Positions 1 to 53,434 of a stretch of DNA of 53,434 nucleotides are shown piece after piece; within the stretch, counting starts at the first letter, position 1, and each line of letters starts with the position of its first letter. Both the position numbers and the translations under genes were made by a program. The stretch is from a virus (taxonomy: Duplodnaviria > Caudoviricetes): IMG/VR virus record IMGVR_UViG_3300020470_000012, positions 1-53,434 of that record; one strand, given 5' to 3'. The notes beneath the pieces were generated by a model that saw only the letters and a program-made list of their open reading frames with translations, made no database searches and was not told the DNA's origin.

Positions 1-104
1 TGATCAGGTTTATGTAATGACTCAATGAATAGATCTAATCCTCTATTATATTTTTCAATATAAGTTTCATTGTCATCAATAGTACGTTGGTCTTTACTTG
101 CCAT
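1..104 (-). CDS. Hypothetical protein, runs off the window edge (MASKDQRTIDDNETYIEKYNRGLDLFIESLHKPD...)
   Basis: Not in the ORF track. Start codon is CAT at 102-104 on +, and the frame is open to the edge. It overlaps the stop of 94..393 and resembles a small cyanophage protein recalled from memory. Confidence 0.75.
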   Translation of the reverse strand, partial: MASKDQRTIDDNETYIEKYNRGLDLFIESLHKPD

Positions 105-393
105 TGTTATCAATCCCATTTAGTTGTTGATCACGTTGTTCTTTCATCCTACCTTGATTGAGAAGTAACCAATCCTCAGCAGTCTCATAGTCATCAAAGA
201 ACCTCTGTTTACCTTCCCAAAAGAAGGTGAATTTCTCTATGAGTGATTCATATTTGATAAATGCGCCAGGTTCCGCATCCCATACAATATCATTGTCATA
301 ACAGTCTTTTACGAAGTTTTCAATGTCTTGTCTTTCGTCTGCTTGCCAAGGTACATCAGATGGAATGATGCCCAAATTGTTAGGATTATTCAT
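94..393 (-). CDS. Hypothetical protein, 99 aa, acidic
   Basis: ORF track; lies downstream of the minus-strand promoter at 518-546; its stop overlaps the next gene's start. Confidence 0.75.
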   Translation of the reverse strand: MNNPNNLGIIPSDVPWQADERQDIENFVKDCYDNDIVWDAEPGAFIKYESLIEKFTFFWEGKQRFFDDYETAEDWLLLNQGRMKEQRDQQLNGIDNNGK

Positions 394-460
394 TTATAAG
401 AGTATAAAATAAATGTATCTAAAAATATGTATGTGTGATGTATACTACTGGATAGTATCC

Positions 461-475
461 TTAGAATGATTCTCA
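461..475. promoter_or_regulatory. Fur-box-like 7-1-7 inverted repeat TTAGAAT-G-ATTCTCA
   Basis: Near-palindrome with one mismatch, similar to the Fur 7-1-7 consensus TGATAAT-N-ATTATCA. It lies in the leader of the minus-strand transcript. Confidence 0.35.
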
Positions 476-517
476 ATAAGGATAAACACCACGGAGATTC
501 GTTGTCTTAGCGAGCAC

Positions 518-546
518 ATTATAGCACGAACGCCCAAAAATTGCAA
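518..546 (-). promoter_or_regulatory. Sigma70-type promoter, leftward
   Basis: Minus strand reads TTGCAA (546-541), 17 nt, TATAAT (523-518), with TGC directly before the -10 (extended -10). Confidence 0.75.
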
Positions 547-570
547 GGATTCGTCATAATTTTATATAAT

Positions 571-878
571 CTAGTCGAGAATCCTCATAAAAAAGTCTAG
601 TCGAGATTATCCTAGACTAGCTTGACATCTAGACTAGATTGTTCTATAATATCTCTACTAGCTTCTATAATCTCGACTAGATCATACTAGAAAGGCTCGT
701 CTAGCTCATAACGTATATGCACTAGGCGCATCTATAATCTCGACTAGCTCATACATATGTACTAGCTCGTGTATCATGTACATGTGTACTAGCTCGCATG
801 TATAATCTCGTCTAGCTCATACACATATACATATGTACTAGCTCATGTGTACAAACGTGTACATACTTGCACTAGCTC
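571..878. repeat. CTAG-rich repeat array with three 22-bp direct repeats and inverted part-copies
   Basis: 17 CTAG sites between 571 and 875; CTAGCTC occurs 7 times. TATAATCTCG(A/T)CTAG(A/C)TCATAC at 666-687, 733-754 and 801-822. Inverted part-copies at 597-610 and 571-580. Confidence 0.9.
622..650 (+). promoter_or_regulatory. Perfect-consensus sigma70 promoter
   Basis: TTGACA (622-627), 17 nt, TATAAT (645-650). Confidence 0.8.
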
Positions 879-896
879 ATGCACATGTGGTATAAT
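867..896 (+). promoter_or_regulatory. Sigma70-type promoter for the first early ORF
   Basis: TTGCAC (867-872), 18 nt, TATAAT (891-896), with TGG extended -10. Confidence 0.65.
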
Positions 897-924
897 TAAT
901 CATATCGTACATATGATACAAATC

Positions 925-1173
925 ATGTCAGACGCACCCGATGAAAGACCAGAGGTTCTGATCAGTCGAAAGGAATATTATGAAGATTTCAAGGTTCGAT
1001 TACAAATTCATAACAGAGAATTTACAGAATTTGTTGTCGAGGTGGGCAACTTCGTGAACTGGACCAAACCCCACGTATCTAGAGCAATTGCTGCTGTAAA
1101 AAACAAGATCGAAGGGACAAATCCTGAAGTGTCACAAGTCAGCCAGAATTCTGACAAATCTGATGTAGAATGA
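925..1173 (+). CDS. Hypothetical early protein (MSDAPDERPEV...), paralogue of the C-terminus of 2186..2491
   Basis: Track ORF 847..1173 restarted at the in-frame ATG 925, downstream of the promoter; shares the LIS..Y..D...R..IHN.E..E pattern. Confidence 0.7.
   Translation: MSDAPDERPEVLISRKEYYEDFKVRLQIHNREFTEFVVEVGNFVNWTKPHVSRAIAAVKNKIEGTNPEVSQVSQNSDKSDVE
1114..1171 (+). promoter_or_regulatory. Early promoter cassette, copy 1
   Basis: GGGACA-N10-TGTCAC (1114-1135), 30 nt, then TAGAAT (1166-1171). Confidence 0.7.
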
Positions 1174-1460
1174 TTGCAATTGCGAGAAACTCCATGCCAC
1201 ATGACGACCACGAGGTCAAACTCACATCTGACCACTGGGAGGATCTGAAGGACCGATGGGCAGAAATTCGGCTCGATTCGATGGACCCAAATGACATGGA
1301 GCAGTTCGTGTATCAGGTCTTGCGTGAATCGCTTGATGATCTCAGTCCCACTGAATGCATCCGTCAGTTCACTGACGAGTTTGATCGTGTCACCGTGGAT
1401 GAAGTCATTCGTGATATCACAGCACCTGGATGCCAACGCTTCGGCAGCGTGATTTCGTAA
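1170..1460 (+). CDS. Hypothetical early protein, acidic and helical; true start may be the later ATG (MPHDD..., 1194)
   Basis: ORF track; the annotated start overlaps the -10 box, which favours the downstream Met. Confidence 0.7.
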   Translation: MIAIARNSMPHDDHEVKLTSDHWEDLKDRWAEIRLDSMDPNDMEQFVYQVLRESLDDLSPTECIRQFTDEFDRVTVDEVIRDITAPGCQRFGSVIS

Positions 1461-1474
1461 AAAAACCAGCTGCC

Positions 1475-1532
1475 CAACCAATTTATAAACTGGCACACTT
1501 CGTGTCCTATCGGGGTGAATTTCGTGTATTAT
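1475..1532 (+). promoter_or_regulatory. Early promoter cassette, copy 2
   Basis: CAACCA-N10-TGGCAC (1475-1496), 30 nt, TATTAT (1527-1532), then ATG at 1539. Confidence 0.75.
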
Positions 1533-1538
1533 AAGAAT

Positions 1539-1730
1539 ATGAAATTCACAGATCGATTCTCTCTCGAACTCACTTCTCAAGAGTTCGACATGCTTCAAGA
1601 ACTGATGCCCTTCGCTGCTCAGTTCGATTTCACAGAGCACCACGATGGAAAAACCTTCGACATCCTCTGGGACAAAATCTTGACTGCTCGTCACGAGATT
1701 ATTGACCTTGACGACAGGTCTAAAGTATGA
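1539..1730 (+). CDS. Hypothetical early protein (MKFTDRFSLEL...), probably leaderless
   Basis: Track ORF 1515..1730 restarted at ATG 1539, 6 nt after the -10; similar to 3142..3309. Confidence 0.7.
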   Translation: MKFTDRFSLELTSQEFDMLQELMPFAAQFDFTEHHDGKTFDILWDKILTARHEIIDLDDRSKV

Positions 1731-1915
1731 TCAATTCTGAAGCATTTGGCATGACATTCTGGATCAATGATGAACAGGATGTCATGTACTGCCCAACTTT
1801 CGTGGGTGGGCAACCCGACTTCAACAATACAGGATATGTTGAGGAATGGGATGACTGGTCTGATGTGGATGTTCCAGAATTGATCCGCATCATCTCTCGC
1901 CTCTACCAAAAGTAG
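1727..1915 (+). CDS. Hypothetical early protein, 62 aa, acidic
   Basis: ORF track; ATGA overlap with the upstream gene. Confidence 0.75.
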   Translation: MINSEAFGMTFWINDEQDVMYCPTFVGGQPDFNNTGYVEEWDDWSDVDVPELIRIISRLYQK

Positions 1916-1940
1916 AAGCGAAGCGGCTGGAATTTTTGAA

Positions 1941-2050
1941 CTGGGGTCACGTTAGATTCGTGATTAAACAGACGTGGGTCTAAAGATGCTTAGACCGCAT
2001 GGTCAGTACGGTTACTTCGTAACGCAGGATGCAATTACCACACGCCCCAG
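1941..2050. ncRNA. Candidate multi-stem structured RNA, strand unknown
   Basis: Closing stem CTGGGG/CCCCAG. Internal helices TCACG/CGTGA, CGTG/CACG, GGTCTAA/TTAGACC, GCAT/ATGC and GTTAC/GTAAC are all mutually compatible. It lies in an intergenic gap. Confidence 0.5.
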
Positions 2051-2106
2051 ATTGAAACACCTGACAGCACCGATCCTAGAACGGCTGCAGCAATTGTTTC
2101 ATTTTA

Positions 2107-2155
2107 TTACAATATTGTAAGGTTGGCAGAAATGTCAACCTTTTTCTTTTATAAT
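2107..2155 (+). promoter_or_regulatory. Early promoter with a 14-bp palindrome
   Basis: TTACAATATTGTAA (2107-2120), 29 nt, TATAAT (2150-2155). Confidence 0.6.
2119..2150 (+). terminator. Intrinsic terminator-like hairpin inside the promoter spacer
   Basis: AAGGTTGGCA-GAAA-TGTCAACCTT followed by a T tract. Confidence 0.65.
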
Positions 2156-2185
2156 ATGAGAGTAAACACGCAACCAAGCGAATTT

Positions 2186-2491
2186 ATGCCAACTGCTACT
2201 CCTTCCAAGACCGCTACCAAAGCACCAGCAAAACGTAGAACTCGGAAGACAGCAACGAAACCAACGGTTTCAAAGGTCACAGTCACAACCTTCAAAGGTG
2301 GCAAAAAAGTGGCAAAGGTCACAACCCTCAAGCGTCCATCCTCAGCAAGACTAATTTCTGCTGATCGTTATGTCAAGGACATTCAAACCAGATGGGCAAT
2401 CCACAATTACGAAATCCAAGAACTATTTGCTGGATTTCCTGGATACTTCAACTTCGTCAAAAGACAATACGCTAAGTTGAACCTTTCCTAA
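2186..2491 (+). CDS. Hypothetical early protein with a Lys/Arg/Thr-rich basic N-terminus
   Basis: Track ORF 2123..2491 restarted at ATG 2186, after the promoter and a leader resembling that of ORF 4537. Confidence 0.75.
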   Translation: MPTATPSKTATKAPAKRRTRKTATKPTVSKVTVTTFKGGKKVAKVTTLKRPSSARLISADRYVKDIQTRWAIHNYEIQELFAGFPGYFNFVKRQYAKLNLS

Positions 2492-2502
2492 AGAATTGTT
2501 AC

Positions 2503-2537
2503 AAAACCCCGAAAGGGGTTTTTTCATGCTCTATAAT
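2503..2537 (+). terminator. Terminator hairpin fused to the next -10 box
   Basis: AAAACCCC-GAAA-GGGGTTTTTT (2503-2524); TGTTAC at 2497-2502; TATAAT at 2532-2537. Confidence 0.75.
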
Positions 2538-2543
2538 AAACAC

Positions 2544-2747
2544 ATGGCAACAAACAACCCTTTCCAAATCCCAAACAACTCCTATGATGCAATTGCGTTC
2601 CTCTGTGATGTCTACTCAGATTACTGCACAAAGGAAAATCTCCCAAAAGTCTCTGCTGATGAACAAGACTTTGGAGAACTCACACAGCGTCAAGTCTTGT
2701 GGATCGAGCACTTCATCGATGTCTGGGATGCAGTACAGGATTGGTAG
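2544..2747 (+). CDS. Hypothetical early protein (MATNNPFQIP...), probably leaderless
   Basis: Track ORF 2496..2747 restarted at ATG 2544, 6 nt after TATAAT. Confidence 0.7.
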   Translation: MATNNPFQIPNNSYDAIAFLCDVYSDYCTKENLPKVSADEQDFGELTQRQVLWIEHFIDVWDAVQDW

Positions 2748-2814
2748 ACGCAGAACTTCCATCCTGAACGATTTCTAATCTCAGGGCAGAGCAACCGTAA
2801 GTCCCATTCCATTC

Positions 2815-2872
2815 CAACCAATTCACAAACTGGCACACAGCACCCCCAAGGGTGCTTTTTTATTGGTATATT
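2815..2872 (+). promoter_or_regulatory. Early promoter cassette, copy 3, with embedded terminator hairpin
   Basis: CAACCA-N10-TGGCAC (2815-2836); hairpin AGCACCC-CCAA-GGGTGCT plus T tract (2839-2861); TATATT (2867-2872), 30 nt after the box. Confidence 0.75.
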
Positions 2873-2878
2873 TAAAGA

Positions 2879-2935
2879 GTGGATGAGGTACACGTTCTCA
2901 GGAAGAATGTAATGGTCTCGACCCTTCCCATCCAC
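2879..2935 (+). ncRNA. Candidate structured 5' leader
   Basis: GTGGATG/CATCCAC closing stem begins at the predicted transcription start; inner hairpin ACGTTCT/AGAATGT. Confidence 0.4.
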
Positions 2936-2957
2936 ACCCCAATCAAACGGAGATTTT

Positions 2958-3137
2958 ATGAGTTTTTTCAACCACGTTCAACTTCATGAGTACGACATCA
3001 CCGACAAAGGTATTAGTCAAGCATGTTATGATGAACTGGTCGCCAGTGGCAACAATAGTACAGAAGAGCAACTTCGTGTCCTTGCCGATGATATGCGTGA
3101 GCAATTCAAAGATTACATGCGTCCTTTATTTGCTTAG
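2958..3137 (+). CDS. Hypothetical protein, 59 aa (MSFFNHVQLHEYDITDKGISQACYDEL...KDYMRPLFA)
   Basis: Not in the track, apparently because it is shorter than 60 aa. GGAG RBS at 2949-2952, ATG 2958, TAG 3135-3137. Confidence 0.8.
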   Translation: MSFFNHVQLHEYDITDKGISQACYDELVASGNNSTEEQLRVLADDMREQFKDYMRPLFA

Positions 3138-3141
3138 TCCT

Positions 3142-3309
3142 ATGCCATTAATCAAACTATCAATCGAAGAGCATCAATCACTCACAAACCTATTGAGTCA
3201 TCCTAAAACAGATAAGTATCGAAATGACAGATTTGATACTGAAACATTTGATTCAATGGTTGATAAGGTATATGATGCAGTAAACAATCTCACAATGGAG
3301 GACTTTTGA
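3142..3309 (+). CDS. Hypothetical protein, 55 aa (MPLIKLSIEEHQ...)
   Basis: 3' part of track ORF 2986..3309; the ATG is 4 nt after the previous stop. Confidence 0.7.
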   Translation: MPLIKLSIEEHQSLTNLLSHPKTDKYRNDRFDTETFDSMVDKVYDAVNNLTMEDF

Positions 3310-3530
3310 AAAACTTCAACGAATTCATCAACTACTGCCTTGACTTCTACGGTCAAGGCGGTTTATATGATCAAGGTAGAACCAAAGAGCAAATTGCCTT
3401 TTGCACCACAATGTACCTTGATGCTATCGCTCACTATGATAACGATGCTTACACGTGGGGTGATGGTGATTCATTAGATCGTGAAAGGGTTCGTGATATA
3501 ATGAATGAATACTACGGCAGAGGCAGATGA
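3306..3530 (+). CDS. Hypothetical phage protein with a DGDSLDRERVRD motif
   Basis: TTG start overlapping the upstream TGA; GGAGG RBS at 3297-3301. Confidence 0.8.
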   Translation: MKNFNEFINYCLDFYGQGGLYDQGRTKEQIAFCTTMYLDAIAHYDNDAYTWGDGDSLDRERVRDIMNEYYGRGR

Positions 3531-3578
3531 CAAACTGGCACACAAAACCCCCAAAAGGGGTTTTTTCTTTTGTATAAT
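3520..3578 (+). promoter_or_regulatory. Early promoter cassette, copy 4, with embedded terminator hairpin
   Basis: GAGGCA-N10-TGGCAC (3520-3541); AAAACCCC-CAAAA-GGGGTTTT hairpin plus T tract; TATAAT at 3573-3578. Confidence 0.75.
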
Positions 3579-3584
3579 AAAGGC

Positions 3585-4463
3585 ATGAACAAAAACACCC
3601 ACCTTGAGCACCCCGAAGACCTCATCCTTGGAGGTTTCGTGTCGGTGCTTTTTTTGTTGTACAATGAATTCAATGTTTCTCTGAAAATCGATGGAAGTCC
3701 TGCTATTGTCTGGGGTACGGATCCTGCTACTGGCACTTTCTTCGTGGGGACGAAATCGGTATTCAACAAAAGGAAAATCAAAATCCCTCACTCTCACGAA
3801 GAAATCGATCAGCATTACAAAGCACCGTTAGCAGACATCCTACATGCGTGTTTTGATAATTTGCCACGTACTGAGGGAATTTATCAAGGTGACTTCATCG
3901 GGTTCGGTGGCACAGACACTTATACCCCAAACACCTTGACTTACAAATTCCCAGAGGTCATCAATCAAAATATCATCGTTGCCCCTCATACTGAGTACAC
4001 AGCAACAAATGATCTTCGTGATGCAGTAGCAAAACCACTCCAGGAACATTTCGTGGATAGTGACGAAATCAAATGGGTTCAACCTTGCGTTGATTTGGTT
4101 CGTGAAAATGACGTATCACCACCAGTCCCATTTACTAAGAATTTCTTCCACGGCAGCGAGTACGCTAAAATCAAAAAGGACATCAACACCCTAATCAAAA
4201 ATGACATACCTCTTACTGATGGTGTTCTTACTGATATTCTTGGGGACAATCAACTTACAAACCTTTTCCAACTTATTACGGAAGTGAAAGAGGATCTGAT
4301 GAATTCTTTCATCGTTTACGATGCTCCACAGGTTTTCCTAAATGGTCAACCAACTCAGCACGAAGGTTTCGTGATTTGGTCAGAGTACGGTCAATGCAAA
4401 TTGGTAGACCGTTCTGAGTTTAGTCGTGCAAACTTCGCCAGAGGTGCAGTATGGGACAGTTAG
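3585..4463 (+). CDS. Phage protein (DUF6267-like) with ligase/nucleotidyltransferase-like motifs
   Basis: N-terminal NTHLEHPED; KIDG, YQGDF, EGFV and KLVDR motifs in order; ATG 6 nt after the -10. Confidence 0.7.
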   Translation: MNKNTHLEHPEDLILGGFVSVLFLLYNEFNVSLKIDGSPAIVWGTDPATGTFFVGTKSVFNKRKIKIPHSHEEIDQHYKAPLADILHACFDNLPRTEGIYQGDFIGFGGTDTYTPNTLTYKFPEVINQNIIVAPHTEYTATNDLRDAVAKPLQEHFVDSDEIKWVQPCVDLVRENDVSPPVPFTKNFFHGSEYAKIKKDINTLIKNDIPLTDGVLTDILGDNQLTNLFQLITEVKEDLMNSFIVYDAPQVFLNGQPTQHEGFVIWSEYGQCKLVDRSEFSRANFARGAVWDS

Positions 4464-4509
4464 CAAACTGACCACATTTCCCCCATTCGCTGCCTTAAGG
4501 CAGTATATT
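4453..4509 (+). promoter_or_regulatory. Early promoter cassette, copy 5
   Basis: GGGACA-N10-TGACCA (4453-4474), 29 nt, TATATT (4504-4509); GTATATTTAAAGAGT is identical to 2866-2880. Confidence 0.7.
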
Positions 4510-4536
4510 TAAAGAGTCAACAAACCAAGCAATTTT

Positions 4537-4875
4537 ATGAGAAAGATCGAATCCCAAATGTGCTCTGCAGTTCGTTTCAAGCACGACTTCGCAAAGGATA
4601 ACACCAGCGTGACCATCGTGGAAGAAAATGACAGACCAGTCGCTGAGGTTCGTCTTCACAATAATCTCATCGCTCGCATAGGTGATGGGTTTATGCAACT
4701 CTCATCTGCTGGTTGGGAGACAGTCACCACTAAGTCAAGACTCAACGCTTTACTTCGTGATGGGGTGTTCAACGGCACAGGTTGCAGCATCTTTCAGAAG
4801 GATTTCTACTGGTATTTCAATTCACCAGAGACAGGCACAGTTGACTTCGTGGATGGCATGATCATCCCAGTCTAA
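4537..4875 (+). CDS. Phage hypothetical protein (MRKIE...LHNNLIA...TTKSRLNAL)
   Basis: ORF track; bounded by a promoter and a terminator; motif recalled from marine phage early genes. Confidence 0.85.
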   Translation: MRKIESQMCSAVRFKHDFAKDNTSVTIVEENDRPVAEVRLHNNLIARIGDGFMQLSSAGWETVTTKSRLNALLRDGVFNGTGCSIFQKDFYWYFNSPETGTVDFVDGMIIPV

Positions 4876-4897
4876 CAGATGGAATTACTGATTTTAC

Positions 4898-4925
4898 AAA
4901 GGACTGGCAACAGTCCTTTTTTTAT
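4898..4925 (+). terminator. Rho-independent terminator closing the early island
   Basis: AAAGGACTG-GCAA-CAGTCCTTT followed by a T tract. Confidence 0.9.
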
Positions 4926-4986
4926 TTTCTAAATTGTTAATTTGACAGTGTAATTGATGATGTTAAATGTTAATAATTGCGCCCCT

Positions 4987-5050
4987 TATATAAAAAACGA
5001 TAGAGACCCTAACCTACAAAACTTTGAAAACGAGATGTATATAAAAAACG
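4987..5050. repeat. 13-bp direct repeat TATATAAAAAACG, two copies
   Basis: Copies at 4987-4999 and 5038-5050 flank AGAGACCCTAACCTACAAA. Confidence 0.75.
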
Positions 5051-5085
5051 CCCCCTTTGAAAAATCCCCCAAAGAAAAATTTTCG

Positions 5086-5094
5086 TGGTATAAT
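5086..5094 (+). promoter_or_regulatory. Extended -10 promoter
   Basis: TGG-TATAAT upstream of ORF 5119. Confidence 0.5.
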
Positions 5095-5118
5095 AAGTAG
5101 TATAGGGTCGCATAAAAA

Positions 5119-5316
5119 ATGGAAGATAAATACAACATTTATGTCGTAGGAAACCTAACGCATTCCCTTGTAAACGAGCAAGAGATGTTAGATATCCTTT
5201 TAGACTATGCTGATAGATATCACGAAGATACTTCTCAGCCCAGAGATATCCAAGTTGAACTAGTAAAAGAAAATGGCGAAAAAAGATTCCTCACAAGATC
5301 CAATGAAGTATCGTAA
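5119..5316 (+). CDS. Hypothetical protein, 65 aa
   Basis: ORF track; follows the extended -10. Confidence 0.6.
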   Translation: MEDKYNIYVVGNLTHSLVNEQEMLDILLDYADRYHEDTSQPRDIQVELVKENGEKRFLTRSNEVS

Positions 5317-5467
5317 GATAGGTGAGGATCAGGATACTGATTTATCTCACATATTAGACGAGATCTTTGTAAGACTTGATATGATAGAACATAACTTGAA
5401 AAGGAACAATATAAAAATGAAAAGTGTTTACGATAACCTCCGAGAAGATAAACCTCTCATAGACTAA
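5273..5467 (+). CDS. Hypothetical protein, 64 aa, short coiled coil
   Basis: ORF track; TAATG coupling to the next gene. Confidence 0.6.
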   Translation: MAKKDSSQDPMKYRKIGEDQDTDLSHILDEIFVRLDMIEHNLKRNNIKMKSVYDNLREDKPLID

Positions 5468-6261
5468 TGGCATATACTACTCTCAATAAGACAGAACTCA
5501 CTAAGATAAAGATAATGGAACAGTTCTCAGAAACTGTTACCGTTTCTCTGGACAGTAATACTACAAATTCTTCTACAGATTATATCGTAGATTGGAGAGT
5601 ACAGACTACAGATAGTCTCGATGGGGTCGTTGGCACTCCAAGTGCTAATTTTTGGGTAACAAGAGTTCCAGGCACTGGTTATCCCACTGATTGTGGTGGA
5701 TGGTCTAAGATAGGCTTGAAGTATTTGAAGTTAGCACAAAGGACTTATCAGCAACCCACAATTGCACGACCTGATATCTTATCGTCTAGGTTAGTACCTG
5801 GAGTAACTTATCCTGAAGTCACAGGGGGGTCGGGGCAAACGTCTCTCTCTGGAACCTTTTCAGGGGAGTATACTCGGATAGTCTTTCCTTGTGATAGAAT
5901 AACTTACTTAGATAATAATACAACGGAACCCATAGTACTCACACCTGCTCCTAATATTAGTAGTGTTGCTCAACCTCAGAAGCAAAACTTTATGGATCAA
6001 GTTCCTGAAAAGTATGATCATATCGTTGAATTCCGTCCAGACCCTACAGAATGGGTTGATTTGACTTATAGTCTAAAAATCAATCTTATGATAGGTGGAA
6101 ACCCAGAAACAGAGTTTCAACCACTCACTCATCGGTTATTACCTAATACTGATGGATCTTCTGAAATTCTTAGACATTTGGTTCTTAGAGGGCGTACACA
6201 AGAGGAAATGGACGCTAAATATGAAGAGGAACAGTATATTCCTTGGTCAGGACCATCATGA
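5467..6261 (+). CDS. Hypothetical protein upstream of PAAR, possibly baseplate-associated
   Basis: ORF track; coupled on both sides (TAATG and ATGA). Confidence 0.7.
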   Translation: MAYTTLNKTELTKIKIMEQFSETVTVSLDSNTTNSSTDYIVDWRVQTTDSLDGVVGTPSANFWVTRVPGTGYPTDCGGWSKIGLKYLKLAQRTYQQPTIARPDILSSRLVPGVTYPEVTGGSGQTSLSGTFSGEYTRIVFPCDRITYLDNNTTEPIVLTPAPNISSVAQPQKQNFMDQVPEKYDHIVEFRPDPTEWVDLTYSLKINLMIGGNPETEFQPLTHRLLPNTDGSSEILRHLVLRGRTQEEMDAKYEEEQYIPWSGPS

Positions 6262-6671
6262 GTACACCAGCAGCGACTAGGATAGGAGATGCAGACGTAG
6301 GACATTGTTCTGGAATGACCAGAGCAGAAGGTTCTCCTACCGTATTTGTCAATAATATACCTTGGAGTAGACAGGGAGATAAGAATACAACTCATTTATT
6401 TCCTGCTCCACCTATATGTTTACCCCATGCAGCACCTATTACTACAGGGTCAACAACAGTATTTTTAGATACTGGTATGACTCATGGTGCTTTAAAAATG
6501 GGTGGAAGTAAGGATGGTGGTACAGGAAAAGGTGCTGGTAGAGTAGGAGATGCTATTACTGGGTGTACTTCTGTTGCAGCAGGGTCTCCAAACGTGTTTT
6601 GTGGTGGAGAACCACCTACAATCAAGCCAGCAACTGAATTTGGACTAGAATTTGACGAAAAAACAGTATAA
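6258..6671 (+). CDS. gp5.4: PAAR-repeat spike-tip protein (T4 gp5.4-like)
   Basis: PAATRIGD, GSPTVFVNNIPWSRQGD, GSTTVF, GAGRVGD and GSPNVF motifs, plus His/Cys candidates for metal binding. ATG 6258 forms an ATGA overlap. Confidence 0.9.
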   Translation: MSTPAATRIGDADVGHCSGMTRAEGSPTVFVNNIPWSRQGDKNTTHLFPAPPICLPHAAPITTGSTTVFLDTGMTHGALKMGGSKDGGTGKGAGRVGDAITGCTSVAAGSPNVFCGGEPPTIKPATEFGLEFDEKTV

Positions 6672-9322
6672 TGCCGATAAAAACTAGCTATAAATTCGAT
6701 GTAAAGGACAAATTTACTCCTGTTGGGTTCGGTGATGACGAAGTTACCCATATAGCAAGTTCTTGGCAAGTCTCAGATCATCAAGATTTTGGTATTTTAC
6801 CCTTTGAAGAGGTAATAAATCCTGATTTCAAGACAAAAGTTGATTTTTTTGCTGAAGATTACCTTCAAGGCTTCAAAGATTACTGGATTAGGTGTAAATT
6901 TCACTCTTCTAAGGCAAAAGAGGGTGAAGTACCCCTTTATGTGACTGCAAAATTTGTAAAAGGGAGCACCGAGGTGACTCTCTTGGGTAGACAAAGTGAA
7001 GAAAACAGACAAATATTAGAAGTTGAGGATTTAGAGTACTCAATTAAACCTGGAATGCGTGTTGATTTGGTTTCTACCTCATCAGGTCGTACAGGTGGTA
7101 TTGTTGTTCCAGAAGGTACTCTTATTCGATCAATTGACTTATCTACCAAAAAATTTGAATTAACTCATCCTTCTCTTCATAGTGGTGTAGTAAATGTCAA
7201 TTTAACTAGGTGTGTTGAGTCAGATTGGAGTGTAGAATGGAGATTTAGGTCAGATAGAGGGTCTTGGGCTACTATTAACATAGGAACTCAACCAACTAGT
7301 CAAACAAATACTGCTGGAGCATGTGTTACATTCACTGCTGGCAACGTTACCATTACAGATGGTACGGAAATGGAGTATATTTGGCAAGAAGAGCTTCCAA
7401 TGGTCGATGGAGAGACCTTTTTTGACATTCAAAACGGTGGAACAGCTCCAATTATTACAGGTGCTGATACAAATTCCTTAACAATTTGTAATTTACGCTA
7501 TCCAGAGGATAATGGACGCTGTTTTAGACTAAAAGTCGTTGCTGAAACTGCTGCAGATGTATTTTCTGATACAGTTTGTATTACAGTGCTCCCTGTAAAC
7601 ATTATTATTACGTCACAACCTGTAGATCATACAGTAGTACAAGAACCTGTTGTAACAAATGAAACAGTTCCTTGTATTGGAGTAATTGACGAAACTTCTC
7701 CAAGTTATAGTACATATAATAGTGATTGGGCAGCTTTTAGAACTGCTTGGCCCAATAGACCATTTTGGTTGATGTCTGTCGCTAGAGGTGGTAGTTGGGG
7801 GTATAATAAGATACCTCAAAATATGAGTTCATATCCTAACCCCTTGACAGAACATAGAGTTCCTAGGTGGGGTGGAGACTGGTTTACACTTGCTAATCTG
7901 TCACAATACCCTCAAGGATCGACTGTAGCACTTTTTGTTGATGATTCTGGTTCAATGACCGTTTCTACAGTATCTCAAGCGTTAACTATGTTTGAACAGA
8001 AGTGTTCAGCAGCAGGAATCAACATAATTCGAGTATATAACCCCTATGAACGTTATGTTGAACCATTTATTACTAATTTGATTGGTCCAGGAACAATAAC
8101 CAATTCAACTTTGGTAACTACAGGTGGAGAATTCAGTTGTACAGCAGAAACAACTGATTCTAGTGACATGAATTTCCAGTGGCAACTCAAACAATCTGGT
8201 GAAAGTACTTTTTATCCTGTTCAAGGTGCATTTGGTATATTACAATCAGGAGGAACAACAACTTACGAAACTCCTCCTGCAATCTATCCTACTGATAATG
8301 GGGACTTATATAGGTGTAAATTGACTGCTATAGGAGCATTAGATAAGTATTCTAATGAAGCAGAACTGCTTATAAGCAATCAAACTGGTTATTCTACCAG
8401 ATTTAAGTATAGATTGGTGGAAAATAACCAACAACAACCATCTGGTTGTAGTTTCTCTTGGATTGAGGTAGATTTATCAAATGGTCCTTTAGACCTCGTA
8501 AATACTGGAGTATATGAAATGATTCCTGAAAATGGTAGTACTCCTATAAATTGTCAACTTTGGGGAGCAGGAGGAGGTTGTGGTGGAACATTCCAAGGAG
8601 CAGATGGTGGATATAGTACTGTAGAACTAACTTTGAGAAATACTGTACGTTATTTCTTCATTGTAGGTAAAGGTGGTCGTGGATCTACAAACCAAGGTAC
8701 TGGTGATCCGCAGACTGGTGGTGCTGCAGGAGGTACTTTTGGAGGTGCTGGAGGTGGACTTACTGGAATCTTTGAAGAACCTGAGACTCAGACAAATCAA
8801 ATAACTGAAGTTCTTTCATCAACTGCATTACCAATGTCAATTACTGGAGGTGGTGGAGGTGCTTCTGTACGGTCTCTAGGGGGTGCAGGAGGCGGTATAA
8901 GAGGTAATGATGGAGCAGATAGTGGATTAGATGGTGGAGGTGCTGAATGGGCAGGAATTGGGATAATAGGTGCTACACCTGGATTTGGAGGTGCTGAAGG
9001 TGATGGTGCTCCTGGTGGTCTTTATGCTGGTGGTCAGGGTGATGCAGGAGCTGCTGGTGGTGGAGGAGGATACCGTGGAGGCGGTGGAGGAGGATTTGTA
9101 GGTGTAGATGCTTCTACAGGAGCTGGTTCTGGAGGTGGTGGATGTGGATATTTCAATAATTCAATGATATCCGCAGCATCTACTGGTGCTAGAGATGGAA
9201 CTGTTTCAAACTTCATTGCTACTTATGGTGCTGGTGGTGCAGGAAGTGATCAAGTTGGTGCTGATCAAAATGGTGGACCAGGAAGAATTCGTATAACATC
9301 TGCTGGTACTTCTTCTCCATAG
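6671..9322 (+). CDS. Multidomain virion protein: FN3-like, Ig-like, vWA-like (DDSGS) and Gly-rich C-terminal domain
   Basis: I.TQP...Y.WQ...YRC Ig patterns; VALFVDDSGSM; LWGAGGG...GGGGGYRGGGGG Gly-rich region. Confidence 0.75.
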   Translation: MPIKTSYKFDVKDKFTPVGFGDDEVTHIASSWQVSDHQDFGILPFEEVINPDFKTKVDFFAEDYLQGFKDYWIRCKFHSSKAKEGEVPLYVTAKFVKGSTEVTLLGRQSEENRQILEVEDLEYSIKPGMRVDLVSTSSGRTGGIVVPEGTLIRSIDLSTKKFELTHPSLHSGVVNVNLTRCVESDWSVEWRFRSDRGSWATINIGTQPTSQTNTAGACVTFTAGNVTITDGTEMEYIWQEELPMVDGETFFDIQNGGTAPIITGADTNSLTICNLRYPEDNGRCFRLKVVAETAADVFSDTVCITVLPVNIIITSQPVDHTVVQEPVVTNETVPCIGVIDETSPSYSTYNSDWAAFRTAWPNRPFWLMSVARGGSWGYNKIPQNMSSYPNPLTEHRVPRWGGDWFTLANLSQYPQGSTVALFVDDSGSMTVSTVSQALTMFEQKCSAAGINIIRVYNPYERYVEPFITNLIGPGTITNSTLVTTGGEFSCTAETTDSSDMNFQWQLKQSGESTFYPVQGAFGILQSGGTTTYETPPAIYPTDNGDLYRCKLTAIGALDKYSNEAELLISNQTGYSTRFKYRLVENNQQQPSGCSFSWIEVDLSNGPLDLVNTGVYEMIPENGSTPINCQLWGAGGGCGGTFQGADGGYSTVELTLRNTVRYFFIVGKGGRGSTNQGTGDPQTGGAAGGTFGGAGGGLTGIFEEPETQTNQITEVLSSTALPMSITGGGGGASVRSLGGAGGGIRGNDGADSGLDGGGAEWAGIGIIGATPGFGGAEGDGAPGGLYAGGQGDAGAAGGGGGYRGGGGGGFVGVDASTGAGSGGGGCGYFNNSMISAASTGARDGTVSNFIATYGAGGAGSDQVGADQNGGPGRIRITSAGTSSP

Positions 9323-9348
9323 ACAAATACTCAGCAAACTGGTATAAT
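9320..9348 (+). promoter_or_regulatory. Sigma70-type promoter
   Basis: TAGACA (9320-9325), 17 nt, TATAAT (9343-9348), with TGG extension. Confidence 0.7.
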
Positions 9349-9371
9349 ATCCATATATTCGATCCATTACA

Positions 9372-9527
9372 ATGGCTGTCAAAACTAAATCTGGAGCATG
9401 GGGTTCAAGTGATTACGTAGAGGCAATACCAAAGAAAACAAGACAAGGAAGGGGTAAGCACACTAAATATGCTGCAACTTCAAGGAATAAAGCGAAAAAA
9501 AGAAGTAGAGGACAAGGTAAAAGATAA
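9372..9527 (+). CDS. Small, very basic protein, 51 aa (MAVKTKSG...PKKTRQGRGKHTKYAATSRNKAKKRSRGQGKR)
   Basis: Not in the track. ATG 9372 to TAA 9527, with its own promoter; resembles the small basic ORF recalled upstream of gp25 in cyanomyoviruses. Confidence 0.85.
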   Translation: MAVKTKSGAWGSSDYVEAIPKKTRQGRGKHTKYAATSRNKAKKRSRGQGKR

Positions 9528-9528
9528 G

Positions 9529-9536
9529 TATAAATA
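9529..9536 (+). promoter_or_regulatory. T4-type late promoter TATAAATA
   Basis: Exact gp55 consensus in an intergenic position before ORF 9563. Confidence 0.7.
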
Positions 9537-9562
9537 TTACACCACATTTGCTATAGAAATCA

Positions 9563-9772
9563 ATGGGAATGACCACATCTGCGTTGAACGGTGGTGATAA
9601 TATAGTCACACCATTAGAGAGTGATGAGTATGATCCTATAACAGGACAGGGAACAGAAGTAAATCCATCAGATTATTGTCCAGAAGATTATTATGTATCT
9701 CCTTTGGAACAGGATATTCAGATGGTAATTCAGTTGTTGCAAGAGATTTCAGCTAAGTTAGATAGAGACTAA
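9563..9772 (+). CDS. Hypothetical acidic protein, 69 aa
   Basis: ORF track; follows a late promoter. Confidence 0.65.
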   Translation: MGMTTSALNGGDNIVTPLESDEYDPITGQGTEVNPSDYCPEDYYVSPLEQDIQMVIQLLQEISAKLDRD

Positions 9773-9792
9773 AAAACACGGGAAAGAAGCGG

Positions 9793-9800
9793 TCTAAATA
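9793..9800 (+). promoter_or_regulatory. Late promoter variant TCTAAATA
   Basis: Intergenic, upstream of gp25; one mismatch to TATAAATA. Confidence 0.6.
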
Positions 9801-9828
9801 ATATATAATCCGACTTGTAACGCCCTAT

Positions 9829-10230
9829 ATGGCGAAAGTAGACCTTCTTTCACGATCATTCAAAGATATATCCTTTAGTTTTGATTCACACCCCAAAACT
9901 AAGGATATTCTTGTGAAAAGAAATGAAGCAGCAATAAAGTCTGCTTTGAAACATTTGATATTTACCAATGTGGGTGAAAGACCTTTTCAACCCGAACTTG
10001 GAACATCTCTCTCTAGACTTCTATTTGATAATTGCGATTACGGAACTGCGTCCCAAATCTCTGATGAAATTACTAGAGTTATTAAAAAATATGAGGAAAG
10101 AGTTGTATTGAGTCTAGTAGACGTAAATCCTCTTCCAGAAAATAATGCCTTTGATGTTTCTATTGAATTTGAAATTGTCGGAATTCCACATACGCAGACA
10201 ATCGAATTCTATTTGGAAAGCACTAGGTAA
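9829..10230 (+). CDS. gp25: Baseplate wedge subunit gp25
   Basis: FKDISFSF, AIK..L..LI.T..GERPFQPELG and YEERV motifs; position before gp6. Confidence 0.95.
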   Translation: MAKVDLLSRSFKDISFSFDSHPKTKDILVKRNEAAIKSALKHLIFTNVGERPFQPELGTSLSRLLFDNCDYGTASQISDEITRVIKKYEERVVLSLVDVNPLPENNAFDVSIEFEIVGIPHTQTIEFYLESTR

Positions 10231-10232
10231 TA

Positions 10233-12110
10233 ATGGCAAACACGAAACTTACTAGTTTAGACTTTGAAAATATCAAAGCAGAACTAAAAGATTACCTGAA
10301 GAATAATACTGATTTCACTGACTATGACTTTGAAGGGTCTGCGTTAGCGAATATCGTTGATTTACTTGCATATAACACGCATTATCAATCTTTCGTCTCG
10401 AATATGATTGCGAATGAATCTTTTCTGGATTCTTCGATCTTACGAGACAATGTAGTTCTTCATGCTAAAAGTTTAGGTTATTTACCAAGATCTGCCAAAT
10501 CTTCTAGTTCTTTATTCAATTTTAACGTATTCTCAACATTTTCTGGATTGACAGGTAGTGCTCCTGGATCAATTACCATAAAAGCAGGTAGTGTTTTCAA
10601 TGCGATAAAGGATAAAGTAACGTATTCATTATCAACTCCATCAGATATTGTTACTCCATTAGTATATGTCAACCCACAAGCTCCTGGTCAAGGTGCTACA
10701 GGTACATATAATAATGTTAGATTATATGAAGGTACATATCTTTCTACTTCATGGATTGTTGATCAAAATAATTTAGACCAAAGATTTATAATTCCTAATA
10801 CTGGATTGGATCTTGATACACTTATTATCAAGGTTCAACCTGATTCTGGTTCAACAACATCAGATCTTTATACAAGAGGAGTGAATATTACTCAAGTTAC
10901 CTCTACAAGTAAAGTATATTTTGTTCAGGAAATTGAAGATGAGAAATATGAACTTGTATTTGGTGATGGTGTAGTAGGTGCTAAACTACCAAATAATTCA
11001 AAAATAACAGCAACTTATATCATTTCTAGCGGAGCAGATGCTAATGGTATACAAGGAGTTTCTAATTTCGTATTTGCTGGAAATATAACCAATAATCTCT
11101 CTGTCACACCAGGAAGTCAAACTGTTACTATATCTAATTCACCTGTAACTGAAGGTGGTGCAAAACCAGAGACTATTGATTCAATCAAATTCCAAGCACC
11201 AAGATTTTATTCTGCTCAAAATAGAGCAGTAACTGCTGATGACTATGAAACTATCGTTCGTTTGGTTTATCCGAATGTTGACGATATTTTTGCGTATGGA
11301 GGAGAGGAAGCAAGTCCTCCTGAATATGGAAAGGTAAAAATTGTTATAAAACCGAAATCAGGTCGTACATTATCAGTAAGTACGAAGGAATTTATCAAGG
11401 GAAAACTTAGATCATATAAAGTTGCTTCTTTGACTACTGATATAGTTGATCCACATGTACTTTATCCAACAATCAACTCTGTAATATACTTCAATTCAGA
11501 AACTACTACAAAGTCAGCATCTGAAATAAAGACTTTAGTGGAAAGTTCAATAGATCTCTATGAAGAGTCTACTGCATTGAGTAGATTTGGAGGAAAACTA
11601 AAGTATAGTAAACTAATTGCAGTTATTGACGATGCAGATCCTTCTATTAGTAGAAACTCTACAACAATTTTAATGAGAAGGGATATTCAAGCAATTTTGA
11701 ATACAAAAGCTTCTTATGAACTCTGTTATGTAAACTCATTTGCAGTTGATACAGATGCTCCAGTATTGACATCATCTGGATTCAAATTAGAGGGTTATAC
11801 ACAGACTTTTTACCTAGAAGATGACTATGATGGAACTTACCTAGATACTGCTAGGACTACTAAAAATGTAAAGGCGTATTACTTGAATAACTCAATTAAA
11901 ACGTATCTTGGAGATCCTATAGGGTCTATCAACTATAGTAAAGGTGAAATTTTACTTGGTATGTCCACATCTATTATTATTACCGAAACAGTTGAAACTG
12001 GTTCAGTAATAAAAGTCACAGTTAGACCAGAACAAAATGATATTTTCGCAAAACGAGAAGTCTACCTGTCTCTTACAAAAGGAAATATTCAGGTATTAGC
12101 GGAGTCATAA
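10233..12110 (+). CDS. gp6: Baseplate wedge subunit gp6
   Basis: LDFENIK, FTDYDFEGS, LAYNT, NESFLDS, FGDGVVG and QNRAVTADDY motifs. Confidence 0.97.
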   Translation: MANTKLTSLDFENIKAELKDYLKNNTDFTDYDFEGSALANIVDLLAYNTHYQSFVSNMIANESFLDSSILRDNVVLHAKSLGYLPRSAKSSSSLFNFNVFSTFSGLTGSAPGSITIKAGSVFNAIKDKVTYSLSTPSDIVTPLVYVNPQAPGQGATGTYNNVRLYEGTYLSTSWIVDQNNLDQRFIIPNTGLDLDTLIIKVQPDSGSTTSDLYTRGVNITQVTSTSKVYFVQEIEDEKYELVFGDGVVGAKLPNNSKITATYIISSGADANGIQGVSNFVFAGNITNNLSVTPGSQTVTISNSPVTEGGAKPETIDSIKFQAPRFYSAQNRAVTADDYETIVRLVYPNVDDIFAYGGEEASPPEYGKVKIVIKPKSGRTLSVSTKEFIKGKLRSYKVASLTTDIVDPHVLYPTINSVIYFNSETTTKSASEIKTLVESSIDLYEESTALSRFGGKLKYSKLIAVIDDADPSISRNSTTILMRRDIQAILNTKASYELCYVNSFAVDTDAPVLTSSGFKLEGYTQTFYLEDDYDGTYLDTARTTKNVKAYYLNNSIKTYLGDPIGSINYSKGEILLGMSTSIIITETVETGSVIKVTVRPEQNDIFAKREVYLSLTKGNIQVLAES

Positions 12111-12113
12111 GGA

Positions 12114-15100
12114 ATGATAAAAGTATCGCAGTTAGTAGATAGTCAATTATCTGACTTTTTTAGACAGGAATATCCTACTTTTGTAAAGTTTTTCGAGGAA
12201 TACTATAAAGCAACTGAGATTGATGGTGCTTCGACTGGTCTTCTACGAAAAATTCAGAAATATCAAAATGCTGATTTTTATAAGGATGGTATTATCCTTG
12301 AGACTACATTAGCTGTTGATATTGATGAAACTCAAGAATACATAGAATTATCACAAAAAACTGATAATAAAGGAAGAGCAATATGGGAAAGGTTTCCTGA
12401 AGAAGGTCTTTTATTGCTAGATGATGGTACAAATAGAGAAATTGTACAATATAAAAATATTTCTTTCGGTACTTTATCTTCTATACGTAGAGGTTCTTCA
12501 GGTTCAATTAAATTAGGTGATTTACTAAACGATAGTACCTTCCTGAATACTACTGGGACTGCTTTTAGTGCAAGTAACACAACTGTTACTAACATTAGCC
12601 ATCTTTTCCTTGCAACTTTATTCAAAAATCTAAAATCTCAGTATTTCTCTGGAATTCCTATTGAAAGACTGAATCAGGATATTTCAGTACCTACAATCCT
12701 AAAGTATATCAAGGATTTCTATGCATCTAAAGGTACAAGTCCTGCAATTGAATTCTTATTCAGAAGTGCATTTAATGATGAGAAGATTTTAGTTCGTTAT
12801 CCAAATGAGCAACTTCTAAAATCATCTGTATCTACATGGTCTGTTGATACCATATTACAGGGAACTCTAATCAAATTTCATGATAATGCCACAGTAGATA
12901 ATCTTCCAGGATTAGTTCTAAAACAAATTACTTATGGTTATGATCAGACAATTGGAGAAGCAACAGCAAATATTGAAAAAGTAATTCCAATCAAATCAGG
13001 AAATGATACTCTTTATAGAATTTTCTTGAATGCAGAGTCTATTATTGGAAATTTTCAACCTGCTAATGAAACAAGAAGTAATTCTACTTTTGGTAGTAAT
13101 AATGAGACTTTAGTTGTTGACTCAACAATAGGATTCCCAGAAATAAACGGTGAATTTTATGTAGAAGGAATAAATGATACAGATGGTATCCCAATATCAT
13201 TTTCATATGCAGAAAAGACAGCTACAGAATTTTATGGTGTAGCTACTAATGCTACAGGTTTTACAGGTGTACCTAAGTCTCAATCAGTATTTGGATCTAA
13301 TATTCTTTACGTAGTTTCTGATTCTCAAGACGATCCATTCAAAGATGGATATACTGCTTCTTTTAGACCTGCTGGTTTGATATCAGAGACTCCTATAACT
13401 GGTAAAGGATTATTTGTAAAAGAAGAAGATGTTGTTGAATTTGGTTTATCTGGTAAGAAACAAGATTCTCCTATCAATTCTTCATGGAGACAGAATGTTC
13501 CTTCAACAGAAGACAACGTAAGAGTAGTTTCATATGCTGGAACTATGGTCAATACTTATATCAGTGGTTCATATATTGTTTCAAGAGGAGTAAACCAAGT
13601 ATTTGAGAATAATTCACATGTATTTGTATCTTCAAATGGATTCCCTGATGTTCTTAGTATTGGTGAGATAAGGCAAGGTCCACATTCTGCATTAGCAGTC
13701 GCATCACAAAGACATCTGAAAAAGATTCCAAAAGTTCCTAGTCTTGGTAAATCAAAGGTAAAACAACCTGATAATGGGACTATAGGTGTAACTATTGATG
13801 GTGTTCCTATTATTTCCTTGACAGGACAGAATACAGAACTTGATGGTCCTATTCTTGGTCAAGGTGGACAGTTAGTTAGTGCTGGTGAACTTAATGATAT
13901 TACTGTAGTAGATGGTGGATTTGGATATACTGCACCACCAAAAGTTATTATCAGTGATGATTTTGGTCAAGGTGCTATTGCTACAGCACAAATATCTGGT
14001 GGAAAGGTAATAGGTGTTACTCTAAGTTCTCCTGGTGCATATCAACAAACTCCAGAAGTAACTATTAGTGCAGGATCTGGTGCTCAGATGACTACTGAGT
14101 TTGCATCCAATAATGTTACTGGAGAAATAAAAAATCTTAATATTATTCAAGCAGGTCAAGATTATACCCAAGTACCAGAAATCGTCATTGTAGACGAATC
14201 TGGAAGGGGTAGAGGAGCAAGATTCGTTGTTAGTACAATTGACCCTACAAGTGGTTCTATATCTGCTATACGAAAAGTTTCTGGTGGATATGATTATGAT
14301 GTATCAAAAACTAAGATTTATATCGTTCCTACTGCATCTGGAGCAACTGTTGAGGCACAACTAACTGAATGGCATAGAGATAATATCAAAGAATATTCAA
14401 GATATTCTGATAAGCATAATGGATATCCTTTCCCTGGTTTAATACCAGAATATCATTCTGCGTACAATTATGTTGGTAATCCTATAGGTATTAGAAATGT
14501 ACTTGGTGATAATATTGTTGCTGGTAATGAGCAAGCAGGAAATCTAGAACACTCACCTATTCTTGGATGGGCATATGATGGTGTTCCAATATATGGTCCT
14601 GTTGGTTATGAGGATCCTTTACCATCACAATCTGGAGATTGGAGTATAAAACGTTTAGAATCATCCTATTTCCTAAAAGATGCACGTAATGCCATTGGTA
14701 TCGTGGCATATCAGATGGGAACATTTACAGAAGATTATGAGTATAAACCAGATGGTGATCCTTTACATCAAGATTTGGATGAGTTTAATGGAAGATTCTG
14801 TGAAACTCCTGAATTTCCATTAGGTAGATATTGTTATTTTACTACTGTTCATTCGAGTAGAGATCCTAATCAAGTAGATAGATATGACATAAAACCAAGA
14901 TTCCCTTATGTTATTGGACCTACTTTTAAATATGCACCAGAATCATCTAACTGGGATTCAACTTCTATATTGAAGAATTTGCCTTCTGATGTTATAAGAG
15001 TAAGAGATGTAAATAATAACTTACCTCAGTTTGGTTCTTTAGTTGGTGCAACAGTATCTAATGTTTCATCAGGATCTATTGATTCTGTTATTGTTGAGAA

Positions 15101-18100
15101 TGCTGGTACAAATTATCAGGATGGCAATCAATTCTTCAATCCTAAATGGGGTACTGGAGATAGATTCTATGTTGATAATACAGATACTCAAGGTGCTGGA
15201 TTTTCAGCAGAAGTTTCTTCTATTCTTCCCAAAGATCCAGATGGTAAGATTGTACATGTAGGTAGTATTGTTGCTAATGATATCATTGGAAAACTTGATT
15301 CTAGACAACAAAGACTAAAAGTTCCTTCTCCTACAATTATTCCAGGTACTAATAGACTGGTTTATAATAGGATATCTGAAGGTGATGAGATTACAGATAA
15401 TACTGTTTTAGAGCAGAGTTTTGAAACTTCCGTTGATATTGATGAAAAAGTAACAAATATTCAACTTCGTGCTAGAAATCTTGAAAATCTTAGCACAGGA
15501 ATGACATTAACACTTGAAGATGAAATAGTATATGTAAGTGGTACTCCAACTAATAATACTAAGTTTGTAAATGTTAGAGTTTCTTCTACAGAGCAATTAT
15601 CTAGTGATTTACCAATAACATCAGGATCACAAAAAGGATTCTATTATCAATATTTAAATGGATCATATGCATTTGATGAAATTTATGTTGATTCTCAAAA
15701 TGTTAGTTATAAGATTGGTAAGATTATAGGACTTGATAGAACTGCAAAGGTAATGCAGCTTGAGATGTATATTAATCCTGTTACTGATAATTACTATACA
15801 TTTACTGTTTCATCTACATTCAATCAGGCATTATATAACAATGCTGGTGGATATGAACATTCAATTAGTGTTGCTGATGTTGGATTTACAGGAATTGCTG
15901 CTGCAGCTGCACTTTATAATGGAACTGGATCAGCAAGTAGATTCTCTTCTTCAATACAATCACCAACTACAGAAACAAATTTATGGGGTGGTGCTAATAA
16001 TTACAACTATTTTGGTGAAGCACGTGCAGGGGATTTTGAATTTTCAAAGCAAGTTCCAGTAATTCGTTCATGGGATTCTTCTAAAGCAGTTCCTCATGGA
16101 TCAGGAGTTACTTTAAAAAGTCAAGTACCTACAGGGGTTATATCTGATTATACTGTAAAGATTTCTGTTGTTGGTGTATCCAGCATGGATGCATGGAATG
16201 TCGGGACTTATATAAAGGGAGCAGATTCTCAATGTGAAGGAAGAGTTGTAAAAGTAGAAAAAACAAGTCCAACTGAAGGTTATCTTTATATACAGGATAT
16301 AAAGTCAGGTCCAAATGCTGGAGACCTTCCTAGGTTTGGAAATTGGGATGGTACTAATTTTACTGGTGAAACTGTTAATGAAATTGGAATTGGTGCAACT
16401 AATACTATAGATGGTGGAGTTATTACGAGTTATAATCCAATAACACAGACCACTACACAACTTACTAAAACAATAGAAAATCTTGATACAATTTTACATG
16501 TAGCAAATCCTGACGCTTTCCCACTCGATAGGTATATTGCTATTGGTGTTGAAAAAATGCGAATTGTCTCTAGAGATCTGGAGAATAAAACATGGACAGT
16601 TGCTAGAAAACAGTTAGGAAGTGCATATCCTACTAGTGGTAGTCACTTAAATGGTACAGTAATTGAGATTTCAAATTCTGCAGGAACATTTACTGCAGGT
16701 TCTGATAAGTATTATGCAACGGTAGATTTATATAATGCTCAGACATTTACTTCATCAAGTACATTCAAAGATCAAGATGACCAAAATATTGATGTAGAAG
16801 AAGCAATATTGAATCCAATTACTGCTGATCAACGTAATATAACATTTGGTCCTACTAATTTTGATTTCTTCAATTTAGGAAATGTTATAAAGATTGGAAC
16901 AGAATTTATTCGTTTAGATGGAGTTGCTGGAAATATATTCCATGCTACTAGGGGATTTAATAATACTACAGCACAAGAACATGCTCATGATAGTTCAATA
17001 ACAAATCAGAGTGAACTTCAAGCTACTGTTACTGTAAGAGAAAAAGAAAATGGTGTTGATATTGGACCTATTTCTCATGGATTAGATGAATCTGATATAG
17101 TTGAAATATTTGGTGATCCATCAGAAGATGAAACTTCTAAAACGTTAGTTGAAGTAAAATTTGATGGTTCTGCTAATAGATTTAGATTTAAGAGTATTCA
17201 TACTAATGATACATTTGAATCTAATCCAAATCTAACTTTTGTATATGGTCATACATATGAATTTGATGTATCTGATCTAAGTAACCAAACTACTATATTA
17301 TCATTCTATAATGATGATTTGTATACTGATGAGTATGCTGTTGACAGAAATGGTACTCCAGGTAATGCTAATGCTAAGGTAACGTTATCGATAACTGATA
17401 CTTCTATTGCAAATTTATTCTATGATAATTCAAATAGTTCTATAACAGATAGTAATCCAAAAGTTAATTTTGTTGAAGATCCTTATAATGTTTCTGGAAC
17501 TTCTATATTCAATGTTACAGAATCTACTTTTGATTATATTGTCAAACGTAGGGTAGAAGGTTCTGCTAGAGGAACTAAAAAGATGGGAGTTGTTACTCCA
17601 AACGTTTTTGGAGAAATTGCTAATGTTAATATTCTAAATCAAGGTTATGGATATGAATCTCTTCCTATCATAAAGGGTATATCTTTAAGAGATGAAGATA
17701 AAATACGTTATACAATTACTGTAGATGAAGATAACGGAGCGATTACTTCAGTTGATGTAGTTTATGGTGGTAAAAGATATATAAGTCCAACAGTATATGT
17801 TATTGGAAATGGAACTGGTGCTAAATTGATTACTGATACTTTAGCTGGATCAGTTCGTACTATTAGAGTAGAAGATGGAGGTCTTGGATATTCAACTGGT
17901 ACTGAATTGCTTTTGGTTGAAGAAGATGAAAGAAATGTAAGAGTTCTTCCATCATCTTCTACTATCGGTAAAGTTATTGGACTCAATATAACAAATCCTG
18001 GTGCTCGTTTCTCCAATAACTTCACAATGGTTCCTGAGACTACTATTCCAACTTCAATGCAGTTGGTAAATCTCGGTAATGATAATCCAGATTCTCCCAA

Positions 18101-21100
18101 GAGATATGAGTTTGGTGAAAGAGTATATCAAGGTGATGTTAATAATCCTTTAGTTACTGGTATAGTTGTTGATTATAATGAAATAAATCAGACTCTTAGA
18201 GTAAAGAGTGTTGTTGGGGAATTTTTGGTAGGAGTACAACTAAGAGGATATCTTTCTGGAACTATATCTACACCTCAGACAGTCAATGCTGCTTCTATCC
18301 AGTCTACTATTGATGCTATTACTAGTATTAGTGGATTCTTCTCAGATGACTTAGGTAAACTAAGTACGTCATCTCAGAAGATTCAGGATTCCTATTTCTA
18401 TCAGGATTTCTCTTATGTTATCCGTTCTCAGATACCAGTATCCGACTGGAGAGAAATTATCAAGGATTCTACTCATCCTGCAGGTTTCTTAGTATTTGGT
18501 GAAGTTATTCTCGATTCTTCAGCAAGTGTAACTACTGTTCCTCTTGGTGGTAGTACAACTTGTCCTCCAAATGTACACAAATTTACTTTTGATACTAAAG
18601 CAGATATTGTAGCTGATTATACATCATCATATTCATGGGGAACAACATTGTTCTTGAGAAATGGTGCAGATATTAAAGTTGGAGATTCATTCAAATTCTA
18701 TCAGGATAGTTTTGATTATGAATTGAAATGGAAGGCAATAAATGCTGCTGGTGATATTATTGAGGGTAAATTAGTTGATCAGAAGATATATTATATAACT
18801 GATGCAATAAATGATGGATTAGGTAATGCACATGTAAAAATATCTTTGTATCATCCAAACGATACATTTGCTGACGCTGAACATAATAGAGAAAGATTTG
18901 ATTTATCTTTACAACCAACTTTAGGTTCTTATCTTCCAAACTTTACTTGTGATTCACAGAATCCATATAAACAGATTACTATTGAAGTATTCAAAGAGTT
19001 TATTGATATTGATCCTACAATTCCAATGGAATTGACAGATTCACTCAAGACTGTTCAAATCAATAAGTTCTTTAGAATGGTTGAGAGACCTGGTATGGGT
19101 TCTCTAATATCTGCTGAAGGAACAGTTGCTATTGATCTATCATATGTTGATGATATCACTGCTAATATTGATGGTATCAAGAAAATATATGATATTAGAG
19201 AAGAAGGATCTTTAATTTCTCCTTGGAGTGATAATTCATTACTTGTTACTATTGATGGTGTAGGGCAGGAACCTGGAAAGGCATTTACAATTATCAATGA
19301 TAGAAAGATTGAGTCATTAGAAATTACAAGTACTGGTGATGGTTCATTAGAGTATGATTCTTGGAAGATAACTAGTGGTTCAACAGATATTGATAATGGT
19401 GTTACTGTTGTAAGTGGTACTGCTGATGTTAAGCAAGTATATAAAGACGAAGAATTCATTTATATAACTTCGCAAGGTGTTCCATCATATACAGCAACTC
19501 TAGGTCCTTATAGTGGACTAAACCCCTCTTTCCAAGACTATATCAAGAGAATACCAACTGAGGTATTTGCTCCTGTAGATAAGGAACCTACTCCATTAGG
19601 AGTTATTGGAATATTTGCTAATGGAACCCTTTTACAAAACAGTACATTAGAAACAACATATAATAATAAAAATAAGTGGACTATAACTGAGGTTGGATCT
19701 AGCCCACTATCTGATGAATTTGGTGGCATGGCAAATACTAGAGGGCAGTATTATCAGGCATGTAATCCAATAGGATTGAGAAGACAGTTGAATGATAATA
19801 TGACATCATCTGGAGCTTATGCAGAAGATGCTACAACTCCAACACATTCACCTATCCTTGGATGGATGTTTGATGGTACTCCAATATATGGACCTTATGG
19901 ATATACAGATCCTCATTCTGCTATATCTGCTGTAAAGAGAATAGAAAGTGGATATTCTACTAGACAAATTGGTACTAGAAATACTTTTATTGATGGAACA
20001 ATTCTTACAGGAGATGATATTGGTCCCCCAGTAGACTCAGTTGAATTTAATGTAGTAGGATTTGTTCCGTTTGCTGGTGCTACTGATGAATTCCTTCCTG
20101 GTGCTGTACTTACTCAAGTAAACAGTCAAACAGATGATACTGTAGTTTCTGGTGTAAGTGGAATTGTTCAATCATTTGATCCTATTACAGGAAAAGTTCT
20201 AATCGCATCTGTGAATGGTGTATTCAGCCAAAATATGTGGGTCAAGAGTCCTACTGCTTGGTGTCAGATTAGTAACGTTCCTATCATATACAATATTGGT
20301 TACTTTGTAGAAGATTATAGTTATAGTTCAACAGGTGCAGACCTTGATGTTTATAATGGAAGATTCTGTGTAACTCCAGAATTCCCTGAAGGTAGATATT
20401 GTTATTTTGCAACTATAAAGAATGAAAATTATACTTATTCTACAACTAGTACTCCAGAATTGAATGCAGCATATCCATTTGTAGTTGGTCCGAATTTATA
20501 CCATAAGTTCTATCAAGAAAATCAACTTACTAAAGGTGAATTAGCATCTAAGATTATATTTGCAAATCCACCTAAAGAAATTATTGATAGTTCTACAGGT
20601 CATACTCAAACTCAGAAGTTTGTAGCTAGAAAATTTGGATTCTCTGATGTACCTAACAATAGGAATTTCAATAAGAAATTTGTTGATATTTCTCCTCAGT
20701 TTGATGGATATAAGACAACATTTGCATTACAATATAATGCTCAACAACCAAACTTTGCTCCTACTGATCCAATAGAACCAAGTGAAAATGCTTTAGTGTT
20801 CATGGATGGTATTATTCAGATACCTGGAGTTGATAAATCATATACCATAGATGATGTTGCCAATACAATAACTTTCAGTACTCCTCCTAAGAGAATTGGT
20901 AAGTTGATTAATATGAGTGAAATTGCTGGAATTCTAAATTTCAGAGAAAATGAGATTGTAGTTGGTAAAACAAGTGGAGCAACAGGAAGAGTTATTAATA
21001 GAACTCCTCTTGGATATGAAGGAAAGGGTGTACTAAAAGTTGAAGTACTAACTAAAGATTTTGTTGATGGGGAAAATATTACTGCTCCAGCAGTTTCTGG

Positions 21101-24100
21101 TGATGTAGAACCAAGAACAGGAAAGGATACAACTGGTGCTGTAATTCAATTAGGTAATCTTAATGTAAGCGGAGCTTCTTATGATCCTAATACAGGAGAA
21201 ATGATTCTTACAGTTAGTGATGTGAATCATTTGGTTGAAGATTTGAATGGAAATCTAATCAGTACTCCTATTACTACAAATGATGTTCTTAATATTAGAT
21301 ATAAATCTATAACATTTACTTGTTTCCAAGATAACCATCAAACTGAGCATAGTTATCCACGAGCAGGAGATCCAGCTCATCGTCAAAATTTGAATATTAC
21401 AGCAGTAGGTGCTCAGACTATTACTGTGAATGTAGGTGTATCTCCAAATAAAACAACTCATCTTTTTGTCAATGCATCTAATCCTGCAGTATTAGTCAAT
21501 GGAAAGACATTTGGTCGTCAAGAAATTGATACTCCTATAAACCTAAAAGGAACAGTAACTGCTAAGGATAGATTCTTAGATGCTGCAAACCTTCTTGAAG
21601 CAAACAAACAATTGATTGCTGAAGAATCTGTTTTAGCAATGTTGGATTATCCTGCATATAAAGGATCATTCTCAGTAGCATCAAATCAAGGTGGTAATTA
21701 TACACACCGTTTTGAAAGTGGTGTTACTAATGCTATTACTGCTAATGATGGTTCACAATATACTGCTGTTACCAATACAACTTATAACCCTGCATCTGGA
21801 TTCCTAACATTAGATATTGGAACTCATACTTTGACTACTGCTAATACAATTACTATTGATGATGGTGGAGTCACATTTAGTTGTGCTAAGGATAATAATG
21901 CTACAAATCATGCATATCCAAGAGCAACTGATCCTGCATCTGGGCAGTCATTAGCAATTACTGCTGCTGTTGGTGATACTATTACTGTAAATGTTGGATC
22001 ATCCCCATTTAATAATCAAGATTGTATTGATGATGTAAAGGATGTTATCTCTGCTATTGTTGATAATATTAGATTTGGTGGAAATGATGAAGTTTATGAT
22101 GCAGCAGACCTTTATGTAAATGGAGGGGTATTACAGCATCTTGTAGGTGAGGAAGAACCATCTAAATTAGCATTCAGGTGGGCAAAGGATCTTTGTGTTC
22201 TTGCTATGCAGAACAAGTTGAATGATTATAATAAACTTGGTACTGCTAATGGTTATTCTTCAATTGATAATGCTTCTACCAATAAGATGATTGATGGAGC
22301 AAATCTAATAGAATGGAATAAAGATCTAATTGCCCATGAAGCATTAGAAAGAATGTCTGCTCAATATCCTACTTACACTTACAATAGTGGATATACATCT
22401 GATGATTGTTTAGATGATTTGAAAGATACTCTTGATTGTATGATCTTCAATATGACTTATGGTGGAAATAATAAGACTTGGGATGCTGCAAACTTCTATG
22501 CTCAAGGTGCATATATTGTAACTGGAAAAGAGACAGAAATTGTTTATGCATTCAATGCTGCAAAGGATATTTCTTCTGAAGTTTGTCGTAATATTCTTGT
22601 GAATATTACAGGAAGTCATGGATTCACTCAGCATACTAATGCTACAATCACTGATTCTACAATTACTTCATTCACACCATCTGCTGCAACCTATAATCCA
22701 ACATCAGGTGAAATGGTTCTAACAATAGCCAATCATGGATTAACTTCAGCAAATACTATTGAGATAGATACAGATTCTTTAGAATTTACTTGTTCTATGG
22801 ATAATAATGCTACTAAGCATACCTATCCTAGATCTTCAGATCCTTCTAACAGTAAAGCATTAGAAATTCTCAATTCTACTACAAATACTATTACTGTAAA
22901 TGTTGGATCATCTCCTTTAGAAACTTATAATATAACTGATGCTGATTATAATGAGACTAGTGGTGATATGGAGATTACTATTGGTGATCACAACTTTATT
23001 GAAGGTTCTGGTATAAAGTTAGCTGCCAATTCACTAACCTTTACTTGCCTAAAAGATTTCAATGTAACTGAACATTCATATCCTCGTACAACAGATCCAG
23101 TTTATGATAAGTCTATTCCAATCAAGAGTATTGGTACAATACCATATAGTATAAGTGATGCGGATTATAATCCAGAAACAGGAATAGTTACTTTGACTGT
23201 ACCTGGTCAATCATTTACTAATCCAACAAGGCATACTGCAGAGAGTGCTTCTTATAATCCTTTAACAGGTGAATTGACTGTCACAGTTGGTACTAATAAT
23301 ACCTTTAAAGTTTCTGACATGATTAGGATTGCTCCTAATTCAATGTTCTTTACATGTACTATGGATGCTAATGCTACACAACATTCATATCCTCGTCTTT
23401 CCGATCCTGTAGCAAATAAGTGGTTGCCTATTAGTGGAGTATCTACTTCTTCATTCACTGTAAATGTTGGTACATCTAATATTAGTGGATATGATGTATC
23501 AGATTCTACATATAATCCTACAACTGGAGATCTAACTTTAGATATTGGTCCTCATAATTTAGACATAGGAACATCAATTAGAATTGGAAAGGATTCTTTG
23601 AGATTTACATGTGATATGGATAATAATGGTAGTTATCATACTTATCCAAGATCAACTGATCCTTTCTATGATAAAGCAGTCAATATTAGTGCTAAATCAT
23701 CTACCACGATAACTGTCAATGTTGGAACTACTCCTCTTGCAAGTCATAATGTTACTGATGCTACCTATGATACAACTTCAGGTAATCTGCAGTTGGAGAT
23801 TGGATCTCATACCTTACAGGTTGGTGAGAGTATTAGATTGCAACCAGAATCTCTAACATTTAGTTGTGCATTCAATGGTGCTTCAGGTGCTGCTGCTGAG
23901 AAGGCATATCCTCGTGCAACAGGTGCTACTACCAATACTGGTGCTGATTATGCATATAATACTGCTCTTGAAATTATTTCAATAACTTCAACAAAAATTA
24001 CCGTAAATGTAAATGGTGGTCAAGGTGCTATAAGCAATAGTGATGTTCATACATTTGTATCAGCAACTTCTGGTGCTGTGGTCTCAGGTGGTAATTATCC

Positions 24101-27100
24101 ACACACATATGTAAATCAATCTAATACATTTACACCAACTGGTGCATCATATAATCCAACAACAGGTTTTATGACACTAACTGTGAATGATCATAAGTTT
24201 GGTAATGGCGATCATATAAGAATTGCTGATAATTCCATTGTAATGACATGTACTCATGGTAGTGGGCAGAAATCATATCCAAGAATTAGTGATCCTGTTA
24301 GTGGTAAGTGGATACCAGTTTCTAATGTAACTGCAAATACATTTGATGTTCAAGTTCTAGATTCTGCTCCATCTACTAATACTACTCCTCACACATTTAT
24401 TTCTGCACAAACTAATTGTATAGAAAGAGCTGTTGTTAGTACAGGTGGAAATTACGCACATACATTTATTGATGCACTTGCTGGAGGAATTGAGAAAGCA
24501 ACTCAATTGGTAAAATTAGATGATAATGCATTGATGTTCCAATGTGCTATGGATGATTATGCAACAAATCATACTTATCCTCGTCCTTCTGATCCATATA
24601 ACTCAAGATGGCTTCCTATAAGTGGAGTTGATGGAGATAATTTTGATATTCAAATTGGAGTTTCTCCAAATAAATCTAAACATAAATTTATAACTGCAGA
24701 ACCTAATAGTCTAAAAATACAAGATGGTAAAATTACAATCAATGTAGGAAGTTCATCTTTACCTACTGATCATCACCCTCATACATTTGTAAGAGCAACT
24801 GATGGTGCATTGATTAGTGGTGGTAGTTATACACATTCATTCAGTTCTGCTAAGGATAATTGCATTACTGCAAGAACTATATTGCCTACTTTAGCTCCAA
24901 CTGATGCAACATATGATGCTACTACTGGAAACTTAGTAATTACATCTAAGGATCATGGATTAACAACTAATGATAGAATTAGTATTACTCCAAATTCAAT
25001 GAACTTTACATGTTCAATGGATGGCAATTCAACAGAGCATAGTTATCCTCGTAAGTCTGATCCAGTTGCTGCTGCTGTAATACCTGTTGCAACAATCAAT
25101 AATTCTGATACATTTACAGTGAATGTAGGTGCTTCACCAACAGTAAATCATAATGTTTCTAATGCAACTTATGATTCTGTTACAGGTAATATGATACTTA
25201 CTATTGGAAATCATACTTTGAATAAAGGGACATCAATCAAGTTAGCAGATAATTCACTAACATTTACATGTGCTAAAGATGGTAATGCTACTAATCACAC
25301 ATATCCCAGAACAGATATAATCAATAAAAATATTGATACTGCTTCTTATAATCCTGTTACAGGTATATTGAGTATTACCAGTACTGGTCATGGATTCTCT
25401 AATGGAGAAACTGTAAAGATTGCTAATAACTCTATTACGATGAAATGTTTGATGGATGGTAACTCAGTAAATAAAAATTATCCAAGATCAACAGATCCTA
25501 TTAGTGATAAATGGGTTGAAGTACAAAATGCACTTACAGATACATTTGATATATTTGTTGGTAAATCTCCTTTAGTCAAATATACACCTGGTCCTGGAAC
25601 TACATATGATCCTAATACAGGTCTTGTAGTTCTCAACATAGGACCACATAATTTAGTTGGTGAGAAGAAATTTACTCCTGCTGCTGGTACAACATACAAT
25701 CCTAATACAGGTATTCTGTCTGTTAGACATGTAGATCATGGACTAATTGTTGGTGATCAGATTAGAATAGCACCTAATGCAGTTACTTTCACATGTTTGG
25801 AAGATAATAATCAGACTAATCATTCTTATCCACGTCCTTCTGACCCTGTTGCTAATAAAGTAATAGACGTTGTTGCTGTGACTGCTGATACATTTGATGT
25901 TCAAGTTTTAGATACTATACCTTCTACTAACGTTACAGATCATACATTTGTATCTGGTATTGCTAATAGCATCACAAAGGCAGGTCATTCTATTAAACTT
26001 GCTGCTGATGCATTGAAGTTTACTTGTGCTAAAGATAATCACGCAACATTCCATACATACCCAAGACCAAGTGATCCTAATTTCAATACTGCAATCGACA
26101 TAAAAGACGTTACTGATACAACTATAACAATACAAGTATTGAATACTATTCCATCTACTAACACCTCAGATCATATATTCATTGAGGCAACTGCTGATTC
26201 AGTTATTGCTGGTGGTAATTATACACATACATTTGTATCAGCAACCACTAATGCAATTAGTCATAGAAAAGATAATGCATATGATAATTCTATTGAGATT
26301 ATTCAGGATGGATCACTTCATACTGTAACAGATGCCACTTATAATCCAATAACAGGAAAAATGGTAGTTACTGTTCCTACTCATGGATTTAGTAATGGTG
26401 ATCATATCAAGTTTAATAATGGTTCCTTGAAGTTTGAATGTACATTTGATACTACTATTGTTCAATCCTATCCAAGACCAACTGATCCTTACAGTAATAA
26501 GTGGTTATCTATAACTTGGATTGATAATGATACGTTTGAAGTCTTTGTAGGAAAATCTAGTAACACCACTAAACATACATTTGTAACTGCAGACACAGAT
26601 GGTCTAACAAGAAATAATGGTCAAATTACAATCAATGTTGGGGTTGCTGAAGTTGCTGAACAGTATACACATACATTTGTATCAGCAACTCCTAATGCTG
26701 TAATTTCTGGTGGTAATTATGCACATACATTTGTAAGTGCCTATAGCAATGCAATTAAAGTTCTTGGTTATGATACTAATGATTGTGCTGATGTAGTTTC
26801 CGCTATAGCATCACTCAATAGTATTGTTACTAATGCAATTACAACTCCATCATCCTTATCAAGTGTTGTAAGAACTCCTCCTAATGCATATCCATTGAAA
26901 TATACAAATTCTGATAATTTGGTATTTGATAATGATATTGCAATAGATCCTGCTTCAAGAAATTATACTGTGTCTTGTGCTGATGTTGCATCTTCTATCA
27001 GTACTTTGATGGATATCATTATCAATACTATTGATAATCCAGCATCTTTTGCTTCTGTTGTTAGGACTCCTAAGAGATCTTATATTGAAAAGAAAGGAAT

Positions 27101-29408
27101 ATTCCAAGAGTTCTTTGCATATTCTAATGGTAAATATGCTATCTTAGATGAAATTGATATTACATCTTCCGCAACAACATTTGTTATGACGCAAGATGGA
27201 AAATTAGTAATACCTAATATATCTGAACAGATTGTTGTTACTGTCAATGGTGTTGTTCAAGAATTTGGACAAGCATATGTTGTCAATGAGTCTCTAATTG
27301 AATTCTATAAACCAATTGCAGCAGGTTCTGATTTACAGATTATATATTGGTATGGTAGAGATTTGGAGAAAGTTCTCAAGGGTTATAACGTACCTCTCTA
27401 TGAACCAAGTTACATTAAGAGAGACAGTACTGGTGCTCCTATTCTCTTTACTACTGAGAGTGGAATACCAACAAATAAGAGAATTAGAACTCTTCCATTA
27501 GAAGCATATCCTATTTACGAATTCTTCAGACTAGGAGATAATATCAAGATAGATGGAGAAAATGCTGAAAGAGAGCTTATAGATCTTTCTAACAGAGATA
27601 TTATTGAATGGGAGAAGAAAATTGGTACTAATGAATATTCACTTGATGCTGCTACTGGTATTCTAGGTTCTCCTATAGAGATTAGATTTGAAACTTATGG
27701 CAATCAATCAACTTCTGGATTTATATCTGGAACTAAAGTTGTATATGACAATAATGGAAATAGTGATATTCCTGGATTGACTAATGGAACAACATATTAT
27801 CTTGGATATACTTATACAACTAAAGGAGTCAAGTTATTTGATAACTACCTAGATTCTATTGGTGGTGGAACAAATTCCATAGCAATATCTCCTGGAACAG
27901 GAGTTCATAAGTTTCTACTCGAAACTGATTTATCTGGTCTAAAACAGACACAATTCAAGACTTCTGATTATACTGGTGAAATTAGAGGACGTGAAGCTAC
28001 CTTTACTGCAAGGGTTAGATTTACAATGCTTCTATCTGATTCAACTGCATATACCACTCCAGGAACAATTATGTTTAGTGGTGGTCAATCTGTTGCATCA
28101 GTAGTTCAGGATCTTGGTAATAATAAAGTAGAGATTCAAATATATCCTGATAGAATTCTTGCTGATGGAGCAACAATAACAACTGATCTTGGTGGATCTA
28201 ATTCTGTAACCTTGACTTCTAAGGAGAATGGTTATGTTTATGAAATTGATTCTCTAACTGGATCATTCCCAACTGGATTAGATTATGATACTGCACCTAT
28301 TCTTATAATCAAGGCTGCAGAAACTGATAACGGTGGATTTGCAAGAGCACATGCTGAAATTGATCAGAATAAACAGATTTCTAAATGTGTTGTTGATGAA
28401 CCTGGTGAAAATTATTTCCAAGTACCAGAAGTTCTTGTTACCAGAGCATATAAGCATATTACTCAAACATATCCTCTTGCTCTAGTAAGAAATCAATATA
28501 ATTTCTGGTCATCCTTTGATACTACATTGAGAACTACTATGGTTCTTGATGCCAAGCAACTTACTGTTAGTTTTGATACTACAATAACTACTACACCACT
28601 TACAAAAGCTGGTCAAGAAGTTACAATATTCCGTACTGATGAGATTGTTGATGATCTCTTAGCTGATGATTCATCAAGAGTATATGATTATCATGGTTCA
28701 ACTGATCCTGCATTCCCAACAGAATCTGCATCTGGTATACCAAATCAGGTTTCTATAGGTAATTTGAAATTATTCCCAACATTCCAATCTTTTGAAGAGA
28801 ATAAGTTCAATGTAGATAATACATTAACTATTGGTGCTCTTGATAATAAGTTTGGATCATTAAGAATCAAGGATGTTGCTGATAGATTCTATTCTTCATT
28901 ATATGAAGATGCAAACGTTGCAGGACATCAGCAGATAAGATTTGATGCTACATGCCATACCATGATAAGAGAATTTGCTGGAAAATTCTCTGTAGCTGGT
29001 TCTATTGGAAATAATTTTATTAATTTAGAAGGTGTTCAAGGATTCAACTATATGACAGTTGAAGGTAATACTTTCTGGTTGACTGAGGATATGGCAATCT
29101 ATGAGGAAAGAACATTTGTTATTGTTGGTTATGTGGATAAGATTATTGATTCCAACACATTTATTCTAAGATTGAATGTTGGTCAAAATCTCTTATCTGG
29201 AACCAATATAAGTAATGTAGCAAATACTGTTATGGTATCCATTGCTTCTCAGGTTTCTGGAGAAATAGAAACAGGTAAGGAACGTCTTGCCTATGATCAA
29301 ATAGATTGGGTAAATAAGAGGTTGCTTCTTACACAACCACTAACCCATAATTATAATGTAGGGGAGTCGATCAGAACTGCCCGACCTATCCGCTTAGGAT
29401 CTACTTAG
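12114..29408 (+). CDS. gp7: Giant baseplate wedge initiator gp7-like protein (5764 aa) with YHYH-like domains and nested repeats
   Basis: N-terminal EYPTFVKFFEEYY and KYIKDFYASKGT...FLFR; IQDSYFYQDFSYVIRS...HPAGF; position between gp6 and gp8. Confidence 0.88.
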   Translation: MIKVSQLVDSQLSDFFRQEYPTFVKFFEEYYKATEIDGASTGLLRKIQKYQNADFYKDGIILETTLAVDIDETQEYIELSQKTDNKGRAIWERFPEEGLLLLDDGTNREIVQYKNISFGTLSSIRRGSSGSIKLGDLLNDSTFLNTTGTAFSASNTTVTNISHLFLATLFKNLKSQYFSGIPIERLNQDISVPTILKYIKDFYASKGTSPAIEFLFRSAFNDEKILVRYPNEQLLKSSVSTWSVDTILQGTLIKFHDNATVDNLPGLVLKQITYGYDQTIGEATANIEKVIPIKSGNDTLYRIFLNAESIIGNFQPANETRSNSTFGSNNETLVVDSTIGFPEINGEFYVEGINDTDGIPISFSYAEKTATEFYGVATNATGFTGVPKSQSVFGSNILYVVSDSQDDPFKDGYTASFRPAGLISETPITGKGLFVKEEDVVEFGLSGKKQDSPINSSWRQNVPSTEDNVRVVSYAGTMVNTYISGSYIVSRGVNQVFENNSHVFVSSNGFPDVLSIGEIRQGPHSALAVASQRHLKKIPKVPSLGKSKVKQPDNGTIGVTIDGVPIISLTGQNTELDGPILGQGGQLVSAGELNDITVVDGGFGYTAPPKVIISDDFGQGAIATAQISGGKVIGVTLSSPGAYQQTPEVTISAGSGAQMTTEFASNNVTGEIKNLNIIQAGQDYTQVPEIVIVDESGRGRGARFVVSTIDPTSGSISAIRKVSGGYDYDVSKTKIYIVPTASGATVEAQLTEWHRDNIKEYSRYSDKHNGYPFPGLIPEYHSAYNYVGNPIGIRNVLGDNIVAGNEQAGNLEHSPILGWAYDGVPIYGPVGYEDPLPSQSGDWSIKRLESSYFLKDARNAIGIVAYQMGTFTEDYEYKPDGDPLHQDLDEFNGRFCETPEFPLGRYCYFTTVHSSRDPNQVDRYDIKPRFPYVIGPTFKYAPESSNWDSTSILKNLPSDVIRVRDVNNNLPQFGSLVGATVSNVSSGSIDSVIVENAGTNYQDGNQFFNPKWGTGDRFYVDNTDTQGAGFSAEVSSILPKDPDGKIVHVGSIVANDIIGKLDSRQQRLKVPSPTIIPGTNRLVYNRISEGDEITDNTVLEQSFETSVDIDEKVTNIQLRARNLENLSTGMTLTLEDEIVYVSGTPTNNTKFVNVRVSSTEQLSSDLPITSGSQKGFYYQYLNGSYAFDEIYVDSQNVSYKIGKIIGLDRTAKVMQLEMYINPVTDNYYTFTVSSTFNQALYNNAGGYEHSISVADVGFTGIAAAAALYNGTGSASRFSSSIQSPTTETNLWGGANNYNYFGEARAGDFEFSKQVPVIRSWDSSKAVPHGSGVTLKSQVPTGVISDYTVKISVVGVSSMDAWNVGTYIKGADSQCEGRVVKVEKTSPTEGYLYIQDIKSGPNAGDLPRFGNWDGTNFTGETVNEIGIGATNTIDGGVITSYNPITQTTTQLTKTIENLDTILHVANPDAFPLDRYIAIGVEKMRIVSRDLENKTWTVARKQLGSAYPTSGSHLNGTVIEISNSAGTFTAGSDKYYATVDLYNAQTFTSSSTFKDQDDQNIDVEEAILNPITADQRNITFGPTNFDFFNLGNVIKIGTEFIRLDGVAGNIFHATRGFNNTTAQEHAHDSSITNQSELQATVTVREKENGVDIGPISHGLDESDIVEIFGDPSEDETSKTLVEVKFDGSANRFRFKSIHTNDTFESNPNLTFVYGHTYEFDVSDLSNQTTILSFYNDDLYTDEYAVDRNGTPGNANAKVTLSITDTSIANLFYDNSNSSITDSNPKVNFVEDPYNVSGTSIFNVTESTFDYIVKRRVEGSARGTKKMGVVTPNVFGEIANVNILNQGYGYESLPIIKGISLRDEDKIRYTITVDEDNGAITSVDVVYGGKRYISPTVYVIGNGTGAKLITDTLAGSVRTIRVEDGGLGYSTGTELLLVEEDERNVRVLPSSSTIGKVIGLNITNPGARFSNNFTMVPETTIPTSMQLVNLGNDNPDSPKRYEFGERVYQGDVNNPLVTGIVVDYNEINQTLRVKSVVGEFLVGVQLRGYLSGTISTPQTVNAASIQSTIDAITSISGFFSDDLGKLSTSSQKIQDSYFYQDFSYVIRSQIPVSDWREIIKDSTHPAGFLVFGEVILDSSASVTTVPLGGSTTCPPNVHKFTFDTKADIVADYTSSYSWGTTLFLRNGADIKVGDSFKFYQDSFDYELKWKAINAAGDIIEGKLVDQKIYYITDAINDGLGNAHVKISLYHPNDTFADAEHNRERFDLSLQPTLGSYLPNFTCDSQNPYKQITIEVFKEFIDIDPTIPMELTDSLKTVQINKFFRMVERPGMGSLISAEGTVAIDLSYVDDITANIDGIKKIYDIREEGSLISPWSDNSLLVTIDGVGQEPGKAFTIINDRKIESLEITSTGDGSLEYDSWKITSGSTDIDNGVTVVSGTADVKQVYKDEEFIYITSQGVPSYTATLGPYSGLNPSFQDYIKRIPTEVFAPVDKEPTPLGVIGIFANGTLLQNSTLETTYNNKNKWTITEVGSSPLSDEFGGMANTRGQYYQACNPIGLRRQLNDNMTSSGAYAEDATTPTHSPILGWMFDGTPIYGPYGYTDPHSAISAVKRIESGYSTRQIGTRNTFIDGTILTGDDIGPPVDSVEFNVVGFVPFAGATDEFLPGAVLTQVNSQTDDTVVSGVSGIVQSFDPITGKVLIASVNGVFSQNMWVKSPTAWCQISNVPIIYNIGYFVEDYSYSSTGADLDVYNGRFCVTPEFPEGRYCYFATIKNENYTYSTTSTPELNAAYPFVVGPNLYHKFYQENQLTKGELASKIIFANPPKEIIDSSTGHTQTQKFVARKFGFSDVPNNRNFNKKFVDISPQFDGYKTTFALQYNAQQPNFAPTDPIEPSENALVFMDGIIQIPGVDKSYTIDDVANTITFSTPPKRIGKLINMSEIAGILNFRENEIVVGKTSGATGRVINRTPLGYEGKGVLKVEVLTKDFVDGENITAPAVSGDVEPRTGKDTTGAVIQLGNLNVSGASYDPNTGEMILTVSDVNHLVEDLNGNLISTPITTNDVLNIRYKSITFTCFQDNHQTEHSYPRAGDPAHRQNLNITAVGAQTITVNVGVSPNKTTHLFVNASNPAVLVNGKTFGRQEIDTPINLKGTVTAKDRFLDAANLLEANKQLIAEESVLAMLDYPAYKGSFSVASNQGGNYTHRFESGVTNAITANDGSQYTAVTNTTYNPASGFLTLDIGTHTLTTANTITIDDGGVTFSCAKDNNATNHAYPRATDPASGQSLAITAAVGDTITVNVGSSPFNNQDCIDDVKDVISAIVDNIRFGGNDEVYDAADLYVNGGVLQHLVGEEEPSKLAFRWAKDLCVLAMQNKLNDYNKLGTANGYSSIDNASTNKMIDGANLIEWNKDLIAHEALERMSAQYPTYTYNSGYTSDDCLDDLKDTLDCMIFNMTYGGNNKTWDAANFYAQGAYIVTGKETEIVYAFNAAKDISSEVCRNILVNITGSHGFTQHTNATITDSTITSFTPSAATYNPTSGEMVLTIANHGLTSANTIEIDTDSLEFTCSMDNNATKHTYPRSSDPSNSKALEILNSTTNTITVNVGSSPLETYNITDADYNETSGDMEITIGDHNFIEGSGIKLAANSLTFTCLKDFNVTEHSYPRTTDPVYDKSIPIKSIGTIPYSISDADYNPETGIVTLTVPGQSFTNPTRHTAESASYNPLTGELTVTVGTNNTFKVSDMIRIAPNSMFFTCTMDANATQHSYPRLSDPVANKWLPISGVSTSSFTVNVGTSNISGYDVSDSTYNPTTGDLTLDIGPHNLDIGTSIRIGKDSLRFTCDMDNNGSYHTYPRSTDPFYDKAVNISAKSSTTITVNVGTTPLASHNVTDATYDTTSGNLQLEIGSHTLQVGESIRLQPESLTFSCAFNGASGAAAEKAYPRATGATTNTGADYAYNTALEIISITSTKITVNVNGGQGAISNSDVHTFVSATSGAVVSGGNYPHTYVNQSNTFTPTGASYNPTTGFMTLTVNDHKFGNGDHIRIADNSIVMTCTHGSGQKSYPRISDPVSGKWIPVSNVTANTFDVQVLDSAPSTNTTPHTFISAQTNCIERAVVSTGGNYAHTFIDALAGGIEKATQLVKLDDNALMFQCAMDDYATNHTYPRPSDPYNSRWLPISGVDGDNFDIQIGVSPNKSKHKFITAEPNSLKIQDGKITINVGSSSLPTDHHPHTFVRATDGALISGGSYTHSFSSAKDNCITARTILPTLAPTDATYDATTGNLVITSKDHGLTTNDRISITPNSMNFTCSMDGNSTEHSYPRKSDPVAAAVIPVATINNSDTFTVNVGASPTVNHNVSNATYDSVTGNMILTIGNHTLNKGTSIKLADNSLTFTCAKDGNATNHTYPRTDIINKNIDTASYNPVTGILSITSTGHGFSNGETVKIANNSITMKCLMDGNSVNKNYPRSTDPISDKWVEVQNALTDTFDIFVGKSPLVKYTPGPGTTYDPNTGLVVLNIGPHNLVGEKKFTPAAGTTYNPNTGILSVRHVDHGLIVGDQIRIAPNAVTFTCLEDNNQTNHSYPRPSDPVANKVIDVVAVTADTFDVQVLDTIPSTNVTDHTFVSGIANSITKAGHSIKLAADALKFTCAKDNHATFHTYPRPSDPNFNTAIDIKDVTDTTITIQVLNTIPSTNTSDHIFIEATADSVIAGGNYTHTFVSATTNAISHRKDNAYDNSIEIIQDGSLHTVTDATYNPITGKMVVTVPTHGFSNGDHIKFNNGSLKFECTFDTTIVQSYPRPTDPYSNKWLSITWIDNDTFEVFVGKSSNTTKHTFVTADTDGLTRNNGQITINVGVAEVAEQYTHTFVSATPNAVISGGNYAHTFVSAYSNAIKVLGYDTNDCADVVSAIASLNSIVTNAITTPSSLSSVVRTPPNAYPLKYTNSDNLVFDNDIAIDPASRNYTVSCADVASSISTLMDIIINTIDNPASFASVVRTPKRSYIEKKGIFQEFFAYSNGKYAILDEIDITSSATTFVMTQDGKLVIPNISEQIVVTVNGVVQEFGQAYVVNESLIEFYKPIAAGSDLQIIYWYGRDLEKVLKGYNVPLYEPSYIKRDSTGAPILFTTESGIPTNKRIRTLPLEAYPIYEFFRLGDNIKIDGENAERELIDLSNRDIIEWEKKIGTNEYSLDAATGILGSPIEIRFETYGNQSTSGFISGTKVVYDNNGNSDIPGLTNGTTYYLGYTYTTKGVKLFDNYLDSIGGGTNSIAISPGTGVHKFLLETDLSGLKQTQFKTSDYTGEIRGREATFTARVRFTMLLSDSTAYTTPGTIMFSGGQSVASVVQDLGNNKVEIQIYPDRILADGATITTDLGGSNSVTLTSKENGYVYEIDSLTGSFPTGLDYDTAPILIIKAAETDNGGFARAHAEIDQNKQISKCVVDEPGENYFQVPEVLVTRAYKHITQTYPLALVRNQYNFWSSFDTTLRTTMVLDAKQLTVSFDTTITTTPLTKAGQEVTIFRTDEIVDDLLADDSSRVYDYHGSTDPAFPTESASGIPNQVSIGNLKLFPTFQSFEENKFNVDNTLTIGALDNKFGSLRIKDVADRFYSSLYEDANVAGHQQIRFDATCHTMIREFAGKFSVAGSIGNNFINLEGVQGFNYMTVEGNTFWLTEDMAIYEERTFVIVGYVDKIIDSNTFILRLNVGQNLLSGTNISNVANTVMVSIASQVSGEIETGKERLAYDQIDWVNKRLLLTQPLTHNYNVGESIRTARPIRLGST
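21160..26765 (+). repeat. 15 copies of a ~110-aa coding repeat (A.Y(N/D)P.TG...H......I.....(F)TC..D.....H.YPR..DP...ITVNVG...HTF)
   Basis: Counted by eye in the translation: 1 isolated, 1 permuted, and blocks of 7 and 6 nested copies. CATACATTTGTATCAGCAAC also recurs at DNA level. Confidence 0.85.
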
Positions 29409-29416
29409 ATCCACGG

Positions 29417-29430
29417 TATAAATATAAATA
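29417..29430 (+). promoter_or_regulatory. Two overlapping T4 late promoters (TATAAATATAAATA)
   Basis: TATAAATA at 29417-29424 and 29423-29430, upstream of gp8. Confidence 0.8.
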
Positions 29431-29463
29431 ACGTAAGAAAGCCCGTATTTCAACTTTTTAGCG

Positions 29464-31116
29464 ATGTCTAGTAGCCTAATTACTGAGCAGTTTAGAATCC
29501 ATAATGCCGATAAGTTCCTTAAAGCATTCGATACTACAAACAACACCAATTCCAATAACATTTACTTCTTTATTGGAAGACACACTTCATGGTATTCATC
29601 ATACGATGATAATAGTAACTATGGAGCAACCTCTTCTCCTACTTTGAGTGAGGGAAATGTCCCTGTTCCATATGACAATGGAGATTTCTATAACGAGATT
29701 CACGATGATATCCTTTCTCTGAAGAAAATCGGGTATTCAAATGTAAGAAAGGTTGTTAGACGTTACAACTGGGTTCAAGGAACAAAGTATACAATGTTCC
29801 GTCCAGATTACAATCAGACAAATCAGACTGCTCAGGGTACTTCACAACTACTAGATTCACAATTCTATGTGATGAACCCTACTACCTATGAGGTATTCAA
29901 GGTTTTGAATAATGGTGTGTCACCAACAAATCCAACAGGGGGAAGTACAGGAACTACTGCTCCTACTGCGGCTGCTGCAAACTCAGACAATATTGTTACT
30001 TCTAATGATGGATACATTTATCAGTATCTTTATAAGTTAGAAACTAACGATGTGTTATTCTTTACATCTACGGACTTTATTCCAGTAAAAGCAACTAGTT
30101 ATGCTAGTACTGTTGTAAAAGGAGCACTTGATATTGCTCTTCTAAAGACTGCTGGATCAGGTCTTCCTGTTTCTCAGGAACTTTATTTCAGAGTCAAGGG
30201 TGATGGGGATGATGTTACTAATGGTTTTGCAGTTCTAAAACTAACTACTGATGCTAGTGGTCAGGTAGATGCTGCTGAAATTACTACGAGAGGACGTAAT
30301 TACACATACGCAACTGTTGATCTCAGTGCAGGTGCTACTTACTATACTTCTGTTACAAACTTGAGAGCTGGTACTCCTTCTTCTACTCTTCCTGCTTCTG
30401 GTTATACTGCACCTACTGTAGAAATCGTTATCCCACCTCAAAATGGACATGGTTACGATGTAGAAAAGGAACTTGGTGCAAAAAGAGTCATGCTCAACAC
30501 CAGATTGATTTATGGTAATAGGTCAACTGCTGCTGATAAGACAACTGACTTCTATGTTGATCAGGATTTTAGAAGGATTGGTGTTATCAAAGATCCTACA
30601 AATCCTGCAGGATCCGCATTAACTTCTGATACTGCTAGTGGAACATTTGCTGCAATCATTGATACTTCATCTGGAAGTGGAATTTATGCTAAGGATGAGG
30701 TAATTACTCAATCTTATACTGTGACTAGGGGTACTCAAAGTCTAACAGTAAATGCAAAGGGTCGTGTTGTTGATTATTATCAATATAATACTTCAGGAAA
30801 CCTTGCAATTCTAAGATATACACAGTCACCAAATGACCCAGAACTAAGAGATGGTGATGGATCTACATATCCATTCTATACTGCAGCATCTGGTGGTGGT
30901 AGTGTAAATAATATTGTTGGTTCTGATTCTGGTGCTGATAGAGGTATTAGTAGAACTAGTCAAGGTACTATTCAACAACAAGGAACATTTGTAAATGGTC
31001 TTTGTGATCCTGAGTACGGTAAGTATACTGGAGATGTGATCTACGTTGAAAACAGAAGAGTTATTACTAGAGCTGCTGACCAAATTGAAGACGTAAAACT
31101 CGTAATTGAGTTCTGA
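29464..31116 (+). CDS. gp8: Baseplate wedge subunit gp8
   Basis: ITEQFRIHNA, YFFIGR, DGYIYQYLY, GHGYD..KELGA.RVM, DFRRIG and GDVIYVENR..ITRA.DQIEDVKLVIEF motifs. Confidence 0.93.
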   Translation: MSSSLITEQFRIHNADKFLKAFDTTNNTNSNNIYFFIGRHTSWYSSYDDNSNYGATSSPTLSEGNVPVPYDNGDFYNEIHDDILSLKKIGYSNVRKVVRRYNWVQGTKYTMFRPDYNQTNQTAQGTSQLLDSQFYVMNPTTYEVFKVLNNGVSPTNPTGGSTGTTAPTAAAANSDNIVTSNDGYIYQYLYKLETNDVLFFTSTDFIPVKATSYASTVVKGALDIALLKTAGSGLPVSQELYFRVKGDGDDVTNGFAVLKLTTDASGQVDAAEITTRGRNYTYATVDLSAGATYYTSVTNLRAGTPSSTLPASGYTAPTVEIVIPPQNGHGYDVEKELGAKRVMLNTRLIYGNRSTAADKTTDFYVDQDFRRIGVIKDPTNPAGSALTSDTASGTFAAIIDTSSGSGIYAKDEVITQSYTVTRGTQSLTVNAKGRVVDYYQYNTSGNLAILRYTQSPNDPELRDGDGSTYPFYTAASGGGSVNNIVGSDSGADRGISRTSQGTIQQQGTFVNGLCDPEYGKYTGDVIYVENRRVITRAADQIEDVKLVIEF

Positions 31117-31151
31117 TTGATTATATACCCCCCATTGCAGGATAATAGAAG

Positions 31152-34100
31152 ATGCCACAGAGTACCAATTTAAATGTAACTCCTTATTATGACGATTTTC
31201 AGTCATCAAAGGATTTCTACAGAGTTCTTTTTAGACCTGGATATTCAATTCAATCACGAGAACTAACCACATTACAATCTGTTTTACAGAATCAGGTTGA
31301 AAGTGTAGGTAAGTATCTTATGAAAGAGGGATCGATGGTGGTTCCTGGTGAAATTTCATTCAATAATCAATACAGTTATATAAAGATCTCTAGTTATTCT
31401 CAGGGATTTACACTTTCTCAGTTTCTTGGAGCAACTCTAACGGGTCAAACAACGGGGGTTATTGCCAAAGTTCTCAATGTAACTGATGAAACTTCTTCTG
31501 ATGCTGTAACATTTTTTGTTAGATATGAAAGTAGTGGTACTTCAACTACAAATAGAAGGTTTCAAGAAGGTGAAATAGTTTCGACTGATATCGTAGGATC
31601 TCCTACAGCAGTTATTGGTATTACTGGATCTACAAGACCAACTGTATATAAACCATATGGTGCTGGTGCAGATGTTAGTTTAGAGCAAAGTCCTGCAACT
31701 GGATATGGTTCAGCAGTATTTGTGCAAGAAGGTATATATTATATTAATGGTCATTTTGTAAGAAATTCGGCTCAGACACTTGTTGTTGATAAGTATACCT
31801 CTACCCCAAGTGCTAGAGTTGGTTTTCTTGTTCAGGAAGATTTGATAACTCCTGATGAAGATGAATCTCTAAATGATAATGCATCTGGATTTAGTAATTA
31901 CGCTGCTCCTGGTGCTCATAGACTAAAAATTACACTAACATTAGCATCAAGAAATATTGGTGAAGCAGTAGAAAATAATTTTATTGAATTGCTTCGTATT
32001 AAGGATGGACAAATTGAAAGAAAGGTTGAGAAGCAATCTTGGTCAGATATAGAAGAAATTCTTGCTCGTAGGACTTATGATGAGTCTGGGGATTATGTTG
32101 TTAAGAATTATAATCTAGAAATAAAAAATCATAAAGATGATAGAACAAATAATGGTGTATATCCATTAGGAACAGATGGTTTATATAATAAATTAACATC
32201 TGAAGAATCAGATGATAAAATTGTTGCTGCATTATCTCCAGGTAAAGCATATGTACGTGGTTATGAAATTGAAAACATAGGAACAAAATATAAGACATTT
32301 GATAGAGCTAGAGAGACTCTAACAAGAGAAAGAGCTTCAATTAGTATACCTGTAGGTTCTTCCTTGAACATACAGAATGTTCTTGGTTCTCCAGAAGTTG
32401 ATTCATTACAAGCTCATAGTACAAGTGCTCATAGTCAAGTAAAACTTTATAATAGATTTATCGATTCTTACTTAGGAAATACAAAATCAAATCGTGGTGA
32501 ACCTCCTGCTGTAAGATATCTACTTCATTTAGAGAACTTAGATGCTCAAAATCAATATAATTGGAATCCTACTAGTGGTGCTCCTGCTGCGGTAGAAACT
32601 AGGAATCAGAATGGTGGACCTTCTAGAGCAACTATAATTCCTGGAAGTGCTGTTAAATTAGATGCAACTGCACCTGTAGGAACATTACAAAATGGTTCTG
32701 CAACTAGTAATATTTGTGATGAATGGTTGATGGTAGTATCACTGGATAGTGGTCAAGAAAGAATGGATTCAGGTCTCAATATTGAAGACGTGAATTCTGG
32801 TGGTGTTGCAAGTGGTACAGCAAGATCTATTCTTAGAGGTGTTTATGAATTGAACACTAAACCAGTAGGAGTTGCTACTCCAAAGTTTATAAAGAATGTT
32901 TCTTCTGTTACAGATTCTTTTGGAAGGTTAGCTTCTGGTGCAAATAGAGATTCTATATTCCAGTTAGGTATATTTGATACATCAACATTTGTTTCTATAA
33001 AAGTACATAGTAATAAAACTCATGGTAAGTACACTTCTGGTGTAAAGACTGAAGGTGCTCGTATTACTGGTATGAGTAGTGGTGCTCAGGGTGTTGTTGA
33101 AGGATCTTATTCTGGAGATGGTTATGATGAAATTCTTCTTTCAAATGTAAAAGGAAAATTTGTTAGTGGTGAAAATATTGTAACTGATCCTGATAATAGT
33201 GTTAGTAGTGCTGGTAGAGTATCTACAGCAACTATTATAACAGATGGATCTATCAGAAAAATACATGTTGTAGATTCTGGAACAAGTTATTCTACTGTAG
33301 GTAATAATCCAACATCAACTCATGAACTTGCTGTTGGAATTGGATTATATCGGGATGGTAGTGATTGGTATAATGGACATGCTATAAAATTTAATAGAGA
33401 TGTTGGTAGTGTAATTTATCCATATAAGTGTACTCCTAATACTGATGGTGGTCTTCAGGCAATAGAAATTGATAATGGAGGAGCCACAGGTGATATATTC
33501 CCTAATGAATGGTCTTACTTATCACCAAAACCAAAAACATTTGGTAGCGTACCTACCGCAATGATATTGAGTGATGGTGTTGCGGCTACATTGAAAGTTG
33601 AATTGTGGAATGATTGTATCAATACTTATACTATGAAGGATGTAAAATCTGTTTCTGATTTTGCAAATACTTTTAATTTTACAGCAGATGTAATTACAGA
33701 TAATTCAGGTTTTTATAACTTTACAGAAGTTGGTCAAGCTACTGGTGTATCTGGAAATGACTATTTTGAACTTGCAAGTATTACAGTTGATCCAACAAGA
33801 TTACTCAAGGAAGATGATCTAATTAAGATTATTTCTGATAAAGGTAAAGAATTTAGATATATTGTAAAGTATGCTCATAGATCATCTTCCACCACACCTG
33901 GAAGAGTATATATTCATGGTCCTCTAATTGAAGGTGCAACAAATGCTCAAGTAGTTAAAGTTGAGGCAAAAATTAATGATGGAAATCGCAACTCGTTGAT
34001 ATTCAAATGCCCTGATCCAGTTGTAAAAACTGTTGCTAAAGATCCAACTAAGAGTGGATTTATGCTGAAGTGTGTAAAGAATTTTGCTAGTACAGTTAGT

Positions 34101-37100
34101 GCTGGAAATACTTTAACATTCAATTTACAAGGAGAAAATAAGGATTTTGGTGGATTCTCTACTGCGAATTATATTGCCGTAGTAAAAGAAAAAGGTACTA
34201 GTGGTATAGATGTTGGTGACGTATTGAATCTATCTTCATATGAATTTTCAAGAACTTTAGCTACTCCATCCGTAAACTCTCAAGTTACATGGTCAGGTCT
34301 TCCTGATGAATGGAAAGGTGCAACTATAAAGGTTCAGGCTCCTGTAATAATTAGAAATGCTCAACCAAGATCAAAAATTCTAAAGAATGCTCAGTTGCCA
34401 GTTTCAACTTTTAGAACTGATGATATAATCAATCTAAAGAAAACTGATGGATTTAGAATAAATGGAGTCTATATGTCTGGTGATCCAGATGCACTTGCTT
34501 CTGTAAATGATATTGATATTCAAGATAGATTCCTATTTGATAATGGTCAAAGAGATAATTTCTATGATATAGCGAGACTTATTAGAAAGGCTGGTACAGA
34601 AGAACCTTCTGGTCAATTACTAGTAGATTTTGATTATTTTGATCATCAGAATGATGGACATTTCTTCTCAGTTGATTCGTATATCAATGCATCAAACTTG
34701 ACACTGAATTATGGAGATGTTCCAACATACTTATCTGAAAGAGAAGGTCTACTGTCTCTTAGAGATTGTGTTGATTTTAGATTATCACCTAATGATGAAG
34801 CTCTAGGTCAAATTGCTGGTGCAGAGGATCAGAATGAGACAGGTGCTCTTTCATATACAGATATTGAAACATTTATGCCGACTCCATCAGAGTCTATTGA
34901 GTTTACGTATGATTTCTATCTACCAAGAAAGGATAGTATATATTTGACTAAGAAAGGTTCCTTTGAAGTTGTACAAGGTGTTCCTTCTATAATACCTCAA
35001 TATCCAAATCCAATTCAGGATTCTATAAGATTATTTGATTTGGATGTACCTGCTTATACATTCAACCCTAAGAGTGTAAAGATTAGATCGTATAATCATA
35101 GACGTTATACGATGAAAGATATTCGTGAACTTGATAGACGTATTGAAACTATGGAGTATTATACTACTCTTAGTTTACTAGAACAAGATACGTTGAATGT
35201 TAATATCAAAGATTCTGTTAGTGGATTGGATCGTTTCAAATCAGGTATTATAGTTGACAATTTTGCTGGACATAATATAGGTGATACATGGTCAACAGAG
35301 TATAAGTGTTCTATTGATATGCAGTCTCAGCAATTGAGACCTCAACATCATACTGATGAAATTCATTTATCTGAAAAATTATCAGATGATGATTCTAGAG
35401 CTTCTAAAGGATATAAAAAGTCAGGTTCTATTGTAACTCTTGATTATTCTGAACAAGAAGTTATTAATAACCCATTTGCTACAGAAACAATAAACCTCAA
35501 TCCATTCTTAGTTTTCCAATATAAAGGAAATTTAAGTATGAATCCTGACATTGATGAATGGAAGGATACCGTATCAAGACCAGATCTTGTTGTAAGAGAT
35601 AATAATCTTTTTGATACCATTGAAAATATGGCAGATGAAAGAGGAGTTCTTGGTACTGTTTGGAATGAGTGGCAAACTTCTTGGAGTGGATCACAAACTC
35701 TTGCATCATCATCTACAACTACAAGTAATAATTCTCTGAATGGTCTAAACACAGGTAACAATACATTTGTTACAGGTATGGAGACAACTGCTACATCTTC
35801 TATTACAGGTAGAACCAGAACTAGAACAAGAACAGGAACCAGAAATACTCTTTCTGGATTCGATACTGTTCGTCAAAATTTTGGAAATCGTGTAATTGGT
35901 GTTGCTTTCCAACCATTTATGAGATCAAGACCTGTTGCTTTCTCAGTAACATCATTGAAACCAAATACAAGAGTCTATGCATTCTTTGAAGGTATTGATG
36001 TAAATGCATGGGTATGCCCAGACTCAGTATATACTGGTAATGCATTAAACTCTCCTAAAGGATTTGGACAACCAATAGTTACAGATGATAATGGTAATGT
36101 AAGCGGTATACTTATTATTCCTAATGGTCATTCTCCAGTTGGAACATTTACTACTGGAGTTGCATCTGAACTTGCTACTAGAGGAATTTCTGGTGATGAG
36201 TTAGATAGAAGAAGAGTATCACAAAGTTCTTCTGATGAAGCATATAACTATCAAAACTTTACAGGAGTATTTGAAGATCTAATTTACGATACTACCAGCA
36301 CACAAAGACAGTTTAGAGTTGGAGAAAGGACTTTTAGATTAACTTCTAGTTCTACTAATAGTCAACTTGAAGATCAGGTTGATACTTTTGCAGAAAAGGA
36401 ATACTTTGCAATGGGTCTTCTTGAGACTACTGAAAGAACTATTACATCTACAAGGGTTCCTACTATTGCCCAAAGATCAGTTAGTGATTCTGATTCAGCA
36501 CAATTTATTGATGGTATTAGAACTACTGTAGATACTAACGTAAATACTCAACAGATATGGTCTGACCCTGTTGCACAAACCTTCTTAATTGAAGGATTCC
36601 CAGATGGTTTGTTCATGTCTAGTTTGGAAGTCTTCTTCAAGACTAAGAGTAAGACTGTACCAGTTACATGTTATTTGACTGAAACTTTGCAGGGAACTCC
36701 TGGTAAGAAAGCAATTCCATTTAGTACAAAAACTATCAATCCAGATACAACATTAAGAGTTGTTAGTGATGCTCCTGTAAACTTTGTTGCTGGTGAAACT
36801 ATTATTGGTATGACTTCTGGGGCTACTGGTACAGTAAAAGATAATCTAAGTATAGAATCAACAACTGCTACAACTAACTTTGGAAATACTGTTTATAGTT
36901 TAGTATTAGATGATCATAATGGCAAAACATTTGTAGAGAATGAAATTCTATCTATCCAAAGATTCCCAGAACCAACTGCGGTAACTAGGATTGCAAGATC
37001 TACTTTTGCTGTCAATAATATTGAATTGTCTCATGGTGGTAGTAATTATACTACTGCAAGTGTTACTATAGGTGCTCCTCAGCAGGTAGGCGGTGTTCAA

Positions 37101-39788
37101 GCAACTGCTATTGCACATATTGATGATGTAACTAAACAAATAATAGATGTTGTTGTAACTAATGCTGGATCTGGATATACATCTGAACCTTCAGTTTCTA
37201 TATCTGGTGATGGTTCAGGAGCACTTGCTCTCACTAAAATAAGAGACGAGTATCCTTCAGTTGATATGGGTGTGTCTGTATCAGAGGATGCAAGTTCTGG
37301 TACTACATTTAAATTTGATGCTCCAGTTTATCTTGAAAATAATAGAGAATATGCGTTTGTTGTAATAACAAATACTATTGATTATAATATGTTTATTTCC
37401 CGATTGGGTGAGAATGAAATTGGATCTACTCAAAGAGTTTCTACTCAGCCATATCTAGGATCTTTATTCAAATCACAGAACTCTACAGTGTGGACTGCTG
37501 ATCAGTTTGAGGATGTTAAATTTACTCTCAATAGAGCAAAGTTTATTACAAATTCAACTGCAACTGTAGAATTCACTAATGATAAACTTAAGAGTGAATT
37601 ATTAGGTAAATCTCCTTTAGATACCAATAAACTTTCTTACAGAGGTCAAACTAACGTTGGTGAAGGAATTTTCACTAGTGCAACTGCACCATTGTCTTAT
37701 GCAGACAATCTATTTGGTGCTAATCCAAGAATTGTTATGGTACATCATAGAGATCATGGTATGACCAATGGCGATTATGTTGTATTGAGAGGTGTTACTG
37801 GTGTTGGATCTACAGATCCTTTAGCAAATGGTATTGCAGTTTCTAAATTGAATTCAGTACATAAAATTAGTAATGTTGGATTAGATACTTATTGTATTGA
37901 AATACCTAAAGATAGTAATAGTGAATATGATCAAGCAACAGAAAGTGGAAGATGTGGTAGTGATTTTATTTGGGCTACTAAGAACAAACAGTTCCAACTT
38001 TTACAACCTCAAATAGGTATTCTTCAGTTTGCAAGTAATGCAGTAAGTCATACAATTACTGCACTAAGATCTTCAGCAGTTGATTATGTCAATAGTAATG
38101 ATTTGACACAACATAGTTTTTCTGTTGTTCCTGGAGAAAATATATTTCTTCAAGATAACTATCAGATTCTTTCTGAGATTAATGAAGTTTATCAAAATAA
38201 AGGTAATAAATCATTGACATATAATGTGACAATGAGTACTTCTAATGATGCAGTATCTCCAGTATTGGATCTTGAAAGAGTCAATCTTTATGCAACATCA
38301 AATAGGATTGATAGACCTACTCAAGATGATGATAGGTTTGGTTATAAAGTTTATAGAATATATCCATATAGCAACACTCCTTCTGGTGGTGGTGAGAGTA
38401 GTTTAGGTCCAATATCTAATAATGGTGATGTATTGAGTGTTGGTCAAAGAATAATCAATATGTATAAGACTGATGCTAATGGTATCAGAGATTACAGTCC
38501 TTCTGCAAATTCAGATCCAAATATAACTGGTACAATAGAAGCAGAAATTGTAGCTGTCAATCAAGATGAAAATTATATTGATGTAAGATATCTAAAACGT
38601 CCAGAGGAAGATTTGAAGAATGGTACTGCAACTGTTCTAACTAAAGGTCAGAGATTTGGTCCAGAAATTGTCGGATCTCCAGCATTGACTCCATTTGCAT
38701 TTGTTGTTTTAGGTGGATCTGATGTATTCTATATTCATACAGATCCAATTAATCGTGGAGGATATCTCTACAACAATGAGGAAGAGAGTGCAATGGGTGC
38801 TCATAGTGCTAAGTATCAAACTAAAGTTGTAACTCTTGAGAATCCTGCTCAAAATCTTGATGTTAGAATAACTGCTAACATGTTTGATAATAAAGATGTT
38901 CAGTTGATGTACAAGATTAAACCAGTCTCTTCTGATAAGAGTATGGGTACTCAATCTTGGCAGTACTTTAATCCTAAGTATACTGCTGCTTCTACGTTGA
39001 AAGACATTGTGGTTGTTGATGGAGGTTCAGGATATTCTACTGCACCTACACTTACAATTACTCCTAATAATGGAGCAACTGCAACTCCAGTTATAGATAC
39101 TTCATCAAATTCAGTAAAAAGTATTTTGATAACTAACAGAGGATCTTCATTTACTGCACCACCAAAAATAACTATTGATGCTTCAACTGGTGGTGGTGGA
39201 TCAGGAATGGCAACACTTAATTTGATATCTGGTGGTAATACATATAACCCTAACAGTGGAACTCTTACATACACTGGTAAATCAGTTATTTACTCTACTG
39301 ATTCTCCAGTGACATTACCAAATGCAGGTAATTCTGGAACGGTAGATGTTACTGTTCTAAATGGAACTGTGACCTCAGTTAGTATCAATGCAGCTGGACA
39401 AGGTTATAGTATAGGTGAAATTCTTACACTTGATCCAAACTTTGATACTGATGGATTGGGTAGTGGATTGAAATTTGAAGTTACTGGTATTAGTACTAGT
39501 AATGCACCTAGTGGTCTAGCAGTTGCAGAGGCTTCTATTTTCCCTGTAGATTTTGATGAAGATCTTAGTGGTCTTTCTGATGATTATGAAAATATTGAAG
39601 TTGATGATGTTGCTGTTTTAGATCCACTTGCAGAGAATCCAGATTCATACAAAGAATATAAATTTACAGTTGAAGATCTACCAGAATTTGATAGATTTGC
39701 AATCAAGATTATTATGAAGCAAAATAGTTCTAGGGGACCTGCGTTTGTTCCTAAGATTGAAGACTTTAGATGTATTGCTACTGCATAA
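31152..39788 (+). CDS. vrlC: VrlC-like (DUF4815-type) large virion structural protein
   Basis: MPQ.TNLNV.PYYDDF, RVLFRPG..IQSRELT, APGAHRLKI, LARRTYDESGDY, RIETMEYYT.LSLLE, RFKSG..VDNF and DPVAQTF motifs. Confidence 0.88.
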   Translation: MPQSTNLNVTPYYDDFQSSKDFYRVLFRPGYSIQSRELTTLQSVLQNQVESVGKYLMKEGSMVVPGEISFNNQYSYIKISSYSQGFTLSQFLGATLTGQTTGVIAKVLNVTDETSSDAVTFFVRYESSGTSTTNRRFQEGEIVSTDIVGSPTAVIGITGSTRPTVYKPYGAGADVSLEQSPATGYGSAVFVQEGIYYINGHFVRNSAQTLVVDKYTSTPSARVGFLVQEDLITPDEDESLNDNASGFSNYAAPGAHRLKITLTLASRNIGEAVENNFIELLRIKDGQIERKVEKQSWSDIEEILARRTYDESGDYVVKNYNLEIKNHKDDRTNNGVYPLGTDGLYNKLTSEESDDKIVAALSPGKAYVRGYEIENIGTKYKTFDRARETLTRERASISIPVGSSLNIQNVLGSPEVDSLQAHSTSAHSQVKLYNRFIDSYLGNTKSNRGEPPAVRYLLHLENLDAQNQYNWNPTSGAPAAVETRNQNGGPSRATIIPGSAVKLDATAPVGTLQNGSATSNICDEWLMVVSLDSGQERMDSGLNIEDVNSGGVASGTARSILRGVYELNTKPVGVATPKFIKNVSSVTDSFGRLASGANRDSIFQLGIFDTSTFVSIKVHSNKTHGKYTSGVKTEGARITGMSSGAQGVVEGSYSGDGYDEILLSNVKGKFVSGENIVTDPDNSVSSAGRVSTATIITDGSIRKIHVVDSGTSYSTVGNNPTSTHELAVGIGLYRDGSDWYNGHAIKFNRDVGSVIYPYKCTPNTDGGLQAIEIDNGGATGDIFPNEWSYLSPKPKTFGSVPTAMILSDGVAATLKVELWNDCINTYTMKDVKSVSDFANTFNFTADVITDNSGFYNFTEVGQATGVSGNDYFELASITVDPTRLLKEDDLIKIISDKGKEFRYIVKYAHRSSSTTPGRVYIHGPLIEGATNAQVVKVEAKINDGNRNSLIFKCPDPVVKTVAKDPTKSGFMLKCVKNFASTVSAGNTLTFNLQGENKDFGGFSTANYIAVVKEKGTSGIDVGDVLNLSSYEFSRTLATPSVNSQVTWSGLPDEWKGATIKVQAPVIIRNAQPRSKILKNAQLPVSTFRTDDIINLKKTDGFRINGVYMSGDPDALASVNDIDIQDRFLFDNGQRDNFYDIARLIRKAGTEEPSGQLLVDFDYFDHQNDGHFFSVDSYINASNLTLNYGDVPTYLSEREGLLSLRDCVDFRLSPNDEALGQIAGAEDQNETGALSYTDIETFMPTPSESIEFTYDFYLPRKDSIYLTKKGSFEVVQGVPSIIPQYPNPIQDSIRLFDLDVPAYTFNPKSVKIRSYNHRRYTMKDIRELDRRIETMEYYTTLSLLEQDTLNVNIKDSVSGLDRFKSGIIVDNFAGHNIGDTWSTEYKCSIDMQSQQLRPQHHTDEIHLSEKLSDDDSRASKGYKKSGSIVTLDYSEQEVINNPFATETINLNPFLVFQYKGNLSMNPDIDEWKDTVSRPDLVVRDNNLFDTIENMADERGVLGTVWNEWQTSWSGSQTLASSSTTTSNNSLNGLNTGNNTFVTGMETTATSSITGRTRTRTRTGTRNTLSGFDTVRQNFGNRVIGVAFQPFMRSRPVAFSVTSLKPNTRVYAFFEGIDVNAWVCPDSVYTGNALNSPKGFGQPIVTDDNGNVSGILIIPNGHSPVGTFTTGVASELATRGISGDELDRRRVSQSSSDEAYNYQNFTGVFEDLIYDTTSTQRQFRVGERTFRLTSSSTNSQLEDQVDTFAEKEYFAMGLLETTERTITSTRVPTIAQRSVSDSDSAQFIDGIRTTVDTNVNTQQIWSDPVAQTFLIEGFPDGLFMSSLEVFFKTKSKTVPVTCYLTETLQGTPGKKAIPFSTKTINPDTTLRVVSDAPVNFVAGETIIGMTSGATGTVKDNLSIESTTATTNFGNTVYSLVLDDHNGKTFVENEILSIQRFPEPTAVTRIARSTFAVNNIELSHGGSNYTTASVTIGAPQQVGGVQATAIAHIDDVTKQIIDVVVTNAGSGYTSEPSVSISGDGSGALALTKIRDEYPSVDMGVSVSEDASSGTTFKFDAPVYLENNREYAFVVITNTIDYNMFISRLGENEIGSTQRVSTQPYLGSLFKSQNSTVWTADQFEDVKFTLNRAKFITNSTATVEFTNDKLKSELLGKSPLDTNKLSYRGQTNVGEGIFTSATAPLSYADNLFGANPRIVMVHHRDHGMTNGDYVVLRGVTGVGSTDPLANGIAVSKLNSVHKISNVGLDTYCIEIPKDSNSEYDQATESGRCGSDFIWATKNKQFQLLQPQIGILQFASNAVSHTITALRSSAVDYVNSNDLTQHSFSVVPGENIFLQDNYQILSEINEVYQNKGNKSLTYNVTMSTSNDAVSPVLDLERVNLYATSNRIDRPTQDDDRFGYKVYRIYPYSNTPSGGGESSLGPISNNGDVLSVGQRIINMYKTDANGIRDYSPSANSDPNITGTIEAEIVAVNQDENYIDVRYLKRPEEDLKNGTATVLTKGQRFGPEIVGSPALTPFAFVVLGGSDVFYIHTDPINRGGYLYNNEEESAMGAHSAKYQTKVVTLENPAQNLDVRITANMFDNKDVQLMYKIKPVSSDKSMGTQSWQYFNPKYTAASTLKDIVVVDGGSGYSTAPTLTITPNNGATATPVIDTSSNSVKSILITNRGSSFTAPPKITIDASTGGGGSGMATLNLISGGNTYNPNSGTLTYTGKSVIYSTDSPVTLPNAGNSGTVDVTVLNGTVTSVSINAAGQGYSIGEILTLDPNFDTDGLGSGLKFEVTGISTSNAPSGLAVAEASIFPVDFDEDLSGLSDDYENIEVDDVAVLDPLAENPDSYKEYKFTVEDLPEFDRFAIKIIMKQNSSRGPAFVPKIEDFRCIATA

Positions 39789-39789
39789 A

Positions 39790-40005
39790 ATGGATTATAG
39801 AATAGAGGGTCGATCTGACCTTTTGAAGGATCCCTCTAAGGGATCTGTAATCAATACAGACAAGACTGCATATCAGAGATACTTGCAGTCTAAAAGTCAG
39901 AATATGAAATTTCAAAATGCGGTAAGCGATATAAATAATCTAAAGGCAGAAGTCTCTGAAATAAAAACGTTACTAACGGAATTCCTTAAGAAGAATGGCA
40001 ACTAA
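39790..40005 (+). CDS. Small coiled-coil protein following VrlC (MDYRIEGRSDLLKDP..GSVINTD...)
   Basis: Track ORF 39745 restarted at ATG 39790, just after the VrlC stop; position recalled as typical. Confidence 0.85.
   Translation: MDYRIEGRSDLLKDPSKGSVINTDKTAYQRYLQSKSQNMKFQNAVSDINNLKAEVSEIKTLLTEFLKKNGN
39930..39937 (+). promoter_or_regulatory. T4 late promoter TATAAATA
   Basis: Exact consensus about 57 nt before the start at 39995. Confidence 0.65.
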
Positions 40006-43000
40006 TAAAGTACTACTAACCAAAGCAGCGTCTAATTCAAAGACCTTACAACAAATTGCCGATGACGTTGTTGCCAAGGTAGCTGGTTCTTCGTTGGTAA
40101 AAATTCTCGTTAGTCAAGATACGATTATATTTGATACCGATAATAGCAGAACCCAAGCACAGTTGAAGACTGGAATTGATGATCTGAATCATGGTAAAAC
40201 GTATCTAGATCATGAAAATTTTAAATTTTTAGGAACCAGATCTACTGTTGTTCCAGGAGTAGGTTCTTCACATTATTGGCATTTAGATGCTATTACTAGA
40301 CTTAATTATCAGGCTGCCAAAGCGGCTGGAAATGTAACGACATATTCTACAAGTAATGAAGGTGATGAAGTAGATATCTATATTTTAGATAGTGGTGTTA
40401 GAGGTGCTAGTAGACCAACAGGAGTTGATGTTGGATTACATCCAGAATTTTATAATCCAGATAATAATACAAACTTAAACGGAACTTCAGAACAAGCAGA
40501 TTATAGGGTATACGAACTTCCATCTGCTTTATATACTTCACCTGCTACTGGTGGATCAAACGAACCACAAAGTACAGGTAGTAATTCATCAGATGGTCAT
40601 GGTACTTATGCTGCTATATGTGCTGCTGGTGTTCGTGCTGGTGTAGCAAACAAAGCAAGAATTTATTCAGTCAGGATCAGTGATGATACTGGTGTTATGT
40701 CTTATAGTAGTATAAGAACTGCATATGATGCTGTCTATAATCATAACGATCCGACTCATGCAAATTACAAAGGAAATACTCTTGATGGTAATACTAGACC
40801 AAGACCTTCTATAGTTAACTGTAGTTTTGGTAGCACACTTCCTAATCCATTAAGTCCTTGGGTTGATAGAAATGAGAGATATGTCGGACAAAACTATACT
40901 TTCAATGTTACTGCAACAGGTAACTCAAACTATACTATTAGTGGAACTGATGCTAATGGAGCAGTATCAGGAGACGACCCAAACATCTTCTGTAAAAAAG
41001 GAGACACCCTAACATTCACAATGAATGCTTCTGGGCATCCTTTCCATATTCAGACTGGTGGAGCTTCATATAATAATAGTTTAGCTGCTGGTGGTGTTAG
41101 TGGTGCTGGTAATGCTGCTAGTGGAGATGTTGTATTTGATACTGCACATGGATGTGTAGGTAAAGCTAGTGGATCATTTATATATGTTTGCCAAAATCAT
41201 GCATCGATGCTTGGAAACATTTATGTAGAGCAATCACCAACTACTAATAATGGTACTAATGAACTATTAGATGATGGTGAACATATGTTGGGAATGCTCA
41301 AGAACGTTACTGTTTGTAGATCTGCTGGTAATGGATTAGATTTTGAGTTGAATGATGTACCTACTGATTATGGTCCTGTCAATACTAAGGTTGTGTATGG
41401 ATCTAGGTCTACTGGTCAAGATTCAAAACTTGATGCAGAAATTACTTTAACAGATAATTATTCTAGAAGAGGAGAACAAGTTGGATATGGAGAAGAAGAT
41501 ACTTCTGATGTTATTACTGTAGGTGCTCTAAAAATTGGATCATCAAATAAACTTGAATTCGCAGACTTTACCAATTATGGTGAAGCAGTTACTGCATATG
41601 CACCAGGACAAGGTATCTATCTTCCATCTTATGATTGGTCATCAGGAACTGTAACCAATGTTGATTATTCTAATGGTAATCATATAACCATCAGTGGAAC
41701 TTCTTTTTCATCTCCAATTGTAGCTGGAATGTCTGCTATCTTCAGACAGATTCATGATGGAGCAGCAGAGGGTAAAGTATGTGCTAAATGGGCAGCAGAA
41801 AGAAGATATCAATTTGCAGATCTTGATGATAGTACTGATATAGCATCAACTCCAGTAGGGGGTTGGTTGAATAATACAGTTGTTAGTGATGGTGCTGCTA
41901 CTACAAACTTCTTCACTGATCATAATACTGAAACTCATTACAGATTCAAGACTAATGCAGGAACTAATAATATTGTAATGCAGTTGACAACTGGGGAATA
42001 TAATATTATAGGTCCATCAGTTGATGATATTTTTGAATTTGAATTTCCTAGAGTAGAAGATTCTCCTAATGCTCCAGATGTGAACTCATTGATGAGAGCA
42101 CAGATGAAGAAGGATACATTTAACCTTGGAGAAAGAAGAGATTATAAATTTACAGTTAGTAATCCAGGTGGAGGAAATAAACTTACTTGGGATAGAATGC
42201 AAAATGGTGTTCCTAATGGAAACCCACAAGCAGGAATACCATTGGAATTAGATAATGGTGTTGTTTATCGTTTTTATCAAACTGATCCAAGTAACTTAAC
42301 TCATCCAATTGACATATCAGATACTTCAGATGGTACTCATGCTGGAGGAAAATCTTTTGTAGATTATGTAGATCAGGTTATTGGTAAGGGTGCTCATGGT
42401 TATAGGATGAACCTTAAATATTATGTTGATCAAGGTGGACTAACTCAAGTTGATAAGACAACATATGATAATTTAGCTGGTTCTGGTCCTGAGTGTTTTA
42501 TTGAATGGATCAACCCAATGGGTAATACACACCCAGATGTAGATTCTTCTGTATATCCAACAGATTGGCATTACTATTGTGTAAACCATCCAGGTATGGG
42601 TTCAGGAATAATTCAATCTACATCTAATAGTGGATTTGGTAATACAACTGAATGTACTATTGGTGGAATAGATATTCAAGAGTTCTGTAGTAAGTGGAGA
42701 AAAGTAACAGCTGTATCTAGTATTGATAAAACAATTACTTTCCAAGCTGATACCACTGCAACTCATACAGAAGAAGGTGGTGGAGGTGGATTCAATAATT
42801 GTCTCGCAGGAGCTGAATATGCCACTGGTGATAAGCCACGTTGGCCAATGCGTTTCACTAAGATTACTGGTACATTCTATGAGAATGATGCTTTCTGGAA
42901 TTGGATCAATAATCATAGTAATGTAGTTAATGGAAATTCATATGCAGGTGGAGCGTTTACTGCTGGTGAATATTGGGCTCGATTAGAAGTAGAAGAAGGA

Positions 43001-46000
43001 GTATCTGATGGTAAGCCAGTTCAGTACTTCCCAGTTCCAAAATCAAGATTTACTCATCAATCAATATCATCAGAATGGGAGAATACACATGCCTATCCTG
43101 ATAATACTTTGTATAATGCAGGTTCACGTTGGGGTCGTGGTAAGTATGATAACGTCCAACATAAATTCGTTCCAGTACCAGAAGAATTTAGTAGAGATCA
43201 TATCTATGATATGATTCCAGTATTCCATCCATATATTGATTTGATTGCTTCTTGGACTACTCCAAGTGGTTTAATCGGAACATTAACGAATGGTACTTCA
43301 GTAAATATAGATTTATCAGTTTCTGCTATTACAACATTTGCTAATGAAACTATAGGAAGTGGACATACACCAGAATATGAATTAGTTTCTGGTGGAGGAA
43401 GAGCTCCTTTCACTTATAGTTCGGGTACTGGTAAGTATACTATAGATGGAACAGGATTGGCGTTGGATCAAACAACTGGAGCATTACAAGGAACTTGTAC
43501 CAATCCAAACAATGATACAACTTATACTCTTCAAGTAAGAGATAAAGTATCTGATCAAGCTATTGATTATAGTTTTACTCTTGTAGGAACTGCTTCTGGA
43601 TCTTCTACAGTTACAATTACTGGAAGTCCTTCTAACGCAACAGGTGATGGTTCATATCCTGTAGATAGTGGAACCGTTACTTATACATGTTCAGCGACAG
43701 ATAGTTTAGGTACAACACTTGAGTATCAATGGAAATACGCAATAAATTCTACACAAGCAAACTTAGGTAATTGGACTAATGTTCCTACTACAGGATCGTT
43801 TGCAGGAGCTGGAGGAGTAAATACAGATACCTTAACCATTCCTGATAATCTATTATTGGATGGTTATCTCTTTAGTTGTGTAGTCAATTCAAGTACTGCT
43901 GCTTCTTCAGAACAAACTGGAAGTGCATCTCTAAGCATAACAGTTACAGTATCATGTACTGCATGGTGGAGTGGTCAAACAAGTCTTTATGCAGCAACTG
44001 AATGTGCAGGAACAAGTGGTACTTGTACACAAGCAGAAGTTGAAATACAAGCAGTTTCTAGTGATGGAGCAACTCTAAATCTTGCACCAGGATATAATTC
44101 AACTCTAACTGGTAATGAAACTGATATCGTTAGTAGAATAGTTGATGGTAATAATTTCTGTTTAGAAGCATTAGGTGGTAATGGTACTAATGGACATCCA
44201 TTATATCGTGTAAAACTTGGATATGGTAGCATTACCTTCAATGATAATAATCAAACAATTAAGATTACTGCTACACACCCAACATTAGGAACAAGTGCTA
44301 CTGCTACTAGTGTAGGTGGTCCATTTACTATAAATCCAAATTATAATGAGAGTCCACCTTCACCTACAACTGCATCGGTACAATCTGGAAATGCTCATTC
44401 ATTTACTGTTTCTTATGGTCATAGTAGTGCAAACTTTGGTGGTGCTGCTGCAACAATTATTTGGAGATATAAGTTAGATGGAGGAGCTGGTTGGGTAACT
44501 GTTGATGGTACTGAATCTTGGTTCTCATCAAGAGATGATTCAACTACTAATAGTTCAACTCTTACAATTGCACCAACAACTACTTTTGATAATTCTATAT
44601 GGCAAGCTACTGCGTATGTTGATACAGCAAGTAGTGGAGTTACAGATACTAAGGATATTGCTAAGTATAGTTCTGTCTTTAGCAATCAGGTAACTCTGAC
44701 AGTACTTGCTGCACCAACAATCAATCTTCAAGCACCTAGTGGTGTTACTCCTGATAATAGTATATCAGTTACCAAAGGTACTCTTTCTGCATCTGAACAC
44801 TTACTAACAATTGTATCAGATGGTTTACCTGACCCTGCTATTCATGGGGCAGATTTTGTAGCTCCAAATGATCTACGAGTTGTAGAGAGAACTCATAGTA
44901 TTATTTACAGAGGTGGTACTAATACTCCATCTCTAACTCCTTGGACTAACAATGCATTAGGTGTATTTGCTAATGGTGTTAGTGTAAGGTATCCATCTGC
45001 AGGAACTGATAAACTTCCTAATGGTGTTGAATCACCTCCTGCAACATTACAGTTCAACGAAGTTCATTTCGCATCATTATATAATGCAGACGCAGCAAGT
45101 GGTTTCTGTGAAACTACTGGTGAATATCATTATCAAACAAGTGCATTCTTATCAGCATGGGCAGGAGATAGTTGGAGAGGAGTTGCTGGTTCAAATGGAT
45201 ATTATAAAAATAGTAATTTTAGTGGAGATAATTTCAGACATTCTGATGGTCACTCTAAGATTGTAGGTATCGCATATGATGGATATCCAATTTATGGTCC
45301 TTTTGGTTATACAACATATAACGATAATACATCTGCAATAAAGAGAGTAACATCTTCATTTGCTCTAAAGGCAAATGACAATCATAGACCTACAAACTGG
45401 AAGTTTACTGATGAGGTTACTTTTACTGACAGTACACCCAATGCGACATTGGTAAATGGAAGTTTCATTGAAGACTATCAGTATAATCCTGGTTCTGGTG
45501 ACTTGGATCAATCTAATGGTAGATATTGTGTAACTCCAGATTATCCAAATGGAACTTATGCATACTTCATGCCCCAAGATGCAGGTAATAATCCACAGTT
45601 TCCATACATTGTTGGTACAGCACTAAGACAGGCATATTACTTACCTGGAACTAATGCTAGTGATCCAGGTGGTACGAATACTCAAGGACCAGGATCTGGT
45701 GGATTTGATATTACCAGTATCTTCTGTAAGGGTATGACAATGGTTGCCGAGACAGGTGGCGATAATACTCGTGAGATTACTGGTGATACTGCGTCAATGC
45801 AATTTGGTTCTGCACCATATACTTATATTTGGCAGAAGAGTAGTGATAATGGAACAACTTGGGTTGATATAAGTGCAGCTGATGCTGGATTCTTCAATGA
45901 GAATAGTGATACACTAACAGTATATGATAAAAATGCAGGTATTGATGATTTACTTGTTAGGATCAAGGTAACAAATAGTTTAAGTGTATATAAGGTTTCT

Positions 46001-48067
46001 GATGCTGTTCCAATTCAATATATTGGATCTACACTTTCTATATCTGCTCAACCACAGTCTGCAAGTATTATATCTGGTCAATCTAATACCTTTACTGTCA
46101 CTGCTGCATCTACAGATGATGTAACTCTTGAATATCAGTGGCAAGAATCTCAGGATAGTGGTACTAGTTGGACTGATCTTCCTGGAGAAACAGCAGCATC
46201 TATGACTAGATCTGGTATCCAGACCGCAGTAGGTGCAAATGGATATGAGTATAGAGTAAAAATAACTTCAACATCTGCAACCAATTCTCCTCTTTATAGT
46301 AGTTCTGCTCTTCTAACAGTAACACAAGGTTCTATCAATATTGATAGTCATCCAGCATCTATAACTAAAGACGAAGGTACTTCTCATTCATTCGATGTTA
46401 GTGTTACTACTAATAGTGGATTAGCAGTAGTATACCAGTGGCAGCAATGGGATGGAAGTGCTTGGCAAAATGTTGGTAGTGATCAAAATACTTTAGACCT
46501 TACTGCTCTTGATTATGCAACTTATAATGGAGCACAGTATCAAGTTGTTTGTACTATTCCTGGATTAGGATCATTAACCAGTAATACTGCTACTCTAACT
46601 ATTGAAAGAACGATTAGTATTGATACTGATCCTGTAGATGTTACAGTCTATGCTACTCAAAATGCTACATTCTCTGTAGTTGCATCTGTTTCTAGTGGAA
46701 CAGCAACTTATCAATGGGAAGAATCTCAAGATGGTGGTACTACTTGGTCTGATCTTGCTGGAGCAACAACTGCTAGTTATACAATTACTTCTGCAGCAAC
46801 ATCTCAAGATGGGTACAAATATAGAGTAAAGGTTGATGTAGCTGGATCAGGTGGTTCTATTACATCTAATTCTGCAACTTTAACTGTTGCTGTTCAACCA
46901 ACACTCATAATTACAGGTCAACCATCAGATGCTTCTGTATATCAACCAGATACTCATTCATTCAATGTAACTGCTTCTGCTTCTGATGGTTCAAGTCTAA
47001 CTTGGCAATGGCAGAAATCTGATGATAATGGAACGAGTTGGCAAGATGTAGCAGGTGCTACTACTAATGGATATACAACTCCAGCAACTTCTACTGCAAC
47101 TGATAATGGAGATCAGTATAGGGTAGTAGTTAGTCATCCTGCTGCAACAAATAGTCCTCTGACTTCTAATGCTGCGGTTCTAACAGTAGTAACTCCAGTT
47201 ATTCAAGTTTCTACTCAACCAGTTAGTGTTTCGACAACTGCTGGTGTACCTACAAACTTTACAGTTGCTGCCAGTGTTACCAGTGGTAAACAAATAGATT
47301 ATCAGTGGCAAGAGTCTGGTGATAATGGAACAACTTGGACTGATATTACTGGTGCTATTGCAGATAATATTTCTATTACTGGTAATGCAACTAATAATAA
47401 TTATAGGTATAGATGTTTATTTGACTCTCTAGGTGCTGCTCAAGTTACATCTCAATCTGCTACTCTAACACTCACATTTATTCAGCAACCAACATTACAA
47501 ACATCCCATATTGATAGTTCAACTAATAAGACATTTGTAAGACAACCTAAGATACAGGGTAGTCTGTTTATAAGTTATCTTGGAAATGGACATTATGCAT
47601 CCTTCTGGAAGATAACTAGGAATACTGATAATGTAGTTGTTTATGATACAAGTACTGATTTATCTGCTGATGGGGATCAAACTAATAAGGTTGAATTGAC
47701 AACTCCTGTATTAGATTGGAATACATCATATACAATTACAGTCAAGTATAAAGATGCAGCAGGATATATAAGTGCTGAAAGTGCAGCAACTTCATTTACA
47801 ACTCCAGTAGCTGATCAACCAACTTTCAATCTACCAATTCCAACTAGTCTACGACCTACTATTACACTAAATACTCCTAGTTATGATACTGTAAATTATA
47901 ACCATACATCGACTGACTGGCAGATATCTGATGATGCACAATTTAGTAATGTGATTTATGAATCAATTGGTGATGTAAATAATAAGACGGAACTTGAAGT
48001 TCCATCTAATGTCGTATTACAATCATCGACTAATTATTATGTAAGAACTCGACTTAATGTAACCTAA
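39995..48067 (+). CDS. Peptidase S8 (subtilisin/proteinase K-like) multidomain protein with cupredoxin-like, YHYH-like, Ig-like and FN3-like modules; likely virion-associated
   Basis: DIYILDSG, DGHGT, SAGN and SGTSFSSP motifs in order; two CxxHxxM motifs; HSKIVGIAYDGYPIYGP; tandem Ig repeats. Confidence 0.88.
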   Translation: MATNKVLLTKAASNSKTLQQIADDVVAKVAGSSLVKILVSQDTIIFDTDNSRTQAQLKTGIDDLNHGKTYLDHENFKFLGTRSTVVPGVGSSHYWHLDAITRLNYQAAKAAGNVTTYSTSNEGDEVDIYILDSGVRGASRPTGVDVGLHPEFYNPDNNTNLNGTSEQADYRVYELPSALYTSPATGGSNEPQSTGSNSSDGHGTYAAICAAGVRAGVANKARIYSVRISDDTGVMSYSSIRTAYDAVYNHNDPTHANYKGNTLDGNTRPRPSIVNCSFGSTLPNPLSPWVDRNERYVGQNYTFNVTATGNSNYTISGTDANGAVSGDDPNIFCKKGDTLTFTMNASGHPFHIQTGGASYNNSLAAGGVSGAGNAASGDVVFDTAHGCVGKASGSFIYVCQNHASMLGNIYVEQSPTTNNGTNELLDDGEHMLGMLKNVTVCRSAGNGLDFELNDVPTDYGPVNTKVVYGSRSTGQDSKLDAEITLTDNYSRRGEQVGYGEEDTSDVITVGALKIGSSNKLEFADFTNYGEAVTAYAPGQGIYLPSYDWSSGTVTNVDYSNGNHITISGTSFSSPIVAGMSAIFRQIHDGAAEGKVCAKWAAERRYQFADLDDSTDIASTPVGGWLNNTVVSDGAATTNFFTDHNTETHYRFKTNAGTNNIVMQLTTGEYNIIGPSVDDIFEFEFPRVEDSPNAPDVNSLMRAQMKKDTFNLGERRDYKFTVSNPGGGNKLTWDRMQNGVPNGNPQAGIPLELDNGVVYRFYQTDPSNLTHPIDISDTSDGTHAGGKSFVDYVDQVIGKGAHGYRMNLKYYVDQGGLTQVDKTTYDNLAGSGPECFIEWINPMGNTHPDVDSSVYPTDWHYYCVNHPGMGSGIIQSTSNSGFGNTTECTIGGIDIQEFCSKWRKVTAVSSIDKTITFQADTTATHTEEGGGGGFNNCLAGAEYATGDKPRWPMRFTKITGTFYENDAFWNWINNHSNVVNGNSYAGGAFTAGEYWARLEVEEGVSDGKPVQYFPVPKSRFTHQSISSEWENTHAYPDNTLYNAGSRWGRGKYDNVQHKFVPVPEEFSRDHIYDMIPVFHPYIDLIASWTTPSGLIGTLTNGTSVNIDLSVSAITTFANETIGSGHTPEYELVSGGGRAPFTYSSGTGKYTIDGTGLALDQTTGALQGTCTNPNNDTTYTLQVRDKVSDQAIDYSFTLVGTASGSSTVTITGSPSNATGDGSYPVDSGTVTYTCSATDSLGTTLEYQWKYAINSTQANLGNWTNVPTTGSFAGAGGVNTDTLTIPDNLLLDGYLFSCVVNSSTAASSEQTGSASLSITVTVSCTAWWSGQTSLYAATECAGTSGTCTQAEVEIQAVSSDGATLNLAPGYNSTLTGNETDIVSRIVDGNNFCLEALGGNGTNGHPLYRVKLGYGSITFNDNNQTIKITATHPTLGTSATATSVGGPFTINPNYNESPPSPTTASVQSGNAHSFTVSYGHSSANFGGAAATIIWRYKLDGGAGWVTVDGTESWFSSRDDSTTNSSTLTIAPTTTFDNSIWQATAYVDTASSGVTDTKDIAKYSSVFSNQVTLTVLAAPTINLQAPSGVTPDNSISVTKGTLSASEHLLTIVSDGLPDPAIHGADFVAPNDLRVVERTHSIIYRGGTNTPSLTPWTNNALGVFANGVSVRYPSAGTDKLPNGVESPPATLQFNEVHFASLYNADAASGFCETTGEYHYQTSAFLSAWAGDSWRGVAGSNGYYKNSNFSGDNFRHSDGHSKIVGIAYDGYPIYGPFGYTTYNDNTSAIKRVTSSFALKANDNHRPTNWKFTDEVTFTDSTPNATLVNGSFIEDYQYNPGSGDLDQSNGRYCVTPDYPNGTYAYFMPQDAGNNPQFPYIVGTALRQAYYLPGTNASDPGGTNTQGPGSGGFDITSIFCKGMTMVAETGGDNTREITGDTASMQFGSAPYTYIWQKSSDNGTTWVDISAADAGFFNENSDTLTVYDKNAGIDDLLVRIKVTNSLSVYKVSDAVPIQYIGSTLSISAQPQSASIISGQSNTFTVTAASTDDVTLEYQWQESQDSGTSWTDLPGETAASMTRSGIQTAVGANGYEYRVKITSTSATNSPLYSSSALLTVTQGSINIDSHPASITKDEGTSHSFDVSVTTNSGLAVVYQWQQWDGSAWQNVGSDQNTLDLTALDYATYNGAQYQVVCTIPGLGSLTSNTATLTIERTISIDTDPVDVTVYATQNATFSVVASVSSGTATYQWEESQDGGTTWSDLAGATTASYTITSAATSQDGYKYRVKVDVAGSGGSITSNSATLTVAVQPTLIITGQPSDASVYQPDTHSFNVTASASDGSSLTWQWQKSDDNGTSWQDVAGATTNGYTTPATSTATDNGDQYRVVVSHPAATNSPLTSNAAVLTVVTPVIQVSTQPVSVSTTAGVPTNFTVAASVTSGKQIDYQWQESGDNGTTWTDITGAIADNISITGNATNNNYRYRCLFDSLGAAQVTSQSATLTLTFIQQPTLQTSHIDSSTNKTFVRQPKIQGSLFISYLGNGHYASFWKITRNTDNVVVYDTSTDLSADGDQTNKVELTTPVLDWNTSYTITVKYKDAAGYISAESAATSFTTPVADQPTFNLPIPTSLRPTITLNTPSYDTVNYNHTSTDWQISDDAQFSNVIYESIGDVNNKTELEVPSNVVLQSSTNYYVRTRLNVT
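46030..47480 (+). repeat. Five tandem ~95-aa Ig-like repeats
   Basis: Pattern I...P......G....F.V.A......YQWQ.S.D.G..W.D..G.....Y(R).....S..A.LT repeats five times. Confidence 0.85.
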
Positions 48068-48068
48068 C

Positions 48069-48317
48069 ATGGCACAATCGTCTTGGGGAACAGCGATATT
48101 TTCGACCCCCACATCACCACACTTATCTACTAAGCCAGTAGTTCTTACTACTGACACCTTCGAAGCTCAAAGAAGAAAGATCAATCAGATCTCAACTAAC
48201 TTGGGTGATGTTGGACAACTTTCTGGTAACTTCTCAAATGTTGTTGCTGCCGTTAATGCCTTCCAGGCTGGTGTTTCAGAAGATGATGTCATTGCACTTA
48301 CAATCGCACTAGGATAA
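48069..48317 (+). CDS. 82-aa adaptor-like structural protein (TDTFEAQRRKINQI; C-terminal IALTIALG)
   Basis: The TF(E)..R.KIN motif is recalled from N-termini of cyanophage whisker/fibre proteins; an AIALG-type C-terminus is recalled as common in marine phage fibre modules. Confidence 0.75.
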   Translation: MAQSSWGTAIFSTPTSPHLSTKPVVLTTDTFEAQRRKINQISTNLGDVGQLSGNFSNVVAAVNAFQAGVSEDDVIALTIALG

Positions 48318-48323
48318 TAAAAA

Positions 48324-48719
48324 ATGGCAAGTAAATTTAGATCAGCATCGAAGACAGCAGTAGGTGTAGGATTAACACCAATTTATACTCTTGAATTGGG
48401 AACAGGACAATCTGATAAACAGACTGTTCTTGTTGGTGTTACTTTGTGTAATATCACTTCTGCTGCTATCAATGCTTCAGTAAAGATTGATAGACCTGCT
48501 GTTAGTATGACAGTTGCAGGTCAGAATCCTGTTGCAACTGAAGATGTTTGGTTATGTAAAAATATCCCTATTCCTGCAGGGTCATCGTTAGAAATTATGT
48601 CAGGAAACAAAGTTGTGTTAGCATATAATGTAGCGTCAGGTGCTGGAGATACAGTACAGGCACAATCTTCGACTGCTTCGTCATTGGATGTCATTCTAAG
48701 TTACATGGAGATTAGCTAA
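48324..48719 (+). CDS. Small beta-rich structural protein of a fibre module (MASKF...IPAGSSLE...SLDVILSYMEIS)
   Basis: ORF track; type of gene recalled between an ...IALG gene and an MPY(V/I)G gene. Confidence 0.75.
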   Translation: MASKFRSASKTAVGVGLTPIYTLELGTGQSDKQTVLVGVTLCNITSAAINASVKIDRPAVSMTVAGQNPVATEDVWLCKNIPIPAGSSLEIMSGNKVVLAYNVASGAGDTVQAQSSTASSLDVILSYMEIS

Positions 48720-51022
48720 TGCCATATGTAGGTTATGGTGTTGAAAATAGCACCGTTGATTTAGCAGAACAGGTAATAACTGCTTCTGGAGGTTTAACAG
48801 AAACTTTATCAAGATCTGTAAACGAAGATACAGAATTATTAGTATTTGTCAACAATGTCCTAAAGGATACCACCACTTATGAGATTGGTGGATCTCTTAG
48901 AAATGAGTTGACTTTTAGTAGTTCTCCACAAGCAGGAGAAACAATTCTTGTTAGATATCTTCAGAAGAGTGTTGATGTTGTAGCAGTTGCTCCTGCTGGA
49001 GTAAATACATGGCAGGGTAGAACTGGTGCAGTTAATCTAACAACTAATGACCTGAATGATTTGGTAGATGCTGCAGCTATAAAATCCAATGCTGTTGGTC
49101 TTGATGAATTAAGTTCTAGTGCAACGAATAATTCTCTAAGAGCAGTAACAAATAATCATATAAAAGATAGTGCAATAACTGAAGATAAACTTCAAAGTTC
49201 TTCTACTTCGGATACTAACAGAGCAGTTGGTACTGATCACATTAAAAGTAATGCAGTAACTAGCGATAAAATTCCTGATGATGCAATTGGTCCTAAAAAA
49301 TTAGCCCTAAAATTTGCTGATGAGACTGCTGCAAATGCTGCTGGTCTTCAAGAAGGAGATATTTATTATGATGAAGCATTAGATGAACTAAGATATAATA
49401 ATGGTAGTGGATGGCAAGATGTACAGATTGGTGGAACCACAACAGACGTTGGTGACTTACCACTGAATACAACATATACAGGAATTAGATATGCTCCTGA
49501 TATTACAACAACAGAGAATCTAACTGTAAATCCTTCAACAGACTATGCTTATACTTTCTGTGAAAATCTCACAGTTGATAATGGTCATGTTTTAGATATT
49601 GCAAATGGAAAGAATTTAAAGGTTGGTGTATTTTCAAACTTAGGTGGATTCACTGGAGGAACAATTGGTGGTGGAGGTAGTAGTACATCTTTACCAGAAC
49701 TTACTGATGTTAATGTCTCTGGACCAGCAGTCAAACAGGTTCTACGTTATAATGGAAGTGCTTGGGTAAATACACAACTAACATATAATGATATTAGTGG
49801 TCAGGCATTCACTCAAATACAAGCAGATTGGGATCAGGCAAATACTGCACATTTGTCTTATATCAAGAATAAACCTGATATAATATTAGCAAACTCTGAT
49901 CCAACTTTTAATAATGTAACTGTCAGTGGAGATCTAACTGTTGTTGGTACAACTACTCAGAATAATGTTACTACTCTAAATGTTAGTAATAACGAATTAG
50001 TATTGAATGATAATGTTGGAATCTATGAAGGTAATGCTACTAATGGATCTGCAGTTGTTACTAATATAGGATCTACTGCTTCTATTACTGTAGGAGCAGC
50101 AGTTACTATTGATAGTGATGGAGGATCTCTAACACTATCTGGAGCTGCAACTGTTCAATCTGTTGATAGTCCAACACAGATAACTCTGAATGTAAACTTC
50201 GGTGGTAGTGGTAGTGCTACAGGAATTAAATTAGCAATACCTACAGCACCAAATGCTAATGCATCAGTTGTGGTAGAACGTTCTGCATCTAATGATGTAA
50301 GGGTTAGATGGAATGAGACTGATGATAGATGGGAATTTACCAATGATGGTACTACCTATAATAAGATTCCTGTTCCTTCAGAATATGGTGATTACAATAA
50401 CCTTCAAAATCTTCCAAACCTTGCAGCACAACAGCAACAAGTAGATTGGGATTCTACTAGTGGTGTTACTTCAATTGCTAACAAACCAAATATTCCAGAT
50501 TATCTTGGTGAGTTATCAAATGTATCAACTGCTGCTGGTATTGATAATAGTCCAAGTATTACTACTGGATATGTATTGAAGTGGAATGGTACTTCTTGGG
50601 CTCCTGCTGCTGAAGCTGGTGCATCTGGTAGTGGTACTACAGGTCTTCAATCTAGGACAGATATTTCAAAAGTATCTGCTTCGTTAGATAATGATGTAAC
50701 AGATTCAAATGTCAATGCAGAGGGTTATAAATCCTATGTGTTGTTAGGAATAACAACTGATGCTGATGCTTGGGTAAGAGTATATGCAACTGCTGCTGCT
50801 AGACTTGCAGATCTAAATAGATCTGAGGGTACTGATCCATCACCAGGATCAGGTGTAATTGCTGAAGTCAGAGTAAATGGAACTCAGATGATTTCCCCAG
50901 GAACTATTGGTTTCAACTTTGAAACTGCACCAGTGAATACAATATATCTTTCTGTTACTAACAGAAGTGGTTCAACCCAACAAATAACAACAACACTTAA
51001 GGTTATACAACTAGAGGCATAA
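48719..51022 (+). CDS. Tail fibre/whisker-like protein
   Basis: MPYVG start; VFVNNVL domain; A(V/I)T..K(I/L) repeats; L.EL.DV...L.(Y/W)NG..W repeats; DW...I.NKP.I repeats; VER...RWNETDDRW. Confidence 0.8.
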   Translation: MPYVGYGVENSTVDLAEQVITASGGLTETLSRSVNEDTELLVFVNNVLKDTTTYEIGGSLRNELTFSSSPQAGETILVRYLQKSVDVVAVAPAGVNTWQGRTGAVNLTTNDLNDLVDAAAIKSNAVGLDELSSSATNNSLRAVTNNHIKDSAITEDKLQSSSTSDTNRAVGTDHIKSNAVTSDKIPDDAIGPKKLALKFADETAANAAGLQEGDIYYDEALDELRYNNGSGWQDVQIGGTTTDVGDLPLNTTYTGIRYAPDITTTENLTVNPSTDYAYTFCENLTVDNGHVLDIANGKNLKVGVFSNLGGFTGGTIGGGGSSTSLPELTDVNVSGPAVKQVLRYNGSAWVNTQLTYNDISGQAFTQIQADWDQANTAHLSYIKNKPDIILANSDPTFNNVTVSGDLTVVGTTTQNNVTTLNVSNNELVLNDNVGIYEGNATNGSAVVTNIGSTASITVGAAVTIDSDGGSLTLSGAATVQSVDSPTQITLNVNFGGSGSATGIKLAIPTAPNANASVVVERSASNDVRVRWNETDDRWEFTNDGTTYNKIPVPSEYGDYNNLQNLPNLAAQQQQVDWDSTSGVTSIANKPNIPDYLGELSNVSTAAGIDNSPSITTGYVLKWNGTSWAPAAEAGASGSGTTGLQSRTDISKVSASLDNDVTDSNVNAEGYKSYVLLGITTDADAWVRVYATAAARLADLNRSEGTDPSPGSGVIAEVRVNGTQMISPGTIGFNFETAPVNTIYLSVTNRSGSTQQITTTLKVIQLEA

Positions 51023-51024
51023 GG

Positions 51025-52902
51025 ATGGCAGTCACTAAGACAGAATTTCAGGTGAACAGTGGAAACACTGGATGGACAGCTCAACACATTTTAGATGCGT
51101 TAGAAACAGCGTTGGGTCCTACTGGTGCTGGACTTCATAGTGGCACTGCTACTACTGGAGTTATAAGAAAAATTCTAAAACCAACTGACGGATGGGATCA
51201 GATTGGTGGTCAAGTTGCTATAGCAACCCAAAATACTCCAGATAGAACATGGAACTCAGATTTTAGTGATACTGGGACACATTATGATGAATGGGATTAT
51301 ACAGATCCTACACCTCCAAGTGGCGGTACTGCATGTGTAATTACTGTAAGAAGGTATGGATCTTCAATGACCTCCTCCATTCATGGTAAAGTTGCTTGTG
51401 TCTTAGTAAGAAATGGTGGTTCTGGTTATCAAGATGGTGATGCTCTTACAATTCCAGACTCTGCGATTGGTGGTGGAGGAGCATTAGGTGGAGTAGATAT
51501 TGTACTTGGTACACATAGTGCAACTCAAGCAGAAATGAGAACACTAGCTACTCAAGGTGGAACTTCTAATTGGTGGTGGAAAGATACTGACCCTCATATA
51601 AATCATGGTACTTATGGTGCAGGATGTAAAACTGCTGTCCTAAAAGTTACAAATGATGCCTCTAAAACTTATGGAACAACATATTATGGTCTTACCGTAT
51701 GGGATCCATTCATATATGGCAGTAGTTCAATGCCAGCAACACTAAATTTGAAATCAGCAGTAGGATTTGATCCATTTGTTCAGTGTCATACTTGGTATCC
51801 TTTGAATGATTATCAAGGAGGGTTTACAGGTACACCTGGTATGGATGGTTATGGAGTAGATCCTGTACAAACTTCAGGAGGTGGATCTGTTCCTGCAACT
51901 GGTAATACTATTGCTGAAATTAGTGGTAGTGACGAGATAGCAATGTGTAGATTTCCACACGTATGTTATAGAGATCTTAATGGTAATGGTAGAAGTAGTA
52001 GTGATGCTAGAACATATGGATATTCACTTCCTTTTAGAATTTCTAGATCTTCAACTCCAACAGATTACCCATTAAAAATTGTAACCTATAAAGCAGATGC
52101 TTCTCAAGATAATAGTTATTGTATTATTCAATTCCAACAAGTAGTAGCTGGGGATGTTGAAACTTTATGGTCATGGTCATTTAATGCAGGAACTCAATGG
52201 GGTCAAAATATTTGGGATTTAGATAACGTATTCCAAGGTGGAGTAACAATCTATAGGGATACCAATAGAGCTAAAGGAGGTATCATACAAATGGAAGGTG
52301 GAGAAGGTACTGATACGGCTATTGCAATAGCTACTCAAGATTGTATAGACGATAATCAGTATAGCTATACAGGTATATTACCTAATCACGCTTCTTCAAG
52401 CCATATAAACGTTGGTACAAGAATGCGAGAATCTTTGTATGGATATGATAAGATAAATCCAAGCAGTCACAGTAATAGATATAATTTCAGGGAAGATCGT
52501 TATGCAACTAACTTTCAAGGATGGGATTATGAAGGAACAGGAGATGGTTATGATACTAATCAGATAAATATGTACCATAGAAATGATAGTTTTGATAAAA
52601 TCATTCTTAATGGTGTAACTCATAAAGTAGATGTTGCTGCTAATTTTCATAAACCAATAAAAGGTTTACCTGTAAACTCTGGATTCTTCCCATGTCCATA
52701 TTATCTTCCAGATGATTTTGTAATGATTCAATTAGCAGTTACTCCTGGAGCAACTGTGGTTAAATCTGGAGATACTATTACTGTTAGTGGTAGTGAAGTT
52801 TATACTGTTATTGAAGCTTCTGGTGAGACAAATGACGAACTATATGACAATGAGGATGAGGTTGTTAGTAGATGGATATGTTTCTGTGCTAGGACAACCT
52901 AA
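51025..52902 (+). CDS. Putative virion structural or receptor-binding protein, 625 aa
   Basis: VNSGNTGW..ILDALE start; C-terminal PIKGLP...PCPYYLPDDFV...GDTITVSGSEVY; coupled within the fibre cluster. Confidence 0.7.
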   Translation: MAVTKTEFQVNSGNTGWTAQHILDALETALGPTGAGLHSGTATTGVIRKILKPTDGWDQIGGQVAIATQNTPDRTWNSDFSDTGTHYDEWDYTDPTPPSGGTACVITVRRYGSSMTSSIHGKVACVLVRNGGSGYQDGDALTIPDSAIGGGGALGGVDIVLGTHSATQAEMRTLATQGGTSNWWWKDTDPHINHGTYGAGCKTAVLKVTNDASKTYGTTYYGLTVWDPFIYGSSSMPATLNLKSAVGFDPFVQCHTWYPLNDYQGGFTGTPGMDGYGVDPVQTSGGGSVPATGNTIAEISGSDEIAMCRFPHVCYRDLNGNGRSSSDARTYGYSLPFRISRSSTPTDYPLKIVTYKADASQDNSYCIIQFQQVVAGDVETLWSWSFNAGTQWGQNIWDLDNVFQGGVTIYRDTNRAKGGIIQMEGGEGTDTAIAIATQDCIDDNQYSYTGILPNHASSSHINVGTRMRESLYGYDKINPSSHSNRYNFREDRYATNFQGWDYEGTGDGYDTNQINMYHRNDSFDKIILNGVTHKVDVAANFHKPIKGLPVNSGFFPCPYYLPDDFVMIQLAVTPGATVVKSGDTITVSGSEVYTVIEASGETNDELYDNEDEVVSRWICFCARTT

Positions 52903-53237
52903 TGGCAAATCTTACAATTGCAACAGGTTTAGTATTATCTGAGGCTGGTGATGGTACTCCATCAAATCCAGGAATTACTGGTGCTGGTGGAAGTGAATTA
53001 CTTACACCTTTCAATAGGTATAATATGAGTTCTGCTGCAAGAATGTATGTTCCTCCAGTTTATAATCATTTTACTTGGTCTGATATTCAAAGTCTTCTTA
53101 CTAAATCAGAAGAAGAAATTTCATATGAGGATAAAAAGACTTTAGCCTCGAAGGTGACGAGAAGAGGAAGAAGAAGACCACGAGGAATTCTTTATCCACG
53201 TGGATCTTATATTCCTTATAGAAGAAGGTTAAGATAA
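52902..53237 (+). CDS. Hypothetical protein with an Arg-rich C-terminus (GRRRPRGILYPRG)
   Basis: ORF track; TAATG coupling on both sides. Confidence 0.75.
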   Translation: MANLTIATGLVLSEAGDGTPSNPGITGAGGSELLTPFNRYNMSSAARMYVPPVYNHFTWSDIQSLLTKSEEEISYEDKKTLASKVTRRGRRRPRGILYPRGSYIPYRRRLR

Positions 53238-53434
53238 TGGCTGCTCTTACTATTGCAACAGATATGGTATTGACAACAGTTGGTGGTGCATACACTAACC
53301 AAACTGGTGCAAATCCATTACTAACACTTGTGCATGATGATTCAAATATTAGTTCTGCTGTAGGTATGAATGATGGATCATATACTCAGCATGATCTTAC
53401 ATCTTCTGATTTAGCAGCAGGTACTCCTACTGAA
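53237..53434 (+). CDS. Partial ORF (MAALTIATDMVL...), probable paralogue of 52902..53237
   Basis: TAATG overlap at 53235-53239; open to the window end; N-terminus matches MANLTIATGLVL. Confidence 0.75.
   Translation, partial: MAALTIATDMVLTTVGGAYTNQTGANPLLTLVHDDSNISSAVGMNDGSYTQHDLTSSDLAAGTPTE

Follow-up and report, generated by a model that had tools for sequence, protein, structure and literature searches.

Copies of a single β-barrel domain are probably nested within each other in a giant gp7-like baseplate wedge protein of a marine cyanophage

The window, i.e. the whole stretch of 53,434 nucleotides that was analysed, carries an ORF at 12114..29408 (+) that runs for 5764 codons without interruption, and no other long ORF is present here. 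The encoded protein is a gp7-like baseplate wedge protein of a marine T4-like cyanophage: Pfam Baseplate_wedge is matched at the N terminus (27.9 bits, against a cut-off of 27), Pfam YHYH is also matched, gp6-like and gp8-like genes flank the ORF, and its repeat region matches P-SSM4 gp7 with an E-value of 1e-149. By homology, the repeat array would be positioned at the baseplate of the virion. In the matched records, cyanophage homologues are named only 'baseplate wedge initiator', 'structural protein' or 'hypothetical'.

Residues 3520-4876 contain 13 copies of an unclassified β-barrel domain of about 80-112 aa each (Table 1). A first profile HMM, built from the uninterrupted copies, detects 13 domain starts in this region and two upstream, at aa 3017 and 3219, and none elsewhere in the window; a second profile, HMM2, has 112 positions. 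No Pfam match was obtained for nine copies with E-values allowed up to 10. The body of a copy would comprise an a0 strand, a YNPxTG hairpin, an FTC...YPR segment and two strands leading up to TVNVG, and every copy would consist of such a body plus one H-x-F closing strand. Outside the nested blocks, U1 (aa 3017-3131) is followed by a helical insert and then by a closing strand and U2 (aa 3188-3304). This pair is out of order, the closing strand sitting ahead of the copy to be closed, and the orthologue L004 is devoid of the U2 unit (aa 3188-3291).

Table 1. Positions of the gp7-like ORF and of the barrel copies, pieces and closing strands within it.
Feature	Residues (aa)	Profile (hmm)	Position	Strand	Basis
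gp7-like giant baseplate wedge protein, 5764 aa			12114..29408	+	Pfam Baseplate_wedge, YHYH, synteny, P-SSM4 gp7 match
U1 + U2, copies outside nested blocks			21162..22025	+	HMM matches; strand PSSM
A body, outermost in block 1	3520-3599	1-80	22671..22910	+	HMM2 E 6.5e-30; pLDDT 82-97
B piece 1	3605-3673	1-69	22926..23132	+	HMM; pLDDT 80-89
C piece 1, YNPETG hairpin	3678-3703	1-26	23145..23222	+	HMM; pLDDT 61-68
D body	3707-3788	1-81	23232..23477	+	HMM2
E body	3793-3873	1-81	23490..23732	+	HMM2
F + own closing strand, innermost, level 6	3878-3984	1-111	23745..24065	+	HMM2; strand H 3979
Putative closing strand of E, GGNYPHTY	3992-4002		24087..24119	+	assigned by stack grammar; pLDDT <50 in block-1 model
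G + own closing strand	4006-4098		24129..24407	+	HMM2; strand PSSM
Putative closing strand of D, GGNYAHTF	4111-4121		24444..24476	+	assigned by grammar
C piece 2 + closing strand HKFITA	4130-4201	27-101	24501..24716	+	HMM2; rejoin
B piece 2, KITINVG strand + closing strand HTFVRA	4202-4228		24717..24797	+	HMM2; rejoin
Putative closing strand of A, GGSYTHSF, block 1 end	4236-4246		24819..24851	+	assigned by grammar
H body, outermost in block 2	4261-4344	2-85	24894..25145	+	HMM2
I piece 1, ends after YPR	4346-4400	1-55	25149..25313	+	HMM2
J body	4407-4484	3-80	25332..25565	+	HMM2
K piece 1	4490-4514		25581..25655	+	HMM; L004 alignment; pLDDT 94-96 in K[L] model
L inside K, 107 aa	4515-4621	5-104	25656..25976	+	single L004 gap; HMM2
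K piece 2 + closing strand HIFIEA	4622-4692		25977..26189	+	HMM2; L004 alignment; rejoin
Putative closing strand of J, GGNYTHTF	4700-4710		26211..26243	+	assigned by grammar
I piece 2, DNAYDNSIEIIQDG	4716-4733	about 56-70	26259..26312	+	three-piece rejoin
M + own closing strand	4736-4832	1-101	26319..26609	+	HMM2; strand PSSM
I piece 3, QITINVG strand + closing strand	4835-4858		26616..26687	+	HMM2; rejoin; strand PSSM
Putative closing strand of H, GGNYAHTF, block 2 end	4866-4876		26709..26741	+	assigned by grammar

The original prediction held that entire additional copies sit in the loops of others and that the interrupted copies resume in last-in-first-out order, and this is what HMM2 returns for B, C, I and K, whose pieces are complementary. 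B is matched at aa 3605-3673 (hmm 1-69) and 4202-4244 (69-111), K at aa 4496-4515 (6-25) and 4622-4709 (25-112), and I in three pieces at aa 4346-4400 (1-55), 4716-4733 (about 56-70) and 4835-4875 (71-112); C, cited in the prediction as a domain opened and resumed much later, indeed lies at aa 3678-3703 (1-26) and 4130-4201 (27-101). The breaks fall after the H-x-L turn (hmm 25-27), after YPR (55/56) and before ITINVG (69-71), with a fourth site after TVNVG (80-85) in copies A, D, E, H and J, which are the four sites anticipated. When the pieces were rejoined, the outer copies B, C, I and K each gave, as the original prediction demands, a single full-length match: hmm 1-111 with 126.9 bits for B, 1-100 with 98.0 bits for C and 6-112 with 140.8 bits for K, while I scored 138.4 bits in three pieces, versus 106.1 in two and 126.0 for a composition control. 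Rejoining across different break classes produced two partial matches.

The partial copies could instead be decayed tandem remnants that lack order or pair with the copies next to them in the chain, with no structural nesting at all. The first piece of C is in keeping with such decay, being short, weakly scoring by itself (E 0.04-0.06) and modelled at pLDDT 61-68, as are the first pieces in L003 that never resume. However, exact complementarity and single matches upon rejoining speak against it, as does the dN/dS of the split pieces (0.21-0.39, except for C-open at 0.75, n=29), which resembles that of the continuous copies (0.18-0.63). Moreover, tandem duplication at any offset should yield whole copies and not an orphan start and end around whole copies. 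With the contiguous K of L004 and the confident K[L] model described below, decay is largely refuted and we hold it to be very improbable.

L004 is collinear with this gp7 at about 72-83% identity (170/211 and 414/529 in block 1; 157/216, 34/41, 116/162 and 73/101 in block 2) but is without domain L. The pairwise alignment is broken by a single clean gap of 107 aa, which coincides exactly with domain L, and K of L004 gives an uninterrupted match (hmm 6-114, E 8e-40), a contiguous domain to which the two pieces of K are 83% and 72% identical. Among the matches listed, those to K from other phages (48-59% identity) are all uninterrupted and cover at least hmm 1-110; thus, the insertion of L in K is the derived state. 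At the level of the aligned sequences, this natural deletion comparison shows directly that the array grows by insertion, as had been proposed. Repeats are prone to misassembly, and the identity of L003 jumps from about 34% to 98% within domain H, so that an artefact of assembly or misread repeats was also considered. Nevertheless, the ORF stays open over its full length, L004 has the same architecture in both blocks minus L, L005, a contig obtained from another sample, does not differ from L004 at any of the 741 aa of block 1, and the sequenced isolates P-SSM4 and S-E7 follow the same nested grammar; an artefact is extremely improbable.

Closing strands were scanned with a 7-column PSSM, which detected seven H-x-F strands in block 1 (H at aa 3979, 3997, 4093, 4116, 4190, 4223 and 4241) and six in block 2 (H at aa 4610, 4687, 4705, 4821, 4853 and 4871). 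The weakest, HKFITA closing C, has 6.1 bits and is lost at thresholds of 7 or above. Strands and domain starts are equal in number (7/7 and 6/6), in line with the prediction, but the GGNY.HTF motif it had assigned to them is not general: GGNY or GGSY occurs in only 5 of the 13 strands, and H-x-F is the feature common to them. It appears that each copy needs one H-x-F closing strand. A strict last-in-first-out parse balances completely, with each resumption meeting its host and none left open. Block 2 parses as H[I[J[K[L]]][M]], five deep and identical to the predicted arrangement; block 1 parses as A[B[C[D[E[F]][G]]]], which preserves the predicted depth of six but places G in D, D[E[F]][G], rather than in E, E[F][G]. 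When strand counts were shuffled among complete segments (20000 permutations), balanced and consistent arrangements were obtained 285 times for block 1, 709 times for block 2 and 5 times for both jointly. From counting and grammar we infer a distant closing strand for each of A, D, E, H and J, the outer nesting levels being read from the sequence grammar.

A shallower arrangement of three levels, B[C[D-E-F-G]] and I[J-K[L]][M], is in our judgement rather unlikely. B, C, I and K would be truly discontinuous, A, D, E, H and J would be complete short-form tandem barrels, and GGNYxHTF would be an extra hairpin of the long-form copy. Copy ends do cluster at three preferred lengths in HMM2 (hmm about 80-84, 101-106 and 111-112), F and G are contiguous full-length matches (1-111), so that each could own both of its strands, and the second strand of K is modelled confidently in K[L] though J is absent. 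Besides, the next copy's a0 strand lies as far behind TVNVG as a closing strand does and resembles one in sequence (HTAESA at aa 3707 reaches 7.1 bits on the closing-strand PSSM), and runs of closing-strand-only matches stand behind a long form in L147-L149. However, shallow nesting leaves the equality of strands and starts in both blocks without a reason, balance with consistent hosts being found in only those 5 of 20000 permutations, and does not explain the balance also seen in L004 and in P-SSM4 gp7, which has 11 starts and 11 strands. In P-SSM4 gp7, three stacked GGNYxH.F strands are found directly before the outermost copy resumes.

Comparison of nesting patterns among gp7 homologues, proposed along with the original prediction, extends the grammar to P-SSM4 gp7 and, in statistical terms, to 63 non-redundant relatives. 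P-SSM4 gp7 fits at 5/5 resumptions, and across the 63 relatives 113/198 resumptions fit, above all 500 permutations (mean 47.9, sd 4.9, maximum 63), a strand placement left unexplained by shallow nesting. The grammar nevertheless fails at the other 85 (62 mismatches and 23 without a host) and only 21/61 ORFs are fully consistent; many of the loci counted are truncated, and a single missed token upsets the rest of a parse. A lax parse in which short forms are auto-closed fits 138/198 resumptions, which favours shallow nesting; since this parse is permissive by construction, the higher count is an unfair comparison. Nesting depth is up to 8-9 in L041 and L037.

Structures of sub-blocks were also predicted. 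For K[L], AlphaFold2 with 35 units of the same architecture gave a confident model (pLDDT 90.2, pTM 0.77; 94-96 for the first hairpin of K). In the structural alignment, 43/50 rows lie on model residues 27-31 to 134-137, which correspond to L, and 7/50 span residues 1 to 212-214 with 65-82 aligned residues; the SpNOX barrel can be placed either way (83 aligned, Z 5.3; 82 aligned, Z 5.0). A BFVD model from another phage was superposed over 210 columns (E 1.5e-22, TMq 0.70). The structural alignment fits the two pieces of K forming one barrel like L. The block-1 model reached a pLDDT of 79.6 but a pTM of 0.41, with the strands adjoining F and G below 50 and the KITINVG strand of B at 37. Going by the alignment ranges, E reaches model residue 741, F reaches 721 and G about 690, so that the last three strands are modelled on barrels other than the hosts given by the grammar. 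Shallow nesting does not agree with this model either, as short-form E reaches a far C-terminal strand and the a0 strand of F counts with F. Finally, complex prediction with the first and last pieces of B gave an ipSAE of 0.38, versus 0.01 for the best control, with runs sharing at least 92% of contacts and a partner pLDDT of at least 53. The mark is reached by 58/80 solved complexes and 2/110 mismatched pairs, and values of 0.60 or below comprise only 7 of those 80 solved complexes plus both passing mismatches; the prediction thus lends weak support to the pairing of the B pieces.

Altogether, we consider it probable that residues 3520-4876 are organised as two consecutive blocks, in each of which copies of one small β-barrel domain are nested recursively. 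The insertion points of whole copies would be four permissive loops: one behind the H-x-L turn, one behind YPR, and two flanking the (I)TVNVG strand, the first before it and the second between it and the closing strand. With copies inserted in loops, the chain would run out through the N-terminal parts and back in last-in-first-out order. Both ends of each block would adjoin, and each block would thus be a self-contained excursion from the wedge, in which the chain crosses every junction twice and inner copies fold before outer copies can close. Each gp7 would likely bear two multi-barrel projections, compact or rod-like in shape. In the original prediction, the folded chain would make up a tree-like, branched appendage on the baseplate. 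The T4 baseplate contains six gp7, a number that we assume here by analogy, and the projections might present lectin-like barrels to the host surface for binding. The array evolves as entire domain cassettes are gained or lost at permissive loops; domain L in K is one such event and separates this phage from its nearest sampled relative. Self-insertion of one domain up to six deep would be a rare protein architecture.

Like the protein described here, T4 gp7 and giant cyanophage gp7 have an N-terminal wedge domain and the gene order gp25-gp6-gp7-gp8. T4 gp7 is about 1000 aa in length and is not known to contain a nested barrel array. The repeat region of P-SSM4 gp7 (7312 aa) is homologous, and the nested grammar is common to P-SSM4, S-E7 and this gp7. 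The predicted fold of single copies resembles endosialidase and E1-FCCH barrels, with matches of about Z 8 or lower that could reflect merely a common barrel. Among structural matches to a single copy, the endosialidase barrel (phi92, PDB 4hiz; K1F/NF) ranks first or close to first (Z 7.5, rmsd 2.5, 81 aligned, 20% identity with the K[L] model; Z 7.7, rmsd 2.3, 81 aligned in a further alignment), and BFVD matches include 'Endosialidase' entries. The endosialidase β-barrel is itself inserted into the propeller and has sialic acid as a ligand; it is a single barrel, whereas gp7 has a nested array, and the Z-scores are below the safe level for fold identity. E1 FCCH (PF16190) is matched by 4p22_B (Z 8.1, rmsd 2.7, 77 aligned) and 9mc4_A (Z 8.0), and the nearest named ESM Atlas cluster (score 0.92, 170 shared features) has 73% E1_FCCH members, mostly viral. 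Pfam E1_FCCH gave no match on the gp7 ORF or its copies, and the functional context is unrelated; these matches are leads only.

The closest known analogue of the gp7 nested array is the Si3 insertion of cyanobacterial RNA polymerase, in β' (rpoC2), where one small β domain family similarly serves as host and insert, recursively. Si3 has eight SBHMs, of which 2-5 are built from distant chain parts, and its array is not a simple tandem (PMC10895346); an ECOD survey presents it as an exceptional case of six-level recursive insertion (PMC13114784), a depth equal to that of gp7 block 1. Si3 is composed of sandwich-barrel hybrid motifs and sits in an enzyme trigger loop, whereas the gp7 array belongs to a different fold family and to a virion baseplate protein; Si3 structures have been solved, whereas the gp7 array is known here from its sequence and predicted models. 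Unlike that of Si3, the architecture of the gp7 array varies among close relatives, with L present or absent and nesting extending to a depth of 8-9.

The protein that carries the nested barrel domains stands where a T4-like gp7 is found, among gp25-, gp6- and gp8-like baseplate genes. Residues 8–234 match Pfam PF23786 Baseplate_wedge marginally (27.9 bits against a cut-off of 27), PHROG 'baseplate wedge subunit' families match the protein too, and YHYH domains are present (Pfam). The repeat region matches the gp7 'baseplate wedge initiator' of Prochlorococcus phage P-SSM4 (7312 aa, E 1e-149) as well as a 7041-aa protein of Synechococcus phage S-E7; in RefSeq, gp7 homologues carry the label 'virion structural protein', as annotation only. 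The gene order in P-SSM4 is gp6, gp7, gp9, the unnamed ORF PSSM4_082, then gp8. By tblastn, the repeat was found in 367 phage records, each from a cyanophage or a marine virus and none reaching 60% identity; megablast returned nothing beyond a 60-base match. The gp7-like gene, its cluster neighbours and the P-SSM4, S-E7 and tblastn matches thus identify the window as a T4-like cyanomyovirus. The name gp7 used in the original prediction is correct, given the Baseplate_wedge match, the gene cluster and the homology to P-SSM4 gp7. G+C content drops from ~0.40 in 1–10000 to ~0.33–0.37 in 10001–53434, the step at ~10 kb lying at the start of the baseplate genes. Both giant ORFs downstream of the gp8-like gene have PHROG matches to families of unknown function and to 'virion structural protein' families; neither contains copies of the barrel domain.

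Positions of the gp7-like gene, its neighbours, the helical-motif stretches and the pieces of the discontinuous copies
Feature	Window (nt)	Strand	gp7 residues (aa)	HMM2 positions	Remark
gp25-like gene	9829-10230				flanks gp7-like ORF
gp6-like gene	10233-12110				flanks gp7-like ORF
gp7-like ORF	12114-29408	+			single uninterrupted ORF, 5764 aa
gp8-like gene	29464-31116				flanks gp7-like ORF
Giant ORF, 2878 aa	31152-39788				downstream of gp8-like gene
Giant ORF, 2690 aa	39995-48067				downstream of gp8-like gene; YHYH-type segments in common with gp7
Helical-motif stretch, before block 1	~22008-22655		~3299-3514
Helical-motif stretch, after block 2	26769-27100		4886-4995
Copy B, first piece			3605-3673	1-69
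Copy B, last piece			4202-4244	69-111
Copy C, first piece			3678-3703	1-26
Copy C, last piece			4130-4201	27-101
Copy I, first piece			4346-4400	1-55
Copy I, last piece			4835-4875	71-112
Copy K, first piece			4496-4515	6-25
Copy K, last piece			4622-4709	25-112

In order to map the copies, a first HMM was built from the four that had been called uninterrupted, and a second (HMM2, 112 positions) from 80 full, non-redundant copies taken from 188 retrieved loci, the related loci being gathered with single-protein queries. HMM2 locates 13 domain starts in the nested region, copies A–G in block 1 and H–M in block 2. Four copies, B, C, I and K, are discontinuous, and their pieces are exactly complementary on the HMM, the middle of I being an 18-residue stretch at aa 4716–4733 between K and M. 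Excising the inserts and rejoining the outer segments, the check proposed with the original prediction, gave one full-length match each for B (126.9 bits), C (98.0) and K (140.8); for I, the score was 138.4 bits with all three pieces, 106.1 with two and 126.0 with a composition control. Pieces from different break classes gave two partial matches when rejoined. Since swaps within a class also yield single matches, the test fails to separate the partner of B from that of I, or that of C from that of K, and partners within a class (B versus I, C versus K) were assigned by their order along the chain. Among relatives, 217 of 289 unique resumed pieces pair within 6 HMM positions under last-in-first-out order, which fits 110 of the 155 informative cases, against 12 for first-in-first-out. 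Breaks in these relatives cluster at HMM positions 25–30, 46–51, 55–57 and 69–72, and the median insert is 108 aa, about one domain length. Inserts act as hosts themselves, with C lying within B, and L within K within I. Constraint on the split pieces resembles that on whole copies (dN/dS 0.21–0.39 versus 0.18–0.63), with the exception of the 29-residue first piece of C (0.75). The four unambiguous splits (B, C, I and K) are almost certainly real.

One insertion can be seen directly by comparison with an orthologue, the metagenomic contig L004, which is collinear with both blocks at ~72–83% identity; over 741 aa of block 1 it is identical to L005, a contig from a different sample. L004 has a single clean gap at window aa 4515–4621, so that exactly domain L is missing and K is uninterrupted (hmm 6–114, E 8e-40). 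The junction reads GPHNL/KVGQNIKLAG in L004 and GPHNL/VGEKKFTP...ANSITK/AGHSIKLAA in the window. As K relatives in other phages (48–59% identity) are all uninterrupted among the matches listed, the insertion of L is derived in the lineage of the window. Growth by insertion, as had been proposed, is thus observed for one whole-domain event, L in K. No nucleotide direct repeat of 5 bases or more was found at the junctions of the L insert. We also considered L as a recent copy of a neighbour and rejected it: its best match in the same protein is G at 53%, and other phages reach 55–58%.

Two further differences were recorded among relatives. A second whole-domain unit, window 21675–21986 (aa 3188–3291), is missing from L004; its closing strand GGNYTHRF comes before the body of the upstream copy U2, as if circularly permuted, and this order recurs in S-E7. 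In the IMG/VR contig L003, aa 1329–1954 align to window aa 4258–4884 with 98% identity (544/553) from aa 4332 on and ~34% before, the switch falling within domain H, and its upstream part holds four first pieces, none of which is ever resumed. The switch stems either from recombination inside the array of repeats or from chimeric assembly.

We located the H-x-F closing strands with a PSSM and let each strand close the most recently opened copy. Block 1 has 7 closing strands and block 2 has 6, equal to the number of domain starts in each; under this rule the copy on top of the stack is always the host of the piece that resumes, and nothing stays open at the end of either block. The strict parse of block 2, H[I[J[K[L]]][M]], five deep, reproduces the original prediction exactly. 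That of block 1, A[B[C[D[E[F]][G]]]], retains the six-deep nesting predicted and differs solely in the host of G, which had been placed in E. When strand counts were permuted among the complete segments, balanced and consistent arrangements arose in 285 of 20000 trials for block 1, 709 of 20000 for block 2 and 5 of 20000 for both; this holds at PSSM thresholds 4–6 and fails at 7–8, where the weak closing strand of C is lost. The same grammar is balanced in P-SSM4 gp7 when nesting is compared among gp7 homologues, as the original prediction had suggested: 11 starts meet 11 strands, 5/5 resumptions fit, and three stacked GGNYxH.F strands stand exactly where three copies are open. L004 is balanced as well, and so is S-E7 apart from its upstream unit. 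Of the 198 resumptions in 63 non-redundant ORFs, 113 fit (permuted mean 47.9, sd 4.9, maximum 63 in 500 trials), while full consistency is reached in just 21 of 61 ORFs, many of the loci being cut. In the IMG/VR contigs L037 and L041 the strict parse goes 9 and 8 levels deep, respectively, and accounts for every strand and copy.

The point at issue is how the short forms A, D, E, H and J, whose matches end at hmm 80–85, are completed. The main alternative takes them as complete domains in tandem, leaving only three nesting levels. It draws support from the first strands of the copies (a0; HNVTDA, YNITDA, HTAESA at aa 3707, FTPTGA and others), which resemble the H-x-F closing strand and which trail the TVNVG of the preceding copy at closing-strand spacing; F and G, moreover, could each own both of their strands. 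Three levels was also our initial reading, given up because closing strands equal starts, a match in both blocks (7/7 and 6/6) that tells against tandem short forms. Balanced counts and permutation tests, all drawn from sequence, favour closure of the short forms by distant strands (levels 1, 4 and 5 of block 1, levels 1 and 3 of block 2), and we regard the full-depth parse as fairly probable.

Structure prediction covered K[L], B and block 1. The AlphaFold2 model of K[L], from 35 aligned units of the same architecture, has a pLDDT of 90.2 and a pTM of 0.77, with 94–96 pLDDT for the isolated first hairpin of K. Against all of the PDB, 43 of 50 structural-alignment rows fall on L (model 27–31 to 134–137), and the remaining 7 span 1 to 212–214 with 65–82 residues aligned; the SpNOX barrel fits both placements. 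Because these 7 rows span both pieces of K and the SpNOX barrel fits both placements, we read the two pieces as forming, in the model, one barrel like L. An independent BFVD model from another cyanophage superposes on that of K[L] (210 columns, TMq 0.70, E 1.5e-22). Complex prediction with the first and last pieces of B lends weak support, with an ipSAE of 0.38 against 0.01 for the best control. In the calibration, the mark was passed by 58 of the 80 solved complexes and by 2 of the 110 mismatched pairs; at 0.60 or less, just 7 of those 80 passed it, as did both of these mismatches. Contact agreement between runs was at least 92% and partner pLDDT at least 53. For block 1 we used 40 long homologous regions (alignment of 41 rows), leaving out added single-domain rows, all of which MAFFT piles onto domain A. 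The resulting model (m55b3ec997ed8) has a pLDDT of 79.6 and a pTM of 0.41, with strands adjoining F and G below 50 pLDDT. Within residues 274–741, the alignment ranges join E, F and G to the strands at 741, 721 and ~690, again last in, first out; the grammar assigns these final three strands to A, B and C. The block-1 model therefore weighs against the deep parse: it agrees that a distant strand can complete a short-form barrel, yet picks a different one from that assigned by the grammar.

The single copy is predicted to be a small six-stranded barrel. No Pfam family was found for the repeat, either with the protein halves (E <=0.01) or with 9 single copies (E <=10). The closest likenesses are structural: the E1 FCCH domain (PF16190; Z 8.0–8.1), which gave no Pfam match, and the phi92 endosialidase barrel (Z 7.5–7.7, rmsd 2.3–2.5, 81 aligned; Foldseek E 0.016), likewise without Pfam match for the halves or the nine copies at those cut-offs. 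FNR-like and EF-Tu domain-2-like barrels come next (Z ~5–6), and the ESM Atlas holds a viral cluster labelled E1_FCCH (score 0.92). Likeness at this Z level may point to no more than a common arrangement; Foldseek against the PDB gave no match at E 1e-3 or better. Rows set aside as chance were WD40 and carbonic-anhydrase hits in a PDB profile search with K[L] units (E 0.0019–0.22) and a Pfam 'Phycobilisome' row (E 0.0022, below the cut-off) in the helical region; SH3_YKFC_2nd, Cthe_2159 and other Pfam matches (E <=10) were rejected, each occurring in 1 of 9 copies only. Helical motifs that contain Cys (DCIDDVKDV, DCLDDLKDT, DCADVVSAI, SCADVASSI) lie on both sides of the blocks, two ahead of block 1 and two beyond block 2, and the barrel blocks themselves may sit inside a helical module. 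A ~60-aa helical stretch is also inserted after the closing strand of the upstream copy U1.

The comparisons above establish that the topology is discontinuous, that it follows a grammar and that one insertion took place. A chain of this kind would begin and end each block at the same point, its junctions would be double-stranded and stiff, and folding would proceed from the inside out. On the basis of fold likeness and presumed baseplate location only, the barrels might serve adhesion to the host surface. Tentatively, and as a reading we ourselves hold doubtful, gp7 arrays could be inside-out-folding, clamped, reconfigurable receptor-binding 'antlers', with host range tuned by swaps of barrel cassettes. 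Each barrel would then have as its sole lock a strand coming back once the inner barrels are all complete; the outermost copy would mechanically clamp a nested array of six levels in gp7 of the window and of eight to nine in relatives; and whole cassettes would plug in or out at four permissive loops. If so, this would be diversification in the manner of tail fibres, by a route other than tip swapping or tandem repeat expansion. Should the barrels prove to bind glycans of the host surface, the array would be a candidate factor in how cyanophages adsorb.

Deep recursive self-insertion of a domain is rare, and linear domain callers report just 'partial' copies in these gp7-type proteins. As architectures differ even between close relatives, the family offers a natural series for folding, loop tolerance and array evolution. 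Searches of open-access text found no account of such nesting in the baseplate or fibre proteins of phages. Nested domain insertion as such is already known. An ECOD survey presents the six-level nesting in Si3 of cyanobacterial rpoC2 as an exceptional case (PMC13114784), and a second article describes a 150 Å rod as its product (PMC10895346). Si3 of the cyanobacterial RNA polymerase is the one well-described case of deep self-insertion that we found. The gp7 array follows the same principle in a predicted virion protein of abundant marine T4-like cyanophages, and by their strict parse L037 and L041 would be nested more deeply than both the window and Si3 as published.

What the first reader, a model, noticed from the sequence alone, without database searches (positions are those of the whole stretch)
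47591..48317. Split FN3-like domain: the last strand of the protease giant is encoded as the N-terminus of the next gene
Seen: the penultimate repeat ends ...YTITVKYKDAAGYISAESAATSFTTP. The final repeat stops at ...YYVRTRLNVT* without that strand. The next ORF starts 1 nt later (ACC TAA C ATG) with MAQSSWGTAIFSTP, which matches the missing S-x-W-S-x(3-4)-F-x-T strand; ORF 6671 has the same strand as ESDWSVEWRFRS. A +1 fusion would read TRLNVTNMAQSSWG, in register with VKYKDAAGYISAES. Inference: there are three options. The 82-aa protein may complete the fold in trans (donor-strand complementation as in chaperone-usher pili) and tether the 2690-aa protease to the fibre module. A +1 frameshift may give fused and unfused forms. 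Or this is a recent or artefactual 1-nt insertion. A late-promoter-like TGTAAATA at 47974-47981 favours separate expression of the small gene.
Basis: partly seen in the sequence, partly recalled or inferred. Interest (0 to 1): 0.85.

Follow-up and report, generated by a model that had tools for sequence, protein, structure and literature searches.

The report
Split FN3 domain across two cyanophage genes
In a group of marine T4-like cyanophages a giant protease-bearing structural protein stops one beta-strand short of finishing its last domain, and the missing strand starts the small next gene, so the two proteins probably snap together in the virion.

Summary
The 2690-aa S8-peptidase giant (39995-48067) ends in the F-G loop of its last FN3-like domain. 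After TAA and one base, an 82-aa gene (48069-48317) opens with MAQSSWGTAIFSTP, which aligns by profile with the G strand of the complete penultimate domain. It is not an artefact or a recent indel. The split is present in all 21 loci examined (8 distinct junction sequences), in S-BM3 at 70% nt identity, and in contigs of three independent runs. All 18 giant homologue clusters end at the same point, and no fused form was found. A conserved +1 frameshift is unlikely: the last sense codon varies (ACC/ACT/ACA/ATC/AAA), the spacer varies (C/T/A), the ATG is invariant, and in locus L024 the small ORF lies in the giant's own frame behind the stop. The strand codons are under purifying selection (dN/dS 0.07-0.18). 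Residues 21-82 belong to a widespread module found as stand-alone 58-73-aa phage proteins and at the N-termini of fibre-like proteins; only this clade carries the 20-aa extension. Best reading: two polypeptides joined by donor-strand complementation. Co-folding gave only weak support (0.60; best control 0.01). Counter-evidence: P-HM2-type phages have the same truncated giant with no recognisable donor strand. The TGTAAATA 'promoter' is not conserved.

The parts
39930..39937 (+). TATAAATA, a T4-type late-promoter-like octamer 58 nt upstream of the giant's ATG. No further copy lies between here and the window's end, so the giant and the 82-aa gene are probably co-transcribed (inference).
   Evidence: 4 matches in the window, all on the + strand, at 9529, 29417, 29423 and 39930. 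The count is not above chance (7.4 expected). That this is the T4 late consensus is recalled, not tested.
39995..48067 (+). Giant structural-type protein of 2690 aa: N-terminal subtilase (S8) domain, YHYH domain, Ig-like repeats and two C-terminal FN3-like domains.
   Evidence: Pfam Peptidase_S8 on residues 1-620, E 2.1e-17, 63.8 bits against a cut-off of 21.8. YHYH, E 1.5e-32. Ig_3 below cut-off. The last 201 aa match phrog_27200 positions 1635-1829 of 1832.
47540..47806 (+). Penultimate FN3-like domain, complete, with its G strand ...SAESAATSFTTP.
   Evidence: AF2 model: strands 103-106 and 110-113 follow the F strand 89-98. The E-F-G stretch aligns with the FN3 domain of chitinase A1, 1k85, at E 0.062. 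Foldseek hits are tandem FN3 domains, all weak (E >= 2e-3).
47807..48064 (+). Last FN3-like domain, truncated in the F-G loop; it ends ...YYVRTRLNVT.
   Evidence: AF2: the last strand is F (193-200 of 201) and nothing follows. hhalign. The same end is found in 18 of 18 homologue clusters, in S-BM3 and in P-HM2.
48065..48068 (+). Stop codon TAA plus a 1-nt spacer (C).
   Evidence: TAA + 1 nt + ATG in 20 of 21 loci, with spacer C, T or A. L024 has TAA TTC AAA ATG, in frame.
48069..48110 (+). Codons 1-14 of the small gene, MAQSSWGTAIFSTP: the proposed donor (G) strand.
   Evidence: hhalign register against ...SAESAATSFTTP. M1, S4, S5, W6, G7, F11, T13 and P14 are invariant in 11 sequences. dN/dS of codons 2-20 is 0.07-0.18. 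Low confidence when modelled alone: pLDDT < 50 for residues 1-10 and 15-23.
48069..48317 (+). The 82-aa gene (P0002): donor strand, linker and helical module.
   Evidence: all homologues are 82 aa. An RNA-library contig covers 48085-48330, which shows presence only.
48129..48314 (+). Codons 21-82: a helical module (KPVVLTTDTFEAQRRKINQIS...AVN...IALTIALG) shared with stand-alone 58-73-aa phage proteins and with the N-termini of fibre-like proteins.
   Evidence: Profile search: 28 of 29 hits match only from profile position 21 or later; most of these matches begin at residues 2-9 of the target protein, and 12 of the hits are 58-73 aa. Alignment. L011 (fibre of more than 855 aa) and L027-L029 (about 400 aa) carry it at the N-terminus. 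phrog_6005 virion structural protein positions 6-32, E 1.4e-4. Helices 31-43, 58-68 and 71-81 at low confidence.
47974..47981 (+). It is not conserved and is probably not a promoter.
   Evidence: present in 1 of 10 aligned loci.

Best explanation
The giant S8-peptidase protein and the 82-aa protein are two separate polypeptides. Both are probably made from one late transcript, the small one by initiation at its own conserved ATG next to the giant's stop (translational coupling, inferred).

The giant's last FN3-like domain lacks its seventh (G) strand. The first ~14 residues of the small protein are that strand. They probably insert beside the F strand in trans, as in donor-strand complementation of chaperone-usher pilins. 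This would lock the giant's C-terminus non-covalently to the small protein.

The rest of the small protein is a helical module that other phages carry as a stand-alone 58-73-aa protein or at the N-terminus of fibre-like proteins. It probably provides the site through which the giant is held in the virion, in the baseplate or fibre region to judge by gene order.

Shown: the split, its conservation, the homology of the strand, purifying selection on it, and the module's relatives. Inferred: binding in trans, coupling, and the anchoring role.
For: 1. The strand is homologous and in register. hhalign runs to the last column of both profiles only when the small protein's N-terminus is appended (E 1.4e-4 over 66 columns; E 1.7e-3 over 47 columns).
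2. The AF2 model of the last two domains shows strands after F in domain 1 and none in domain 2.
3. The split is present in 21 of 21 loci with 8 distinct junction sequences. All 18 giant homologue clusters of 1696-2867 aa end in the F-G loop. All small-protein homologues are 82 aa with M1 invariant.
4. In L024 the small ORF is in the giant's frame behind TAA and two codons, so only 'stop then restart' is common to all loci.
5. dN/dS of the extension is 0.07-0.18, similar to the module at 0.04-0.23.
6. The extension is specific to this clade. All 12 distant small homologues aligned lack it, and only 1 of 29 profile hits covers positions 1-82.
7. Co-folding: median score 0.60 against a best control of 0.01, with a tool verdict of 'weak support'. 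That mark was reached by 58 of 80 solved complexes and 2 of 110 mismatched pairs, but a pass at 0.60 or under was seen in only 7 of those 80 solved complexes and in both mismatches that passed. The runs agree in at least 88% of contacts and the partner's pLDDT is at least 61. Chain 1 has pLDDT 74-82 with the partner and 57-58 with unrelated partners. Because the pair is two halves of a known fold, the pass may reflect likeness to solved FN3 domains.
8. The extension is low-confidence when the small protein is modelled alone.
Against: P-HM2, P-HM1 and MED4-213 have a homologous giant that ends at the same point (...YYVRIRFNINPT*). It is followed directly by the neck gene gp13. P-HM2 has no 82-aa homologue (best E 0.01, motif only) and no ORF with an N-terminal SSWG..F.TP-type motif. 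The truncated domain can therefore exist without a recognisable donor.

AF2 models the truncated domain with fair confidence on its own (block pLDDT 80-87). The co-fold verdict is only 'weak', and no interface was given. There are no protein-level data: no virion proteomics and no structure. The alignments are shallow (10-11 rows, 3 clades).
Confidence: 0.55

Rival explanations
1. Recoding. A fraction of ribosomes bypasses the stop, by a +1 shift at ACC-UAA-C or by readthrough where the frames agree. This would yield a fused 2773-aa protein with a complete last domain and a C-terminal module, alongside the unfused giant, as in SPP1 gp17.1/gp17.1*.
For: Geometry allows it: a +1 joint gives ...NVT-N-MAQSSWG in register. 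In 20 of 21 loci the small ORF is in the +1 frame exactly 1 nt after the stop. A precedent exists: in SPP1 a +1 shift at CCCUAA adds an FN3-motif extension (PMC6316719, passages read). RNA around the junction folds somewhat better than shuffles (z -2.36, 5 of 200 shuffles).
Against: There is no conserved shift site. The last sense codon is ACC, ACT, ACA, ATC or AAA, and the spacer is C, T or A, so the joint residue would be N or K. ACC to CCU re-pairing is poor (my reasoning). In L024 the small ORF is in frame 0, where a +1 shift cannot fuse the two. The ATG is invariant in all 21 loci, and the stop is always TAA. No Shine-Dalgarno-like stimulator was seen upstream by eye. The 9-bp stem shows no covariation above shuffles (164 of 500). 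Synonymous sites downstream are not conserved (dS 0.64 to saturated).
Confidence: 0.1
2. Relic boundary shift without interaction. The gene boundary moved in an ancestor, and the G-strand-derived extension now serves the small protein's own function or none linked to the giant. The giant's last domain works as a six-stranded or partly open domain.
For: P-HM2-type giants keep the same truncated end without any donor. Their last domain is still recognisably conserved: 36% identity to the window's against 52% for the penultimate domain. AF2 is fairly confident in the truncated domain alone.
Against: The residues invariant in the extension (S4, S5, W6, G7, F11, T13, P14) are those at the G-strand motif positions. 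Purifying selection on it is as strong as on the module. The giant and the 82-aa gene were adjacent in all 21 loci. The co-fold score lies far above the controls.
Confidence: 0.25
3. Sequencing or assembly error, or a recent 1-nt insertion in this one genome.
For: Only that removing one base would restore a single frame.
Against: The same split is in S-BM3 (70% nt identity), in 5 IMG/VR contigs and in 14 metagenome loci. Contigs of 3 independent DNA runs cover 48060-48071 with no indel or substitution. 17 runs from several studies hold at least half of the stretch's words.
Confidence: 0.01

Closest known systems
Donor-strand complementation/exchange in chaperone-usher pili (also TasA fibres)
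   Same: An Ig/FN3-type beta-sandwich lacks its C-terminal G strand. The strand appears to be supplied by the N-terminal extension of another polypeptide, which is disordered on its own.
   Different: The setting is a phage virion protein, not a secreted pilin, and no chaperone or usher was seen. The donor sits on a small adaptor encoded by the very next gene, and it derives from the same domain by gene fission rather than being a polymerising subunit. Binding is predicted, not shown. The literature searches (13 papers, listing read; 0 papers) found no phage virion case; subscription journals are not covered.
SPP1 gp17.1/gp17.1* (+1 frameshift at CCCUAA adding an FN3-motif C-terminal extension)
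   Same: A phage structural gene ends, and the +1 frame right after its stop encodes FN3-related sequence (PMC6316719, passages read).
   Different: Here there is no slippery CCC-type codon and the shift context is not conserved. The downstream ORF has its own invariant ATG, one locus has it in frame 0, and only one strand rather than a whole domain lies downstream.
T4-GC_519 giant of Prochlorococcus phages P-HM1, P-HM2 and MED4-213 (phrog_27200)
   Same: Homologous C-terminal pair of FN3-like domains with the same truncated end (about 40-42% identity).
   Different: It is shorter (the PHROG profile is 1832 positions). It is followed by gp13 after the same TAA + 1 nt + ATG junction, and no 82-aa gene or donor-strand motif is found in the genome.
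Stand-alone 58-73-aa phage proteins and fibre N-termini with the DTFExWRxKTNxI...AVNE...IALG module
   Same: Residues 21-82 of the small protein align with them end to end. They occupy the same gene-order slot after a VrlC-like giant and a 71-77-aa gene in L026 and L011.
   Different: None of the 12 small homologues aligned has the 20-residue N-terminal extension. Their function is unknown. The Atlas lead to PF07880 (T4_gp9_10_N; rank 13, score 0.89, 54% of members) was not confirmed by Pfam (0 of 23).

Membership tests
Donor-strand complementation systems (chaperone-usher type) | Ig/FN3-like acceptor domain that lacks its last (G) strand | tested here: met
   hhalign; AF2 secondary structure; 18 of 18 homologue clusters end in the F-G loop.
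Donor-strand complementation systems (chaperone-usher type) | The missing strand is supplied in trans by the N-terminal extension of another polypeptide | tested here: inconclusive
   Sequence register and conservation fit. Co-fold score 0.60 against a best control of 0.01, verdict 'weak support', no interface given. No experiment.
Donor-strand complementation systems (chaperone-usher type) | Periplasmic chaperone and outer-membrane usher; polymerising subunits | not tested
   None is expected in a phage virion. Pfam and PHROG scans of the neighbouring ORFs named none. This is therefore 'works like', not membership.
Programmed +1 frameshift at a stop codon (SPP1 gp17.1*, RF2 type) | Conserved slippery P-site codon that can re-pair in the +1 frame (CCC_U, CUU_U) | tested here: not met
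   The last sense codon is ACC, ACT, ACA, ATC or AAA across 8 junction types. The SPP1 motif is from PMC6316719; the RF2 motif is recalled.
Programmed +1 frameshift at a stop codon (SPP1 gp17.1*, RF2 type) | The downstream frame is +1 in all relatives | tested here: not met
   In L024 the small ORF is in frame 0; 20 of 21 loci are +1.
Programmed +1 frameshift at a stop codon (SPP1 gp17.1*, RF2 type) | A fused product is detected | not testable with these tools
   Needs proteomics or a reporter assay.
Fibronectin type III domain (Pfam fn3) | Match to the family profile or a clear fold match | tested here: inconclusive
   No Pfam fn3 hit. Foldseek's best hits are tandem FN3 domains but with E >= 2e-3. 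Chitinase A1 FN3 domain, E 0.062. Hence 'FN3-like'.
Peptidase_S8 (subtilase), PF00082 | Profile match above the gathering score | tested here: met
   Residues 1-620: 63.8 bits against a cut-off of 21.8, E 2.1e-17. DSG, HGT and GTSFSSP motifs were seen by eye; their meaning is recalled. Not listed in the whole-protein scan at E <= 0.01.
T4_gp9_10_N (PF07880) | Profile match of the small protein's module | tested here: not met
   0 of 23 family members match at E <= 1. Only an Atlas feature lead at 0.89.

The most novel reading that the evidence does not exclude
A virion 'snap fastener' written into gene order. An FN3 domain was split by gene fission in its F-G loop, and the split has been kept for a long time. 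The giant enzyme-bearing fibre is attached to a widely used fibre/baseplate anchor module through donor-strand complementation. The donor would be made by the same ribosome right after it releases the acceptor, giving 1:1 co-translational pairing. This would be donor-strand complementation used as a modular phage assembly principle. It would let different distal proteins be swapped onto one anchor, and the P-HM2 arrangement would be a module swap at the same junction.
Probability: 0.4. Interest if true: 0.75.

Novelty: new variant of a known kind. Interest (0 to 1): 0.62.

Why it matters
If the two proteins join by strand insertion, several things follow.

- It would show how the giant, poorly understood structural proteins of marine cyanomyoviruses are fastened into the particle.
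- It would be a natural two-gene example of protein fragment complementation kept by selection.
- It would extend donor-strand complementation from bacterial pili and matrix fibres to virus assembly.
- It warns annotators that an 82-aa 'hypothetical protein' and a 'truncated' last domain are two halves of one fold.
- It gives function to the first part of a widespread family of ~60-aa phage proteins of unknown role.

Tried and rejected
No model of the strand in cis exists, and the co-fold tool gave no contacts.
2. BLASTP of the penultimate domain against last domain + extension: no alignment. Profiles were needed.
3. Search for fused forms. 'longer' search with the small protein (145-2000 aa): none, but a fusion would be about 2773 aa and out of range. 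Profile search without a length limit: no hit in which the whole 82-position profile, or its extension, lies at the end of a giant-sized protein; only P0006 (82 aa) covers positions 1-82. Region search among proteins of 1479-4708 aa: 18 of 18 clusters unfused.
4. ORF 6671 as a third copy of the strand: not supported.
5. TGTAAATA as a late promoter: rejected.
6. Long-range 9-bp stem around the junction: pairable in 90% of cells but with no covariation (99 of 500 and 164 of 500 shuffles reach the observed values). Both arms encode conserved residues.
7. Pfam for the small-protein family: no family. PDB by sequence: chance-level hits only.
8. AF2 of the small protein alone: low confidence (pLDDT 56.5), so no fold search was run on it.
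9. RNA evidence: one metatranscriptome-library contig covers 48085-48330. This shows presence only and does not show transcription or its extent. The other RNA runs held next to none of the words.
11. Literature: no paper found on this split (passages of PMC3037559 read). Its supplementary tables of gene clusters and proteomics could not be seen and may bear on whether the giant is a virion protein.
Full report
**What is there**

The window is a 53-kb viral contig of a T4-like cyanophage. Its nearest named relative is Synechococcus phage S-BM3 (Kyanoviridae), at 70% nucleotide identity over 47000-49000.

ORF 39995..48067 encodes a 2690-aa protein. It has:
- a subtilase domain (Pfam Peptidase_S8 on residues 1-620, E 2.1e-17);
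- a YHYH domain;
- Ig-like repeats;
- two C-terminal FN3-like domains.

It stops with TAA at 48065-48067. One base later, ATG 48069 opens an 82-aa ORF that begins MAQSSWGTAIFSTP. The penultimate domain ends YTITVKYKDAAGYISAESAATSFTTP and the last one ends YYVRTRLNVT*.

**Is the last strand really missing, and is the next gene's N-terminus that strand?**

- BLASTP cannot align the two domains, but profiles can.
- A profile of the complete penultimate domain (10 loci, A7) was compared with a profile of last domain + X at the break + first 14 residues of the small protein (A8). The two align over 66 columns to the final column of both, at E 1.4e-4.
- Against the last domain alone (A4), the alignment ends at the F strand (47 columns, E 1.7e-3).
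- An AlphaFold2 model of the last two domains (mean pLDDT 68) has two short strands after the F strand in domain 1. Domain 2 ends with its F strand.
- Fold matches are weak (E >= 2e-3) but are almost all tandem FN3 domains.
- The E-F-G stretch of domain 1 aligns with the FN3 domain of chitinase A1 (1k85) at E 0.062.
- I call the fold 'FN3-like' because no Pfam fn3 match was obtained.

**Artefact or recent mutation? No.**

- S-BM3 has the same arrangement and an 82-aa gene that is 82% identical.
- I examined 21 loci in total: the window, S-BM3, 5 IMG/VR contigs and 14 metagenome loci. Some are duplicates of one another. All have a stop followed by ATG, with 8 distinct junction sequences.
- The 18 protein clusters homologous to the giant's last 201 residues (1696-2867 aa) all end ...YYVR..N.T(A[IK]).
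- Contigs from three independent DNA runs cross 48060-48071 without any difference.

**Frameshift?**

Only one joint is possible in the window, ACC|U|AAC. Across loci:
- the last sense codon is ACC, ACT, ACA, ATC or AAA;
- the spacer is C, T or A;
- the stop is always TAA and the ATG is always present.

In L024 the junction is ...AAA TAA TTC AAA ATG, so the small ORF sits in the giant's own frame. A +1 shift therefore cannot be the conserved mechanism. In the known precedent, SPP1 gp17.1*, the shift depends on CCC in CCCUAA (PMC6316719, passages read).

The RNA around the junction folds somewhat better than shuffles (z -2.36). Its 9-bp long-range stem shows no covariation, and both arms encode conserved residues. 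Low-level recoding cannot be excluded without proteomics.

**The small protein**

- All close homologues are 82 aa.
- Codons 2-20 have dN/dS of 0.07-0.18, similar to the rest of the gene. The extension is therefore translated in this frame and constrained.
- A profile search of 1.84 billion representative proteins found one cluster that covers positions 1-82. The other 28 hits match only from profile position 21 or later, most of them at the very N-terminus of the target. Twelve of the hits are stand-alone proteins of 58-73 aa, and others are fibre-like proteins of up to 1280 aa.
- L011 and L027-L029 carry the module at the start of long fibre-like proteins.
- Modelled alone, the small protein has low confidence, with residues 1-10 and 15-23 below pLDDT 50 and three helices at 31-43, 58-68 and 71-81.
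- No Pfam family matches. An Atlas lead to T4_gp9_10_N was not confirmed.

**Gene order**

In L026 and L011 the order is VrlC-like giant, then a 71-77-aa gene, then the module gene. In the window the S8 giant lies between the 71-aa gene (39790-40005) and the module gene. This suggests that the module gene is the old resident of this slot. It also suggests that the G strand moved onto it through a fusion followed by a fission in the F-G loop. This history is inference.

**Expression**

- The only TATAAATA near these genes is at 39930-39937, upstream of the giant. None lies between 39995 and the window's end.
- Genes in this block abut or overlap, for example TAA A ATG at 39786-39792.
- Co-transcription and coupled translation are therefore likely, but they are not shown.

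**Binding**

Co-folding the last domain (A4) with the small protein (A5) gave these results:
- Median score 0.60, best control 0.01, verdict 'weak support'.
- The mark was reached by 58 of 80 solved complexes and 2 of 110 mismatched pairs in the tool's calibration. A pass at 0.60 or under was seen in only 7 of those 80 solved complexes and in both mismatches that passed.
- The runs agree in at least 88% of contacts, and the partner's pLDDT is at least 61.
- The acceptor's pLDDT is 74-82 with the partner and 57-58 with unrelated partners.

Since the pair is two halves of a common fold, the pass may reflect likeness to solved FN3 domains. No interface was reported.

**Counter-evidence**

- P-HM2, P-HM1 and MED4-213 have a homologous giant with the same truncated end. 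It is followed after TAA A ATG by the neck gene gp13.
- P-HM2 has no homologue of the small gene and no ORF that starts with a G-strand-like motif.
- Its last domain is more diverged from the window's than its penultimate one (36% against 52% identity).
- Either the open domain is tolerated there, or another partner fills it.

**Verdict**

This is a real, conserved fission of an FN3-like domain across two adjacent genes. The most likely reading is assembly of two polypeptides by donor-strand complementation, with the small protein acting as an adaptor (confidence about 0.55). A relic boundary shift without interaction gets about 0.25, recoding to a fused form about 0.1, and artefact about 0.01. 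The principle is known from pili. Its use in a phage structural module, encoded as a split gene pair, appears new within the limits of the searches.

Noticed in passing
window 39786-40005; L026 801-1209; L011 2293-2510: A second TAA-A-ATG junction lies between the 2878-aa VrlC-like ORF (31152..39788) and a 71-aa ORF (39790..40005). The same trio of VrlC-like giant, 71-77-aa gene and module gene recurs in unrelated contigs. In the window the S8 giant appears to have been inserted before the module gene.
   Followed up: partly
window 48041-48049 with 48139-48147: A 9-bp long-range inverted repeat (GTAAGAACT / AGTTCTTAC) brackets the stop-start junction. It is pairable in 90% of cells across 10 loci, against 37-59% for slid controls, but shows no covariation above shuffles.
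   Followed up: yes
window 12114-29408: A 5764-aa ORF follows gp25-like and gp6-like genes (these names are my reading of the translations, not a tool result). Its central part is a long array of ~90-aa repeats with a recurring '...FTC..D.NAT.H.YPR..DP...' motif (seen).
   Followed up: no
window 6671-9322: An 883-aa ORF has a very glycine-rich C-terminal third (GGGxGG runs). Its N-terminal region contains 'THIASSWQVSDHQDF', which resembles the C strand of the FN3-like domains. The proposed G strand ESDWSVEWRFRS lies about 130 residues further on. hhalign gave no support.
   Followed up: partly
L003 3595-3601 (P-HM2); also L004, L005: In P-HM2-type phages the truncated giant abuts the neck gene gp13 with the same TAA + 1 nt + ATGGC junction. 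This suggests module exchange by recombination at gene boundaries.
   Followed up: partly
window 48085-48330: A 246-nt contig from a marine metatranscriptome library matches the small gene exactly. This shows presence in an RNA library only.
   Followed up: no
P0018, P0020, P0022: Longer relatives of the module repeat a 'GDLS.L.T..K..LV.AINE' unit many times between the N-terminal DTFE.WR.KTN motif and the C-terminal IALG motif. The ~60-aa proteins therefore look like one-repeat minimal versions of these fibres.
   Followed up: no
window 39995-48067: The whole-protein Pfam scan listed only YHYH, yet the N-terminal 620 residues alone match Peptidase_S8 well above the cut-off. The subtilase domain has a large insertion: the best stretch covers only 436-588.
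   Followed up: partly
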